A DNA stretch of 64,000 nt from an uncultured archaeon (GCA_963782915.1 CAWALK010000011.1:64001-128000); one strand, 5' to 3'. Numbered from the stretch's first letter, positions 1 through 64,000 are shown. The notes: generated from the letters alone by a model not told the origin. Made by a program: numbers and translations.

Positions 1-63
1 TCGCTTGTTCCCAAAGTTTACTAATCGCTTAAAAGGCGACAAAAAAGCCAAAAGTGAAAGCAA

Positions 64-426
64 ATGAAAGGCACCGATCACTACGCAGAATTCTTAGGCA
101 TCAAAGTCTTCGAAGCTAAAGATGGCTACTGCAAAGTAACCATGAAAGTGGAGAAGAACCATACGAACGCTTACGGTTTTACGCATGGCGGCGTCGTGTT
201 CTCTGTTGCGGATTACGCGTTTGCGCAGGCATGTAATTTCGGCGATAATGTGGCGGTTGCGTTGCAGGTCAGTATAAACTTTTTCAAGCCGACTGTGGAA
301 GGCGATGTTTTGACGGCTGAAGCGGTTCGGATGTCTGATGGCAAAACCACTGGGCTATACCAAGTTACGGTGCGCAAAGAGGAGAAGACGGTGGCGTTTT
401 TCTCTGGTGTGGCTTACAAAAAATAA
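64..426 (+). CDS. PaaI-family hotdog-fold thioesterase
   Basis: 120 aa with the N-x-x-G-x-x-HGG-x-x-FSVAD motif (NAYGFTHGGVVFSVADYAF) typical of PaaI/PaaD thioesterases. Confidence 0.9.
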   Translation: MKGTDHYAEFLGIKVFEAKDGYCKVTMKVEKNHTNAYGFTHGGVVFSVADYAFAQACNFGDNVAVALQVSINFFKPTVEGDVLTAEAVRMSDGKTTGLYQVTVRKEEKTVAFFSGVAYKK

Positions 427-468
427 TAATTCGGCACCAAGCGGAAGACTACGGATTTATTCATATTC

Positions 469-3074
469 TCATTTAGCTGGTAGTTCAACAGTGAATTTTG
501 TTCCTTTACCCACTTTGCTTTCAAAAGAGATTGTTCCACCTTGAGCTTCTATGACTCTTTTGCAGACAGCTAAACCAAAACCTTGACCTTTAGATTTAGT
601 GGTGAATAGAGGCGTAAAGATTTTATCCTTAATCTCCTCAGGTATGCCTGTGCCGGTGTCTTCTACGATAATTTGGACCTTACCTTGATTGCTACTCTGG
701 CTTTTACTGTTAGTTCTCCGCCATCGGGCATGGCTTGCACTGCATTGGTTACTAAGTTGATTAGAACTCTTTTCAGCAGTTGTGGGTCGGCTTTTGCTAA
801 CAATTTTTCTTCAACTTTGACATGTTGACTTGGATATTATTTGGGATATCCGTCTGTGCAAAGAGCGCAGTAATTAGCGGTTTTAGGCTAAAAATCTGCA
901 TTTGGGCTTCAACTGGCTTTACAAAAGTCTGTAAATCAGAAACAATTTTGTCCATATAGCCAACTTGCTCTTCTATGACTTGAATGCTTTCTTGCAGACA
1001 ACTCTTATTTTCACCATCTGGTAATAAACTCCAATTCGTTTTTCGCCAAATACACTTCGCCAGTGATTGATTGCAAGGGGTTACGCAAATCATGCCCAAC
1101 CATCCCCGCGGTCTGACCAATAGTAGCCATACGCTCTTTATCTTGAAGCTGTTCTTCCAACGTCTTTTTCTCAGTAATGTCCTCATGCATCATAACTATG
1201 TGGTTGACTTCACCGCGCCCATTTTTAATAGGATAAATAACACTACTTAGCCACCTTTTTCTACCCTTACCAAAAGCATCAGGTTCCAAAGAAGCATCAA
1301 ACTCTTTTTCTCCAACAAGAACTGTTTCTCCAGCATAGGCTCGTTTAATCAACTCAGCCCACCCAGTTTCAATAATTTGTTTACTCTGCAAGATATTATA
1401 TTTTCCAACAACATACTCCCGTGGAATTTGCCATAATTTATCCCAAGCAGGACTAACTTGAACCATCAAACCATTTTTGTCATAGAGCTCAAAAACAACT
1501 GGCGACTGCTCAATCATATTTTGGAATTTCTCTTCGCTTTCCCTCAATGCCTCTTCAGCTTTTTTGCGCTCAGTAATATCTCTAAAAAGAATCCAACTTG
1601 ACCTTTAGCGTATGAAAAGAAGTAAGAGTCATACCATTTATCGGAATATTTGTTGTAAGCTTCACGATGGGTTGATTTTCCGGTTTTAATCACCTTGCCG
1701 CTTAAAAGAGCAATTTCTGGTTCAAGTTCAGGCGCAACTTCGCTTGCTATTTTACCCAAAACATCCTTTGCTTTAGCACCCGTTTGACGCTCATAAGCAG
1801 AGTTTAGTTTCAGAAAAACGAAAATCACACGCTTTACCTTTTACGTCTAATATTGGCTCAAGAAGCATGAAACCATCTTCACTATTATCAAACAATATAC
1901 GATACAATTGCTCGCTTTCCCTAAGAGCTTGCTCTACTTTTTTGCGTTCAGTTATGTCACGGTCAATACCTCTATAACCGATCAAGTTGCCTTTTTCGTC
2001 TTCAATTGGGACTCCGCTTGTTTCAAGCACGACCTTATTTCCCATTTTTATGAACAGCCAAATTCTCTAGATTATGAAGGGGCGTTTTGTTTTTTGCAGT
2101 TTCAACAAAAACACGTGTCATTTTGGCTATTTCATCTTTGGGCATTAAGTCAAAGGGTGTTTTGCCAAGCACTTCTTCAGGTTCATACCCCAGAATCTCT
2201 TTCACTTTTGGGCTAACATAAGTGTATACTGCATTTTCGTTTATTTGCCAAATCCAATCGCTTGTGCTTTCAACTAATCCTCTGAATCTTTCTTCGGAGT
2301 CTTTGCAATCTAATTCTATTTTTTTCCGTTCGGTTATATCGATAAATGAGGCTATCCAATATTTTTCATTCGTTGATGGAAACAATTGTAGCTGACATAT
2401 TAGCATAAAATTTGGTTCCGTCTTTTTTGAGTAAAATAACTTCTTGGTCATGAAATGAGCCTTTTGAGGAGAGTTCGCATTCGATCATTGGTATTTGCCC
2501 ATATTCTCAATCCTATCGTTGTTTTGTTAAGAACCTCATTTCTGGAGTACCCAAATAATTTTAGAGCGGCATTATTAACGTCAACAATAGCGCCATCCTT
2601 TAGGCGTGTTAATGTTACTGCAAAGGGACTTCCTTCAAAAACCTTTGAAAACTTGTCTTCCGATAAACGTAAAGCTTCTTCGGCTTGCTTACGGTCGGTT
2701 ATATCTTCGAAAATGGCAACTGCCGCCGTAACTTCCCCTTTTCCATTTCTAATAGGCTTGGCAGAGCCAGCTGTAATTACTAGTGAACCATCCTGACGCT
2801 CTATTATTATTTCAGCTTGAGCCTCTTTTCCAGTTAGCAAAGCTATGCTTGCTGGAAGCTGCTGGGGCGGATAAACGTCGCCGTTTAGGGTTAGAAGCTT
2901 CATTAGTTTAGTTGAGTGGTCGGGCATTTCGAGTCCGCATGGATCGGCTCCGAAAAGTTGTATAGCGTGGTCATTAGCGTAGATTGTTCTGCCATTCTCT
3001 TTTTCGATTACAATGACGCCTGCGGGGATTGATCCCACTATGGCTTCTAAGGCTTCTCTACTTAATTCATCCAT
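469..3074 (-). CDS. Multi-PAS sensor histidine kinase, split by several frameshifts
   Basis: Consecutive minus-strand ORF pieces (3074-2448, 2451-2035, 2045-1791, 1828-1544, 1547-1011, 1186-797) encode PAS/PAC units (…EDITDRKQAEEALR…, …DITERKKVEQALRESE) and the H-box GMVGHDLRNPLQ. The HATPase tail, read by hand, is PLFTTKSKGQGFGLAVCKR…ELPAK* with the stop at 469-471. Confidence 0.85.
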
Positions 3075-3415
3075 AAGCTTTCGCTTGCCCGTTGGAGCAA
3101 CTTTTTAGCCCAAAATTCAATATTGCGTAGCACTTTTGTGCTTGATTACTGGATATATGTTTGGAGTTGTTTTAGATTTATATTTAATTGCTTTTATACT
3201 TTTCAATGCAGTGGATAACATGCTCGGTTAAGTTTGTGATGGGCAGAACAAAGTTAGGTAGGTGTATGAGGGCATCTTTGTGTTTACCGTAGATTAGGAT
3301 TTGGGGCGGTTTGTTTTTTTAGTAGTCGATAATGGCAGGATCCCTTTACTCATCAGCTACGTGTGGGCTTGGTATGACAGTTTAGGGAGGGTTAGCTGCG
3401 ATTTTTTACTATAGG

Positions 3416-3503
3416 CCCTTATTTAAAGCAGTATATGGAAAAGTATGCGCACACTGCCCGGGGGTTTGTTGCTTTGCCAGCTACCCCCCTCCCCCTATAA
3501 ATA
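3416..3503 (-). repeat. Dispersed intergenic motif, copy 1
   Basis: Minus strand CTATTTATAGGGGGAGGGGGGTAGCTGGCAAAGCAACA…CTTTAAATAAGGG; matches the copies at 30374 and 38833. Confidence 0.65.
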
Positions 3504-3616
3504 GGAAAAACCGACCGAATAGCCCCCATACAAGGCAACGCTAACAAACCAGAACAAAAAAAGCAAAGATAGAACCAACAAGATTTTTATTCAAGACTCC
3601 ACCTAGAAGTCACGAT

Positions 3617-3692
3617 GCTGGGGTGGCCGAATCGCTGAGGCGGTAGCCTGCAGAGCTGCTCTATATGGGTTCAATTCCCATCCCCAGCTCCA
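3617..3692 (+). tRNA. tRNA-Cys(GCA), intronless, CCA encoded
   Basis: Acceptor stem GCTGGGG/CCCCAGC, anticodon arm GTAGC-CTGCAGA-GCTGC, T-arm ATGGG-TTCAATT-CCCAT, discriminator U followed by CCA. Confidence 0.93.
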
Positions 3693-4167
3693 ACGTACAC
3701 ATTGAGTTTCTCAAGAACTTCTGGCGAGTATTCTTTAGGTTGAGTCTGTATCTGCTCCTGTTTCTGGCGCATTTTCTCTTTGAAGTCCTCAAACATTGCT
3801 TATTTCCCGTCTGCATACTTTCGACACCCAGAAGAAAAGACAACTAAGCGAGTTAACTCTCAAGACAACACAAAACAAGACAACAAGTAACTTGCATTAC
3901 CGGCAAGCAGACAAAAAATTAATGGAAGATTAAGTTAAAAAAGTAAAAAGGGTAATGAGTTATGCTCTTTTCTTGCGCGGTATAGCATCAGCATTTTGTG
4001 TGCTTAGCACAGAATCCACTATAAATGACAGATTCACCTATAACAATCGGTTTTCCGCACTTACCACAAAAAATCACACCGTCTCTATGCAAACAGATGA
4101 GATCATGCTTTTGAACCAAAAAAGAGGTAGCCATCAGAGTCCTCCAAAAAAAAGAAAAGGGGTAGTT

Positions 4168-6724
4168 TTATGGTCGTTTTCTCTGCATGAGTATAATCAG
4201 TGCGCCTACGAGGAGGATAACAACAATGATGGCTATGACTGCTGGTAAGAAGTATTGATCCGCAATGCTGACTGGCTGGCTTGCCTGAGTTGGAGCTACG
4301 GTTGCTGCTGGTTCATCAACTGCGAAGGTTGTAGTTGCCTGTGATGGGTAATATGATTCACTGCCGTCGAAGGTTACGTAGACTGTGTATTTGCCTGCGA
4401 TGTCTGGTGTCCACTGAAGGCTGTAGGAGCCTGTGGCGTCTGAAGTTGTGGTTCCGATTGTGCGGTAGTTACCGTTAGCGTCCAGGACGTTTATGGTCAC
4501 TGAGACACCTGTTGCGTTTGTTGGCTTAACCTGCTGCATGTATGCGTATTCCATCCACGCTTCCATGCTATCCTCAGATACAGCTGGAAGTCCGTCTGAA
4601 AAGCGTGTTGTGATTATGTCCTGTGTTGTGCCGCCAGATTTGTCCATTACTGTACCCTCTAGTAGTACGCTGCTGCCCTGTACCGAAACCTTCGGAGATG
4701 CTGAAACTGTGGTGACAGTTGGTCCCTTGCCGAAGCTGTATATCTGGTTGTCAAAACTGTTCCATGAAATCAAGTAGCCGTCGCCTATAGGACCACCAGC
4801 TGTAGAGCTGTACTGTAATACTTTCCATACTAGAGTTCCGTCAGTGGTGTTTATGGCAATTCGGTAGGCTGGATGTAATGGCACGGTGTACATAACTCCT
4901 TGTGAGAGGAATAGTTTTCCATCTGATATACTATGTCGATTGTAGCCGAAAATTGGATAGCTTTCGAAGGGAGTGTCGTAGCCAGCGTTTCCAGCAAAGA
5001 ATGTCCACGCGATATTTCCTGTTTTAAGGTCGATGGCAGTTACGTAGCCGCCGAGGTCAAAGATGTAGACTTTGCCGTAAGCAATTTCACCATCACGCCA
5101 AACGGCACTGTCGCCGCCTCCTTTCAGTTGAGTTGGACCCCATACCATTTGACCGGTTGTTAGACTGTAGCCCCACGCTTTATTCTCATCCTTGTTATGC
5201 ATTACGTAGTAGCCTTCGCGCGCGCATAATACACTTGTGTCTTCATATGCGGGTAGTGTTTGGTTTATTGGTCCCCACAGTTTAGCGCCTGTCTTTGCAT
5301 CGTAGCCTGCGACGTATTGATAGCCCAAAGTGACTCCTTGATACATAACCGATCCGGGCACTTGACGCATAAGTATTACTTCAGGGGTTACTGCAGATAT
5401 GCTGAGAGTGATGTTGTCACCGTTGAATGTAGTTGGAAGCCGCGTGCTCCACTCAGTCATGCGGGGATCAGAGCCGTTAACGGTACCGGTTGCGCGAATG
5501 AATGCGCTGCCTGAGGTATTTATCAATTTGGTGTAGTTGTACATGCTTAGATTGCCACCTGAAACGTAGTAGCCGACTATTCCTCCTTCAGTGTCTGTCG
5601 ATGATTCAGCGCTCTGAATTAGCTTGCTTGTACTGATAGCATTAGTAACGTTTTCCAAAAAGTTTCCAGTATATGCATCGTATATTCCGAACCAGTTCGC
5701 TCCAGTGGAGAAGGCCCCGCCGGCTGACGGCGAACTATATAGGAATGCATTTGATCCGTACTCCTGATAGTTATCGTAGTTGATTATTTGACCCCATGCA
5801 ATTGTCTCGGCGCCTGATTTACCCGCAGGTTTGTCCCACAGTACGTTCTCCTGTGCGAACGTCTACAGCTCTCCAGCCTAACAAGTTTGAATTTGGACTA
5901 CCGTCATATACATTGTAATAGAGTATTCCGTTGAGGATACATATTGGGTGAAAGTACGTTTGAATCAGTGAGATCGAACTGTAAGTGGCGGATGTATCGC
6001 TGGTGATTGGGAATCCTGGTTGGCCTCCGAATTGGGTTGCTTTCGTCCACATGATATGTGCAGAGTTTGGTGCTGTACCATTCGCCTGGACACTTCCGCT
6101 AGCATCGTATCCGCCAGAACCACCTAATCCAAACCAGTTAGCCCCTACTGTTCCCCAATTCCAGTTAGTCCCATATATTGGGCGCATCCAGTATTCAGTT
6201 GGAAGAGCAGGAGTCACATATTTTGGTGTTACTGGGTCTTGCTGTACTGTCAAAGTCTTTATATTGCTTTCAGATGGCAACATTTTGCTTCCAAGCAGAT
6301 TTCGATTACTGGTGCTGATGGTAGGATTACCTGGATTGTAGCCTTTTAATACTTGTCCAGGATAAAAGGCTTGCAAAGTGTAATTGCCAAGTTTATCGGG
6401 TGTAAAGCTATAAACTACGCCTGCGACTGGGCTTGCCACGTATGGTCCAGAAGTGGTTGTAACTCCGGTAGGGTCTGTAATTTCGAGGGTTATGCCTTCA
6501 TAGAGATCGCCTGTGTAACCCGCACCTGTGGGTGTAGGTCTGCTGAAAGTGATGCCGACATAAACGATTTGGCCAACGCCAACAGGGTCAGGTGAAGCGG
6601 TTACAAATAAGAAGGTTGGAGTGTCGTATGCTTGTGAAGGGGCAAGAGTAATCATAGCAGATAATGTCAATAGCAGAATTAAAGCAATAGTAAAAAATTT
6701 CGTTTTTTCATGCAAAATTTTCAT
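4168..6724 (-). CDS. Secreted, C-terminally anchored PQQ-binding-like beta-propeller protein (one frameshift near 5845)
   Basis: Signal peptide, PQQ-like blades (AIDLKTGNIAWTF, AYDAKTGAKLWGP-type), Ig-like C-terminal domain, TM helix ending KRP. Paralogue of 25991-28552. Confidence 0.85.
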
Positions 6725-6746
6725 TTCTCCATAATTTTATTTTAGT

Positions 6747-6820
6747 CTATAATAATACAGACATCTTTTGTATCCAATTTAGCGCTAATATAATTTTGTC
6801 TTAATACTGTAATAATACAG
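6747..6820. promoter_or_regulatory. Pair of palindromic operator-like sites CT(A/G)TA-ATAA-TACAG
   Basis: CTATAATAATACAG at 6747-6760 and CTGTAATAATACAG at 6807-6820, 60 bp apart, upstream of the beta-propeller gene and between it and the TrmB gene. Confidence 0.5.
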
Positions 6821-6978
6821 AAAACCGTAAACTTGAAAGTCTTACCGAATGGTGACATTCTTGCTTAAAGATACGGATGTTAAGTTTCTAGATAAGATTG
6901 GACCAATAGATATCATAGCAAGCTATCGTTAGTTAATTTAATATACCAAATCTAACGATAAGAGAATAGGAGATTTTT

Positions 6979-7797
6979 TTGCAAAATTTTGAAAATGTGA
7001 TGGATGCAAAAAAACTGCGCTCTACAAAGAACGAAGGTTTACAATATTTAATGCAGCTTGGCCTAACACGGATGCAGGCCAACATATACCTTAATCTTTT
7101 GCTTTATGGCAAAGCTGAAGCTCGCATTATCGCACACTGGACAGGCTCCCCAAGAACAGAAGTCTACAGAGCATTAAATGAACTTCAGGAAAACGGTTTA
7201 GTTGATAGAGAATTAGGTTGCCCGTTAAAATTCACGGCGGTGCCGCCCACCCTGGGGTTACAAGCCTTTATCGACACCAAAATCCATGATATCGACCAAA
7301 TGCAAACAATTTTGAAAAAATTTTCACTCGAGTTCGAAAGCAACCAAGAGCTGAACTCAGAAAGAGAATATAAGATAATTTCAATCGAAGGGAGGAGAAG
7401 AATTATAGCGAAAATCAAGCAGCAGCATGACGCTGCTAAATTATCCGTAGATGTTATATCATTTTTACCAAGATTTCTCTACATTGCTAATCAATGCATG
7501 GAAAATTATAGCAACGCCGTAGAAAGAGGTGTAAAATACAGAATAATCCTCGGAGTGCCTAACGACTCGCAAGACCTGCCCCTTGAAATAAAAGAAGCGC
7601 ATAACAACGAAAACACTAAAGTAAAAAAAGTTGTTGGATGTCCCCGACTGAACTCAGTGATTTTTGACCAAGAACAAATGAACTTCAGCTACTACCCCGA
7701 TAGAGGTATTGCAGAATCACCATTAATACTAACAAATCATCCATGTCTGGTTGGTTTTGCAGTAAACTCATTTCAAAGAACTTGGGATTCACTTTAA
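6979..7797 (+). CDS. TrmB-family transcriptional regulator
   Basis: N-terminal wHTH (LGLTRMQANIYLNLL…RTEVYRALNELQENGLV) followed by a PLD-like effector domain (AVERGVKYRII…IFDQEQ). Confidence 0.85.
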   Translation: MQNFENVMDAKKLRSTKNEGLQYLMQLGLTRMQANIYLNLLLYGKAEARIIAHWTGSPRTEVYRALNELQENGLVDRELGCPLKFTAVPPTLGLQAFIDTKIHDIDQMQTILKKFSLEFESNQELNSEREYKIISIEGRRRIIAKIKQQHDAAKLSVDVISFLPRFLYIANQCMENYSNAVERGVKYRIILGVPNDSQDLPLEIKEAHNNENTKVKKVVGCPRLNSVIFDQEQMNFSYYPDRGIAESPLILTNHPCLVGFAVNSFQRTWDSL

Positions 7798-8036
7798 GCG
7801 CATTAATGTAGCGCACACTTGTTTATTGCGCACGGCCTAAACTCGTATGTTCTTCAAAGCAGCACTTAGCAGAAATTTACTGCGCTATGCTACAAATTGA
7901 CCTTCATTCACTTTCACCAAACCCTCTACTTCCATAGAATGTCGGTTCTGCATTTGTTTTAAATGCAAATTAGCCGATGCTTGTGCCTGACGGATGTTCA
8001 ATGAGAAAGCTCAGACTGTTTGGAGGCTTAGGATGC

Positions 8037-8219
8037 ATGGGCAAGACTGTTGCTTCTTACCGTATAGCAATAGAATGGGAAATTGCCCATTGGAAACGAT
8101 TCAGAAATACACTGCCAAGCGAGGAGCAGAAGCAGGCTTTTGATGGAGTCGGAAAAACAGATAGCCGCTCTATTCGATGCGGGAATAGTCAGGTTATAAC
8201 TTGGAGACAAATTAAATGA
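8037..8219 (+). pseudogene. Truncated member of the small archaeal 'MG(R/K)TxPS(F/Y)R' protein family, normally found near polB2
   Basis: MGKTVASYRIAIEWEIAHWKRFRNTLPSEEQKQAFD resembles the N-terminus of this family, and similarity stops after about 36 aa. Family assignment is from memory. Confidence 0.45.
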
Positions 8220-8827
8220 GTGAGAATTATAGTCGAGCAGACCGCCTTTTCATTTTGGCGAATGTCTGCAAACAAAACAACATTAACCCAGATAGCCCAA
8301 CGTACATGGGGCTTATTATTCGAGTGGCTACAAGTAAACTGAAAATCTCAATCGATACGGCAAAAGAGTACGCTGAAGCCCTGAGCTCTGCCTATAGAGC
8401 CGACAAATGGGAAACTATTGCTCGAAAGCAGGAAACTGCACCCGAAACAGAGGAAGACACTGAACCCGAAGAAGAGGTTAAAGCCGCTACATTAAACGCT
8501 CTCAAAAACCTCTCCAGTCAACCATCCGAACCAGTAAAACGGATAGGACCAAAACCGACTATTGATGCAGAGTACACACCTAAAACCCTTACACAGCGTC
8601 TTATTGACTTAGCCAAAGCCAATGACTTCAATGGAGTGGGCAAATTAACTTTGGCTCAAGCAAGGCATGAACTGAGCGATAACAGTTTGCAACTTAACGA
8701 CTTAATCGACCTGTTGGAGCAGTATGCCCCCGCTGTCATTGTGGAGTCTAGACCAGGCAATCTGCTACTATTGCACTTCCCAAAGAAGAAGATTAAAGTG
8801 GTTCCAGCGACTCCACGTATGGAATAA
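8216..8827 (+). CDS. Hypothetical protein
   Basis: 203-aa ORF with ATGA overlap with the upstream ORF, two domains joined by an acidic linker, ending 8 bp before attR. Confidence 0.6.
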   Translation: MSENYSRADRLFILANVCKQNNINPDSPTYMGLIIRVATSKLKISIDTAKEYAEALSSAYRADKWETIARKQETAPETEEDTEPEEEVKAATLNALKNLSSQPSEPVKRIGPKPTIDAEYTPKTLTQRLIDLAKANDFNGVGKLTLAQARHELSDNSLQLNDLIDLLEQYAPAVIVESRPGNLLLLHFPKKKIKVVPATPRME

Positions 8828-8835
8828 CGCTTGCG

Positions 8836-8851
8836 CCCATCCCCAGCTCCA
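8836..8851 (+). repeat. attR-like copy of the tRNA-Cys 3' end
   Basis: CCCATCCCCAGCTCCA identical to 3677-3692. Confidence 0.75.
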
Positions 8852-8981
8852 TCTTTAAATTATGCGCTTTTTGCCGATGATTCGGATTAACGACTTTTCA
8901 ATCGATGAGTTTTAGTTAAGAACCTGTTTATCTCATAACGCTTAATTCGCAGAAACCGCCTTATAATATCCCGTTCAAGAT

Positions 8982-10022
8982 TTGAATAAGATTTTTGAGG
9001 AGCAACAATTGGCTCTAAAACAATTAATCATAACATCAATTGTAATAGTCGTCATAATCACGATAGTAACTGCCTTGATAATCTATATCAATCCTCAAAC
9101 TCCAGCCCACCAAGAACAACCTGAATCGGTAACAGTTGGGGCAGAACCAAGTCAAGTAAACACGTTGCTCTTCATTGCTCAAAGCATAAACTTTTTCCCT
9201 GAAAGCGGCCTCAACGTAACCGTAAAACAGTATGATTCAGGCTCATCAGCCCTCAACGGCATGGTAAACGGCGAAGTAAACATAGCCATGTCAAGCGAAT
9301 TTGCGGTTGTAAGCAAAACATTAGCTGGCTCAAACATAAGCATCTTTGGCACCGTTGACAGGTTCCAGCAAATCTACGTAGTCGCCCGCAGAGATAGGGG
9401 TATCCAAAATATAACGGATTTAGCCAACAAAACTGTGGGGTTAACGATTGGTACTTCAGCGGAGTTCTTTTTGGGCAGGTTCTTGGAACTAAACAACATG
9501 AACCTATCACACGTAAAAAGAGTCAATACGCAACCCAGCAGCATCGTTGATGCCTTAACAAACGGAACGGTGGATGCAGTCGTTACGTGGCAACCATACA
9601 TTAGCCAAATAGAAAACCGTATGGGCGATGAAATTGTGAAATGGCAAGCGCAAGGCGGGCAGCAAATATACAGTGCTGCAACCGCTACAACCAATTGGAT
9701 AAATAGCCATAACGGTACAGTTGTCAAATTCTTAGATGCTATAGCGCAAGCTGAAGATTACTTATACAGCAACCTCATAAGTGCAAAACAAATAATAGAA
9801 AACAGATTCAACTATTCATCAGGATACATTGATTCTACGTGGTCAGATCATCAATTTACACTTTCACTTGACCAGTCACTTATTCTTATAATGGAAGACG
9901 AAGCAAGATGGCTAATAGCCAACAACTTGACAAATGCCACCATTATTCCTAGCTTTCAAAATTACATCTATGTTGGAGGCTTAACGCAAGTTAAACCCAA
10001 CTCAGTAACCATCGTGGGGTGA
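8982..10022 (+). CDS. NrtA/SsuA/CpmA (NMT1-like) substrate-binding protein, N-terminal TM anchor
   Basis: TM anchor plus periplasmic-binding fold motifs (GLNVTVKQY…SG…AL, DLANKTVG…GTSAEFFL, VDAVVTWQPY). The real start is probably TTG at 9009. Confidence 0.88.
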   Translation: MNKIFEEQQLALKQLIITSIVIVVIITIVTALIIYINPQTPAHQEQPESVTVGAEPSQVNTLLFIAQSINFFPESGLNVTVKQYDSGSSALNGMVNGEVNIAMSSEFAVVSKTLAGSNISIFGTVDRFQQIYVVARRDRGIQNITDLANKTVGLTIGTSAEFFLGRFLELNNMNLSHVKRVNTQPSSIVDALTNGTVDAVVTWQPYISQIENRMGDEIVKWQAQGGQQIYSAATATTNWINSHNGTVVKFLDAIAQAEDYLYSNLISAKQIIENRFNYSSGYIDSTWSDHQFTLSLDQSLILIMEDEARWLIANNLTNATIIPSFQNYIYVGGLTQVKPNSVTIVG

Positions 10023-10029
10023 GCTAAAA

Positions 10030-11049
10030 ATGAAGCTGAGAAAGAGCAAGAGAATCTTGACAACGAGTTTAGTAGCAGTGATCATTGTAGTTTTAATTGT
10101 TGCAGGAACCCTCATTTACCTAAACATCAATAATCCAGCCACTTCAAACCTTGAACAGGTATCTGTAACCGATGTCCAAGTTGTATTTTCTTCAATACTC
10201 TACGTCGCTGAAGAACAAGGATACTTCACTCAAAATGGTCTTAACGTGACTTTCCCCAAGTACCCCACTTCAGAGGCTGGATTTATTGACCTATCCAACG
10301 GCAAAGTTGATTTTGTCCAATCCTCGGAGTACCCAATCGTTAGAGCAGTATTTGACAACAGAGATATAGCGGTAGTCGCAACCATCGATAAAGCTGATTT
10401 AGTAAACCTCATCGGCCGCAAGGACCACGGTATAGAGGACATTTCGGATATTGTAGGAAAAAGAATAGGTGTCGGAAAAGGAACAATCAGAGAATTCTAC
10501 CTTGGCAGGTATCTTGACCTAAATGGGATGAGCATCCAGGATGTAACTATAGTTAATCTTTCACTGCAAGAATCCGTAAATGCAGTAGCAAACGGCACCA
10601 TTGATGCAGTAGTAACACCTGACACCGTATGGTATAACCGAGTTATGGCAGAGTTGGGCAGCAACGGCGTGGCCTTTCCGATTCAGGCTGGGCAACCTGT
10701 CTTTACTGAGCTTGTATGCAGAAGCGATTATATAGCAAACCATTCAGAAACGATAACTAAACTTTTAAGAGCACTTAACATGGCTGAAGAGTTTATTATT
10801 AATCACCCTGCAGAGTCGCAGGTTATAGTGGAAAAACGATTAAATTTTACAAACGCTGATTTAGGTTGGGAGCATTACCGCTTTTCGCTTTCGCTTGACC
10901 TGCCTCTTCTTACGGCTATGCGTGATGAAGCTCAATGGATGGTTAACAACAAACTGACCAACCAAACGCAGATCCCTGACTTTACTAATTACATATACAC
11001 AGATGCTCTCAAGTTAGTAAAGCCCGATTCAGTAACTATTAATGGGTAG
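10030..11049 (+). CDS. Second NrtA/SsuA-like substrate-binding protein
   Basis: Paralogue of the upstream gene (YFTQNGLNV…DIVGKRIG…FSLSLDLPLLTAMRDEAQW). Confidence 0.88.
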   Translation: MKLRKSKRILTTSLVAVIIVVLIVAGTLIYLNINNPATSNLEQVSVTDVQVVFSSILYVAEEQGYFTQNGLNVTFPKYPTSEAGFIDLSNGKVDFVQSSEYPIVRAVFDNRDIAVVATIDKADLVNLIGRKDHGIEDISDIVGKRIGVGKGTIREFYLGRYLDLNGMSIQDVTIVNLSLQESVNAVANGTIDAVVTPDTVWYNRVMAELGSNGVAFPIQAGQPVFTELVCRSDYIANHSETITKLLRALNMAEEFIINHPAESQVIVEKRLNFTNADLGWEHYRFSLSLDLPLLTAMRDEAQWMVNNKLTNQTQIPDFTNYIYTDALKLVKPDSVTING

Positions 11050-11058
11050 GAAGTTAAT

Positions 11059-12939
11059 ATGCGGCTTAGCACCCAGTTTAGAATCACTCTTGTTCTCTTC
11101 ACTGCTGTGTTAATCGTTATCTCAGTACCTGCTTTAGTTACCTCTAATCAGATAACTAAAACACGCGAACAAGAAAGTCTCGCAAATAATATAGTTCAAG
11201 GTGCCAGCGAACTGGGCTATTATGCAGGAGATTACGTGATTTATCAACAAGACACCCAGCTTAATCGTTGGCAAACCCGATATGAATCATTTTCTCAAGA
11301 TGTCGCTAACCTAAACGTGGATACCCCAGAGGAGCAATCACTTGTTCTATCCATAAATCAAAGCAAACAGAACATGAAAGAAGTATTTGACAGTATAATT
11401 TCATCAAACCAAAACTCATCGGAGACATTATCAACTTTTCAGGTCTCATGGAGCCGTATTAATATTCAAACGCAAACCCTGATCTCTGATGCTACACAGT
11501 TAGCCCAGTTACTGCGTAGCCAAGTAGATCAACTTAATTGGATAAATATTGAATTAATAGTAGGAACCATAGTGGCTTTTTCTGTTTTTATCGTAGCGAT
11601 CTATTTTCAGACCTTCCGACACACGCTAAAATCAATATATAACCTGCGCGAGGGCACCACAATTATCGGATCAGGAAACTTAGATTTCAGATTAACAGAA
11701 AATAAAAAAGACGAAATTGGAGAGCTATCGCGTTCCTTCAACCAGATGGCAACTAATCTAAAAACGGTAACTGCCTCAAAAGCGGAGTTAGAAAGAGCAC
11801 AAGAAGCCCTAAAAGAAAGCGAGCAACGTTGGTCTACCACCCTTGCAAGTATTGGAGATGCAGTTATTGCCACCGATACCAAAGGCAAAGTTTTATTCAT
11901 GAATGCTATCGCTGAAGAAAAAACAGGTTCAGCTTTAGCAGATGCATTTGGAAAACCCATAACTGAAGTGTTCAACATAATTAACGAGCAAACCCGCCAA
12001 ACCATTGAAAATCCCGTTGCTAAGGTGCTAAAGACTGGCTTAATCGAAGGCTTAACCAACCATACAATTCTAGTGCGCAAAAACGGGGATGAAATCCCCA
12101 TTGATGACAGCGGAGCGCCCATAAAAACTGCTGAAGGCAAAACTATGGGAGTAGTACTAGTTTTCCGCGATGTAACTGAACGCCGAAGGCTCCATCAACA
12201 GCTTGAATTGTACACTAAAGATTTAGAGACGCTTGTTGAGAAAAGAACTAAGCAACTAAAACAAGCAGAACGCATGGCTGCAATTGGCGAAACAGCAGGC
12301 ATGGTAGGTCACGACATACGAAACCCCTTGCATGCGATGTCGGGAGATGTATATTTAACAAAGCTAGACGTCGATGTACTCCCCGATAATGAAACTAAGA
12401 AGGATATACTAGACAACCTCAAAGCGATTGAAGACAACATTTTCTACATAAACAAGATTGTTGCGGATTTACAAGACTACTCAAAGCTTCAAACCCCAGC
12501 ATTGGAAGAGGTTAACCTGAAAGGCACAATCAACAGAATGCTCTCAACAATTAATGTTCCCCCATCTATCAGCATAAATATTTCTGTAGCTGAGGGCTTT
12601 CCTATCCTAAAAACTAACGATGACGCATTAATGCGGATAATGAGCAATTTGGTCTTGAATGCCATTCAAGCAATGCCTGAAGGTGGAGAACTGAATATAA
12701 CAGCTATCCTTGAAGGCAACCGACCAGTAGTATCTATTTCGGATACAGGTCAAGGCATTCCCGAAGATATAAGGCCACATTTGTTTAAGCCATTATTTAC
12801 CACCAAACCGAAGGGTCAGGGTTTTGGTTTAGCAGTGGTGAAGAAGCTAACTGAAGACTTGAGGATAGAAATAAGCTATGTAAGTACAGTGCGTAAAGGT
12901 ACAACGTTTTTCTTAAAATTCCCTCAAACTATCGAATAA
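11059..12939 (+). CDS. Membrane HAMP-PAS histidine kinase
   Basis: Two TM helices, extracellular helical sensor, HAMP (DEIGELSRSFNQM), PAS (LASIGDAVIATD…PIDDSGAPI), H-box GHDIRNPL, G-boxes DTGQGI and GQGFGL. Confidence 0.92.
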   Translation: MRLSTQFRITLVLFTAVLIVISVPALVTSNQITKTREQESLANNIVQGASELGYYAGDYVIYQQDTQLNRWQTRYESFSQDVANLNVDTPEEQSLVLSINQSKQNMKEVFDSIISSNQNSSETLSTFQVSWSRINIQTQTLISDATQLAQLLRSQVDQLNWINIELIVGTIVAFSVFIVAIYFQTFRHTLKSIYNLREGTTIIGSGNLDFRLTENKKDEIGELSRSFNQMATNLKTVTASKAELERAQEALKESEQRWSTTLASIGDAVIATDTKGKVLFMNAIAEEKTGSALADAFGKPITEVFNIINEQTRQTIENPVAKVLKTGLIEGLTNHTILVRKNGDEIPIDDSGAPIKTAEGKTMGVVLVFRDVTERRRLHQQLELYTKDLETLVEKRTKQLKQAERMAAIGETAGMVGHDIRNPLHAMSGDVYLTKLDVDVLPDNETKKDILDNLKAIEDNIFYINKIVADLQDYSKLQTPALEEVNLKGTINRMLSTINVPPSISINISVAEGFPILKTNDDALMRIMSNLVLNAIQAMPEGGELNITAILEGNRPVVSISDTGQGIPEDIRPHLFKPLFTTKPKGQGFGLAVVKKLTEDLRIEISYVSTVRKGTTFFLKFPQTIE

Positions 12940-13274
12940 CCGATGCGGAGGTTGTTTGCGCTTCCGTCTTTGAATAGCCGTTGACCGTCACATTTCTTGT
13001 GGGCACTTTGCGTGTAGTACGTTTCTTGTTGGCGCTTACGGTTAACCTTACGCCTAAAATGTAAAGAAAAATGGTTTTGCGATTAAATTCACGAGTCCTG
13101 AAAAGGTTCAATTCTCAGCCGCAGCTCCAATGCTTCAACTTAATAACAAGCCGCTATCCATAACCAAACGGTTCAACAACGGCTGTCAATAGCTGCCCTT
13201 AACTGGGTTATTATACAATCAAACGTGCTCTAAAAGCTAATTAGCATCAAACTGTAACTACGTATTCCCGCAGA

Positions 13275-14876
13275 GTGCATAGCATGAACGCTGATGGCCA
13301 GAATTTCCGCGATTCAATAATCGAATTTTTACCCGACGCCACGTTTGTCATAGACTTAAACGGCAAAATCATAATGTGGAATAGCGCAATGGAAATGTTA
13401 ACCAGCATTCCCCGAGACGCCATGCTCGGCAAAGGAGATTACGAATACGCCCTCCCATTCTACAAACAACGCAAACCAATGCTGGCTAACCTAATTTTCA
13501 TGCCTGAAGCGGACATAGAAAAGAAGTATGACACAGTTGAGCGAATTGGCGACACTCTTGTTGTCGAAATTTTTATCCCAGACTTTCGGCAGGGCGGTGC
13601 GTATCTCTGGGCTAAAGCAAGCCCCCTATACAATTCAGAAGGGGAAATCGTCGGCGCCATCGAAACAATCCGAGACATCACCGACCGAAAACGGGCAGAA
13701 CAAGAGATTATCCAGTCACGCCGCAGCCTCGCAGACATCCTTAGTTTCCTTCCCGACGCTACGTTTGTCATCGATTTAGAAGGCAAAATCATAGCGTGGA
13801 ACAGCGCAATGGAGATGTTAACCAGTGTTCCAGCAGACTCCATGGTCGGTAAAGGTAACTACGAGTACGCGCTTCCATTCTACAAACAGCGTCGTCCAAT
13901 GTTGGCAGACTTAATTTTCATGCCTGAAAACGAGTTAGAAAACAAATATAACACCGTTGAACGCGTCGGGGACACTCTTGTTGTCGATGTCTTTATTCCC
14001 GACTTTAAAGCAAGCGGCGCATACTTCTGGGCTAAAGCAAGCCCCCTGTACAATTCACAAGGTGAAATCGTCGGCGCCATCGAAACAATCCGAGACATCA
14101 CCGAACGCCGCGAAATGGAAGGCCGACTTGCCAAATCAAATGCCGAGCTCCAGATTGCTGCAGAAATACAGAAAAGCTTCCTACCTGAAACGATCCCTCA
14201 AATCCCCGGACTTGAGGTTGCCGCTCGGAACGTCATGGCAAAAGAGGTCGGAGGAGACTTCTTCGACGTAATCCCGTATGAGATTATGTCCCTTGAAAAG
14301 GGCACACATGGATTACTCGTTGCAGATGTCTCCGGAAAAGGCGTGCCTGCAGCCCTCTTTATGGCTTTATCAAGGATTGTGGTTCGAGTGAACGCACTTT
14401 GGCATCACGACCCGGCGAAAGTAATCTACCACTCAAACAACACTATTACGCAGGATTCAAAGTCCGGCATGTTTGTAACCCTGTTTTTCGGCATGTTAAA
14501 TGAGAAAGACCGAACCTTTACCTACGTAAACGCCGGTCACAACCCTCCACTGATATTCCGAAGCCATGATGGAACAGTTGAGAAGCTCCTCCCTACTGGA
14601 ATATGCCTGGGCGTGATTGAGAACGAGGAATATGAATCCCGAACAGTGACGATACAAAAAGGCGATGTACTCATTATGTATACTGATGGAGTTACAGAGT
14701 CAATAAATACCAAAGAAGAGTTGTTCGGGGAAAATCGACTCATCGATATCGGACGGAGCAATGCTCATCTTTCTGCACAGGGGATCCTCGAGCAGATTTT
14801 ATCCAGCGTAAAGGAGTTCTCTAAGGATATGCCCCAGTTTGATGACATCACTCTATTGGTCGTTAAGGGAACGTAA
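13275..14876 (+). CDS. PAS-PAS-PP2C (SpoIIE/RsbU-like) serine phosphatase
   Basis: Two duplicated PAS domains, then EVGGDFFD, ADVSGKGVPAAL, NAGHNPP, YTDGVTE, DDIT motifs. Confidence 0.92.
   Translation: MHSMNADGQNFRDSIIEFLPDATFVIDLNGKIIMWNSAMEMLTSIPRDAMLGKGDYEYALPFYKQRKPMLANLIFMPEADIEKKYDTVERIGDTLVVEIFIPDFRQGGAYLWAKASPLYNSEGEIVGAIETIRDITDRKRAEQEIIQSRRSLADILSFLPDATFVIDLEGKIIAWNSAMEMLTSVPADSMVGKGNYEYALPFYKQRRPMLADLIFMPENELENKYNTVERVGDTLVVDVFIPDFKASGAYFWAKASPLYNSQGEIVGAIETIRDITERREMEGRLAKSNAELQIAAEIQKSFLPETIPQIPGLEVAARNVMAKEVGGDFFDVIPYEIMSLEKGTHGLLVADVSGKGVPAALFMALSRIVVRVNALWHHDPAKVIYHSNNTITQDSKSGMFVTLFFGMLNEKDRTFTYVNAGHNPPLIFRSHDGTVEKLLPTGICLGVIENEEYESRTVTIQKGDVLIMYTDGVTESINTKEELFGENRLIDIGRSNAHLSAQGILEQILSSVKEFSKDMPQFDDITLLVVKGT
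13325..14110 (+). repeat. Intragenic tandem duplication of a PAS domain, 420-bp period
   Basis: For example GAAATCGTCGGCGCCATCGAAACAATCCGAGACATCACCGA occurs at ~13644 and ~14064. Confidence 0.85.
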
Positions 14877-15030
14877 CATTGGTTTATTCCCAGCATCTGT
14901 GCAATCAACATCATGAGCTTTTTCGAAAGGTTCAAATCGATTAGCTTTGATTCGGAAGCCCTGTTTGCGCTTGGTTATAAATACAAGAATAACTATAGAA
15001 AAGCTAAATTCACGTTAATGGAGAGTTACC

Positions 15031-16270
15031 ATGTCAACGATAAAATCCGAAGCCCAAAGATGCCTGAAATGCAAAGTGCCCGGATGCGCCAAGGGATGCC
15101 CCGTCTCAACACCTGTCCCACAGGTCTTCAACTTTGTTTTTAGACGGCAAACTCAGAGAAGCCGGAGAATTACTCTTCAACAACAATCCCCTATCCGCCG
15201 TAACCTCCATCATCTGCCCCCACGACAGAAACTGCAAAGGCCACTGCATACTGAATAAAAAGGGCCAACCTATCGAATTCTATAAAGTAGAGCAATATAT
15301 TTCCGGTTTTTACCTTGAAACTTTCCAACCGCCACAGATCCAAAAAAACGGCAAAAAAGTCGCTGTTGTAGGTGCAGGCCCTGCCGGAATAACCATGAGC
15401 ATCACTCTAGCCTTGAAGGGTTACTCGATTACCTTGTTCGATGCAATGGATAGCATCGGCGGCACTCTACGTTATGGCATTCCAGAGTTTAGACTCCCTA
15501 AAAGCATCCTTGATTCATACAAGAAAATTCTCGATTCTTTAGGCGTTAAATTCCGCCCCAACACTCGAATAGGCACTAACATCTCCACCGAAGACATGTT
15601 CCTAGACGGCTATGACTCTATTTTTATTTGCACAGGCACCACTCGACCTAATCGTTATGGTCTTTTAGGTGAAACCCTGGGACATGTACATTATGCCATC
15701 GACTATTTGAAATCGCCTAATGCCTACAAACTAGGCAAGAAAGTCGCAATCATCGGTGCAGGAAACGTCGCCATCGATGCAGCAAGAACCGCCATAAGGA
15801 AAGAACACTCTGAGGTCACTATCCTAAACTGTAAGGGAGCGGAAGATATGAGTGCAGACAAAGCCGAAGTTGAAATGGCAATAATCGATGGGGTAAAAAT
15901 GCTCCATAACTGCCAAACCGTCCGAATAGGCGACGACTTTGTCAAATGCGTAAAATCCGAAAAGAATGTGGCTGAAGATGGCTCAGTAAGTTTTAACGAG
16001 GATTTCCAATCGTCATTTGAGGTTCCTGCTGATTCGGTTATCATTGCGATCGGTCAAGGTCCAGGCGCAGATGTCGTTAGCGTCGGCAGCGCAAAAGTTA
16101 CCAAAAGAGGACTACTAGAGGTTGACGAGTTCGGCCAAACAACGCAGAAAGGAGTATTCGCTGCAGGAGATATAGTCACTGGCCCCAAAACAGTCATTGA
16201 AGCGGTGGCTTTCGCCAAGAAGGCTGCTGTGAAGATCGAGGAATACTGCCAAAACGCGGCTTCTACATAG
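15031..16270 (+). CDS. GltD/SudA-like NAD(P)H-dependent Fe-S flavoprotein (frameshift near 15135)
   Basis: EAQRCLKCKVPGCAKGCP and ICPHDRNCKGHC Fe-S motifs, GAGPAG, YGIPEFRLP, GAGNVAIDAAR, FAAGD. Confidence 0.88.
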
Positions 16271-16407
16271 GTTTACATAGACGCCTTGACTTGCAGGGAA
16301 TACAATTCCAATCCTTTAATCTAACTAACATTTTTATCTTAATGATTCCTCTAGCTTAAGTTAGGTGTCTTATTTTGCAAAGTGATTTTGACCTAGACGA
16401 GTACAAC

Positions 16408-16656
16408 ATGATTGATATGAATGCAAAAAAAGTTTTAGAAGCACTCTCCGAACTCAATAAAGGCGGGTTTGCCAAAGGCGAGGAGTTGCATAAAAAAACA
16501 GGGTTCACTCCGGAAACCATTAATGGAGCAGTTAAGGTTTTGGAGAAATCGTTGCTTGTCGATAACCCAACCATTTCAGAAAGTCTGCCGCCTTACGATT
16601 TTGTTGCAGTAGAGATCACTGATTTTGGCAGGCAAGTTCTCGAAAAATATGGGTAG
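16408..16656 (+). CDS. Small winged-helix-like hypothetical protein
   Basis: ELHKKTGFTPETINGAVKVLEKSLLV…VEITDFGRQVL fits a wHTH pattern. Confidence 0.55.
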   Translation: MIDMNAKKVLEALSELNKGGFAKGEELHKKTGFTPETINGAVKVLEKSLLVDNPTISESLPPYDFVAVEITDFGRQVLEKYG

Positions 16657-17109
16657 CAATATTAGCTAATTTAGTTTAGCAATTGCTGAATAATTCAGAG
16701 GGGGCTTTTTTCTGCTAAAAAGGCAGTGGGTTGAATCTCCCTTTAAAGGGTTCAATCCGTAGCTCAGCGTACTGTGAGGGGGTTTTATGCTTTGGGGTTG
16801 AGTGGCTTTTTTGGTTTTTTCTGTGTTTTTAGGGTTTGTGTTTTGTAGACTGGTTCACTTGAGATTGATATTTCTTTTTTTGGCAAGCGCTTTTCCTTCG
16901 TGAGTTTTACTCTGGGTTTGTGGATTTAAGCTTTGGTGTAAGCATGCAAGGGCTTTATGTGGGTTCGATTGTTTGCCCGATTTTTTTTAGATGCGTTTTG
17001 TATTGGCTGTTTTTGCGTATTTAGGAAGCATATTTTGTATCTATATGGTTGATGCTCACCCCTTATATCACATCGTAATATACAATATACGTAATTAAAT
17101 TACAAGCTG

Positions 17110-18225
17110 ATGACAGCAATGAAAGATCCCCAAAAAAATAGAACCCCCATCAACACGCGGCTAAAAAGAATCCTCAAAAGCCGCCTAGCCCTAAGCACAG
17201 TCGTAACCACCCTCATCATACTGGTAATCTCCGTGCTACTGGCAAGCGTAGTAACCTACTTCGCCATAAACGTCGTAAGCACCCGTGTCCAAGAAGAAAG
17301 CTTGCACCTAACAAAACAGCACCTCTGGCACAACGCAGCCGCAACAGCCGGAGCCGCAAACTACTCCATCGCATCACTCATGGTCATCAACACAGGCGGT
17401 CGAGACATAGTCATCGACAAACTAGCCGTCCGAGGACAAGAAAGCCCCTGGAACGACCAAGTAAACAACAAATTCGTCCTCTACGCAATAACAACCGACC
17501 CAATAGCAAGCGACATGCCCTTCGTAGGCAACCTGTCAGCTACAGGCACCAACACCTTAGAGTTGGGCGGCAAAGACTACACCTTCCATTTAGCCGTAAA
17601 CGACTTAGTCTTGCCATCAGGAAACACAATGGTCCTCTACATCGTTAATCCGGACTCAATCACCATCAACGACATTGGCTTAACCGTATCCATCACCTTG
17701 TACACGGCGCAAGCAATGTACTATCGTGAAGCAAACGTGCAAGCATACTACCACACAAACAACGTACAAACAGTCGCCCAAGAGGAAGAACCAGAAGCCA
17801 CGCCTTCACCTACACCCGAACCACAAGCACCTGACGTTACCGTAACCAAACTCGTCGCCTATTATGACGACTCCGGTTCACAGGCAGGTTTCGTTATAAC
17901 AAATAATGAAGACAGTGCCATTACTATCGCAGGCTTAAAACTTAACAACGTAGCTGAAGAAAACATGTATGCTGCTGTAGGATCGTTCACAGTAGAAAAT
18001 GCCCTTGCATACATTGCTAATGGATGGCTTGACGTTAACGTTCAGGGACATGACCTTGCAGGTGCGGCATCATGCACTATCCCAGCGGGGCAAACAGCAA
18101 TCATATACATATCCGGCGCAGGCTTAGAAGAAGCCGACGTGGGCCAGTCCGTCAACCTTGCAATAATGTTCGAAGATGAGACGCTTATCCTTGAGCCAGT
18201 AACTGTTCAGGCTGAACCCTTATAG
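17110..18225 (+). CDS. Archaeal type IV pilin/archaellin-like protein
   Basis: Class III signal peptide: basic leader KRILKSRLA followed by hydrophobic LSTVVTTLIILVISVLLASVV; INTGGRDIVIDK motif; PT linker and a second domain. Confidence 0.75.
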   Translation: MTAMKDPQKNRTPINTRLKRILKSRLALSTVVTTLIILVISVLLASVVTYFAINVVSTRVQEESLHLTKQHLWHNAAATAGAANYSIASLMVINTGGRDIVIDKLAVRGQESPWNDQVNNKFVLYAITTDPIASDMPFVGNLSATGTNTLELGGKDYTFHLAVNDLVLPSGNTMVLYIVNPDSITINDIGLTVSITLYTAQAMYYREANVQAYYHTNNVQTVAQEEEPEATPSPTPEPQAPDVTVTKLVAYYDDSGSQAGFVITNNEDSAITIAGLKLNNVAEENMYAAVGSFTVENALAYIANGWLDVNVQGHDLAGAASCTIPAGQTAIIYISGAGLEEADVGQSVNLAIMFEDETLILEPVTVQAEPL

Positions 18226-18252
18226 GAGAAGCCAAGTAAGTACCAAAAATAG

Positions 18253-18296
18253 GCGGCAACCAGTAGCCCCTCCATGTTTAGGCGGTCTGGCTGCCG
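18253..18296. terminator. GC-rich hairpin followed by a T-tract between convergent genes
   Basis: CGGCAACCAG…CTGGCTGCCG stem, then TTTTTATTTTTTT. Confidence 0.45.
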
Positions 18297-18326
18297 AAAC
18301 CTAAAATTTTTATTTTTTTGCTTTGA

Positions 18327-18773
18327 TTATGTTTTTTTGAAGTATTCTTTTAGTGGATCCCAATAAAACTCTATCCAGCCCTGCTCAACCTCACTCGCCT
18401 GCACTTTAGGAACATTCGAATGCACCATACAAATCTCTGTGCCCCCTGGAACCGCATTAAAAGTCAACTCCAACTTCGAAGCCGGATAACCTTCCTCCCA
18501 ATCCGTGGTAGTCCACTCCTGCACAACACGTTTGCCATCGTCTAAAACAAGGTATTTGCCAAAGATGTATCCATCCCAACTTGAGTATTTGCCGCCAACC
18601 GAGGGTTTGCCGGTAGCTTTGCTGTCGGTAAATTCACTTTGTTTTTTAGGGTCGACATATGCATCGTAGACTTGTTTGGGGGATGCATTGGGGATGATTA
18701 CGGTTTGTTTTATGGTTGTTACTTCTTGCTTCAAAGACCTCACGCCTAAATAGTGCACTATGCGAGGGAGCAT
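18327..18773 (-). CDS. SRPBCC/AHSA1 domain protein
   Basis: ASPKQVYDAY…GGKYSSWDGYI…RVVQEW…GWIEFYWDPLK. Confidence 0.85.
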   Translation of the reverse strand: MLPRIVHYLGVRSLKQEVTTIKQTVIIPNASPKQVYDAYVDPKKQSEFTDSKATGKPSVGGKYSSWDGYIFGKYLVLDDGKRVVQEWTTTDWEEGYPASKLELTFNAVPGGTEICMVHSNVPKVQASEVEQGWIEFYWDPLKEYFKKT

Positions 18774-18815
18774 TTAACTTTTGGCTGTCGCTGGCTTGTT
18801 AGCTATGAAATTGGT

Positions 18816-18923
18816 TTAGATGAATAGTACAAGTACCACTACTTCGGCCAGAACGGCTACGGTTAGAATCCTGTTTAGTCGCTCCACACGTTTAATCATC
18901 CGTTCAAGTTCATTATTATCCAT
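18816..18923 (-). CDS. 35-aa single-TM microprotein (not in the ORF track)
   Basis: MDNNELERMIKRVERLNRILTVAVLAEVVVLVLFI*, preceded by a GGTGA SD-like motif. Confidence 0.55.
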   Translation of the reverse strand: MDNNELERMIKRVERLNRILTVAVLAEVVVLVLFI

Positions 18924-18960
18924 CTCTTCACCACCCAGCCATTTTCGGTTTTTTGTTATC

Positions 18961-19200
18961 CTACAGGAAAGAGATCAAGATTATTACAGCAAGTGTAGCT
19001 ACGCCCAACCCCGCCGCAGCATAGCTTAAGAGTTCCGTTCGCCTCATCGCCTTTTCTAAGCGTGCATTCAACTCTGCATTACGAGATGCATCCATCGCTG
19101 ATGATTGAGCACTCGAATTCGGGGCTATTACAGCGTTGCAGCTGCCACAGACAACCGCATCCGCCAAGACCGCGGCACCGCATTGTGGACAGATAGGCAT
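18961..19200 (-). CDS. Zinc-ribbon membrane protein
   Basis: MPICPQCG…VCGSC double CxxC, short coiled coil, C-terminal TM helix. Confidence 0.7.
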   Translation of the reverse strand: MPICPQCGAAVLADAVVCGSCNAVIAPNSSAQSSAMDASRNAELNARLEKAMRRTELLSYAAAGLGVATLAVIILISFL

Positions 19201-19341
19201 ACTTGTTTCCTCTAAGTAGGCAATGGCAAAATAGGAATTATAGCTTTTGCCCAATTCTACAACTCAAAGCTAAGCGTTGGTTTACCGCAAGAAATAAATC
19301 GCTACCAAAACAACTTCTTCACCGTTACCGTCTCCTCCAAC

Positions 19342-20298
19342 ATGGAGAAAACCATGAATCTGCCGTTAAATAAGAAAACCGCCATAATCACAGTCATCGC
19401 TATAGCGGTTATCCTGAACTTCAGCATCTTTATCCAAGCTTATCCGCTAACTTTTACGCCGCAAACGCCTACGTTAGAGAGGGACTTTTCGGCTTATTAC
19501 ACGGGGGCATGGCGATTATTCAACAACCCAACCCAAGTCTATTATGACGGCAGCTTACCCGGCGACTACGCGCTCGTGGGGCAACCGCAGCCATTCAAGT
19601 ATATCCCCAACTTTTTGATTCTTTTTGCGCCCTTTACAGCGCTAAACTATCAGAATGCACTAAACGCCTTTGACATCATCCAGTTCCTCTCCATGATAGC
19701 GCTGGCTTTCTTTTCCTATAAACTGGTTAAAGACAGGAACTTATTTCTTGCCGCGGCAGTCGTGCTCATTGTATTGGTGCAACCCATCCTTATCTCGCCG
19801 TCTATACAATATGACGACGCAAACTTTCTGCATTACCGCATGCTAAGCTTAAGCGTTCAAACCTTCTCGCCAAGCTACCTCTGTGGCTATACCTTAGCCA
19901 ATGCACATATACTCCAAAACACCCTGCTGGTAGGCGCTCTATACTTCGCGTTTTCTAAGAAGCCTTGGTTGTCAGCGTTAATGTTTACGTTTGGGGCATT
20001 CGACCCGCGGGTTGCACTTGTTGCAGCTCCGCTTCTGTTGTGGTATAACAGAAAATCATTACTGAAATTCTTGGGTGCCACAGCTGCTTTACTCGCAATT
20101 ACAAACCTGCCCTTCTTCCTCTATAGCGGCATCGGCGAATCATTCCTGAATACTGTTGTGACTGGCAACGTGGTTTCCCAGATGTACCTCTACGAGTATA
20201 TTCCGCTCTACTCAATTGCCGCCTTGACAGCACTTGAATTGATAACGGTTCTCTATAACCGAAAAAACAGTTTATCTCTTAAAATAAAAAAGAATTAG
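19342..20298 (+). CDS. Polytopic membrane protein, GT87/DUF2029-like (GT-C) glycosyltransferase
   Basis: RDFSAYYTGAWRL…FKYIPNFLILFAPF pattern after the first TM, followed by multiple TM helices. Confidence 0.65.
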   Translation: MEKTMNLPLNKKTAIITVIAIAVILNFSIFIQAYPLTFTPQTPTLERDFSAYYTGAWRLFNNPTQVYYDGSLPGDYALVGQPQPFKYIPNFLILFAPFTALNYQNALNAFDIIQFLSMIALAFFSYKLVKDRNLFLAAAVVLIVLVQPILISPSIQYDDANFLHYRMLSLSVQTFSPSYLCGYTLANAHILQNTLLVGALYFAFSKKPWLSALMFTFGAFDPRVALVAAPLLLWYNRKSLLKFLGATAALLAITNLPFFLYSGIGESFLNTVVTGNVVSQMYLYEYIPLYSIAALTALELITVLYNRKNSLSLKIKKN

Positions 20299-20325
20299 TT
20301 GAAGCAGTAAAGCCTCAGTTGAAGT

Positions 20326-21948
20326 TTACTCCTCTGCTTTGGCGCTTCGGGGCTTTATCAAATTGTAGATCATGCGCAGGGGCATAGGAGCAATGGAAAT
20401 CTTGCCTTCCTTAGCGTCCTTTATCATAGCAGGTATGTCGCAATCATAGTCTTGCTGGCAAGTCTTGATTAACTTTTTACCCTGCCCAATAGCATAGTTA
20501 AAGACCAAACGTACACCATAGCCCTTGGTTCTGCTCATTGTTGACATGTACTCTTTTAGTAGCACATCACTCCAATCGAGGTTCTGTTCCCAGCATTTCA
20601 AGAATAGCTCGCTTTGTTTGCGTGTTATGTTTTGAATTTGGAAAGATTTTGCTTTATCCTTGAGGCCGCCTTCGCTAACCATGAATAGGGGCACGATTAT
20701 GCTTCTGCAGGGTTTGAGTCGGCTGATCAAGTCGATTGTTAGTTGTGTGTCTTCTTCTGTTTCGCCTGGAAGCCCAATGATGAGCGTAGAGAGGGGAACC
20801 CAGTTGCTTTGGTTTAGGATGTGGAATGCATCCTCTACGACGCGTGGCCACTCTTCGGGGGTAAAGGGTTTGGCTTTGCCTGCCATTAGGTTGCCGATTA
20901 TTTTTGGGCTGCCTGTTTCGATGCCGCATTGCCCACTCATCCAGCGGGGTCCATCTTTGGGTACTTCTAAAATCGCGGATAAGTCCTTGATTAACTCGGG
21001 GGCGCTGGCAACTGAGGATAATGCGAAGTGGCTTATGCCGAGTCCTTTGACGCCTGGGTGATGGTAAACTGTGCTGAATAACTCTTTAACGGCTTCCTGA
21101 TTGACTTCTAAACCATTTGCCTTGTACCGCAGCACGTCTTCGGCGTGGAGTAATGGTTGACGGCCTAACTTTAGGTTTACATCTACCTCTTTTAGGATGC
21201 TTTCAATCGATGCACATCTGAAACGTTGAAGCGTGGGGACACAAAACGCGCATCCTCTACCGCAGCCACGGGCAATCTCAACTATGCCATCAACTGTTCC
21301 ATCGCGAATGCTGGAAATGTCAGTTAATTCCGCAACGGGACCATTAACAACACCTGGCAAGGGGTTACCTTGGGCTGCGTCGTTGCAGAGTTGATAGATG
21401 ACTTTTTCGCCTTCCCCTATAACGGCACAGTCGATACCCAACTCTTTTCGCCTCTCCTCAGGCTCCAGTTGCCAAGCGCCTGCGCCGCCAACGATAATTT
21501 TTGGCTTATACTGCTGCACGGCTGGGTGGTTGAGTATTTCTTTGAATTTGACTGTCATGTAAGCGTCTGGTTTGCCGAATAACTGGGTGAATGTGGATGT
21601 TGCTGGACCTAAGCCTAAGGGGTCGTTTTCGGTTATGCATAGTACTTTTGTGTTTGGGCCTACTACTTTGTCTAGGTGGTCGGGGTGGGCGACGATTATG
21701 TCTTGTTTGTTGATGCCGCTGTCGAGTAGTTTGGCTTCCATTTTTCTGGTTCCGCAGGGCGCAAATTTGGCTGATCCGTCCTTGTTTACCTTAACGGATG
21801 GGCAAAACGCTGCGAAGTATAGGCTGTCTGGGATGATTCCCTGTGGTACGCATGCGCTAAAGCCTAGGAATATGCCTCCGTTGTATTCACTCATAAGTGT
21901 GCGGTCGGCGGTTAGTACGATTTTGTAGCCTTGTTTTGTTTTTTGCAT
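20326..21948 (-). CDS. B12-binding-domain radical SAM protein
   Basis: EIARGCGRGCAFC (CxxxCxxC), KIIVGGAGAWQ…IGEGE, IIGLPGET. Confidence 0.9.
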   Translation of the reverse strand: MQKTKQGYKIVLTADRTLMSEYNGGIFLGFSACVPQGIIPDSLYFAAFCPSVKVNKDGSAKFAPCGTRKMEAKLLDSGINKQDIIVAHPDHLDKVVGPNTKVLCITENDPLGLGPATSTFTQLFGKPDAYMTVKFKEILNHPAVQQYKPKIIVGGAGAWQLEPEERRKELGIDCAVIGEGEKVIYQLCNDAAQGNPLPGVVNGPVAELTDISSIRDGTVDGIVEIARGCGRGCAFCVPTLQRFRCASIESILKEVDVNLKLGRQPLLHAEDVLRYKANGLEVNQEAVKELFSTVYHHPGVKGLGISHFALSSVASAPELIKDLSAILEVPKDGPRWMSGQCGIETGSPKIIGNLMAGKAKPFTPEEWPRVVEDAFHILNQSNWVPLSTLIIGLPGETEEDTQLTIDLISRLKPCRSIIVPLFMVSEGGLKDKAKSFQIQNITRKQSELFLKCWEQNLDWSDVLLKEYMSTMSRTKGYGVRLVFNYAIGQGKKLIKTCQQDYDCDIPAMIKDAKEGKISIAPMPLRMIYNLIKPRSAKAEE

Positions 21949-22113
21949 TGTTTACCCCTCTTGGGTTTGCTTGTTTGCTTTCACTATGCTATTTGTCAAA
22001 TCATTTAAATTCCGATATATATCTATCGTTTTAACCTCCAGCAATCGTTGATGCCCAAAAGAGCCAATCAACCGAACAGTACAAAAAGGCGCTGACTAAA
22101 TCAGATGATTAGT

Positions 22114-22455
22114 TTACTCTTGTTCACTTAACAAATCAGCGATAATCCGCCGCACAGGCAACTTAAACATCCCAGAAATGCTCGAAAGAAAAGTCTTGCC
22201 TTTCTCAGTCAACTCGTAACATCTCAACTGCCGTTTACCCTTCGCGATTAATTCGCTTACTAAGAAACCGTCGATTTCCAGCCGATTCAGAAGCGGATAG
22301 AGGGTGGCAGGTTTTAATCCGTGGCCAGTTAACCGTTTTACTTCTTTGGTGATTTCATATCCATGCATTGGACCTTTAGATATGAGCCAAAGAATGAGTG
22401 GTCTATCAAGTCCTCGCTGAAAGGCTTGGATGGCATCAACCATTGAGTCAACCAT
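22114..22455 (-). CDS. PadR-family transcriptional regulator
   Basis: GPMHGYEI…TLYPLLNRLE…YELTEKG. Confidence 0.9.
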   Translation of the reverse strand: MVDSMVDAIQAFQRGLDRPLILWLISKGPMHGYEITKEVKRLTGHGLKPATLYPLLNRLEIDGFLVSELIAKGKRQLRCYELTEKGKTFLSSISGMFKLPVRRIIADLLSEQE

Positions 22456-22547
22456 CTATATAGTTTATTTTTCGATATATCAACCTTTGCACATTCATAA
22501 AAGACATTATTAGCAACTAGGCACAATCTCCAATTGAGGTAGGGAGG

Positions 22548-22898
22548 ATGGCTGAAGCAGAACGGGAACTAATGCGGTCAACCGTGGCAGGTTTTAGCAG
22601 AGCCATCATTCTGTGGCTTCTCCAAGAAAAACCCATGTCAGGCTACTCACTTGTTAAAGAGCTTGAGCTTTTGATGGGGCAGCATCTCAGTTCGGGAATT
22701 GTGTATCCGCTGCTCTACGAATTGGAGAAGGAGGGCTATATATCGGGTGTTTGGTCACAGCGGGGCAAACGGCGAATAAAACATTATTCTCTCACGCTAA
22801 AAGGCGAAGAGTTGCTCAGTCGGCTGCGTAAACTATTCGAGATGCCCGTTAGAGAAGCGCTAAAAGAATTCATCGCAGAAAAACCCAGCAAACAGTAG
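22548..22898 (+). CDS. PadR-family transcriptional regulator (divergent paralogue)
   Basis: KPMSGYSL…VYPLLYELEKEG…YSLTLKG. Confidence 0.9.
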   Translation: MAEAERELMRSTVAGFSRAIILWLLQEKPMSGYSLVKELELLMGQHLSSGIVYPLLYELEKEGYISGVWSQRGKRRIKHYSLTLKGEELLSRLRKLFEMPVREALKEFIAEKPSKQ

Positions 22899-22900
22899 CT

Positions 22901-23470
22901 CTACTGTGTGAATATGCTTTTCTTTAATGCTAAAGCAACTTCATCCGTAGGCTTGTTTGAGTCAATAACAACCCATTTATTGAATCTTGTAAGTGAGAGG
23001 GCTTTTGAACGGACTTTTTTTAGGGCTGCATAGCTCTCGAACATTTCGATTTCACTACGGTTCTCGCGTATTCGGGCAGCGGCATTTTCGGCTTTGACAT
23101 CTAAGAAGAACATGTACCGCGATTTGGGCACTACAAGCGCAAAGAAATTGTAGCCAACAACATGCAAAGGCGCAGGCAAATAAGCGGTACCCATCAAGTA
23201 CCGAACAAAAACGACATAATCAACTCGTCGCCAAGAGTACAGAAGGATCGAGCGGATAACGTCTATCATGTAACATAGTGCCGAGGCGAAATGGGCGTTT
23301 TTACCCTTAGATAACAGGAAGGCGCGGGCTTTTCTGCCAAACCAGTTATCACTCTCAGGGTGAACTCGAATACACGAAGTTTTTTTCATTCCCTGTAATG
23401 TTTTTAGCAATAGTTGGGCTTGTGTGCTTTTCCCTGAACCGTCTAAACCGTCAATGATTATGAGCGTAAC
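22901..23470 (-). CDS. Thymidylate-kinase-like P-loop kinase
   Basis: Hand translation upstream of the listed ORF gives VTLIIIDGLDGSGKSTQAQ (Walker A) in frame. The frame begins at GTT 23470, right after the TAG of the upstream gene. Confidence 0.8.
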   Translation of the reverse strand, partial: VTLIIIDGLDGSGKSTQAQLLLKTLQGMKKTSCIRVHPESDNWFGRKARAFLLSKGKNAHFASALCYMIDVIRSILLYSWRRVDYVVFVRYLMGTAYLPAPLHVVGYNFFALVVPKSRYMFFLDVKAENAAARIRENRSEIEMFESYAALKKVRSKALSLTRFNKWVVIDSNKPTDEVALALKKSIFTQ

Positions 23471-24196
23471 CTAGATGCCTCCCATCAAAACTAGAAATAC
23501 CAATGCACTCAACAAAGGAACAGCCAAATTATCAAGTCCTTTGGGAGTGAAAGCTTCACAAAGCGTTGCCACTACCGCAGCACCCAAAGAAGCAATGATG
23601 AAACCTGAAGTGGAGAGTGGATAGAGATAGGCAAAGAAAGGTAGACTTGCTAGGAGCCCCAAAAGGCAGACGACAAACATACCAATCGACCCCTCAAGAC
23701 TCTTCTTAGCACACACATCGAATTGATGTCGGCCCCATTTTGACCCAATCAATGAAGCAGCTGCGTCTCCGTAAGCCAAAGGGATGATTCCAGCCGCGAT
23801 GATCCAGGGTTGATTAGAGAAAAAAGCAGCTAAAATTGTGTATGAAATCGCATAAAAAACCAACCCATACGTATGTCCACCGAAAGTAACATCGCCTAAG
23901 CCTGAGAACCGCTGAGTTAAGCCTTTAAATGGAGAACCTGGCGAAACCAGAAAAGTCAACACTATAAAAGGCGACGCAACGAAGAGGGGAAAATTTAGTG
24001 GCATAGTATTGAATGAGAAGAAAGGGATAACAAAGATGAAGTTGCCGATCATAATATGTAAGAACTTTCTGGACAAATTCTTCGGTAGACGATCTTTAAT
24101 TTTTCCGGTAACCAAAATTACTGCTATAATATAGAGATAACTTGAGCCCAGTAATGTCAAATTAGTTAACATTTCAGGGCTCATATGCTCACCCAA
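23471..24196 (-). CDS. SEC59/DGK1/VTE5-family CTP-dependent polyprenol kinase
   Basis: SRKFLHI, YGDAAASLIG, KKSLEGS, GLDNLAVP motifs; multi-TM. Confidence 0.85.
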   Translation of the reverse strand: MGEHMSPEMLTNLTLLGSSYLYIIAVILVTGKIKDRLPKNLSRKFLHIMIGNFIFVIPFFSFNTMPLNFPLFVASPFIVLTFLVSPGSPFKGLTQRFSGLGDVTFGGHTYGLVFYAISYTILAAFFSNQPWIIAAGIIPLAYGDAAASLIGSKWGRHQFDVCAKKSLEGSIGMFVVCLLGLLASLPFFAYLYPLSTSGFIIASLGAAVVATLCEAFTPKGLDNLAVPLLSALVFLVLMGGI

Positions 24197-25034
24197 ACAT
24201 TCCCGCGATAAACGAGAGCAAACCGAAAATGAATAGATAAAGCACTATGCGTTTTATTTTGCGGGCATTCTCCCGAGCAGGGTTCCTAATGAGCGATACT
24301 GAGCACCAAACTAAGCCAATGTCGGTTACTAATACGAAGGGTACAAACCAGATGGATACTATGCCCAGAATCAGAGGAATAGCTGTCAGGCAAACTGCGA
24401 ATATAAAGAAGAATGCTGCACCAAGAGCGGCTTTTACTTCGCCAAACCGGACTGCCATGGTTTTGATGTGATATGAGCGGTCGCCTTGCACGTCTACGAT
24501 GCCTTTTGCGATTTCGCGGCCTGTGTTAGAGAGGAACGCCATAGATGCAAAGAGTATAACGTTTAAGCCAATCTCGTTGGTTGCTACTAAACTACCATAA
24601 AGGAAAGGCGCTGCAACACAAGCGCTGACCAAAAAGTTGCCTGCTAATCCGCTGCGTTTCCCAACCGTGGAGTAAGTAACCATTATTACCCAAGCAACAA
24701 AGGCAAAGATGAAGCAGTTGAGGCTAACGGCGTATGCAGCGACTAATCCTATGACTGTTAAAGCGCCGGTTTCGATTAGGGCTCCTTTTTTGGTTACTGC
24801 ACCGCTTGGAATTGGACGCTGAGGCTCATTGATTTTGTCAATGTCATAATCGTAGTAGTCGTTAACAGCCATTGCTGCCGCTGTTAAAGTAAATGCTGTT
24901 ATGCCGCCGAAGAGCAAGTTTAGCCATTGAATGTTTCCGTTGCCTGCCAACAGTACGCCGACGAGGATTGCGAAACTCATAACTAAGCAATTAATTGGTC
25001 TGATGAGTTTGAGGTAACCGCTAAGTTTTGCCAT
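24189..25034 (-). CDS. Digeranylgeranylglyceryl phosphate synthase (UbiA family)
   Basis: LIRPINC, NDYYDYDIDKINEPQRPIPSG, REIAKGIVDVQGD motifs. Confidence 0.88.
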   Translation of the reverse strand: MAKLSGYLKLIRPINCLVMSFAILVGVLLAGNGNIQWLNLLFGGITAFTLTAAAMAVNDYYDYDIDKINEPQRPIPSGAVTKKGALIETGALTVIGLVAAYAVSLNCFIFAFVAWVIMVTYSTVGKRSGLAGNFLVSACVAAPFLYGSLVATNEIGLNVILFASMAFLSNTGREIAKGIVDVQGDRSYHIKTMAVRFGEVKAALGAAFFFIFAVCLTAIPLILGIVSIWFVPFVLVTDIGLVWCSVSLIRNPARENARKIKRIVLYLFIFGLLSFIAGMFG

Positions 25035-25284
25035 AGGAACAGCCTGTATTGGTACATAATGTAGCGGGTCAACAATTAAAAACTAACCGCCAAATAGCCC
25101 AAAAATTAGGGGTGAATGTGGTTTGCTGGGGCTTGAAGGAAGGGATAAGGGAGAAATGAAACGGGAATAGCCTCAACTTACAACAGGTACCTTCAGGCCC
25201 TCTCAGCCAAATTCAGGATTCCTATAAAGAGGGGAAATTGGTGTTTGTTTTCTGCATTCAGCGGTTGACTGCATACGGGCACTT

Positions 25285-25812
25285 TTAGCTGCTGCTTTTG
25301 TCGATAACGGTTCTTGTAACGACGGTTATCTGCGTAACTTTAGCGTTTGTGACGTCAACGTTGACGGTTGCGTATCCTGAGGTTCCATTCTGCATTGTAA
25401 CTATGGCTGTGGTTGCTTTGGTTGCGATTGTTCCGTCGCCTTCGATTATGTTCTTTACTATGGGGTTGATTGATGTTACGTTGTATCCTTGAGAGATTAG
25501 GCCTGCTATGTCTGTGTCGTTTCCGAGTATGGCGTTCACGTTTGCGGTGTATTCTGAACTGACTTCTATGCCGTACATGCCGTTGCCCATTGATTCCATT
25601 CTTGCGCCGTGTCCTCTGCCGCCGAATCCTTGCTCCGTCATCTGCATGTTAGCTGCGTATTGCGCGTTGGTTGTATCTTGAGTCACCGAATTAGTTGCTT
25701 CAGTTGTGTTTGCTGAGTTCGTATCTGCTAACGCTGTCATTGTTAATCCGCCGATTACTGCTGAAAGTGTCGCCAGCACTGCGAGGCTTATTGCGATGGT
25801 TTTTCGGTCTAT
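25285..25812 (-). CDS. Secreted hypothetical protein (PepSY-like C-terminus), apparent ATA start
   Basis: Signal peptide IDRKTIAISLAVLATLSAVIGGL extends upstream of the listed GTG to ATA 25812, 7 nt after GGAGG. An in-frame TAA lies just upstream. Confidence 0.65.
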   Translation of the reverse strand: MDRKTIAISLAVLATLSAVIGGLTMTALADTNSANTTEATNSVTQDTTNAQYAANMQMTEQGFGGRGHGARMESMGNGMYGIEVSSEYTANVNAILGNDTDIAGLISQGYNVTSINPIVKNIIEGDGTIATKATTAIVTMQNGTSGYATVNVDVTNAKVTQITVVTRTVIDKSSS

Positions 25813-25990
25813 CTTTCCACCTCCTTAACAAATGCAAGTTCGTCAAACGCTTATTAAACAATTTTTCAAAATTAGCCCCATAAATGCACAGATTTACACC
25901 CAAATTAGGCCATAATTAGGCATTCGTCGAAAAAAACAACCGATTGCTGCAGTATTGAAAAATAAAAAAAGATGGAGGAAATGATTAGTT

Positions 25991-28552
25991 TTATGGTCGT
26001 TTTCTTATCATCATCGCTAGTACAGCGCCGACTATTGCAATTGCAACAATTATCGCTATGACGCCTGCGGTGATGTAGAGTTCAGTGGGTGGCAGAATGG
26101 TCTGTGGGATTGGTGATGGTGTTGGTGCTCCTGGGTTGACTGCGAAGAATGTTTCAGTGGATGATGGCCAGTATGATTCGCTGCCGCCGAATGTGGCGAT
26201 TACTGTGTAGGTGCCTGTGATGTCTGGTGTCCATGCAAAACTGTAATGTCCAGTCATGTCGGTTGTTGTGGTTCCGATTTGTCGGAAGTTACCGTTGGCG
26301 TCAATAACGCTTAGGATAACTGGAACACCTGTTGTGTTTGTAGGCTTTGGCTGTTGCATATACACGTATTCCATAAACGGAGTCATACTTTCATCAGATA
26401 CAGCTGGGACTCCATCGGGGAAGCGTGCAACTCTATCAGCGTTTTGGGTTCCCGGAGATTGGTCGGTGACCATGCCTTTTATGAGTACATTGTTACCGTC
26501 TGTGACGACATCGTTTGTTATTGATGCGGTGATGGCTGTTTGTCCTTTACCGAAGGTGTATATCTGGTTGTCATAGCTGTTCCATTCGACTAGGAATCCG
26601 TCTGCGATTGCAGCTGGGCTTCTACCGCTGAAGCTGGATATGCTCCAGACCAGTGAACCGTCAGTGCAGTTTATTGCTAAGCGTTGTGCATTGGGGAATA
26701 GGGGTGGGTTGTACATGTGTGATTCTGAGAGGAATATTTTGCCGTCAGCGATGCTCTGTGTTCCGAAGACCCAAAGTGGATAGACACCGTATGGTGTGTT
26801 GTATCCAGAACTTCTTGGTGTGTATGTCCAGTTGATTGCGCCTGTTTTTAGGTTAACTGCGTTGACATAGCCACCGAAGTCCCAAACGTAGACGTTGCCG
26901 TATGCAATGTCACCTGCGACTGTTAGACCACTTAGGGCGTTTCCTGGAAGCGCAGTTGGTCCCCATAGTTTGTTTCCGTTGCTAAGAGAGTAGCCGTAAA
27001 CTTCGTGGGTATCTTTGTTGAGTAAAACATAGACACCTTCATTGGCTGAAAGTAGACTCATATCGCCATATAGTGGTAGCGATTGGTTGATTGGCCCCCA
27101 AAGCTTTTCTCCTGTATGTGCGTTATATGCGCATTCAATAGCATATCCTGCAGAAGTCTGTGTAACAAGGTTTGGTGCTTGGCGTAGGAGTATTATGTCT
27201 TCGGTTCTTGCAGCGACACTCAAAGAGATTGGGTTACCCGAGATGTTGGTTGGAACTGTTACTGACCATTGGATACCGGTTGGGAAGTTCATCGTTGTTG
27301 GTGGGCGGAGAATTTCTGAGGCTAATACGCCGTTGCCCATGCATAGCGTCGAGTTCCACATGTTAAGCTTACCTCCACTTATGTAGTAGCCAAGTAGGGT
27401 TCCTACGTTTTCATGTGTTGGGTCAATGTCCATTATGTAAGCCATGTCGGTTGAAACGTTGGCGATTATACCCATGTATGCGCCAGTTGATGGTTCATAT
27501 AGTCGGTATGTTGCTGCACCGCCGAACATTCCACCGCCAACTATGCTGTAGAGGAATGAGGTTGTTCCGTATTCTTGCATTGAGTGGAACTTTAGGTTCT
27601 GCCCCATTCTTAGTTTCTCGAATGAAACTGCGCTTGCATTTGCGGTTATGCCGGGTTGAGATGTCCACAATGTTTGTCCTGTACGTAAGTCAACTGCGTT
27701 CCAGCTTGTCACTTGAGAGTTGATGCCTGCCATGTCACCGTAATAGAGTACGCCGTCGAGGATTATTGGCTCAAAGTAGTTAATGAGTATGGATGAAGAT
27801 GTGAATTGGCTCTCTTGGTCAGCTGGGATTGGTCCGCCAACTTGGCCTCCGAAGGCCGTTGGCTTTGACCACATAATGTGTGCAGTGTTTGGTGCGGGGC
27901 TGTATGGGTTGAAGTTTCCTGTTGCATCGTACATGCCAGTGGTTGCAAATGATGGAATGGCAAGTCCGAACCAACTTCCAGCAAGCTCAGCCCATGCATA
28001 GTTCTGTGCATTAATTGGACGAGACCAATATTCAGTTGGAAGAGCTGGACTGGAGTATAACGGTATTTTTTCGTCTTGTACTAGTAGTGTTTCAGGGTCG
28101 CTTTCTGAGGGTAATTCGCGAACATTCGAGTAGTCTACGCCGGGTCCAAACATGCTAGCGGCACTTTTGGTTAAGTTTTGTCCTGGATAATATGCTTTGA
28201 TTGTGTAGTTGCCGGTTTTTTCAGGTGTGAATAAAACTGCGGCTATGCCGCCTGTAGTATCAGCGGTATATGGTCCCAAAGTGGTTATTTGTCCGTCTGG
28301 GTCAGTGATTTTTATGGTGATGCCTTTGTATAGGTCACCTGTGCCACCCATGCCTGCTGTGGCTGTTGGTTTTGTCATGAAAGCGCTAATGTATACGTCT
28401 TGACCGACGCCTACTGGGTCGGGTTCAGTATGTGTTTTCAGATAAGTGGGTATGTCTAGTGCTTGAGCGTTCATTGTAGTTGCTAGACTTATCACAGATA
28501 CTGTTAAAAGCAGTATGAAAGCGATTGATGCTATCTTTTTTGTTTTTATCAT
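25991..28552 (-). CDS. PQQ-binding-like beta-propeller surface protein (intact paralogue)
   Basis: 853 aa, signal peptide, LPTEYWSRPI, APNTAHIMW, AVNLKTGAINW, C-terminal TM ending RKRP. Confidence 0.9.
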   Translation of the reverse strand: MIKTKKIASIAFILLLTVSVISLATTMNAQALDIPTYLKTHTEPDPVGVGQDVYISAFMTKPTATAGMGGTGDLYKGITIKITDPDGQITTLGPYTADTTGGIAAVLFTPEKTGNYTIKAYYPGQNLTKSAASMFGPGVDYSNVRELPSESDPETLLVQDEKIPLYSSPALPTEYWSRPINAQNYAWAELAGSWFGLAIPSFATTGMYDATGNFNPYSPAPNTAHIMWSKPTAFGGQVGGPIPADQESQFTSSSILINYFEPIILDGVLYYGDMAGINSQVTSWNAVDLRTGQTLWTSQPGITANASAVSFEKLRMGQNLKFHSMQEYGTTSFLYSIVGGGMFGGAATYRLYEPSTGAYMGIIANVSTDMAYIMDIDPTHENVGTLLGYYISGGKLNMWNSTLCMGNGVLASEILRPPTTMNFPTGIQWSVTVPTNISGNPISLSVAARTEDIILLRQAPNLVTQTSAGYAIECAYNAHTGEKLWGPINQSLPLYGDMSLLSANEGVYVLLNKDTHEVYGYSLSNGNKLWGPTALPGNALSGLTVAGDIAYGNVYVWDFGGYVNAVNLKTGAINWTYTPRSSGYNTPYGVYPLWVFGTQSIADGKIFLSESHMYNPPLFPNAQRLAINCTDGSLVWSISSFSGRSPAAIADGFLVEWNSYDNQIYTFGKGQTAITASITNDVVTDGNNVLIKGMVTDQSPGTQNADRVARFPDGVPAVSDESMTPFMEYVYMQQPKPTNTTGVPVILSVIDANGNFRQIGTTTTDMTGHYSFAWTPDITGTYTVIATFGGSESYWPSSTETFFAVNPGAPTPSPIPQTILPPTELYITAGVIAIIVAIAIVGAVLAMMIRKRP

Positions 28553-29046
28553 TTTTCTTTTCCTCTTGTTTAGTTGGGCAAAAGCAGAGCTAACGCTAAC
28601 CGATCATATGCTAAATAGCAAATAGCGCTAACTAGCAAGTTATAGGCTAATCAGCCAAGCCCCTGCCCAATAATTTGTTGTATTCAACCGTTTAGTTTAT
28701 AAGTTTTATTCAAAAAAATCGAGATGAAAAGAATGTAAAATATTCATTTACAAAGCCTTACCTTTTTTTCAAAGACTCTTAATATTCGCTAAAATAGCCA
28801 GCACAATGCTAAGATAAAAGACAGACAGAGGAACAAAACAGCGGTAGTAAGGAAACAAAAGAAGGTACGTTTATTTTTTCTAAATTATCAAATCCATCAA
28901 TTATTTGCCTTATCGTTAACCAAGTATCCCTAACCATCGTCGATTATCAAGGATTGTGCTTAATGATTACATCCGATAGAGAAACTTAAAAAGCAAGTAT
29001 TTTTAAAACAGTACAGTTACTTAAAAGGAGAACGGAGGTCATAGCG

Positions 29047-30011
29047 ATAAATATAGACGAGACCGATGCAAAAATCATAACAAGCCTCCTTGCCAGCGCC
29101 AGAAAAAGCTTTGTTGAAATAGCTGCTGAAACCAATTTATCCACCGTATCCATAGGCGACCGTTTCTCTGAATTAGAGAAGAACGGAATAATTACGGGCT
29201 CCACAATTCAAATAAATCAACGGTCTTTAGGACGTAACACAATCTGCAGCATACAAATCACTGTTGACAAAAAAGGGATCGACCAAGTCATTAATTATAT
29301 CCGAACATTATCGCAAGAAGTTCCGTTTATTTTCGCAGATCCAAAGAATAACATCAATTTAATTGTGGGCTGCGGAGATATCGACGAAGTATCAAATCTA
29401 AAGGATGCTATCAGAAAAAACAAGTTTGTGCTCGATTTAAAAGTTGAAACTTGGATAGGCGTAAAAAATATGCCGGAGAACCTGGAACTATCCAAAGCAA
29501 ACACATCAGAAAATGCCATTTAAGTCAATCTGTGGAAAATCAAAAACCTGATTTAGAGTTGGACAGCATCGATTTACAAATAATCGATAAATTGACAAAA
29601 AGCAGTATGCAACCATTCAGCAACATAGCCAAAGAAATCGGCACCTCAATTAACACTGTATCAAGAAAATATAGAAATCTCGTTAACAACCGAATAATAA
29701 GACCAGTACTCCAGATAAACCCAAAAAAACTCGGCTATAATGCAATGCTAACTTTCGCTTTGTCACTTGCTTCCCAAAGTGATATGGCTTCAATCATCGA
29801 TGCCGTGATGGGTATAAAGGATACTTTTCTTATCACCAAAACAAACGGTAATTTTGATCTGCTCCTCCAAGTTTTTGTCAGGGACATCGATCAGTTACTA
29901 TTAACTCAATATCAAGTTGCAAACATCCCCGGGATATCTACCATCGAAATTTTGGTTCACCCCATTCCCCCGCAATGGCCGCTACCGGGAGAATACATAT
30001 CCACCTTTTAG
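29047..30011 (+). CDS. Tandem Lrp/AsnC-family regulator (frameshift near 29520, apparent ATA start)
   Basis: Hand translation: (I)NIDETDAKIITSLLASARKSFVEIA…ELEKNGIITG (29047-29523), then LDSIDLQIIDKL…PFSNIAKEIG in the next frame. Confidence 0.8.
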
Positions 30012-30057
30012 TATTGGCCACATTTCTGTGCTGTGCTAGAAAGAGATTTAACTTTTC

Positions 30058-30294
30058 ATGAATTATTATCAGGTTATGGGAAAATGCACTAGAACCGTTG
30101 GCGAACGCCGCCTCGGCAGAACCATCTACAAACTGGGCAACAGTGTGGAGCTTAGCAGCAAAGAAGGCAAAGCCAAAGTAGCCGAGCAAACATACAAAAA
30201 AGAAACTAAGACTGCGAACGGCTCAGTTGAAGATTCACCAGTCCAGAACCTACGTGACCAATCGAAGTGGAAAAAACCCCAAGCTAAAGAATAA
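30058..30294 (+). CDS. Small basic hypothetical protein
   Basis: 78-aa ORF filling an intergenic space; no motif recognised. Confidence 0.4.
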   Translation: MNYYQVMGKCTRTVGERRLGRTIYKLGNSVELSSKEGKAKVAEQTYKKETKTANGSVEDSPVQNLRDQSKWKKPQAKE

Positions 30295-30373
30295 TTCGCG
30301 GTAACTATTTCTTATCATGCTTGCATCGGAGCCGCCGAAGTAAATAGTTCAGCTCTCGGGGGCAAATCGCGGC

Positions 30374-30440
30374 TATATATAATGGGAGAGGGGTCTTGGC
30401 AGAGCAACAGAAGTCTACCTATTTATTCTTTAAATAAGGG
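30374..30440 (+). repeat. Dispersed intergenic motif, copy 2
   Basis: TATATATAATGGGAGAGGGGTCTTGGCAGAGCAACAG…CTTTAAATAAGGG. Confidence 0.65.
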
Positions 30441-30760
30441 AGGGGTAGGTGCCTCTGAGGCAGGTAGGTCCCATAAACCCAAAAGGTGTAGCCGAACCGA
30501 TCTGTTTGCGGAAACCTCCACAACCGGCCTTCAACCGCTAAAACCCGCCGACGCCAAAACACAGCCGCCACTCAAGCCCGTTGGTAGTTGTTGTATATAG
30601 GGGCTTTTTGGCAATAACACACTAAAAAAACCGGAAAACCGCCAATTAATCCAGGAATATAAACGATCAGATTTGGGCAAAGCAACAGATTCCTGTGACT
30701 GTTTATGTGCAATCACAGAGGCTTATTACCGCTGCAACGTTGAACCTGCTAGGAATTTTT

Positions 30761-31072
30761 ATGATGAACGAAAACCTTCCTGACCCATTAAAGGCAGCAG
30801 GCAACGCCTACAAATTCGTTTCAGAAAACAATAGCGTACGATTGCTTAAGGTAACGCTTAAACCGGGCGAAAAAGCGGCAATGCACCATCACCCCGACCA
30901 CGTCATCTACGTTCTTAGCGGCGGCAAAGCCAAGTTAACGGATTTTCAGGGAAAAATCGACGTTTTAGAGCTTAAAACCGGCGACTCAATGTCTCTACCA
31001 GCCCAGTCTCATCAAACCGAAAACGTTGGAGATACGTTGCTGGATATTTTGGTGATTGAACAAAAGAAGTAG
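30761..31072 (+). CDS. Cupin-domain protein
   Basis: ENNSVRLLKVTLKPGE…HHHPDHVIYVLSGG…AQSHQTENVG. Confidence 0.85.
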   Translation: MMNENLPDPLKAAGNAYKFVSENNSVRLLKVTLKPGEKAAMHHHPDHVIYVLSGGKAKLTDFQGKIDVLELKTGDSMSLPAQSHQTENVGDTLLDILVIEQKK

Positions 31073-31101
31073 CCTAAAAAGGCACGTTAGCTTTCTATTT
31101 T

Positions 31102-31477
31102 GTGGAGTGTTTGTTTTTGTCAGCGGCTTTAGACCAGGAAACTGAGTGGAACTTTCGAGTTTTAGATAAACGCTTAGTTACCGTTAAAACTAAGAGTGAG
31201 GGCATACGGAAAATCGCTGTTTTAGACGTCTTAACCAACCTCATGTTCACGGTTCACGCGTCTGAAGCAGTGGATATGGCGCAGCTTGCACCGAACAGCG
31301 AGTACCTCTTTTCGCCTAAACGTCTACACATCAAAAAACATGAGTGACGTAAAAGAAGATTTTATCAGTTTCTTTGAAGCAGTGGACATAGATCAGGAGA
31401 CAGAGGATTTCATCAAAGCCTACTGGGTTTACCCTACCAAAATCCGTTTTGAACTCATCGAAGTAGAAGAAGCCTAA
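31102..31477 (+). CDS. Hypothetical protein (frameshift near 31310)
   Basis: Two overlapping ORFs join into one plausible ~120-aa OB-fold-like protein. Confidence 0.5.
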
Positions 31478-31479
31478 AC

Positions 31480-32386
31480 TTATCTTAGGACCATTTGAAC
31501 GAATTTTTCCGGATTAAACAGTTCCAAATCCTTGTAAGTCTGCCCAACACCGATGAATAAGATCGGTTTCTGAGTCACATAGGTAACGCTCAATGCTGAG
31601 CCGCCTTTTACGTCTGCATCTACTTTGGTGAGGATGGTTGCGTCTATGCCTACTGCTTTGTTGAATTCTTCGGCTTGCATTACTGCGTCGTTGCCGATGA
31701 GTGAATCCACAGTGAACACCGTCAAATCAGGTTTCACGACACGTTTGACTTTGATGAGTTCATTCATCAAGTTCTGGTTAGTTTGCATGCGTCCGGCGGT
31801 GTCGATTAAAACTATGTTGATGCCGTGTGCTTTAGCATGGTTAACTGCGTCGTACGCGACTGCTGCCGGGTCGCCGCCATAAGTGCTTTTGATGACTCGA
31901 ATACCCAAACGTTTGCCATGCTCTTCAAGCTGCTCGATTGAGCCTGCGCGGTAAGTGTCTGCGCCTGCCAAAATGACTGAGTAGCCTTTGTCCTGGAAGA
32001 ATCGGGCAACTTTGGCGATGGTGGTGGTTTTTCCTGTACCGTTGATACCCAACAAACATCAGTGAGAAGGGTTCTTTTTTCTTGCGTTTCTCATCTGCCT
32101 TCGCCAGCAGATCCACGCGTTCTTTAGTTAACATAACATCCAAGAGGACTTGGCGGAGGTTTTCGTCTACAATTTTTTTGCGGTCGTCCAAGCGTTTAAC
32201 TTGGATGCGGTCTAAGCGTTTTGTGAGGTCGTCGCAGATTTTGTCCGCAACGGGATAAGCCACATCGTTTTCTGCTAGACTCATTTTGAATTCGGATAAA
32301 ATCGGAGTTAAATTTTCAGCTTTAAGTTCGGTTGTTGTAACTTTACTAACTAAACCTTTGAAACCGGACTTTAGCTTCTCAAACAT
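31480..32386 (-). CDS. ftsY: SRP receptor FtsY (frameshift near 32053)
   Basis: MFEKLKSG N-domain, [34 protein letters not shown]. Confidence 0.95.
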
Positions 32387-32395
32387 CGCACTACT

Positions 32396-32833
32396 CTACT
32401 GTTTTCCTTGTCTTTCAGCCAGCATGGATTCTAGTCTGCCGCGGCCGCTGTTTATGCGTTCGGCGATTTGGTTGAATTGCTGCTGAGCGGAGTTCATGGT
32501 TTTTTCCAGTTCGTCGAGGCGTTCTTTGAGGGTTGCTTTGGCGTCCGGTAACGCTTTTTCGATGGAGACTCCTGAGCCCATGCCAACGATGATTTTGGTG
32601 GCGTCTGCGAGTTTTACTTTGACGTATGAGCTTCCGCCGATTGGAACTAGCATCTCTGTGTTTTCTTTTTCTTTCTCTATGCCGTCTAAGGTTGCGTTGG
32701 CGTATGTGATGTCTGTTATGGCTGCGTTGACCATTTGGATGCGTTGCTGTAGGGCTTCTGCGGTTTGTTCGAGGTAGCGCATTTCCATGCTGAGACGTCG
32801 AAGTTCTTCTTCAGCTTGGGCTCTTTGAGTCAA
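32396..32833 (-). CDS. pfdA: Prefoldin alpha subunit
   Basis: Coiled coils flanking EMLVPIGGSSYV…IIVGMGSGVSIEK; probable TTG start at 32833; synteny. Confidence 0.93.
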   Translation of the reverse strand: MTQRAQAEEELRRLSMEMRYLEQTAEALQQRIQMVNAAITDITYANATLDGIEKEKENTEMLVPIGGSSYVKVKLADATKIIVGMGSGVSIEKALPDAKATLKERLDELEKTMNSAQQQFNQIAERINSGRGRLESMLAERQGKQ

Positions 32834-32837
32834 ATTA

Positions 32838-33065
32838 CTATTCTCCGGTGAGTATTTTTTTAACGATTGGGTTTTCAACTTCGTCGACTGTTAACTCTTT
32901 TGTGCTGATGATTTTTATGTGGAAACGTTTCACGCGGTGTCTGCTGCCTATGTCGGCATAGATTCTTTCGATAGCGTGTTCTTTTTTGTCTGCTAGGACT
33001 TCTCGACTGAATGGAGTTGACAGTTCTGGCTTGTTGATTTGACCGGTTACTTTGAAAGCTTTCAT
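32838..33065 (-). CDS. rpl18a: 50S ribosomal protein L18Ae/LX
   Basis: AIERIYADIGSRHRVKR motif; located between eIF6 and pfdA. Confidence 0.92.
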   Translation of the reverse strand: MKAFKVTGQINKPELSTPFSREVLADKKEHAIERIYADIGSRHRVKRFHIKIISTKELTVDEVENPIVKKILTGE

Positions 33066-33748
33066 GGTATCTTTTCTTCCTGCACAACATCCAGTGCATT
33101 CCCAATTATAAACATCTCGGGTCCAGTTGTCATAGAACCAGCTACAGCCGAGTGACTATTAGCGATTAAGCCTGTGCCGACATAGGGTAAACCGCAGTTC
33201 ACAGTGCCCAGTTCAACGGGAACTTTGAAGACGCTTTCGAGGATTTTGCGTTCTTCGTCTTTTAGCATTGGATGCGCTAAGACGCCTTTGTTGGTTGCGC
33301 TGGCTAATGAACCGACATAGGGTAAGCCTGCGATTTCTGTTGGCACTACTTCTACGCCTAGGGTGTCTGAGATGAGTTTGATGTCTTCCGGTTTGAATCG
33401 TGGGTCAACTACGGCGCCTTTGTCGTTGGCTAAGACGAGGTTGCCGAAAGCGGTTTTTTTGGTTTCCATGATGGTGATGTTGCCTTTGAAAACGGCTTTG
33501 ATGTGTTCAATCTCTTCCATTCGGACTGCCTGTGAAACAACTAGTCCGTTAGAGTTTGCACAAACCAATGAACCAATCAGCACTGAACCGCTGATGGATG
33601 TGTGAATAAGTGGGACCTGAAGCCAATCAGCGTATTCTTTGGCTTTGTCATCTGGAACCATCTGTGGAATCATTACCATATGTTCAGTTGCCAATGAGTA
33701 TACGCCGATGCTTGGGCTTCCAACTATGCTGGATAAGTAAACTGTCAA
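33062..33748 (-). CDS. eif6: Translation initiation factor aIF-6
   Basis: IGVYS…SVLIGSLVCANSNG…GNLVLANDKG…GTVNCG…TTGPE. Confidence 0.95.
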   Translation of the reverse strand: MTVYLSSIVGSPSIGVYSLATEHMVMIPQMVPDDKAKEYADWLQVPLIHTSISGSVLIGSLVCANSNGLVVSQAVRMEEIEHIKAVFKGNITIMETKKTAFGNLVLANDKGAVVDPRFKPEDIKLISDTLGVEVVPTEIAGLPYVGSLASATNKGVLAHPMLKDEERKILESVFKVPVELGTVNCGLPYVGTGLIANSHSAVAGSMTTGPEMFIIGNALDVVQEEKIP

Positions 33749-33835
33749 GAATTATCGTCTCCTGATGCGATTAGCGAAGAGTGTCATGCATTCTGCCTAT
33801 TTTAGATTGTGGTTTGTTTAAGTTAAAAAAATTGC

Positions 33836-35109
33836 TTAGAAACCACTTTCTTTGGGCCCAACCGGTAAGGTAACGATGAATGCCGTGCCTTGCCCCACTT
33901 GGCTTTCAAAATGAACTGAGCCGTTTAGTGCTTCAGTGAGCCGTTTAACAACAGCTAAGCCCAATCCTTGCCCTTTTGCTTTGGTGGTGAATAAGGGTTG
34001 GAAGATTTGCGACTTCACATGCTCGGGTATACCTAAACCTGTGTCTTTAATGGAAATCGCTACTTTATTCTTGGCGGGGGCATTTGCAGTTATCGTTAGT
34101 TTGCCGCCTTGGGGCATTGCTTGCTGCGCATTAGATATGAGGTTAACTAGAACCCGTTTTAGGTATAGGGGATCAGCGTTGATTTTTGGCAGGTTATCGG
34201 CTACTTGTATGCTAACTGCAACGTTTTCTGGGATAACGGAGCTTGAGAGAGAATCATGAATGGAACCGGCTAGTTCTATAATCTGGGGTTTTGGCGTTAA
34301 GGGTTTTGTGTAATCCTGAAGGTCCGCTACTATTTTGTTGATGTAGAAAGTTTGCTCTTCTATAAGACCCAATGATTCCTTTACTTCGCCCTTGGCGGAA
34401 GAGTCTGGTAATGAATCAAGTTCTTGCTTGGCAAGATACAATTCGCTGACTATGGATTGGAGAGGGTTACGAATATCATGCCCAACCATGCTTGCCGTTT
34501 GACCAATAGCGGCTAAACGCTCTTTGTCTTGAAGCTGTTTGGTGCGTTCACGAATGGTTGATTCTAGGTTTTGAGTGTACTTTTTGAGGTCTTCTTCCAT
34601 GTGCTTGGATAAATCGGTGGTAACTATGAAAGTGGTTGTTGTATCGTCTGCTTTTATGGAGTTTGCAGATACATAAGCAGGAACTACATCGTGTCCTTTA
34701 CTTGGAATGCGATTTCTTTGGCGACTGCACCTTTCCCTGACCTGCATGCTGCCAAGAGTTTCCTAAAATCCTCCAAGTGTTCTTGGGCAACGACGGATTC
34801 GATATTGCTTCCAATCAGTTTATCGAGAGGAACCTGCACCATTTCAGCAAAGCCTCTGTTGCAGTACAGTATGCTGTTATCATCGCAAAGCATGACTGCG
34901 CCTTCACGCATTTCTTCGATAAGCAATCGGTAAGGGGTCTCGGCACCCGTTAAAGTATAGACTTTTGGGCCTTCAGGTGAAGAAACAACTAAGGCATCGA
35001 CTTCGCCCTGATGAATAGCCCGCAATGTTTCGTTAGCTTCTGCTAGTTGTTCACGTAGCGCTTGGTTTTCGGCTTTCAGAGCTTGGTCTTTTGAGTTTTC
35101 AGCTGTCAT
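33836..35109 (-). CDS. Kai-associated PAS histidine kinase (frameshift near 34695)
   Basis: N-terminus ETLRAIHQGEVDALVV…VYTLTGAETPYRLLIEEMREGA (PAS), then H-box MVGHDIRNPLQ and HATPase GQGLGL. Confidence 0.88.
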
Positions 35110-35113
35110 AAGT

Positions 35114-35467
35114 CTACTTCTTTTTAGCTTCTTTAGGAATGATATCTAACCCTACTAGGATACGATCTTTATTTGACATGTCACCGATGAATTTCCGCAA
35201 AGGTAGGGGAAGTTTTTTGATAAGAGTAGGTGCGGCAATTATCTGTTCGGTTTTAGCGTAATCCGGTTGCTGATAGATATCGATAACTTCGAGTTCACAA
35301 CGCCCCTTTAAGTTTTCTTCACATATTTTCCGTACGTTCTCTATAGCTTTAATTGATTTAGGGGTCATCCCGGTTACATACAAACGCAGAATATACTTTT
35401 CGTTACTCTCTTCTCGTAAGGCTTTCTCGAATTCCTCTGTTACATCAGCGATGTCTTTAGAGCTCAA
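35114..35467 (-). CDS. kaiB: KaiB-family protein (copy 4)
   Basis: YILRLYVTGMTPKS…LEVIDIYQQP…IIAAPTLIKKLPLPLRKFIGDMS. Confidence 0.92.
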   Translation of the reverse strand: MSSKDIADVTEEFEKALREESNEKYILRLYVTGMTPKSIKAIENVRKICEENLKGRCELEVIDIYQQPDYAKTEQIIAAPTLIKKLPLPLRKFIGDMSNKDRILVGLDIIPKEAKKK

Positions 35468-35487
35468 AGGTAGTTACACTCCAGTAA

Positions 35488-35812
35488 TTATTCGTCGTTA
35501 GTCTCCAATTTATGGGGAAGAATATCAAGCCCCACCAAAACCCGTTCAGTATTCGAAAGGTCCCCTATTATTTTTCTAATAGGCTCAGGCAGCTTACGCA
35601 CGAGTGTTGGAATAGCTAAAATTTGGTCACCCTGTGCTAACTTAGGATTCTTAACCAAATCAATAACTTCTATGCGACATCTGCCGTTCAGGTGTTCTTC
35701 GCAGATTTTTTTGAGGTTTGCGAATGCTGCTTGGGATTTAGGGGTTTGACCTGCAACATAGAGGCGTAAATTCCAAAATTCTTCTTATCTTGCTCTTGAC
35801 TTGGTCAGTCAT
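35488..35812 (-). CDS. kaiB: KaiB-family protein (copy 3; frameshift near 35785, absent from the ORF track)
   Basis: Hand translation: MTDQVKSK…[31 protein letters not shown]…[51 protein letters not shown]. Confidence 0.9.
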
Positions 35813-35829
35813 GAAGATATCACCTTTAC

Positions 35830-37573
35830 CTATGTTTTTTCTTCTCTTAAGCTTTTTTCATCCGCTTTTCGTGCCCGTGACATTTCTTGGCGATTTTCCG
35901 TTAGTGTCTTTTCTTTTTGTTTCTCTTGGAGGATTGCTTTCTTTATTTCGTCGGCTTTAGCTTCGAACTCTGCCTGTAGAGCGGCAATTTGGGATTCGGT
36001 TACTTTGCGTTTTCTCTCAAGTTCACGTTGAAGTCGTTCGGTTTCTTCTTTGCGGTTTTCTTCTTCGGCTTTCTCTTTTGATTCTTGGGCAAACCTTGCG
36101 GTACCAGTTAGCACTCCAGCGGGTCCAGTGTAAACGTTGACGATGTCTATGCCTTTACTGGTCAATAGGAACTCGCGGATTTGGTTCGAATGGGGCATAC
36201 CTCTTGATTTGAGGACATAGATGCCTCGGTTGCGTTCCCCTTGAATTTCTATATCGCGTAATAGTATCCATGTGTCCATGATTGAGGATACTTCCGCTTC
36301 AGTGCTTTCCAAGCCATGCAACATGTGTTAAATTGGTAAATACTGCAGTGATTTGTTTGCTCTTCAAATGGTCAATTAATCTTGTCAGCATAGAGCGGAC
36401 ATCGTCTGGTTCACCGATGCTAATCAAATTGCTTATTGGGTCAACGATAACAACGCTTGGCTTAAAATCATCGATATCCCGTTGCATAGTTACCAAATGT
36501 GTTTCAAGACCGTAGAGGCTTGCTCGTGCGGCGCGAATTTTTAGAAGCCCCTTTTCCACCCATTGCTTTAGGTTAATGCCTATGGACTGCATGTTTCTCA
36601 TGATTTGCTCGGGTGACTCTTCAAATGCGAAGATAAGGCAGCGTTCTCCGCGTTGGCATGTGGCGTTTGCAAAGGTAGCGGATATTGTACTCTTTCCTGT
36701 GCCGGCGGTTCCTGAAATCAGTATGCTGCTGCCACGGTAGAATCCTTTGCCGTCAAGCATTGCATCCAACCTTGGAATCCCTGTTGGAACCCTCTCGCTT
36801 GAAACTTGATAATCCAGATTCAGCGAGGTTATGGGCATTATGGAGATGCCTTTTTCGTCGATTATGAAGGGGTACTCATTTGTGCCATGCATTGAACCGC
36901 GGTATTTTACGACACGCAGGCGTCGTGTTGAGATTTGACCTGTTACTCTGTGGTCTAAGAGAATAACGCAGTCTGACACATATTCTTCTAAGCCGTAACG
37001 GGTTAATTCGTTGGTGCCCCGTTCAGCAGTTATTATTGCAGTTACACCTTTGTCTTTGAGCCATCGAAATAGCCTGCGTAACTCCGCACGCAGAATAGCT
37101 TGGTTACTTAATCCAGCGAAAAGTGATTCTATGGTATCCAAAACGACTCTTTTGGCGCCGATAGAATCAATCGCGTAGTTGAGGCGAATGAATAATCCTT
37201 CAAGGTCATATTCGCCTGTTTCCTCAATTTCATTGCGTTCAACACGGACAAAATCAATCAGTAGCTTCTTTTGTTCTATGAGTTGGTTAACATCAAAACC
37301 TAATGAGGCAACGTTTTTGGCTAATTCGTCAGGGGTTTCTTCAAAAGCCATGAAAACGCCTGGCTCGTTAAACATGGTTGCGCCACGTACAAGGAACTCC
37401 ATGGACATCAAGGTTTTGCCGCTTCCAGCGCCACCGGCAATCAAGGTTGGGCGTCCTTTGGGTAATCCCCCGAATGTTATGTCGTCTAATCCGCGGATTC
37501 CAGTGGGGGCTTTCGCCAGTTCTTTTAGAGTATTTCCTTGGCTTTTTGGCAAGTTAACATTCAACTCCATCAA
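35830..37573 (-). CDS. kaiC: Double-domain KaiC with C-terminal coiled-coil tail (frameshift near 36310)
   Basis: CI Walker A GGAGSGKT plus FEE; CII GTAGTGKS plus FEES; KYRGS and KSRG arginine fingers; phospho-site region EVSSIMDTW; long charged helical tail. Confidence 0.93.
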
Positions 37574-37658
37574 ACGAGCAAGCTATTAAACTTAAGAAAG
37601 CATTCACTAAAAAAGTTTTGTACATTACATAAAAGGCGTCAAAGCTTCTCATGAACAA

Positions 37659-37940
37659 TCACTTCAGACCAAGTTTCAATATAACATTTTGGGTGTTGGA
37701 TAAATCACCTATCAAAACCTTTGCGGGCAACGGATTTCTTCTGATGACAGTGGGAATGGAAACGATTTGGTTTTCTACTGCCAATTTGGGGTTTTTAAGT
37801 AAATCAGTTACTTGTATGGACCATTTATTCCTCAAGTATTTTTCACAAAGAGCCCTCAAGTTTTGGTAGGCAAATTCTGTTTTGGGGGTTCGACCGGCAA
37901 CGTATAGATCGAACTTCCAAACAACTGTTTGGTCTGCCAA
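37659..37940 (-). CDS. kaiB: KaiB-family protein (copy 2)
   Basis: FDLYVAGRTPKT…DLLKNPKLAVENQIVSIPTVIRRNPLPAKVLIGDLS. Confidence 0.88.
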   Translation of the reverse strand: MADQTVVWKFDLYVAGRTPKTEFAYQNLRALCEKYLRNKWSIQVTDLLKNPKLAVENQIVSIPTVIRRNPLPAKVLIGDLSNTQNVILKLGLK

Positions 37941-38047
37941 TCAAAGTCGCCGTTAGAATTATTCGATTGTTTAAGCAGATAAGACTTTGCATAAACCGCA
38001 GAAAGCAAGTGCTAATAGTAGAATAGAGAAATGGTTAACGGGATTTG

Positions 38048-38485
38048 TTATCGCGTTAAAAGTGGGTATAAACTTAAATTAGCCTCAAATTGAGCGGCGG
38101 TGAACTCTCTAAATTTTAAGCTTAAGCCTGTCAATGAGACGCTTTTCGCACCTTTATTAAACCCAGGAATCAGGGGAACGCTTGGAAAATCGAGTCTTGC
38201 AAGGACCACTTCAGTTTTTGAAAGGTCACCGATGACTACTCTTTTGGGAGAAGGCGACGTTTTTATCACCGTCGGGCAAGCAGTAATGTTATCGCTAAGG
38301 GCCAAACTAGGGTTTCTGCCTAAATCCATTACCTCAATACGGTATTGCCCACTTAAGCGTTCATCGCATACTTTCTTTAGATTTGAATAAGCTGTGAGAG
38401 CCCTTTGGCTTTCTCCGCAGACGTACAGCTTAAAAACCCATATACCGGTGATTAAACTGCCAGAAATTTCGGTGTTCTTAATCAT
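38048..38485 (-). CDS. kaiB: KaiB-family protein (copy 1, divergent, C-terminal extension)
   Basis: FKLYVCGESQRA…YRIEVMDLGRNPSLALSDNITACPTVIKTSPSPKRVVIGDLS. Confidence 0.85.
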   Translation of the reverse strand: MIKNTEISGSLITGIWVFKLYVCGESQRALTAYSNLKKVCDERLSGQYRIEVMDLGRNPSLALSDNITACPTVIKTSPSPKRVVIGDLSKTEVVLARLDFPSVPLIPGFNKGAKSVSLTGLSLKFREFTAAQFEANLSLYPLLTR

Positions 38486-38832
38486 TGTACGCCTTCTTTT
38501 CCTTACCGATAGGAGCTAGCGTCAGTATTTAGCTGATATCAGCATAGGGTATCTTTAGAATAATGCCTAATAAGAATTGTCTTTACAATGGCTAACTCGC
38601 CGCTGTGGGGCAATCGTACGGTTTCGGGCGGTTATTTTCGCGTAACCTAATGGAGGGAGATAGCAGCTGAAATGCCAGGTGGTTTATGGCTCTACTACAG
38701 CACATGAATTGCAGACAAAACTGCTACAAATGCATAGGCAAAACACAGCTACACCCAACAAACGCCCAACAAAAACAACCAACCCCCCACACATACAAAC
38801 AAACCCAACCCAAAAACCCACAAATGCTTTTC

Positions 38833-38909
38833 TATACATAGAGGAAGAGGGGTCCCTGTGCAGAGCAACAAAATCGCTGCCAAGCCACTCTTTACCGTTT
38901 AAAGCAGGG
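38833..38909 (+). repeat. Dispersed intergenic motif, copy 3
   Basis: TATACATAGAGGAAGAGGGGTCCCTGTGCAGAGCAACA…TTTAAAGCAGGG. Confidence 0.6.
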
Positions 38910-38979
38910 TTGAGCCGCCAATGACCATATCTCTAGATTACCCATTAATGGATGCTTCTGGCAGGTGAATTCCATAGTA

Positions 38980-39150
38980 AGCAATCCAACATACACCTAC
39001 AACTACAAACAACCAAACCAACATAGTTGTGGCAAAAAAACCTTGCCGCCCACAACCCAAATACGCAATAAAAAAGCCCCAAACCAAAAAAGCAACCCAA
39101 AACACAACCCAAACTTGTAGAAACCTACGCCACCCACAACCACACAAAGA
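38980..39150 (+). repeat. ~170-bp C/A-rich non-coding repeat, copy A
   Basis: Shares AAAAAGCCCCAAACCAAAAAAGCAACCCAAAACACAACCCAAACT and AGAAACCTACGCCACCCACAACCACACAAA with the reverse complement of 49805-49975. Confidence 0.8.
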
Positions 39151-39369
39151 GAAAAAGCATTTCGCCCTTAATAGAAAATCAAAAAATTAAACTGACCTGC
39201 TTGCGGCTTGCCCCACAACCAACAAGCAACCAAAACCAAACGCCAAACCCACAAACCATTGGTTATAGAAACGCAAAAGGGATTCAGGGCAACAACAACT
39301 ATAGAAAAGCAAAACAGCTAAGAATAAAGAATCAAAAAATTAAACTTAAAAAATGAAAAGAAAAGAATC

Positions 39370-39847
39370 TTACTGATTCTCAGCCAGAAAAACGGTAACG
39401 TTACCGTCTTTATCCTTTGTCACACGCGTCTTAATCCGGCGTGGAGGCTTTTCGATACCGCGAGCCCAAACCTTCTCGTTAATCTCTTTGCTGATGACGA
39501 GTTGGGGTAGCTCTTCTTCTTCCTCTTCTTCAGTGACTTTTATCTGAAGTTTCATGTGTTTGGTAACGAAGATTTTGATTAGCTGTATAGCACGTGGGGC
39601 ACGTTTTTTAGGTGGACGAACCAACGCTCGCGACAAGGGTATGGTGTAGAATCTTTCTTCGACGAATTCTTCTTCTTTCTTTTTGCGTTTAGGTTTTGCT
39701 TCTTCAACTTAGTGCTTCTGCTTCGACGGGGGTTTCTGCTGCGGCTGCTTCTGGTTGTTCAGCTATTTCTTGGGGTGCTTCTGCTAATTCTTCCACTTGT
39801 TCTTCTTGTTGTGGAGCTGTTTGTTGTTTAGTTGTTTCTTTGGGCAT
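39370..39847 (-). CDS. rpl31e: 50S ribosomal protein L31e with acidic N-terminal extension (frameshift near 39700)
   Basis: EERFYTIPL…KRAPRAIQLIK…INEKVWARGIEKPP; ATG at 39847 gives MPKETTKQQTAPQQEEQVEE…. Confidence 0.92.
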
Positions 39848-39860
39848 AGTTATTTTTCTC

Positions 39861-40019
39861 CTATGGCTTTATTTTACGTGTGCGCCAGTTGCGTCGCTGC
39901 TTAGGGTTAGCTCTAACTTTTCCGTCAGTTCGGGCAATTACCCAGGTGGGAACAGACTGTGATTCTCTGCCAGCTTTAGCTAACCGAAGCTTTTTCGCGG
40001 TTGGTTTTACTCTTGCCAT
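39861..40019 (-). CDS. rpl39e: 50S ribosomal protein L39e (52 aa, not in the ORF track)
   Basis: MARVKPTAKKLRLAKAGRESQSVPTWVIARTDGKVRANPKQRRNWRTRKIKP. Confidence 0.95.
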   Translation of the reverse strand: MARVKPTAKKLRLAKAGRESQSVPTWVIARTDGKVRANPKQRRNWRTRKIKP

Positions 40020-40023
40020 GTTC

Positions 40024-40353
40024 TTATATCCTTCTTATAGTTGTCTCTTTCTTCCTTGATTGAAGCTGTATTAGGATCGATTTGAGCTGCGCATCTGAAA
40101 GCGGAATAGGCAACTTGCCTGCCTGCGCCATTTCAATGAGCTGCATCTCGATGTTCTCGGTAAAGTCCTTCTTAACCATTTTAAGGTTATTTAGCCTTTG
40201 CCGAGCCTCAGGCGACAATATTTTTGCTAACAGCGCCTGTTTCTGATTTTCATACTGCTGTTCTGCTTGAGCTTGTCTTTGCTCGTCGCTTACGCGACCC
40301 TGCATCGAACGAAGTTTGCGATTGCGAATTTGCTCAAGCTCGTCATCTGACAT
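40024..40353 (-). CDS. PDCD5-like DNA-binding protein
   Basis: DDELEQIR…ILSPEARQRLNNLKMVK…LSDAQLKSIL. Confidence 0.92.
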   Translation of the reverse strand: MSDDELEQIRNRKLRSMQGRVSDEQRQAQAEQQYENQKQALLAKILSPEARQRLNNLKMVKKDFTENIEMQLIEMAQAGKLPIPLSDAQLKSILIQLQSRKKETTIRRI

Positions 40354-40359
40354 GGTTTC

Positions 40360-40824
40360 CTATTCGCCTTGATACTTCTTGAGCTCAGGGAGCGTCTTGT
40401 ACATTTCTTTAGCTAAGTCTCCGGCGACTTCCTGCATTAGTTTGCGGCCTTTTGGAGACATGACTCTGCCTTGTGGGCGCATGGTTTGGATTAAACCGGC
40501 AGTTTCTAGTTGCTGTAGAACTTTGCGTATGCCGCTGCCGCCTGCTTTTGTGGCATGGTTCTTTTTGACGCCGTTGTTTTTGCGTCCGCCGTAGTCGCTG
40601 CGGAGGTTTTCTAGGCCGATTGGGCCGTGAATGTATACTTTGCGCATAATTGATGCGCTTCTTGTGTACCACCAGTTTGGATTCTGGGGTTGCTTCTCGA
40701 CGTGAGTGCCTGTTTTAGCAAATGCGGCCCATGGAAGTGGTTGTACTTCGTCAACGTTTTCCCTAAGGTACTTTGCTAATCGGTCGATGAATTTTGAAGC
40801 TGGAACGTCATGAGGAGTCGTCAA
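40360..40824 (-). CDS. rps19e: 30S ribosomal protein S19e
   Basis: KTGTHVEKQP…WWYTRSASIMRK…YGGRK…IRKVLQQLE. Confidence 0.96.
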   Translation of the reverse strand: MTTPHDVPASKFIDRLAKYLRENVDEVQPLPWAAFAKTGTHVEKQPQNPNWWYTRSASIMRKVYIHGPIGLENLRSDYGGRKNNGVKKNHATKAGGSGIRKVLQQLETAGLIQTMRPQGRVMSPKGRKLMQEVAGDLAKEMYKTLPELKKYQGE

Positions 40825-41219
40825 AGATGCTCTATCCTATTAGTTTTTCCTTGCACTAAAACAATGAAGGGTAATATAAATATGTCTCTGAATGCAAAAG
40901 CAAACTTTAGTGCTCTCGGCGGTCATTAGCTCCCATATTTGCGGTGTCAACGGTTGTGCATTGAGCGGTTGCGGGTGGCTGCATCTGCATATTGAGGCAC
41001 TTATTTTATTGTGAATAGTTGCGGAGGTATTAAATGGTTTTCGTGGCGAGGTGTGACTGTTTTTCTTTATTGGTTGGTGCTGTGGGTCCCTCTTATTTCA
41101 ACAACAACCACGGACTTGTCGTTTTCTGTAATTCGAGTTGTTTGATAATAGTAGCAGCTACTTTGTGTTTACTGTTATTCCGTTTAGAAGTATTGGTAAA
41201 TTTTTGGGTAAGCGCTCTC

Positions 41220-41463
41220 AAGTTATTTTTTTCTTTTACCCAGATCCTGAACATTTTTTCCTTACCCTGCTTATAGCAACTAAGGTCTGGTGCAGTTACT
41301 TCTTCAACGGCTACATTTATTTCTCCGTAAATTTCCTTATACTGCTCAACCAGTTAGCAAAATGTACGCCTCCACCCACGTATTTCTTAACCCACCGCTC
41401 TCCATTTTCATCTAACTTTTCAATAACCAATTCTTCTGTCGGATTTTCACATGGTTCTGACAT
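41220..41463 (-). CDS. Small hypothetical protein (frameshift near 41335; 3' end uncertain)
   Basis: MSEPCENP…WVKKYVGGGVHFANWL, continuing in another frame as IYGEINVAVEEV…CYKQGKEKMFRIWVK. Confidence 0.45.
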
Positions 41464-41606
41464 AATCTCAAGCCTAAGGTGTCTTAGAATAAGAGATTTA
41501 TCCTCGCGGGATTGTAGTAAGGAACAGTTCAGTACCCATATCAGCAGTCGCATAACAGTTATTTTTAAGAGACCAAAACTGCATAGGGGTGATGCAGGGT
41601 AAAGTT

Positions 41607-41837
41607 ATGGTGTTTGAGGTGGCAGTATCGAAGAAGGGTCAAATAACTATTCCCGCAAGACTTCGCAAGAAATTCAAGATAGAAGAAGGAACACACTTAG
41701 AAGTCATTGAAACAGAGGAAGGAATTCTCTTTAAGCCCAAAAAATCCCTTTGGGACCTGATTGGGTCAGGGGCACCATACGCTACTGTCGAAGAGGTAAA
41801 GAAGGATTTAGATGAGATGCGGGCGGAAGATGTCTAA
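41607..41837 (+). CDS. AbrB/MazE/SpoVT-family antitoxin
   Basis: VSKKGQITIPARLRKKFKIEEG…GILFKP. Confidence 0.88.
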   Translation: MVFEVAVSKKGQITIPARLRKKFKIEEGTHLEVIETEEGILFKPKKSLWDLIGSGAPYATVEEVKKDLDEMRAEDV

Positions 41838-41955
41838 AAGAGTCTACGATAAACGCTTTCGTGCTGAGGCAACCAAGAGAGTGCTGGAAAAACTCGATAA
41901 CCCGCCTGATATGGGAACGATCAGAGAAGGGTTCTCAATAGAAGACATTTATTGA
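41830..41955 (+). pseudogene. Probable deleted PIN (VapC) toxin remnant
   Basis: 41-aa ORF overlapping the antitoxin stop: MSKRVYDKRF (PIN-like first strand with Asp), then an unrelated tail. Confidence 0.4.
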
Positions 41956-42038
41956 GATTACCTGAGTAAGGCTTGATTTTGTCTGGCAGTAATTTGCTTT
42001 TTGGAAAAAATAAAAAATGTGAGGATTTCTGTAAAAGC

Positions 42039-42674
42039 TTAGACTGGCGGTGGTGGAGGCGGCGGAAGCACCATCTGATCAGCACCAACAACAGTATTTG
42101 GGGCTGCGGGAGCAGGCATCACTATTTTTCGGTGATAGAATCTTGCGGCAATGCATAGCGCGGCAACTGCAATTGCAAGGTAGAAAGGCCAGCCTAAATA
42201 TGCAGAAACTGGAACGCTCACGTTTACGTTGACACCCATATTGGCCATCGCTTCGGGGAGTCCCATTGTGCCGGAACCGTTGAGTGGGAAATCCATGCCG
42301 GCTAAGTATCGAACGGAAAAGTACATGCCAAGCAACGCTATAACGAACATTATGACGGCGTAGAGGGGTTTTTTGTAGCCAAAACCGAGCAGTTGCTTCG
42401 AGTATGATTTTGTTGGATAGAGGGAGTAGGCGAGCATGATTATTCCGCCGGCAGCTAAAGTTAACAGCGAAGCGATGTTTAGGGCATAAATCAGGGGGAT
42501 TGTGAGGATGTTGCCGAATAGGGCGAAGTTGAAGTTTACAGGTGAAACGTTAACGCTGGCCATTGCGGGTTCGCCGACACTGAGTTGCCACCAGGGAACA
42601 AAAACTGAAATCGCAATTAACACCAGAGTTAGGATGCCTGCTACTAAGGCTAAGTGGTTGATTTGGCGTTGCAT
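42039..42674 (-). CDS. Four-TM membrane protein
   Basis: Hydrophobic segments, VPWWQL motif, proline-rich tail. Confidence 0.7.
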   Translation of the reverse strand: MQRQINHLALVAGILTLVLIAISVFVPWWQLSVGEPAMASVNVSPVNFNFALFGNILTIPLIYALNIASLLTLAAGGIIMLAYSLYPTKSYSKQLLGFGYKKPLYAVIMFVIALLGMYFSVRYLAGMDFPLNGSGTMGLPEAMANMGVNVNVSVPVSAYLGWPFYLAIAVAALCIAARFYHRKIVMPAPAAPNTVVGADQMVLPPPPPPPV

Positions 42675-42677
42675 GAA

Positions 42678-43292
42678 CTATTGCTCCAAAGTGAGGGGGA
42701 TGTCTCCGATGGTTATGGTGTCGGGGTAATCTACGGTTATGCCGTTTACGGCGATTGATGTGTTGATTAATTCGACGCTGATTGAGGTTGCGCCGGAGTA
42801 GTTTTGGATGAAGTAGTCTTCGGCGTTCTGTGTCCAGGAACCCACGATTGTGACTCTGGAGGTTTCGCCTGAAACCAGCGTGACGGGTTGGTTCAGGTTA
42901 ACTGTTACTAGTTGGTAGTGGTCAGAGGTGGTTCTGACTTGGGTTGTTAGGGTGTTTAATGTAAAGTTGTACTTGACGTTGTTTGTTATGTCTGCAACTA
43001 CGGTGAAGGTGTTGGCGTCGTTATCGATGGTGGCGCTTACAAAAGTTGGGACAATCAATTCATTAATGAAGGAGTCGTCGCCGCCATTTATGCTATAGTT
43101 TCCCTCGACACTGTAATCGCCGTTGACTTGGAAATTGCTGGTGTCACCGTTGATTATTTGGTTGATTTCTGGAGGTATGACGAGTTGTGTTAAGTCGTTT
43201 TGGTAGATTACAACTACTGCACCCACGGGTGCTGCAACTAATATGATGCTGAGTAATGTTAAGAGAACGCCAACTATTTGCATGTTAACCAA
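42678..43292 (-). CDS. Membrane-anchored hypothetical protein
   Basis: N-terminal TM, beta-rich N/T-rich ectodomain; co-oriented 3 bp from the next gene. Confidence 0.7.
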   Translation of the reverse strand: MVNMQIVGVLLTLLSIILVAAPVGAVVVIYQNDLTQLVIPPEINQIINGDTSNFQVNGDYSVEGNYSINGGDDSFINELIVPTFVSATIDNDANTFTVVADITNNVKYNFTLNTLTTQVRTTSDHYQLVTVNLNQPVTLVSGETSRVTIVGSWTQNAEDYFIQNYSGATSISVELINTSIAVNGITVDYPDTITIGDIPLTLEQ

Positions 43293-43465
43293 TCCTGAAT
43301 AGGTGTATGCGGGTAGTTTGGCTTAAGGTTTACTATTCATTTTCTGAGTGCCAAGTTTGCGCCGCCTTAAACCTAAAAGGGCAACCACTCAAAATACTAT
43401 AAAACATTTTAAAATAAGGAAAAATGGCTATCTACAAAAACCCAAAAGGGAAAACGGTAGAAAAA

Positions 43466-43801
43466 TTATGGCTGAGAAGGTTTTTGCTTCTCTTGCAACT
43501 GCTCAGGCAATGCTTCTGTCTTGCGTTTCCTAAACAGAATAAACACATGACCGCGAACCTCAACCAACGCTGACTCAGTTTCCTTTGCCGCTTTAGCCGC
43601 AATAGCTTCAGCTGTATTCAACTCCACCAGCGCAGCCGGCAATATCCTAACCTTTACCATCTTGTTTTTCTGAAGCTGCTTCTCAATCTCACCTAAAGAT
43701 TGAGTTGTTAAGCCGTCTTTACCAACCCAAATTGTAGGGTTCTCATCTTTCATGACGTGCCTAACGTGGCGCTTCATTCGTGTAGTTATCTTGATACTCA
43801 A
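43466..43801 (-). CDS. yhbY: YhbY/CRM RNA-binding protein
   Basis: PTIWVGKDGLT…MVKVRIL…VEVRGHVFILFR. Confidence 0.9.
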   Translation of the reverse strand: MSIKITTRMKRHVRHVMKDENPTIWVGKDGLTTQSLGEIEKQLQKNKMVKVRILPAALVELNTAEAIAAKAAKETESALVEVRGHVFILFRKRKTEALPEQLQEKQKPSQP

Positions 43802-44123
43802 TTGTATTTTGCACCTTTTTCTTTAACATATAACGGGTTTGTTTTCCGCAGTTTAAACATGTTACTGTGACGTGAGGCTCCCTTTTCTGTTTTACCCTAA
43901 CACGGCAGTTAACTCCATGCACAAACAGCACATTGCAGTCCTTGCAGGTTTCGCGTCGAAACTCGATGGGCAAACGGATTTTAGCTGCCATAGCAATACG
44001 CCGTGCAGACCCAATATATTCCGCGGCCAACTTGGGATTAGCTTTAACCACCAATTTGGCTTGCTCAAAGAGTATCTCTATGCGTTGCTTAGCAATCTGC
44101 TTAATGCTGGTCTGTTTCATCAT
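43761..44123 (-). CDS. rnp4: RNase P protein component 4 (Rpp21)
   Basis: IAKQRIEILF…CKDC…CRVR…TCLNCG…RY. Confidence 0.92.
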   Translation of the reverse strand: MMKQTSIKQIAKQRIEILFEQAKLVVKANPKLAAEYIGSARRIAMAAKIRLPIEFRRETCKDCNVLFVHGVNCRVRVKQKREPHVTVTCLNCGKQTRYMLKKKVQNTIEYQDNYTNEAPR

Positions 44124-44174
44124 TGTTTAAACAATGCAAAAAGATGGGTTCGCTTACATAATACTTGCGCTCAA

Positions 44175-45075
44175 CTACGCCTGTTTTTGCGACAACTCAT
44201 CTTTTAACCGCAGAAGCGCCCTATCTAAGGTGAGCGGTTTGCAGTTTAGAGTTCGCTGAGCCAGTGAAGTATCAAGCGAGGAATCCATCGGGCGCTTAGC
44301 GGGCAAGGTGAACTGGGCAGATGTGACCTTATCAATCAAACTCTTATCTAAGTCAAATGCGTCAGCGATTTTGGTTGCAAACTCAAAACGGCTAACCCGA
44401 GTAGCACCACAAGTATGGTAAACACCAGTTCAAGCGGCGCTCAATAACTTCCAAGGTCATCTCAGCCAAATTAGTATTCAACGTAGGCGTATTCCATTGG
44501 TCCGTAATGATTTTAACGCGTTCGCCCTTGCGCAGGGTTTCGATTAGCCAGAGAGCAAAATTTACTTTCCCAGCCGCAGGAGTCGAACCATAAATCACGC
44601 TGGGCCGACCGATGAAAAAATCCGATTCAGCCATGTTCTGCATAACGACTGTTTCAGCTTCGAGCTTTGTGATTCCATAGTAGTTGATGGGTTCAGGCGA
44701 GTCTGATTCTACATAGCAGCCTTTTTCGCCGCTAAACACGTAATCGGTTGAAATGTAAACAAGAAATGACCCCGCATTTTTTGAGGCTTCAACGATGTTT
44801 TTTGTGCCCTCAACGTTAACTCTCCAAGCAAGCTCTTTGTTCATCTCACATTTATCCACATCTGTGAGAGTCGCCGCATGAACCACAACATCGGGTTTTA
44901 TTGTGCGGAATGCTTCGTCAACCTGTGCTTTACCGGCAATATCCAATTTAACAAAGTTGCCATAAATCGATAAGCCTTGGATGTCGGAAGAGTAAACCTC
45001 GATGCCCCTATCTAACGCATATTTGGCAAGCTTTGACCCATAAAGGCCACTTGCACCCGTGATGAGAAGCTTCAA
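44175..45075 (-). CDS. rfbD: dTDP-4-dehydrorhamnose reductase (frameshift near 44430)
   Basis: ITGASGLYG, TDVDKCE, ISTDYVFSG, YGITK; tail read by hand AKRPMDSSLD. Confidence 0.92.
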
Positions 45076-46076
45076 TGAGTACCCAACTTCCAAGGTGTAG
45101 GATGCAAAATCACGTCAGTCGCAAAGGGCGTCCACCAATGCTCATTATTTAGATACCACTGCACCGTTGACTCCAATGCCTCTTCGAAGCTGGCTTTAGG
45201 AGCCCAACCCAACTCACTACGCAACTTAGTTGAATCTAAACTGTAGCGGGTATCATGCCCCGGCCTGTCCTCAACAAACGTAATCAAATCCTCAGGCTTC
45301 TTCAGTAATCCAATGATTTTTTTAACGATATCTATGTTAGTTTTTTCGTTGCCTGCTGAGACATTATAGATTTCGCCGGGTTTGCCCTTCTCAAGCACGG
45401 TATGTATTGCTTCACAGTGGTCGGCAACGTATATCCAGTCACGGATGTTTGTGCCTTTGCCATAGATGGGAATGGGCAAATCACGCAGGCCACGAATAAC
45501 AGTTTTAGGAATTAGTTTTTCAGGAAGTTGATAGGGCCCAAAATTGTTAGTGCAGCGGGTAATGGAGACGTTTAATCCAAACGTTCTGTGGTAGGATAAC
45601 ACGAACATGTCGGCTGCTGCTTTAGATGCAGAGTAAGGATTAGATGGTCTAGGGGGGGTTTCTTCTGTAAAGGAGCCTTCTATTGCTTCGCCGTAGACTT
45701 CGTCGGTGGAAACCTGCAAGAGGCGGGCTTTGTGGTTGTGTCTGCGTATGGCTTCTAGAATTGTGAAGGTGCCCAAGGTGTTGTTCTGCAGAAACACGTT
45801 AGGGTCGGCGATGCTTCGATCCACATGTGTTTCTGCGGCTATGTTTACGACTGCATCCACTTGATGAATCAGCCTGTTCATCAGTTGGGGGTTGCAGATG
45901 TCGCCTTTGATGAAGGTATAGCGTTTATCATTCTCAATATCATGCAGATTAGCCGGGTTAGCACCAATGCCTACTTTGTCAACGTTAATCAATTCATAGT
46001 CAGGGTGCTTTGCAAGAATAAACCTGCAAAAGTTGCTTCCGATGAAACCTAAACCGCCAGTAACTAACACTTTCAT
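45072..46076 (-). CDS. rfbB: dTDP-glucose 4,6-dehydratase
   Basis: GGLGFIGSNF, AAETHVDRSI, STDEVYG, YSASK, DRPGHD. Confidence 0.95.
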   Translation of the reverse strand: MKVLVTGGLGFIGSNFCRFILAKHPDYELINVDKVGIGANPANLHDIENDKRYTFIKGDICNPQLMNRLIHQVDAVVNIAAETHVDRSIADPNVFLQNNTLGTFTILEAIRRHNHKARLLQVSTDEVYGEAIEGSFTEETPPRPSNPYSASKAAADMFVLSYHRTFGLNVSITRCTNNFGPYQLPEKLIPKTVIRGLRDLPIPIYGKGTNIRDWIYVADHCEAIHTVLEKGKPGEIYNVSAGNEKTNIDIVKKIIGLLKKPEDLITFVEDRPGHDTRYSLDSTKLRSELGWAPKASFEEALESTVQWYLNNEHWWTPFATDVILHPTPWKLGTH

Positions 46077-46086
46077 ACTTTATCAC

Positions 46087-46594
46087 TCATTTATGGGGTG
46101 GATAATTCCAATCCCAAACTTGATTAATACGCCAATCATTTTTTCTGCCATTAATTATTCGTGGAATGAGTGTTGGATCATCCCATGCACGACGTTCCTC
46201 ATCAGGGTCCTCTGGGTTATAGAGGTTTGTTGTGAAATATAAGCAGCATCGCAGGTTCGTTGCCTACTGCTTTGAATCCATGCCAGTAATGCCCAGGCAT
46301 GCGTACGACCTGCAAATCTGAACCACTAGAAACCACTTCATTTAGTTCAGCGGTTCTATCGTCGAATGCACAGATTTTAATCGTGCCCTTAAGGGCTAAG
46401 AAATAATCCACTTGTCCCCGAAGGTGACGATGCCAAGCGCGGATAACATCAGGATAAGTAAACGAATGATTAGCCTGCGCAATCTTGTCTTCTCCAAAGA
46501 GGTCCATCCAGTCAGTACGCATGACTTCACAGAAGAAGCCTCTATCGTCGACAAAACGTTTTATCGGTTTAACTTTTATTCCATCCAACATCAA
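46087..46594 (-). CDS. rfbC: dTDP-4-dehydrorhamnose 3,5-epimerase (frameshift near 46240)
   Basis: DDRGFFCE, IRAWHRH, WHGF; tail YNPEDPDEERRAWDD. Confidence 0.9.
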
Positions 46595-46654
46595 GTTATC
46601 CTGCCTGCTGTCAAATATTATTTAAAATATTTATAATATTCCCCAATTTAGCTC

Positions 46655-47713
46655 TTATACTTCAAGCTCCGAGTAATCGCCAACATGCAACTTTATAGTT
46701 CTGTTGCGTGGGTTACGGGATACCTTAGCGTTTTTGCCGATTAAACTATCCTCAAGCCGCTCAATATCCTTAATTGTAACGCAGTCTTGAACAACGCAGT
46801 ATTCAATGTTGGAGTTGCAGACTTTGGAGCCATTTCCAATGCTTGTATAGGGTCCAACAAAGGAGTTCTCAATCAAGACATTCTTGCCAATCACACATGG
46901 ACCTCTAATGGTGCTGTTTATGATTTGTGCTTCAGCCTCCACTTTAACTCGTCCATCCAATGTGCTGTTAGTAACCGTGCCTTTAACATCATATTGAATG
47001 TATTCGTCAAGGATTCTGGCGTTGGCAGATAGGATGTCGTCTTTTTTGCCTGTATCCAGCCACCAGGAGTTGAGGATTTCAGCTTTAACAGTGAAGCCCA
47101 TGTTAATCATTTCTTGGATTGCATCGGTTATTTCAAGTTCTCCACGCCAGGAGGGCTTAATTCGCTCGATAGCCTCATGAACTTTGTTAGAGAACAAATA
47201 TGTGCCGATTATAGCGAGGTTACCCATGGGTGTCTTTGGCTTCTCTACAAGCCGTATGATGTTGCCTTTTTCATCAAGCTGAGCAATACCAAAGGCGGAT
47301 GGATTATCAACCTCTTTTAGGATAATAAGCGCATCAAGATGCTCATTTTCAAACTTCTTAACAAACGCGTCAAGTCCTTGGCCGACCACGTTGTCGCCTA
47401 AACACATAACAAAAGAATCTTGCCCCAAAAACTTTTTAGCAGTTTTAACTGCATGCGCCAAACCCAATGGTTCCTGGGGAATATAACAAACATTCATGTT
47501 CCAATTTGAACCGTCGCCGACATATTCTTCGACGAAGTGTCCTGTCTCATGAGCGGTTATGATACCTACATTTTTTATGGTTGTTGCTGCGACTTGGTCT
47601 AGAACGTATCCTAGGACGGGTTTGTTTGCTACTGGTATGAGTTGTTTTGCGCAGGTGAAAGTTAAGGGTCTTAGCCGTGTTCCTTTACCGCCGCTGAGTA
47701 CAAGCGCTTTCAT
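46655..47713 (-). CDS. rfbA: Glucose-1-phosphate thymidylyltransferase (long form)
   Basis: LSGGKGTRLRPLT…KQLIPVANKP, EKP, RGELEITD, WWLDTG, hexapeptide-repeat tail. Confidence 0.95.
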   Translation of the reverse strand: MKALVLSGGKGTRLRPLTFTCAKQLIPVANKPVLGYVLDQVAATTIKNVGIITAHETGHFVEEYVGDGSNWNMNVCYIPQEPLGLAHAVKTAKKFLGQDSFVMCLGDNVVGQGLDAFVKKFENEHLDALIILKEVDNPSAFGIAQLDEKGNIIRLVEKPKTPMGNLAIIGTYLFSNKVHEAIERIKPSWRGELEITDAIQEMINMGFTVKAEILNSWWLDTGKKDDILSANARILDEYIQYDVKGTVTNSTLDGRVKVEAEAQIINSTIRGPCVIGKNVLIENSFVGPYTSIGNGSKVCNSNIEYCVVQDCVTIKDIERLEDSLIGKNAKVSRNPRNRTIKLHVGDYSELEV

Positions 47714-47874
47714 AGTTATCCCATACTTTAGTGGTAGTGACTTAGTATTATCGTTTATCCCACGCGTAGAATGTTAGTGAATAATTGTTGTAGCGTAACT
47801 ACAGTCACATAATTGTATTAACTCTTCAAACAATAACTTTTGTCATGCGCTCCCCCGCCATTAAAGGTGAGATT

Positions 47875-48060
47875 ATGAAAAAAACCTTTTTTATGCCTAG
47901 TTTAGCAAACAGAAAAGGGAAATGCAAATTCACCCGATCATGCGGTCTATACTCAAACGCAAGTTATACCTGCACGCATACGGGTGGAAGTTACTGCGGT
48001 AAATACAGAAAACTCAGTCGACAAATTGAGACCGAATGCGAAGTCAAACAAGACCTTTGA
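47875..48060 (+). CDS. Small Cys-rich protein
   Basis: GGTGA SD before the ATG; C-x5-C-x9-C-x6-C pattern (CKFTRSCGLYSNASYTCTHTGGSYCGKY). Confidence 0.55.
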   Translation: MKKTFFMPSLANRKGKCKFTRSCGLYSNASYTCTHTGGSYCGKYRKLSRQIETECEVKQDL

Positions 48061-48109
48061 TAGAAATTCCCATATAACTTATGTTTTAACTTTTTTTCGA
48101 TTCATTTTG

Positions 48110-49688
48110 TTATTTAGATTTAGGCATTAATTTCTCAAGCAAGTTAAGAATAGCAGTTAAGGGTTTACGTAATGGACCTAGGCCGCCTACAATCTCGCGT
48201 ACATTGGCTAAGTCGTTTCTGTTTATGGTTCTTGTAACTATTATTGCAAGCAAGAATATGATTACAAATGCAACTACGCCGATGATTAAGCGTATTGGGC
48301 TGCTAAATGGCACCCAAGATACGACAAGATACGTTAAAACGCCGGCTATTGCTGAGGAGATTAAGATTTTTGCGGATGCAACCCAATCCAGTGATACGCC
48401 ATAGCGTTTCTTTATGAAGGCTATGCTCCATAGTAAACTTGGGACGCCGACAATTATTGTTGTGACGATTAATCCTATGATGCCGAATTGTGAAGTTAGG
48501 ATAAAGCTTAAGGGAAAGCCTATGGCGACAGGTTAGGATGGCGAGTTTTAGGTTGAATTTTGTGTCTCCTTGACTGTTGATTAGGTTGCCAGTGCTGAGG
48601 TTTCCGAGGGCTGAGAATAAGTAAGTAATCGATAGTAAGGCAAGGAATAGTGGTGCTTGGGTGTAATCGGTCTTTGAATATGGTGCTGATTGCTGGTTGA
48701 GCTAGCGCCATGATCATTACTGAGACGGGTACGACTAAGAGCGCTGCGTACTTGACTGAGTATTGGAAAACGCTTTTGAGGACTGGTTGCGTCTTTTCGG
48801 TAATCGAGTTTTGAGAAGGCTGGTAGCAGCATTGTTGTTACGGGTGTGGCGAAGAATGTTATGAGGACTACGAAGTTTGTGGCGACTGAGTAGTTGCCGA
48901 TTATGCTGTTTTCGGTGATAAAGATTGCCATGATGTAGCCGTAGAATTGGGTTAGAAAGCCGGTTATGATGGCGCCGATGGATATGGGTAAGCCGTATTT
49001 TAGCATGGTTTTTATGGTTTTTATTATTGGGAGTTTGCCGTCTGTGGATTTTGGTAGGGATCGGTACATTGTGTATACGAGTAGGATGCCGGTTATGCCT
49101 GCTACTATGAGGGCGATGGAGAATCCGGTTACTGCGCCTAGGGTTCCTAAGCCTAGTAAGTACGAGGCCGATTATTAGGCCTGTTTTTACTATGGATTGG
49201 ATTATGAGCATGATGCTGTTTAGGTGCATTCTTTCTAGGCCTGTGAAGGCGGCGGATGCAGTGTTGACGAGTGCGCCTGTTAGTATGAATAGGGATGTTA
49301 TTTGGATGAGTTGGGCTATTTCTGGGCGTTGGAAGATGTCTGCTAGGAAGCCGGAGATGGCTATGGAGAAGAGGGTTAGGGCGAGTCCGAGGATTAGTTC
49401 GAAGGCTAAGCCGGAGACGAGTATGCTTCTGATTTTTTCTGTGTCGTTTTGGTGGTTGTATTGGGCGCTGTATTTGACCATGGCTGTGGTGATGCCCCAG
49501 TCTCTGAAGGTGGCGATGAGGTTGGGTGCGCCTATGGCGATTGTGTAGAGGCCCATGTTGTCTGCGCCTAGGAATATTGCGATGAGGATGGTGCCGATGG
49601 ATGAGATGACTGTGGATAGGACGAGTCCCCAGAGTAGGTGGAAGCCGCCTTTTGCTGATACTTTGGCCATTTCGGATGCGTTTGCCAT
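48110..49688 (-). CDS. Oligosaccharide flippase (Wzx/MATE-like), several frameshifts
   Basis: AKGGFHLLWG…DWGITTAMVKY…IGNYSVA…LLPAFSKL; multi-TM pieces in successive frames; adjacent to rfb genes. Confidence 0.85.
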
Positions 49689-49804
49689 GGTCTTTCTTCT
49701 TTGTTGTTTTATTTGTTGGTGGTGTGGTGGTGTTTATCGGTTGTGGTTTGGGTGTGTTGTTTGGTGGGTGTGGGGGGTCGGTTAGGTTTTGGGGTGTGGT
49801 TTTT

Positions 49805-49975
49805 GTTTTGTGTGGTTGTGGGTGGCGTAGGTTTCTGCAGTTTGGGTTGTGTTTTGGGTTGCTTTTTTGGTTTGGGGCTTTTTTGTTTGGTTATTTGGTT
49901 GTGGGAGGCATTATTTTTTGCCACAAGTATGTTGGTTTGGTTGTGTGTGGTTGTGGGTGTATGTTGGGTTTGTTA
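49805..49975 (-). repeat. ~170-bp C/A-rich non-coding repeat, copy B (inverted)
   Basis: Reverse complement aligns with 38980-39150. Confidence 0.8.
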
Positions 49976-50062
49976 TTTTTGGGTGTAGAGTATTTGGCGG
50001 TTGGACTTGGTTTGCTCTAATTGTGGGCTAAATAGTAGTGGGGTAAATGGAAAGTAGGTGAG

Positions 50063-50900
<838 letters not shown>

Positions 50901-51091
50901 AAAAAAAGAAGTAATACCATATTCGAAATAAAATCCATCAAGCACATGAGGATTTAGGGCTAATAAAAAAATAGCGCCCGCCATCACCGCTTTAACTCTA
51001 AAAGGCGTTGAATAGTTTGCAAAGGTTTTCGCTTGTTCGATAGTTGCCGTTTGTGAGTGTTTGTCGGAAAAAAAAGCAGTATATTCTGTTT

Positions 51092-51597
51092 TTATTCCAT
51101 GTTGATATTGCCGTTATCATCTATTCGGGCTACTTCCCAAGTGTATTTGTAAGTAGTCAACTGCTTTTTTGATTTGTTTTCTGATTGGAGAGAGCGTTGC
51201 GCATTGTTCTCTGGCTAAGAGAAGTATCTCGCTGATTTCCTCTTCGTTTGCCATACCGTTGAATGCGATGAAGTCAATTGGATTGAAAATAGGTTTGATG
51301 TCGAAGGGATTGATTTTTAGCTTCTTTAGCGAGGGGCATATTACTTTGTAGAATGCCCTTTCAGCTTCTTTACGGCCTTTTTCTACAGCTTCTTGCCTTA
51401 GTTTCTGTGCTTTTTCTTGAAACTCTTTTTCCTTGGCGGCTAGTTTTTTGTGATTCATTGTCGTATTCGTCGAGCCAAGTTTTTTCGGCTTTAGCTTTTG
51501 ATTTTAAGCGTAAGTCTGAGACTCTTTTTATTTCGCCGCAACAGGGGCAAATTACGAGTACTTTTCTGAAGAGTTGGTATTCTTCAAAGGCGCTCAT
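51092..51597 (-). CDS. Holliday-junction-resolvase-like (Endonuc_Holl) protein, catalytically degenerate; frameshifts
   Basis: CPCC zinc knuckle, coiled coil, IFNPIDFIAFNG, but ILLLARE where ExK is expected. Confidence 0.7.
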
Positions 51598-52077
51598 TTA
51601 TTTGAACACTCCATACGATACTTTGTGGTCTTGGATTGCGTCTCGGATGGATTTCTGGTGACCGTTTAGTCGTGCTGCTCCGCTTTTGACTTCAACGAAG
51701 CTTAAGGAATCCACTTTTCCGTTTGATAAGCCGTTGAATATTAGCATGTCTATGGGGTCACCTAATACTTTGGTGTCCGGTACAATCCATTTGAAGTCTT
51801 TTGCTACTGGCAAGACTTTTTCTAAGTTTTTACCAATGTTTACGGCGGTAGCTGTTTTTTGGGCTTTTTCAGTTGCTAACTTAAAGTTTTTTTCTAATTC
51901 TTTAGCTCGGTCAGTAATTGATTGTTTAAGTTCTTCTTGTTTTTTCAAGGCTTCTTTTGGAAAGGGTTTAGTTCCGTCAAAAAGGATAGCGTCGGCTATT
52001 CTGAATTCTTCGCCACAAGGGCATTCAGCAAAAAGTTCAGAAGCTTTTAGATTTTTCATTAATTCACTAGTTTTCAT
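51598..52077 (-). CDS. Holliday-junction-resolvase-like PD-(D/E)xK nuclease
   Basis: IGKNLEKVLP…LGDPIDMLIFNG…FVEVKSGAARLNGHQKSIRDAI. Confidence 0.85.
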   Translation of the reverse strand: MKTSELMKNLKASELFAECPCGEEFRIADAILFDGTKPFPKEALKKQEELKQSITDRAKELEKNFKLATEKAQKTATAVNIGKNLEKVLPVAKDFKWIVPDTKVLGDPIDMLIFNGLSNGKVDSLSFVEVKSGAARLNGHQKSIRDAIQDHKVSYGVFK

Positions 52078-52403
52078 TGCTTGCTTCCCTGATTGGAGCT
52101 ATCTTGGTGGGTTTAGTTTTAAAATTATTGGTAATCCGCTTGTATGAACCAGATCGCTCAGAAATTAGATAGCCAACCCCGTAATTGCTTAAGTGTTAAA
52201 TATAACTAGCCGTCGAAGGCGGTTGTTGGGTGAGAAGCGCCTGTGAGGTGCTAAATTCTGTTTTAGGTTGTAGGTAAATTTTAACACTATTCCAGTGTAG
52301 GATTTAGTGCTTTAGAATGAATAGACTCACCCGTAATCCGTTCAGAAATCAAATAGCCGACTCCGCAATCCCTGCTTTAGTGAGCATTGAGTACATTTTA
52401 GAA

Positions 52404-53846
52404 CTATTTTTTTACTACAATTTGCGGATAACGACAAGCCTTCATAAGATATTCATCAATATACCTTGCGGCTTTTCTCCCTGAACCCATAGCGCTAATA
52501 ACAGTAGCTTCACCGGTCGCAATATCGCCGCCTGCATATATCCCCGTGTGACTTGTTTGAGTTGTTTCATCTTCAGTTATTATGATTCCCCCATCTTTAA
52601 CACCAATACCCTTTGTGAAGCCTTGAACTATAGAGTTAGGCTTTCTTCCGATAGCAACTGCTACAAAATCCACGTCAATAATTTTTTCAGAACTTTCAAC
52701 TGGAATCGGTTTTCGCCGCCCAGAACTATCAGGTTCGCCAAGCGTCATTTGGACGTATTCCATATGTTTAACATGCCCCTCTTCATCAGCAATAAATCGT
52801 GTAGGTAGACTCAAAAATTTGAAGTCTATCCCCTCTTCTTCTGCATTTTCAATTTCTTCCTTTCTTGCAGGTAATTCATCACGAGAGCGACGATAAAAAA
52901 TTGAAACTTTTTCAGTTCCTAATCTTAGAGCCATTCTAGCCGCATCAATAGCCACATTGCCTCCACCTATAACCACCGCCTTCTTTCCCACCGCGATTGT
53001 TTTAAATTCTTGACAGTTATAAAAAAGATCAAGATTCACATACATGAGAAAATCATTTGCGGGATAAATACCTCTAAGATTTTCTCCAGGTATTCCCAGA
53101 GTTTGCGGTATTCCTGCACCTGCTCCTATAAAAACTGCGTCAAATCCCTCTTTAATTAGCGTTTCCGCAGCTGAGATTTTTGCTATCTGTAGATTTGTGT
53201 AAATTTTAACGCCTAAATCTTGGATTCTCTTAACTTCTCTTTTTATGATATACTTAGGTAATCTAAATTCAGGTATTCCATAAGCAAGAACGCCACCAGC
53301 GACAGGTAGGGCTTCAAAAATGACTACTTCATGACCAAATTTTGCTAAATTTGCTGCAACTGTTAGTCCAGATGGTCCTGATCCAATTATGGCTACTTTT
53401 TTTCCTGTGGATAGTGCAGGTCTTATCGAATAATTATCTATCTGTTTATCAGCTTCTAAATCGGCTACAAATCTTTCGAGTCTGCCAATCTGAACTGCAC
53501 AGCTTTTTTTTGCCATTAGACAAGACTTTTGTCATTGTTCTTCTTAAGGACAGATACGGCAACTAATAATCGGAAAACTGCTCTTTTCTTTAATTTTTTT
53601 TAGGGCTTGGTCATATTTTTTTTCTTTGACTAACCTGATAAATCCAGGAACGTTGATACCAACAGGGCAGCCTTTTGAACACTGAGGATTAGAACAAAGA
53701 AGACATCTTGAAGCTTCCTTTTGGGCTTGCTGTTCCGAGTAGCCCAAAGCAACTTCTTCAAAATTACAGATTCTTTTCTGAGCCTGCTGTTTTGGCATAT
53801 CGATGCTATGCCAACGGTCTTGAGCTGCTTTATTCTCTATACTCAT
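52404..53846 (-). CDS. GltD/SudA/NfnB-like NADPH-dependent flavoprotein (frameshift near 53545)
   Basis: NFEEVALGY…EASRCLLCSNPQCSKGCP, CRICP, GSGPSG, YGIPEFRLP, GGGNVAIDAAR, YAGGDIATG. Confidence 0.9.
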
Positions 53847-54262
53847 CCCTAATTTTTTACTCCCAGAGTTTTAGGGTATACTAGTGGTTAAGTTATCATT
53901 ACAATAAAGATTTTTCTATTATTAACTTAATTAGCATGCCATTTTTAAATACGGAGTTTCTTAAAAACCTGAAAAGATGTTTTTTCCTAAGGCTGAGACG
54001 GCGACTTTATTTAAAATACTTTGCCAATTATAAAAAGTTGAATTACCGTTTTAAGGGTGTGATAACTGGTAAGGAAACGGTTTAGGTTCCATGTTAGCCG
54101 TCGCATACAGCAAGCGCAATACTCTAAGAACATCGTCAATTGCCTGGAAAAGGTAAACGGTTTACCGCTCTAAATGGCGCTAGTTATTCGGATAAGATAA
54201 GCGATTAATAAAAAAATTAAGGGAAGCCGCCAAAATGTGGCGCTTCTATTGGATTGGTTAAT

Positions 54263-54388
54263 TTAGGAATCGATTAAGTGTGCTGTGCCGTCGGGGCAGA
54301 AGACTTTGTCGCCTAAATTTGCTTTGCCAAAACGTCGCTTGCATTCAGACATCATTTGAGAGCAGCCATCACAATCTCGTGATAACAT
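54263..54388 (-). CDS. 41-aa Cys/His microprotein (not in the ORF track)
   Basis: MLSRDCDGCSQMMSECKRRFGKANLGDKVFCPDGTAHLIDS*; GAGGTG upstream; hairpin GAAGC…GCTTC with a T-run downstream. Confidence 0.6.
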   Translation of the reverse strand: MLSRDCDGCSQMMSECKRRFGKANLGDKVFCPDGTAHLIDS

Positions 54389-54800
54389 TTTATTTCTAAA
54401 CACCTCTCTATTTATTAAATCTTGCATATGTGAAGGCCAAAGAAATAAAGCTTCTGACTTTTTTCCAAAAAAGTACCCGATGCTTTAGCGTTCACCAGAA
54501 TTATATATTACCTTTAACAATCATCACGGGGGAAAAATATGGGAAGATTGAGAGGCTTATCCATAAGAATAAATGGGTTTTTTTACAAATGCGAATACAC
54601 AAAGAAATGTGATAAAACAACAATACAGTGCTCACATGGCGGCAATAGCTATTGTGGAGAATACCACAGAAAAGTAATAAGCAGTTAATGCTAACGAGAT
54701 GGATGAAAAAACTTCAAACGCTACTATCATGCAATAGCAGCTTCTGTTATAGTGTTGATGAGGAATTACCCACAGCGTTCTAGGTACACATGAAGGCCGT

Positions 54801-55142
54801 TCAGATGCCAGGTCCTTCGAGCAAATCTTTGATTTGAGCGTAAACCTCAAGAAACTGGTATCCTTTTGTTGTTATTATATACTTACCGTTCTTTTTATCA
54901 AGTAAACCCTGTCTTGTTAGGGGCGTCATCATTTTTTTTAGTTGGGAATAATTGAGGTTAGCGTTATACATAATGCTGGTTTGGGTTTTTTGCTCCCTGC
55001 AGAAAAGCAAGATTTCACCCATAACGTCGAGTTGTCCCCTTCTTGCGCCTTTAGAGAAATTCCAGCCTATTTCATGTTTCAGAAGCATATGAGTGAGCGC
55101 GCCTGAATTAAACTCTGAATTTCTCTGTTGAATAATTGTCAA
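54801..55142 (-). CDS. Winged-helix transcriptional regulator (ArnR1/DUF4364-like)
   Basis: RRGQLDVMGEIL…TSIMYNANLNY…YIITTKG. Confidence 0.85.
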   Translation of the reverse strand: MTIIQQRNSEFNSGALTHMLLKHEIGWNFSKGARRGQLDVMGEILLFCREQKTQTSIMYNANLNYSQLKKMMTPLTRQGLLDKKNGKYIITTKGYQFLEVYAQIKDLLEGPGI

Positions 55143-55359
55143 GTTACCCTTTCCTTAGTTTTAATCTCTAAGGGCGCTCTTATGATTCATAAACAAATGT
55201 GACTGTGCATGAACAATAACAGAGCACTCACTTGATCATATGTCACAACAGAACATAGACAGATTCTATCTTTGTGCGTTTTCGCTTTTGCGGTTGTCTG
55301 GCTACAGTCACATACGCTTAAGAACAGTCTACCGCTCTCTAACTATTCAGGTGAAAATA

Positions 55360-55542
55360 ATGAGCAACAAAGAACCCCATAAACCTCACACATTAGGTGC
55401 ACCGTCATCTCAAGAAGTTCCCATAGGTGGAGTTAAACCCAATCAAGTTCCTTGCCCAGACTGCGGCAAAACTTTCAAGACTAACTCGGAAATGGAGAGG
55501 CATCGAGAAACAACGCATCATGAATTAAAAGGTCACGAGTAA
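55360..55542 (+). CDS. C2H2 zinc-finger microprotein
   Basis: CPDCGKTFKTNSEMERHRETTH; GGTGA SD before ATG 55360. Confidence 0.75.
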   Translation: MSNKEPHKPHTLGAPSSQEVPIGGVKPNQVPCPDCGKTFKTNSEMERHRETTHHELKGHE

Positions 55543-55680
55543 AAACCCTGTGCTGGTTGCTTCCAACATGGCCCTTAACGGATCCTAATTTTTTCGGACG
55601 TTTTTTGTGTTTTTTGCATTTTGGCTATTTGGTAAATTGTTTAATAGGTAAGTTGATTGTCTTCTTATGGGTAACAGTCT

Positions 55681-56538
55681 ATGTCTAAAATAGTGATAAC
55701 AAAGGGAACCCTACTTCTTGTGATATTGGTGTCAGCCTTAATTTCAGGAGTCACCGCTGCAAGTATTTCAACCCTAGTTAAAAATTCCCAAAGCTTGCAG
55801 TCGACAACCGGTGCAACAGGTGTCAATGGCACAACAGGTTTAACAGGATCAAGAGGAGAAATAGGCGCAACCGGCCCAACTGGACCTATTGGACCAACGG
55901 GAGCAACTGGTCCCACAGGCGTAAAAGGAGATACAGGCGCTACAGGAACTAACGGTGCAACTTGGCTCACTGGAACAGGCGCACCGCCACCAAGCTTAGG
56001 CACAAATAACGACTTTTATTTCGATACTGCAAGCAGTGATGTATACAACAAGGCTTCCGATGTCTGGGTAAAAGTGTCAAACTTGAGAGGTGCAACCGGT
56101 CTAACAGGAGTTAAAGGTGATACGGGACAGCAAGGTCGACCAGGAGCGACAGTGACTAATTACACAAACATAGGATATGTTGGTATGCTAAGTTATGCTG
56201 GCAGTAACATTGGTAATGTTGCTATAACGGCACCCGTAAACGGTAGCATTCACATAACGTTAACCGGCTATGTTCAGATGTTTAAGAATAATTCTTGCTT
56301 ATTCGGTATTGGTTCAAACCTTGGGCTCACTGATTTAGATGTAACGTATGCTGGAATATCTACCGCAGGTTCAACATCTGAGCAGACGATGTATAGCCTC
56401 ATGTCACAAGCTGTTGTTCCGGTTACAGAGGGTAATACGTATGTGTTTTATGCGTCTGGATATAAGTGGGATTTTGATGACAGTGCGGCCATGACTCTTA
56501 ATAGCGTAAAATTAACAGCCGTGTTTTCAGAACGATAA
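55681..56538 (+). CDS. Collagen-like (Gly-X-Thr) surface protein
   Basis: Signal/TM helix, [16 protein letters not shown] repeats, WLTGTGAP…DFYFDT…DVY motif, beta-sandwich C-terminus. Confidence 0.85.
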
Positions 56539-56631
56539 TTCAATTCCTATTGTCGAACCCCTTTTTGGGGGATAGTTGAAAATACTCAAAGTCTCCCTTT
56601 ATTATTATGAAAGTTCGCAAAAGCTTTGCTA

Positions 56632-57587
56632 TTAATCAGCAGACTCTTCAAGAGAGTTACTACTCAACTGCCTTCTCCTAATAACCGCCGCTATACCTAA
56701 TGTGGTACTCATAATAACGGCTGCTACTATTCCTCCTAGTATACAAATCGTTTTGTGTAATTGTGTTAGTGAAAACTGTTGTTGCCTTAGGTTTTTCTGT
56801 AGAGTTAGGTGTTGATGAGGGCGTTGGTTTTGTTGTGGGATCGATTGTTGGCTGGTTGCTTGGTTTAGGTGTAGGGTTGGCTTGTTGTGGTGTCGAGGTT
56901 GGGTTGAGTGTTGATGGTTGGGTTGGTTGTGCAGTTGGCTGAGTTGGGTGTTGGGTCGGGGTTGGGGGATGGAGTAGTTGTGGGCGTCTAGAGTATCAGT
57001 GAGAGGATGGTTATAGGTGTCGGCGTTGGTGGTAATGCCACGGTATTAATCATAATACTGTGGTTGTCTGTAACATTTGTGAAAGTATAGTTATCCATAA
57101 TTGACACGGGATATCCATCCACAGCAATTTGGCTTATCACATAGCCTGTATTGGCAGAAAAGTTGAAGGTTGTTGAGCTGCCGTAAGCAACCTGTAGGGC
57201 GCCTGATGGATTAATTGTCGAGTGACTATCACAAGAAGATGTGATTGTGTAATTGATGATGCTTGCTTTAACGTCGATAGTGTGATTTGATATGATGTTT
57301 GTGAAAATATAGTTTCCAGTTATTGCTACTGGTTTGCTGTCTACTGATACGCTCGTCATAACGTACCCTGTATTAGCGGAGTATCGGTAAGTTTGAGTGC
57401 TCCCATAATTAACGACGGCTAAACCTATGGGGTCTATTTTTGAGTGGGTATCAGCTGAAGCGGTGATCATGTAAGTATCCGCTGCTTGGACTGCTTGAGT
57501 TTGTGCGATTGATAGCGCGGTTATCGTTAAAAGTAGTATTAAAATAAAATCAATTTGGGAGCGTTTTTTTATTATCATCTTTTCCAT
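56632..57587 (-). CDS. Surface protein with two InlB-B-like repeats, PT-rich linker and C-terminal TM (frameshifts)
   Basis: Repeat YxITAS…IxPxG…VxYGS…SANTGYV…VDG…YxFTN…NHxI twice; tail read by hand ILGGIVAAVIMSTTLGIAAVIRRR. Confidence 0.75.
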
Positions 57588-57863
57588 CTTAAAGGCCAGT
57601 TGTTTTCCGAATTAGCGAAAATTTGGGTGTGCTTGCGTTATCTCGGTTTGGATCATATTAAAATGGTTGTGGATACAGGGGTGAGTCAACATACTTTTTA
57701 ATAGTCACCGATTCAGGCTCCATATTAGCCGTCGGTTGTTAGTTTCGAGAGTTATTTTTGATTTTTGGTTTGTTTGTTGGGTGGGTTGTGTTGGTTGTTG
57801 TTTTTTGGTAAAGACATTTAAAAAGGTTAAGAAGCTATGAAAAAGAGTAGTGAAGGGCTGTTT

Positions 57864-59204
57864 TTATCCTAGGCCTATGGCGGCGAACCTCAATTTATCC
57901 GTGAAGTCTTTTGGGTTGTAGATTCTTCTGCCGTCTATGAGGATGGGTTGCTTCATGAGTGAGAGGAAATCTTGTGGTGTGAGGGTTTTGAATTCGGGCC
58001 ACTCTGTTACGATTATGGCGCAGTCGGCGTCTTTGAGGCATTCCTTGGCTGAAGCAGCGTAGTGTATTGTGTCTTTGAAGATGCTTTTGCTGTGGCGGTG
58101 GCGACGGGGTCATATGCTGTTATGTTTGCGCCTTGCGCCTGCAGCGCCTTTACTATCGGGACCACTCGGGCTTCGCGCATATCATCAGTATCGGGCTTAA
58201 ACGCTAAACCGAGAAGCGCTATTTTTTTATTTTTAAGCGACCCGAGCATCTGCACAGCAAAAGCCACGGCTTTGAGCGGTTGATTCCAGTTAACATGCTC
58301 CACCGAATCCAACAATTCAGGCACATAACCCGATGCCCTACTGCATGCGATGAGGGCTTTGACGTCTTTGGGGAAGCAGCTGCCGCCATAGCCAAGTCCG
58401 GCGTCGAGGAAGAGTGGTCCGATGCGTTTATCCAACCCCATGGCTAAGGCGACGTCTTTGACGTCGGCGCCGGGGATTTTTTCGCATATGTTTGCGATGG
58501 TGTTTATGAAGCTGATTTTGGTTGCGAGCATTGCGTTGCTTGCGTATTTGATGAGTTCCGCCGTGGAGAGGCCTGTGCGGATAATCGGGGGTATGTGGCC
58601 GCTGTAGAAGTCTCGGTAAAGCATTTCCAATTTGTCGCCTGCTTGTTGGTCGTAGGAGCCTATGACTACGCGGTCCGCGTTTAGGGTGTCTTGGAATGCG
58701 GAGCCTTGGCGGAGGAATTCGGGGTTCATGCACAACCCGAAAGTCTACTCCGCAGATTTTGCCGGATTCCCGCTCAAGCAGGGGCTTAACAACATCGAGA
58801 GTGGTTCCGGGCACAACAGTGCTCTTGATAATGGTGACGTGGTAGCTGTTTTTGTGTTTAAGCGCTCTTCCGATGTTAACGGCTGCGGATTGGATGTATT
58901 TGAGGTCGATGCTGCCGTCGTCTTTGCTGGGGGTTCCAACAGCCACATAAGTAAAATCGGATTCAGCAACCGCCCGGTCCGTATCGTTAACGTAACCCAC
59001 AAGATTGCCCTTCTGGATGCTCTCGGTAAGTTTTTCTTGCAGCCCCGGCTCAAAAAACGGTGGAATGCCCTGGTTTATTTTTGAGATTTTTTCTGCATCA
59101 ATATCGCAGGCGACTACGCTGTAGCCTTTGCTTGCTAAACCCACTGCGGTGCATAAACCGACGTATCCAACGCCGATGATCGAAATTTTTGGCTGTTCAT
59201 TCAA
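57864..59204 (-). CDS. ugd: UDP-glucose 6-dehydrogenase (two frameshifts)
   Basis: IGVGYVGL, AVGTP, KSTVVPGT, NPEFLRQG, GYGGSCFPKD, GLAFKPDTDDMRE. Confidence 0.93.
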
Positions 59205-59299
59205 ATCGTAGACCCCAAGCTGACGTCTAATTCGAATTTAGTAATCATATTAAATATATATTGGTTAACATTAACGAAGAACAGATAAGAGGGCGCTTA

Positions 59300-60169
59300 A
59301 TGGTTCGCAAGGTCATCATCCCAGCAGCAGGTTTAGGCACACGCCTATTCCCAGCAACAAAAGAACAACCAAAAGAGATGCTGCCAATCTTTTCCAAAAC
59401 CATCCACGGCGACATGATGGTAAAGCCTGTGGTGCAGCTTGTTTTTGAGCAGTTACATGACGCGGGCTTGCGAGAGTTCTGCTACGTCGTAGGCAGAGGC
59501 AAACGTGGCATTGAAGACCATTTTACCCCTGACGCGGAATGCATACGAATGCTCGAAGCAATGGGCAAAAATGGTCAAGCGTCCGATTTAGAGAGTTTCT
59601 ACAAGAAACTTGAAACTTCTACGATTATGTGGGTTAATCAGCCTGAACCAAAAGGCTTTGGCAATGCTGTATTGATGGCACAACCGTTTGTGCAAAACGA
59701 AAGCTGCTTAGTCCATGCAGGAGACAGCAGCATAATATCCAAAAACATGGACTACGCCAAGAGGCTGCTTGAGTGTTTTGAGAGGTTAAACGCGGATGCA
59801 GCGTTTCTCGCCTTAGAAATAGACAATCCCAAGCAATATGGCATTGTTGAAGGGGAAGAAGTTGAACCTGGAATAATCAGGGTACAAAAAGTCGTTGAAA
59901 AACCAGATCAACCAAAAACCCACATAGCAATAATGGCCATGTATGCGTTTCACCCGGTAATCTTCAAAGCCTTAGAGGCCACAAAACCCGGCAAAAACGG
60001 CGAAATCCAACTAACGGATGCCATTCAGAAGCTTGTCGATTGGGGATTGAAAGTTTATGCCATCAAACTTGATAAGAACTATGAACATTTAGATATTGGC
60101 AGTCCTGAAAGGTACTGGCAAGCCTTAGAACTGTCATATAAACAATTCTGCAAGAGCCCACAACAATGA
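59300..60169 (+). CDS. galU: UTP-glucose-1-phosphate uridylyltransferase
   Basis: IPAAGLGTRLFPATKEQPKEMLP, EKP, GEIQLTDAI. Confidence 0.9.
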   Translation: MVRKVIIPAAGLGTRLFPATKEQPKEMLPIFSKTIHGDMMVKPVVQLVFEQLHDAGLREFCYVVGRGKRGIEDHFTPDAECIRMLEAMGKNGQASDLESFYKKLETSTIMWVNQPEPKGFGNAVLMAQPFVQNESCLVHAGDSSIISKNMDYAKRLLECFERLNADAAFLALEIDNPKQYGIVEGEEVEPGIIRVQKVVEKPDQPKTHIAIMAMYAFHPVIFKALEATKPGKNGEIQLTDAIQKLVDWGLKVYAIKLDKNYEHLDIGSPERYWQALELSYKQFCKSPQQ

Positions 60170-60211
60170 TAGATAATATAATCCGTGAAGACCTTGAAAA
60201 GATAAAGAGCG

Positions 60212-61183
60212 TTGTCCCGGCAGATTATTTATGCTGGAAAAAAAGCTTTAGTTACCGGGGGCGCCGGTTTTATTGGCAGTTGGCTTTGCGACGTACTAAT
60301 TGGCTTTGGCGCAAACGTAACAGTCGTTGACAATTTCTCTACGGGTCGAATGAAGAACATAGAGCACCTTGTGGGCAACAAGCAATTCCAAATAGTCAAC
60401 GCAGATGTGTGCGATTACAATAGCGACGCAAAATTTGACGTTATTTTTCATATGGCGGCACATGCTTCGCCTGACGAGTACATGGCCCATCCTATAGATA
60501 CCTTAATGACTAGTGCATTGGGTACACAGAAACTTGCGGAGTTAGCTAGGAAAAACGATGCTACACTGTTGTTTGCGTCTACTTCTGAAACCTATGGTGA
60601 CGCAGAGGTGATACCTACGCCTGAGAGTTACTGGGGAAAAGTCAACCCCATAGGCCCCGCTCATGCTATGACGAGGGTAAACGGTTTGCTGAAGCATTAC
60701 TCATGGCATACAATAAGCAGTACGGATTAGATGTTAGGGTTCCGAGAATTTTCAATTCATACGGTCCACGATTAAGAGAAGACGGATTATACGGCAGGGC
60801 ATTATCCCGCTTCGTTCTGCAGGCGTTGACTAATCAGCCTATAACCGTGTATGGGGATGGAAAACAAACCCGTTCATTCTGCTACATAACCGACACTGTA
60901 ACGGGATTGATGCTTTTAGCGGCGAATGCTAAGGCGAACGGGGAAGTAGTAAACATTGGCAATACCCAAGAAACCACGATATTGGAATTGGCGCAGAAAA
61001 TCAAGGAAACAACAAAGTGCCAATCGAACATAGAATTTTAGCCCGTTGCCTAAGGACGACCCAAAGAGGCGCCGCCCAGACACAACTAAGCTTGAAGGGA
61101 TAGTTGGCTGGAAACCCAGCGTCAGTCTCGAGGAAGGGCTCAAGAGAACTATTGAGTGGTTCTCCAACAAAGCCCCTACTTGA
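60212..61183 (+). CDS. UDP-glucuronate decarboxylase-like SDR (two frameshifts)
   Basis: GGAGFIGS, ASP..Y, ASTSETYGD, YWGKVNPIG, RIFNSYGP, GKQTRSFCY, DDPKRRRPD. Confidence 0.9.
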
Positions 61184-61221
61184 ATATAACTTTAAATCAA
61201 AATTAACCTTTACACCTAAAG

Positions 61222-62680
61222 GTGACGCTTAGCCCAAAAATAAGAAAAAATCAAAAAGAGGCTTCCAAACATGGAAGTGGCAAACATTTTAGCAAAAAAG
61301 GCAAAGCTCTAATTGGAATCACACTTATTGCGGTTGTTTTGGTTTCCTGTTTCGTATTCTATCTAACGGCGAATACAACTTTGCCGCCAACAAATAATGG
61401 TCCGACTGCTTCAGCAAGTTGCACTCCTGGAGCAACAACAAACAGTAGCCCTACTGCTACGCTAAACAATTCCACTCCCAGACCGTCTACACCTCCCCAA
61501 CCCATTCCGACTCCAATCAATCCTCTTGATGAAAGTTACAAAGTCGTAAAAAATAACAACCTCACCAAAGAAACCTGGAAAAGAATAGGCGATTACGCTT
61601 GGGCCTATTTCCAACCTGGATCAGGAGTTGATCCAAATACAGGACTACCAGGATCAAGCCCAGGGTACCCCTACTTTACGGATTGGGACTTAGGAGTATA
61701 TGTCCAAGCTGTCCTTGATGCACAGGCAATAGATTTGATTGGTACAGGTGGTACATGGGGAGCTAACGACCGCCTGGAAAAAGTAGTAACTTTCCTTGAG
61801 AACCGCGAACTCAATGCAACCACCCACTACCCATTCTGGTTCTATAGAGGTGACGGCACCAACTACAAAGATGAGTCCGACAAAGCCACAACCATAGTCA
61901 ATACAGCTGATACTGGTCGATTATTGGTCGCACTTAACAATACCAGAACCTACGGAGCGAAAAATGACCCTACATTAGTAACCCGTATCAACACTGTAAT
62001 TTACAATGTAAACGGTAACAGATCCGACTATGCGGCTTTAGTGCCGGGCATAAAAATGGAGAGCACCTACTCAACCAACATCTATACTTACTACTTAGCC
62101 GCCGGTTTTGCAGGTTTTTGGCCCAAAGAACTCGCCGATGCTCAAACTTCAATTTTAAATAACATTATGAACTCTGGCACTGTAACCACTCCGGAAAATG
62201 AAACCTTACCAAAGAGCAGACTTACGGGCGACCCATTATTCGGCGCCATATTTGACCTCAATAACAATCCACCACAATTAACAACAATAGCAAAACAAAT
62301 GTATCTCGCCCATGAAGCCTATACCAAAAGTACAGGTGATGTATCGAGCGTTTAGTGAAGGACCAACCGGGTCAACCTATTGGGCTTATGAATGGGTAGT
62401 ATACGATGACAAAACCTGGGTTGTGCGAACAGCATACGGAGACTACAATATAACGCCCATAATTTACACAAAGATAGCATTCAGTTTCTTGGCTGTTTAT
62501 AATACAACCTATGCCAGAAACATGGTAATATTCCTTGAAGATAACCTCGAAAAACCGGACAGGGGATACTACAACGGCATCAACGAAGCCGGAACACCAC
62601 TTGCAGATTCAGGCATACATACTGATGGCTTAATTTTAGGCGCCTGCAAATACGCTATTCAGCATTACCCCAACCCCTAA
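61222..62680 (+). CDS. DUF3131-like membrane-anchored protein (frameshift near 62340)
   Basis: TM plus PT linker; AWAYFQPG…TGLP…FTDWDLGVY…ADTGRLLVAL. Confidence 0.75.
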
Positions 62681-63226
62681 TTTTTCGGAGCTCAAATATT
62701 TTGCTGGTACTAATCCAGACAAGATACTCGTTTCGGCAAAAGTTATGCTTGCCGAAGAAAAAATGGATAAACCCATTTGGCGACAGAACCAATGGATTAA
62801 AAATATTGAAAGCAGTAAGTATTTGCAATTGATGTTTACCCAAGCAATCAAGTGCATTTGTAATTACCTTCAAGTTGTTATGCCCTCTAAAGCGACTCCT
62901 TTTTCCTTCCCAATTTTGCAAGTTAGCTAAGAGTACATTAATGAATTGTAGCTAACATGTACCCACATAGTTTTTTATTATTAGTAAAGTCAACAGTGGG
63001 TAGAGCAGTAGCTGATTTGAACCCCTGCCCCTTGCAAGACGCCGATAGCGCCGCCGTATTTTTGGGTAAATCAAACCCTTGCGTGTTCAAGAATTAATTG
63101 CATAAACCTTGATTTGCGTTTTAACATTCAAGGTGACTTTTGTTAATGTAGACGGCGTCCTGTAAAATCGGTTTCTTGTGAGGCAAGCAGCTTCAATCGC
63201 TATTATTTTTTTAAGAGGTTGCTTGC

Positions 63227-64000
63227 GTGAAGAAAAAGGAATCTATTGAAAAAGCCATCGTCGTAGTGCTAATTGCTAGTTTGATTGCAGGCATAGGGTT
63301 CAATGTTCGAGTCGCCGTGGCAGATACGGGTAATTCATCGGATTTCTGGTTAAATCTCGGGAGGGATGCTTGGAATTATTTTCAGCCGGGAGTCGGTGTA
63401 GACGCGGTCACGGGTTTGGCAAAAAATAATGCAGGTTCCAATGAGTTTACTGATTGGGATTTGGCACTCTACATTCAAGCTATCCTTGATGCTGAAAAAC
63501 TGGGCATTTTGGGCAATTCAGGCATTTGGGGCTCGAATGATAGGTTGGATAAGGTTTTGGCGTTTCTTGAGAATCGGCCGCTGATGTGGGATGGATTACC
63601 CTACCTGATGTACTATTCCACTACAGGCAAGAATTCCACTGATATTCAGCAGGTGGCAACGGATGCGGGGTGCTTGTTTGTTTCGCTTAAAAACGTTGAA
63701 GCTGCCAAGCCCGAGTTGAAGCAACGCATCGACAACATAGTGTATAACATAACGAATTATGAGCGGCGTAGGGTATCGGTCGATATTTTACTTGGGCAAC
63801 TGGAGAAGGGGACACGTGAACCTAATGTTTACGATTACTATGTTACATGCGGCTTTGCTGGTTTTTGGCCAGAGCGATTCGCCAAGGAAGCGGACGCCAT
63901 CTTGAACCTAACTGTTTCCGGGTCGAAGGTGAATTGTTATGGGGTTAATTTGCCGGCGGCTAAAATTACGTCTGAGCCATTACTTATGGGCATTTTTAAT
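63227..64000 (+). CDS. Second DUF3131-like protein, runs off the window
   Basis: Hand translation from GTG 63227: signal peptide, AWNYFQPGVGVDAVTGL…FTDWDLALYIQAILDA…DRLDKVLAFLENR. Confidence 0.8.
   Translation, partial: MKKKESIEKAIVVVLIASLIAGIGFNVRVAVADTGNSSDFWLNLGRDAWNYFQPGVGVDAVTGLAKNNAGSNEFTDWDLALYIQAILDAEKLGILGNSGIWGSNDRLDKVLAFLENRPLMWDGLPYLMYYSTTGKNSTDIQQVATDAGCLFVSLKNVEAAKPELKQRIDNIVYNITNYERRRVSVDILLGQLEKGTREPNVYDYYVTCGFAGFWPERFAKEADAILNLTVSGSKVNCYGVNLPAAKITSEPLLMGIFN

Follow-up and report, generated by a model that had tools for sequence, protein, structure and literature searches.

The 64,000-nt stretch of DNA from an uncultured archaeon analyzed here (the window) carries on its minus strand, at 38485..33836, six co-oriented genes in the order kaiB-kaiB-kaiC-kaiB-kaiB-PAS histidine kinase (hereafter kaiB-a, kaiB-b, kaiC, kaiB-c, kaiB-d and the kinase gene), which raises the question of what kind of system would be built from four KaiBs around a single KaiC. 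ORF and profile matches recovered all six genes in the order given by a preliminary description of this DNA. All four KaiB ORFs matched the Pfam KaiB family PF07689 (73.3, 75.1, 98.3 and 87.1 bits for KaiB-a to KaiB-d, respectively; cut-off 27), and all four missed the clock-KaiB equivalog NCBIfam NF006798/TIGR02654 (66.1, 61.8, 105.1 and 99.3 bits; cut-off 110). The absence of kaiA reported earlier was confirmed for the window: neither the 8 cassette pieces nor the 89 other window ORFs of ≥80 aa (searched at E ≤ 1e-5) matched the KaiA family, and the cyanobacterial KaiABC circadian oscillator was set aside as a candidate on that ground. Archaea reportedly possess many single-domain KaiC-like ATPases; no second KaiC-like gene was found among the window ORFs of ≥80 aa. 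Judging from its sequence, the locus would encode a KaiBC signalling timer without KaiA, of the KaiC2/RsKaiC type and with two additional upstream KaiBs of families A and B, a reading to which we assign a probability of about 0.6.

The kaiC gene (35830..37573, minus strand) encodes CI, CII and a charged, putatively helical tail of about 90 aa, and is split over two frames (N piece 37573..36299, C piece 36324..35830) by one break at 36311-36321. The N piece contained two PF06745 stretches (359.7 bits) and matched NCBIfam NF006799 with 640.9 bits (cut-off 408), while the C piece covered profile positions 416-515 of 515. The translation reads GGAGSGKT and GTAGTGKS at the Walker A motifs and AFEET and AFEES at the catalytic Glu-Glu pairs. 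The best solved relatives were three RsKaiC entries (8fwi, 8dba and 8db3; 549-553 bits), followed by a KaiC chain with 355 bits and by S. elongatus-type chains with about 315-324 bits. The SS in EVSSIMDTW aligned with S413/S414 of RsKaiC chain 8dba and with the S-T of S. elongatus KaiC, and the RsKaiC S413E/S414E mutant 8fwi reads EE at the same place; a Ser-Ser phosphosite is a criterion for the RsKaiC/KaiC2 type (PMC10076222 and PMC5520375). The 89-aa tail, which is free of Pro and Gly, contains 47 charged amino acids, shows a weak hydrophobic periodicity of 3.5 residues and could be aligned to 8dba as far as residue 554 of 568. By alignment, this C-terminal extension is homologous to the RsKaiC coiled coil, the type being marked by an extension of approximately 50 aa. 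Thus, the two ATPase domains, the Ser-Ser pair and the long tail, all of which had been pointed out before, place the predicted protein in the KaiC2/R. sphaeroides type.

Downstream of kaiC lie kaiB-c (35488..35812), kaiB-d (35114..35467) and the kinase gene (33836..35109), all on the minus strand and separated within this core by gaps of only 17, 20 and 4 nt. KaiB-c, the kaiB said to be hidden by a frameshift, is indeed broken near 35775-35787; it shares up to 85% identity with the D1 KaiBs of related loci and groups with them in the tree. KaiB-d (117 aa, extended at its N-terminus by a charged stretch) falls in the D2 clade (support 100/99 in one tree and 99 in another). According to the trees, D1 and D2 are ancient paralogue families to which the downstream KaiBs belong, and all 7 double-length KaiB proteins inspected are D1-then-D2 fusions. 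The kinase has a coiled-coil-like N-terminus, one PAS domain (35109..34684) and HisKA plus HATPase_c (34747..33836), as identified with Pfam, and is broken once at 34687-34693; about 240 aa of the PAS region found in the kinase of the related locus L004 are missing from it. A SasA-type output kinase was considered and rejected: the N-terminus carries PAS and has no match to PF07689, the KaiB-like domain.

Among the 74 related loci with ≥900 nt of downstream sequence, two downstream KaiBs were found in 46, one in 27 and none in 1, and a PAS kinase followed the KaiBs in 73/80 related loci, with no conserved gene beyond it. The bacterial kaiC-kaiB-kaiB-kinase operons mentioned in the preliminary description are therefore real, and the kinase and two downstream KaiBs are standard content of a common, widely transferred and already known kaiC-kaiB(-kaiB)-PAS-kinase module rather than a special feature of this locus. 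In the KaiC tree, the window belongs to a clade of 8 rows (support 99; window, L001, L003, L004, L006, L010, L012 and L005) in which six rows are Bathyarchaeota or 'archaeon' MAGs and L005 is titled Sulfotelmatobacter, in agreement with the earlier guess of a Bathyarchaeia origin. The core module is thus widespread in bacteria and present in one clade of Bathyarchaeia genomes, a distribution that fits transfer between the domains in either direction.

What is new is the pair of extra KaiBs upstream of this known core. Of 76 related loci with enough upstream sequence, not one carries a pair of KaiBs upstream of kaiC and only 2 carry a single one, so that four-KaiB operons are not common. KaiB-a (38048..38485, minus strand) is a 145-aa 'long KaiB' of the rare family A, with a KaiB domain and a C-terminal tail of about 45 aa, and KaiB-b (37659..37940, minus strand) is a 93-aa, tail-less KaiB of family B with a TTG start. 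The upstream KaiBs had been taken for divergent copies, whereas the tree identifies them as members of two conserved sister families (family A 99/95; family B 99/96; A+B 98/96). Fifteen homologues of KaiB-a (54-95% identity; 124-147 aa) were found, and C23, C70, P71, P78, P80, A113, S115 and V116 are invariant in their alignment (A1). The Cys pair (YVCG, ACPT) is private to family A, being present in 15/16 and 16/16 members at the two columns and in 0/138 other KaiBs, and the tail motif K-G-A-K-S-V-S is conserved in the family. KaiB-b shares 47-62% identity with its homologues, with which its N-terminus agrees.

Among solved chains, RsKaiB was the closest to both upstream KaiBs (76.6 and 77.6 bits). 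All four window KaiBs retain the prolines corresponding to RsKaiB P58, P65 and P67, a mark of the fold-switching KaiB (PMC11551320). The families differ at two other RsKaiB positions. At position 68, a hydrophobic residue occupies all 79 of 79 D1 KaiBs, whereas the family A members have K, R or Q (16/16) and those of family B a polar residue (48/48). At position 84, Gly predominates in D1 (78/79) and D2 (43/48), and K or R in family A (16/16) and family B (43/48). According to PMC10808063, KaiB clusters predicted to be fold-switched show an enrichment of Arg at position 68, and I68R/V83D together with a change at N84 makes RsKaiB 86% fold-switched. Families A and B hence carry residues linked in print to the fold-switched, binding-competent state, with the proviso that the rule was drawn in a single paper from one KaiB and from AlphaFold-based clusters, so that its transfer to these families is uncertain.

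A rival reading denies the upstream pair a part in the timer. KaiB-a and KaiB-b might be a separate unit that serves other KaiC-like ATPases or another partner and became a chance neighbor of an acquired module. Spacing speaks for this possibility, with 107 nt between kaiB-a and kaiB-b and 85 nt between kaiB-b and kaiC against the 4-20 nt inside the core, as do two elements ahead of kaiC: a T6 run seen in the sequence at 37609..37614 (minus strand), a possible archaeal terminator, and a AAGTTTAAT-containing motif at 37572..37599 (minus strand), directly upstream of the kaiC start, which belongs to repeat families D3 and D5, could be a promoter and recurs at 39326-39353 and 39170-39193. On these grounds, kaiB-a and kaiB-b are probably their own transcription unit. 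A T7 run just past the kinase stop codon (33825..33831, minus strand) may likewise be a terminator. At the other end, an 884-nt non-coding spacer (38486..39369) separates rpl31e from kaiB-a; it is G+T-rich on the minus strand, contains degenerate short repeats and had no Rfam match (E ≤ 1), and together with the cassette it interrupts an rpl31e/eIF6 neighborhood.

The distribution of the upstream KaiBs can be read both ways. In the archaeal KaiC clade they are found only in the window, L005 and L012, and are absent from L003, L004, L006 and L010, each with several kb of upstream sequence, and from the 1.3 kb upstream in L001. They are thus dispensable for the module, being absent from most rows of the clade. 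The KaiCs of L005 and L012 lack the tail, and family B is therefore not restricted to a coiled-coil KaiC. The closest relative of KaiB-a (95% identity) lies on an 8050-nt contig, no close KaiB-b partner for it was found in the protein database (best KaiB-b match 62%), and family A and family B matches were never on contigs of equal size within the match lists; perhaps the pairing of a with b is not conserved, or else a kaiB-b gene went uncalled beside that relative. A separate role would also suit the family A tail and Cys pair, neither of which is matched in KaiBs with established KaiC binding, and the many single-domain KaiC-like ATPases in archaea described in PMC5520375 would offer partners. 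Nevertheless, a KaiB of the A/B clade stands directly upstream of a co-oriented, same-clade, two-domain KaiC on three independent contigs (window, L005 and L012), KaiB of Bacteria and Archaea is reported by Schmelling (2017) to occur only with full-length KaiC, the window contains no other KaiC-like gene and the closest solved relative of the upstream KaiBs is RsKaiB. We therefore regard a separate unit as possible but unlikely.

For a KaiBC timer with two added KaiBs, the gene identities, families, rarity and sequence signatures described above are observed, and we infer every biochemical step, by homology with RsKaiBC, an hourglass that needs a change in ATP/ADP to reset (PMC10076222). At high ATP/ADP, KaiC would autophosphorylate on the Ser-Ser pair without KaiA. 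As ATP/ADP falls, fold-switched KaiB would bind CI and accelerate ATP hydrolysis there, leading to KaiC dephosphorylation. The adjacent PAS kinase would either pass the KaiC state to a response regulator or feed a signal in, and the outcome would be an environmentally reset hourglass or energy-state sensor rather than a free-running clock. KaiB-a and KaiB-b may be constitutively able to bind KaiC, on the CI surface that the other KaiBs would also use, by which they would add inputs or set the threshold of the timer. That surface is invariant: in 31/31 aligned KaiCs, the CI stretch ER.EI.ETGEYDL.GLF shows at least 90% conservation. The sequence signature of the upstream KaiBs would suit the earlier suggestion that they tune or compete at the CI ring.

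One such input may be thiol redox state, sensed by KaiB-a through its private Cys pair beside the thioredoxin-type cis-proline. Carried further, KaiB-a would be a rare redox-gated KaiB class, kept in the thioredoxin-like KaiC-binding fold. Cys23 and Cys70 would adjoin the proline that limits fold switching through its isomerisation, and the conserved tail, made up of K-G-A-K-S-V-S and an amphipathic stretch, would turn binding on or off. The contact between Cys23 and Cys70 is one that we assume from thioredoxin-fold topology, and covariation within D2 lent it no support (Fisher p = 0.70). KaiB-a was also considered as a thioredoxin-type redox protein and rejected, given that it has no CxxC active site and that its family-specific Cys are C23 and C70. 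Redox gating is a speculative and distinctly unlikely extension. If true, four KaiBs (KaiB-a, KaiB-b, D1 and D2) would compete for one KaiC ring, and in place of an hourglass that reads energy state an anaerobic archaeon would possess a timer that integrates several inputs, namely ATP/ADP, thiol redox and kinase signals.

The three frame breaks bear on whether the locus works at all. Each is a single frame change, located at 36311-36321 in KaiC, at about 35775-35787 in the N-terminus of KaiB-c (whose ATG at 35812 sits in a different frame from its domain) and at 34687-34693 in the kinase, in agreement with the indels previously placed at ~36310, ~35785 and ~34695. Three breaks in 4.65 kb are at the high end of the rate for the window. 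If they were real, KaiC, one KaiB and the kinase would be pseudogenes of a decaying cassette; besides the density of the breaks, such decay would account for the KaiC break being an extra base outside any homopolymer and for the missing PAS region of the kinase. Breaks are, however, spread throughout the window, in at least 7 genes outside the cassette (ftsY, rmlD, an epimerase, DUF3131, UDP-glucose dehydrogenase, a GltD-like gene and a PAS-kinase at 472-3104), including sugar-nucleotide genes and ftsY, which is generally essential. Moreover, alignments with homologues stay colinear through the breaks in KaiC and the kinase, the pieces are full-length at 50-85% similarity with catalytic motifs intact, no internal stops or deletions occur beyond the single breaks, and both upstream KaiBs and KaiB-d are intact. 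Because so many other window genes are also broken, the cassette breaks are most likely assembly indel errors rather than the sign of decay for which they might be taken, and we give little credence to a decaying cassette.

A self-sustained archaeal circadian oscillator, in which extra KaiBs take the place of KaiA, would have all KaiBC parts at hand, and its additional KaiB paralogues could supply delay or feedback. It is nonetheless very improbable: the nearest characterised system is the RsKaiBC hourglass, the window has no KaiA or KaiA-like match, the phosphosites are Ser-Ser and not Ser-Thr, and no sequence feature bears on free-running rhythms. Equally hard to credit is a misassembly that joined bacterial DNA to an archaeal contig, since, although the closest KaiC relatives are mostly bacterial (64-71% identity) and neither eIF6 nor rpl31e flanks the module in any related locus, archaeal translation genes lie near both cassette ends (eIF6 within 100 nt, rpl31e about 0.9 kb away), cassette composition agrees with that of neighboring genes (GC 0.39-0.47, within their range) and KaiC, D1 and D2 are nearest to independent Bathyarchaeota contigs, some of 0.19-1.5 Mb.

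Compared with known systems, the proposed KaiBC timer is closest to the RsKaiBC hourglass (PDB 8DBA, 8DB3, 8FWI and 8FWJ; PMC10076222), the best solved relative of KaiC and of all KaiBs tested. Both have Ser-Ser phosphosites and no KaiA, the window KaiC extends at its C-terminus into a homologue of the RsKaiC coiled coil, and in both a PAS kinase lies beside kaiBC (for RsKaiBC according to PMC10931921). Dodecamer formation, KaiA-independent autophosphorylation and a reset by ATP/ADP are further marks of the RsKaiC type, which the window system may share. They differ in that one KaiB was studied in RsKaiBC while the window has four of four families, that the window kinase is downstream and that the host is an uncultured archaeon. 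The kaiC2-kaiB-kaiB-PAS-kinase module of Bacteroidota, Acidobacteriota, Planctomycetota and others (L002-L080) has the same core order and spacing, with KaiC identities of 64-77% and with KaiB-c and KaiB-d in the same D1 and D2 families; it differs in the upstream KaiBs, two in the window against two in 0/76 loci, and in the single PAS of the window kinase. Extra or non-canonical KaiBs reported to be fixed in the thioredoxin-like, fold-switched state are represented by Legionella pneumophila KaiB (PDB 4KUN) and T. elongatus vestitus KaiB-TV4 (PMC10808063); the polar 68/basic 84 signature linked to that state is present in families A and B. The upstream KaiBs scored 47-48 bits against 4kun, lower than the 77 for RsKaiB, and the family A Cys pair and tail are not reported for either protein in the portion of that source available. 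Finally, several KaiB paralogues per genome, as here, are found in Synechocystis (KaiB1-3/KaiC1-3) and in magnetotactic bacteria with 4-6 kaiBC clusters; there each KaiB has its own KaiC, whereas in the window four KaiBs surround a single KaiC at one locus.

The preliminary description had proposed a co-oriented kaiB-kaiB-kaiC-kaiB-kaiB-PAS histidine kinase cassette without kaiA, and Pfam and NCBIfam matches showed that such a cassette exists on the minus strand of the window. It consists of the upstream genes kaiB-a (38485..38048, 145 aa) and kaiB-b (37940..37659, 93 aa, TTG start), kaiC (37573..35830, in two frames), the downstream genes kaiB-c (35812..35488, N-terminus in another frame) and kaiB-d (35467..35114, 117 aa) and the PAS histidine kinase gene (35109..33836, in two frames). 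All four KaiB ORFs matched the Pfam KaiB family with 73-98 bits (cut-off 27). The N-terminal piece of KaiC contained two KaiC-domain stretches and passed the NCBIfam KaiC model alone (640.9 bits vs. 408), and its C-terminal piece covered positions 416-515 of the 515-position profile. Neither the 8 cassette pieces nor 89 other ORFs of the window matched a KaiA family. Domain matches identified the kinase as a PAS-HisKA-HATPase_c protein. An NCRFLQ-like motif, a mark of LOV domains, was not seen in its translation, and the assignment of its PAS as a LOV domain was rejected. With ~425 aa and one PAS, it is shorter than the kinases of three related loci, L004 (9427-11529), L003 and L010, which have some 160-390 more residues between the first PAS and HisKA. 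The window also encodes a HAMP-PAS histidine kinase (11050-12936) and a PAS-PAS-SpoIIE/PP2C phosphatase (13245-14873), and no response regulator was seen anywhere in it.

Relatives were sought with the N-terminal KaiC piece in species-representative genomes. The best 80 of the 589 found (64-77% identity) were studied by comparing all six-frame ORFs of their loci with an HMM of the four window KaiBs and with the KaiC and kinase pieces. These best 80 of 589 were mostly bacterial (Bacteroidota, Acidobacteriota, Planctomycetota, Chloroflexota, Pseudomonadota and others), and 6 were from Bathyarchaeota or "archaeon" MAGs. Where the sequence continued for 900 nt or more beyond kaiC (74 loci), two downstream KaiBs were found in 46, one in 27 and none in 1. 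A PAS-kinase came next downstream in 73/80 loci, and no conserved gene followed it in the 80. The kaiC-kaiB-kaiB-kinase operons that had been mentioned for bacteria are widespread in this mostly bacterial set; a PAS kinase beside kaiBC has also been noted for purple bacteria (PMC10931921). Four-KaiB operons, the commonness of which had been named as a point against the preliminary description, did not recur: among the 76 loci whose sequence extends 400 nt or more upstream of kaiC, 74 had no upstream KaiB, two (L005 and L012) had one and none had two. Given these common downstream and rare upstream counts, the core from kaiC through the kinase is an ordinary arrangement, and the upstream KaiB pair is not. 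No remnant of KaiB-a was found upstream of the L012 or L005 KaiB.

The KaiC of the window was found to be of the Rhodobacter sphaeroides type, as had been read from its two ATPase domains, Ser-Ser pair and charged tail. Among all solved structures, its best matches were three R. sphaeroides KaiC (RsKaiC) entries, 8fwi, 8db3 and 8dba (549-553 bits), followed by a KaiC chain at 355 bits and Synechococcus elongatus-type chains at ~315-324 bits. The Ser-Ser in EVSSIMDTW aligns to the Ser-Ser of 8dba and to the Ser-Thr of S. elongatus KaiC; 8fwi is described as the S413E/S414E phosphomimic, with Glu-Glu at this pair (PMC10076222). Walker A and Glu-Glu motifs were read in both halves of the translation. 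The tail can be aligned to the C-terminal extension of RsKaiC as far as residue 554 (of 568). It has 89 residues, 47 of them charged, and contains no Pro or Gly; a tail is present in 72 of the 75 loci with a match to the C-terminal piece. The kaiC2 subgroup is described as lacking KaiA and having two serines and an extension at the C-terminus (PMC10076222, PMC5520375), and by its sequence the window KaiC is a member of this subgroup.

An 81-row tree of KaiC placed the window protein in a group (branch support 99) with L001, L004 and L006, whose KaiCs have the tail (573-582 aa), and with L003 (6980-8425), L010 (6944-8407), L012 (580-2040) and L005 (928-2349), which form a subclade (support 100) of tail-less KaiCs of 474-488 aa. 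In this subclade the coiled-coil tail is lost and the CII end is divergent; both other loci with an upstream KaiB belong to it. L005 lies on a 3165-nt contig titled Candidatus Sulfotelmatobacter, and its KaiC and KaiBs are nested in the Bathyarchaeota clade. Given its short length and its archaeal neighbours in the tree, this contig may be mis-binned. The archaeal KaiC clade sits among bacterial rows, a position that would fit transfer between the domains in either direction.

Together with an 884-nt spacer, the cassette lies between rpl31e and eIF6 within a run of translation genes (S19e, dsDNA-binding protein, L39e, L31e, spacer and cassette, eIF6, LX, prefoldin alpha, ftsY), and these eIF6/rpl31e flanks are shared by none of the related loci. 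A misassembly that placed the cassette there, or its very recent arrival, is argued against by its GC and GC3, which are inside the range of the neighbouring genes. No flanking direct repeats or target-site duplication were found around the cassette, and no tRNA or Rfam matches near it. The spacer itself (38486-39369, from rpl31e to kaiB-a) is non-coding and G+T-rich on the minus strand, carries degenerate 6-20-nt repeats, has a 24-nt motif in two copies at 39170-39193 and 39323-39346 (92% identity), and has no Rfam or tRNA match. Elsewhere in the window, a low-GC island (50001-52100, GC 0.294), preceded by 2 kb with a strong GC skew (0.376), contains two paralogous ORFs (51120-51503 and 51601-52098) of the [quoted passage not shown] family. 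A small C2H2 zinc-finger ORF (55213-55539) is followed by a collagen-like triple-helix-repeat ORF (55675-56535), both of which are unusual for an archaeon.

The indels suspected at ~34695, ~35785 and ~36310 were located by tblastn with homologues from related loci, each as one frame change. The KaiC break (36311-36321) resembles one extra base that is not in a homopolymer, and the kinase break (34687-34693) and the KaiB-c break (near 35775-35787) are at short A or T runs. Homologue alignments are colinear across the KaiC and kinase breaks, and in KaiB-c only the ATG-bearing N-terminus is out of frame. Breaks of this kind could mean that the cassette is decaying. Outside the cassette, however, Pfam matches revealed at least seven further genes split between adjacent overlapping ORFs, among them ftsY (31483-32058 / 31928-32395), a multi-PAS kinase (472-3104) in at least five pieces, rmlD, an epimerase, DUF3131, UDP-glucose dehydrogenase and a GltD-like gene. 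With frame breaks spread over the window, the cassette is not special in this respect. The assembly behind the window is apparently rich in indels, and since a broken ftsY is implausible in a living genome, assembly indels are the better reading of the cassette breaks than real frameshifts. The spans of split genes are 472-3104, 31480-32395, 44178-45114, 48113-49733, 52407-53870, 57867-59237, 60206-61038 and 61207-62677; a polysaccharide synthase is also split, and the GltD-like gene has two in-frame stops.

Intergenic gaps are 4-20 nt in the core, and the gaps flanking kaiB-b are 107 and 85 nt. The 85-nt gap contains a T6 run, then the motif AAGTTTAAT (coding strand) just before kaiC. This motif recurs twice after rpl31e, and a T7 run follows the kinase gene. 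From the gap sizes, T runs and repeated motif, we infer two transcription units, kaiB-a/kaiB-b and kaiC through the kinase. A scan for sigma-70 promoters and hairpin terminators, with models unsuited to an archaeon, gave results at shuffle level.

The KaiB phylogeny that had been proposed as a check placed the four window KaiBs in four families. A quick tree built from the full set of 128 KaiB domains agreed with a careful LG+C20 tree of 69 rows, which comprised the four window KaiBs, 23 of 75 rows of the downstream family D1, 18 of 47 of the downstream family D2, the upstream KaiBs of L005 and L012, 15 database proteins of KaiB-a's family A (the N-terminally aberrant P0026 omitted) and seven of KaiB-b's family B (the fragment P0010 omitted). 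KaiB-c fell among the D1 rows and KaiB-d inside the D2 clade (100/99). Family A (16 rows, 99/95) and family B (10 rows, 99/96) were joined in one clade (98/96). All seven double-length KaiBs read (P0027, P0028, P0175-P0178 and P0187; ~200-250 aa) are D1-then-D2 fusions, which provide Rosetta-stone-type evidence that D1 and D2 would act together. Given that the usual operon has D1 and D2, sometimes fused, KaiB may work as a hetero-pair in most KaiC2 systems. Further two-stretch matches were present in the family A profile search. Double-length matches to the family B profile were considered as A-B fusions and rejected, as all five read were D1-D2 fusions.

KaiB-a has 15 relatives among database proteins (54-95% identity), and their lengths of 124-147 aa indicate that its C-terminal tail is real. 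In the family A alignment, C23 (in YVCG), C70 (in ACPT) and three prolines are invariant, and the tail motif A-[KR]-S-V-[SG] stands behind a Pro-rich linker. At the columns of C23 and C70, Cys is present in 15/16 and 16/16 family A proteins and in 0/138 other KaiBs; within D2, these columns showed no association (Fisher p=0.70). The KaiB-a Cys just before the cis-proline and that ending strand 1 are presumably close in a thioredoxin-like fold, and a redox gate on KaiB-a is possible. Searching 1.84 billion representatives with the family A profile yielded 6095 KaiB-like proteins, only two of them full-length matches (P0018, 235 bits; P0019, 214 bits). Two partial matches (P0032 and P0039) had ACPT, and the next were fusions or ordinary KaiBs. 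Family A is rare. Family B had 11 matches in the first search and many more in a profile search, from which 40 further single-domain proteins (47-62% identity) were retrieved. A C-terminal extension with an R-G-T-M-V-S-F-like motif, resembling the family A tail, occurs in 7/49 family B proteins, so the tail was probably ancestral to A and B and lost in KaiB-b.

[quoted passage not shown] At position 68, Arg is enriched in predicted fold-switched clusters and Leu in ground-state clusters, and I68R/V83D with a change at N84 made RsKaiB 86% fold-switched, according to one report (PMC10808063). Positions were mapped via alignments to 8fwj_M, the numbering of which is that of the paper plus 2. The three prolines are kept in all four window KaiBs. 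At positions 68/83/84, KaiB-c (I/V/G) and KaiB-d (L/V/G) are like the switcher RsKaiB at 68 and 83, KaiB-a has K/A/R and KaiB-b A/L/K. Across the families, position 68 holds a hydrophobic residue in 79/79 D1 proteins, K, R or Q in all 16 family A proteins and a polar residue in all 48 of family B. Gly occupies position 84 in 78/79 D1 and 43/48 D2 proteins, and K or R stands there in 16/16 family A and 43/48 family B proteins. The residues at 68 and 84 suggest that the upstream families favour the binding-competent fold.

Among 31 aligned KaiCs, that of the window included, the CI stretch ER.EI.ETGEYDL.GLF, which we take to be the KaiB-binding B-loop, is conserved to 90% or more, so that the four KaiBs would all face the same surface. 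By analogy with the RsKaiBC system (PMC10076222), KaiC would autophosphorylate without KaiA, fold-switched KaiB would bind CI, open the CI interfaces and accelerate ATP hydrolysis, and a drop in ATP/ADP would lead to dephosphorylation, as in an hourglass reset by the energy state. D1 and D2 would form the switching pair of the standard module, and families A and B could be always-on or differently gated binders that add inputs. Less probably, the upstream pair could have a role unrelated to the timer; that the system is a true oscillator is improbable. If the extra KaiBs do bind KaiC, they would constitute a natural experiment on the way in which paralogous KaiBs that differ in fold equilibrium shape a timer, and on the entry of non-photic cues (energy or redox state, for example) into it. 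To our knowledge, insight into KaiBC systems outside cyanobacteria is at an early stage, and the R. sphaeroides system is the one that has been dissected. Bathyarchaeia are an abundant uncultured archaeal group, and our analyses show a KaiBC module established in one of their clades, accompanied by a separate KaiB clade (A and B) with a fold-switched-type signature, one branch of which adds a Cys pair and a conserved tail.

In the accessible literature, mostly without full texts, nothing was found on a four-KaiB locus, Bathyarchaeia Kai genes, a redox or cysteine KaiB or D1/D2 tandem KaiBs. In an earlier survey, archaeal KaiB was confined to four genera, and KaiB2-like KaiB always occurred with KaiC2 (Schmelling 2017, PMC5520375). 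Multi-copy kaiBC clusters are described from cyanobacteria and magnetotactic bacteria. Those clusters are composed of KaiB-KaiC pairs, whereas the cassette of the window has four KaiBs and one KaiC. It combines a known engine and a known module with what is new, a rare extra pair of KaiBs whose families are undescribed.
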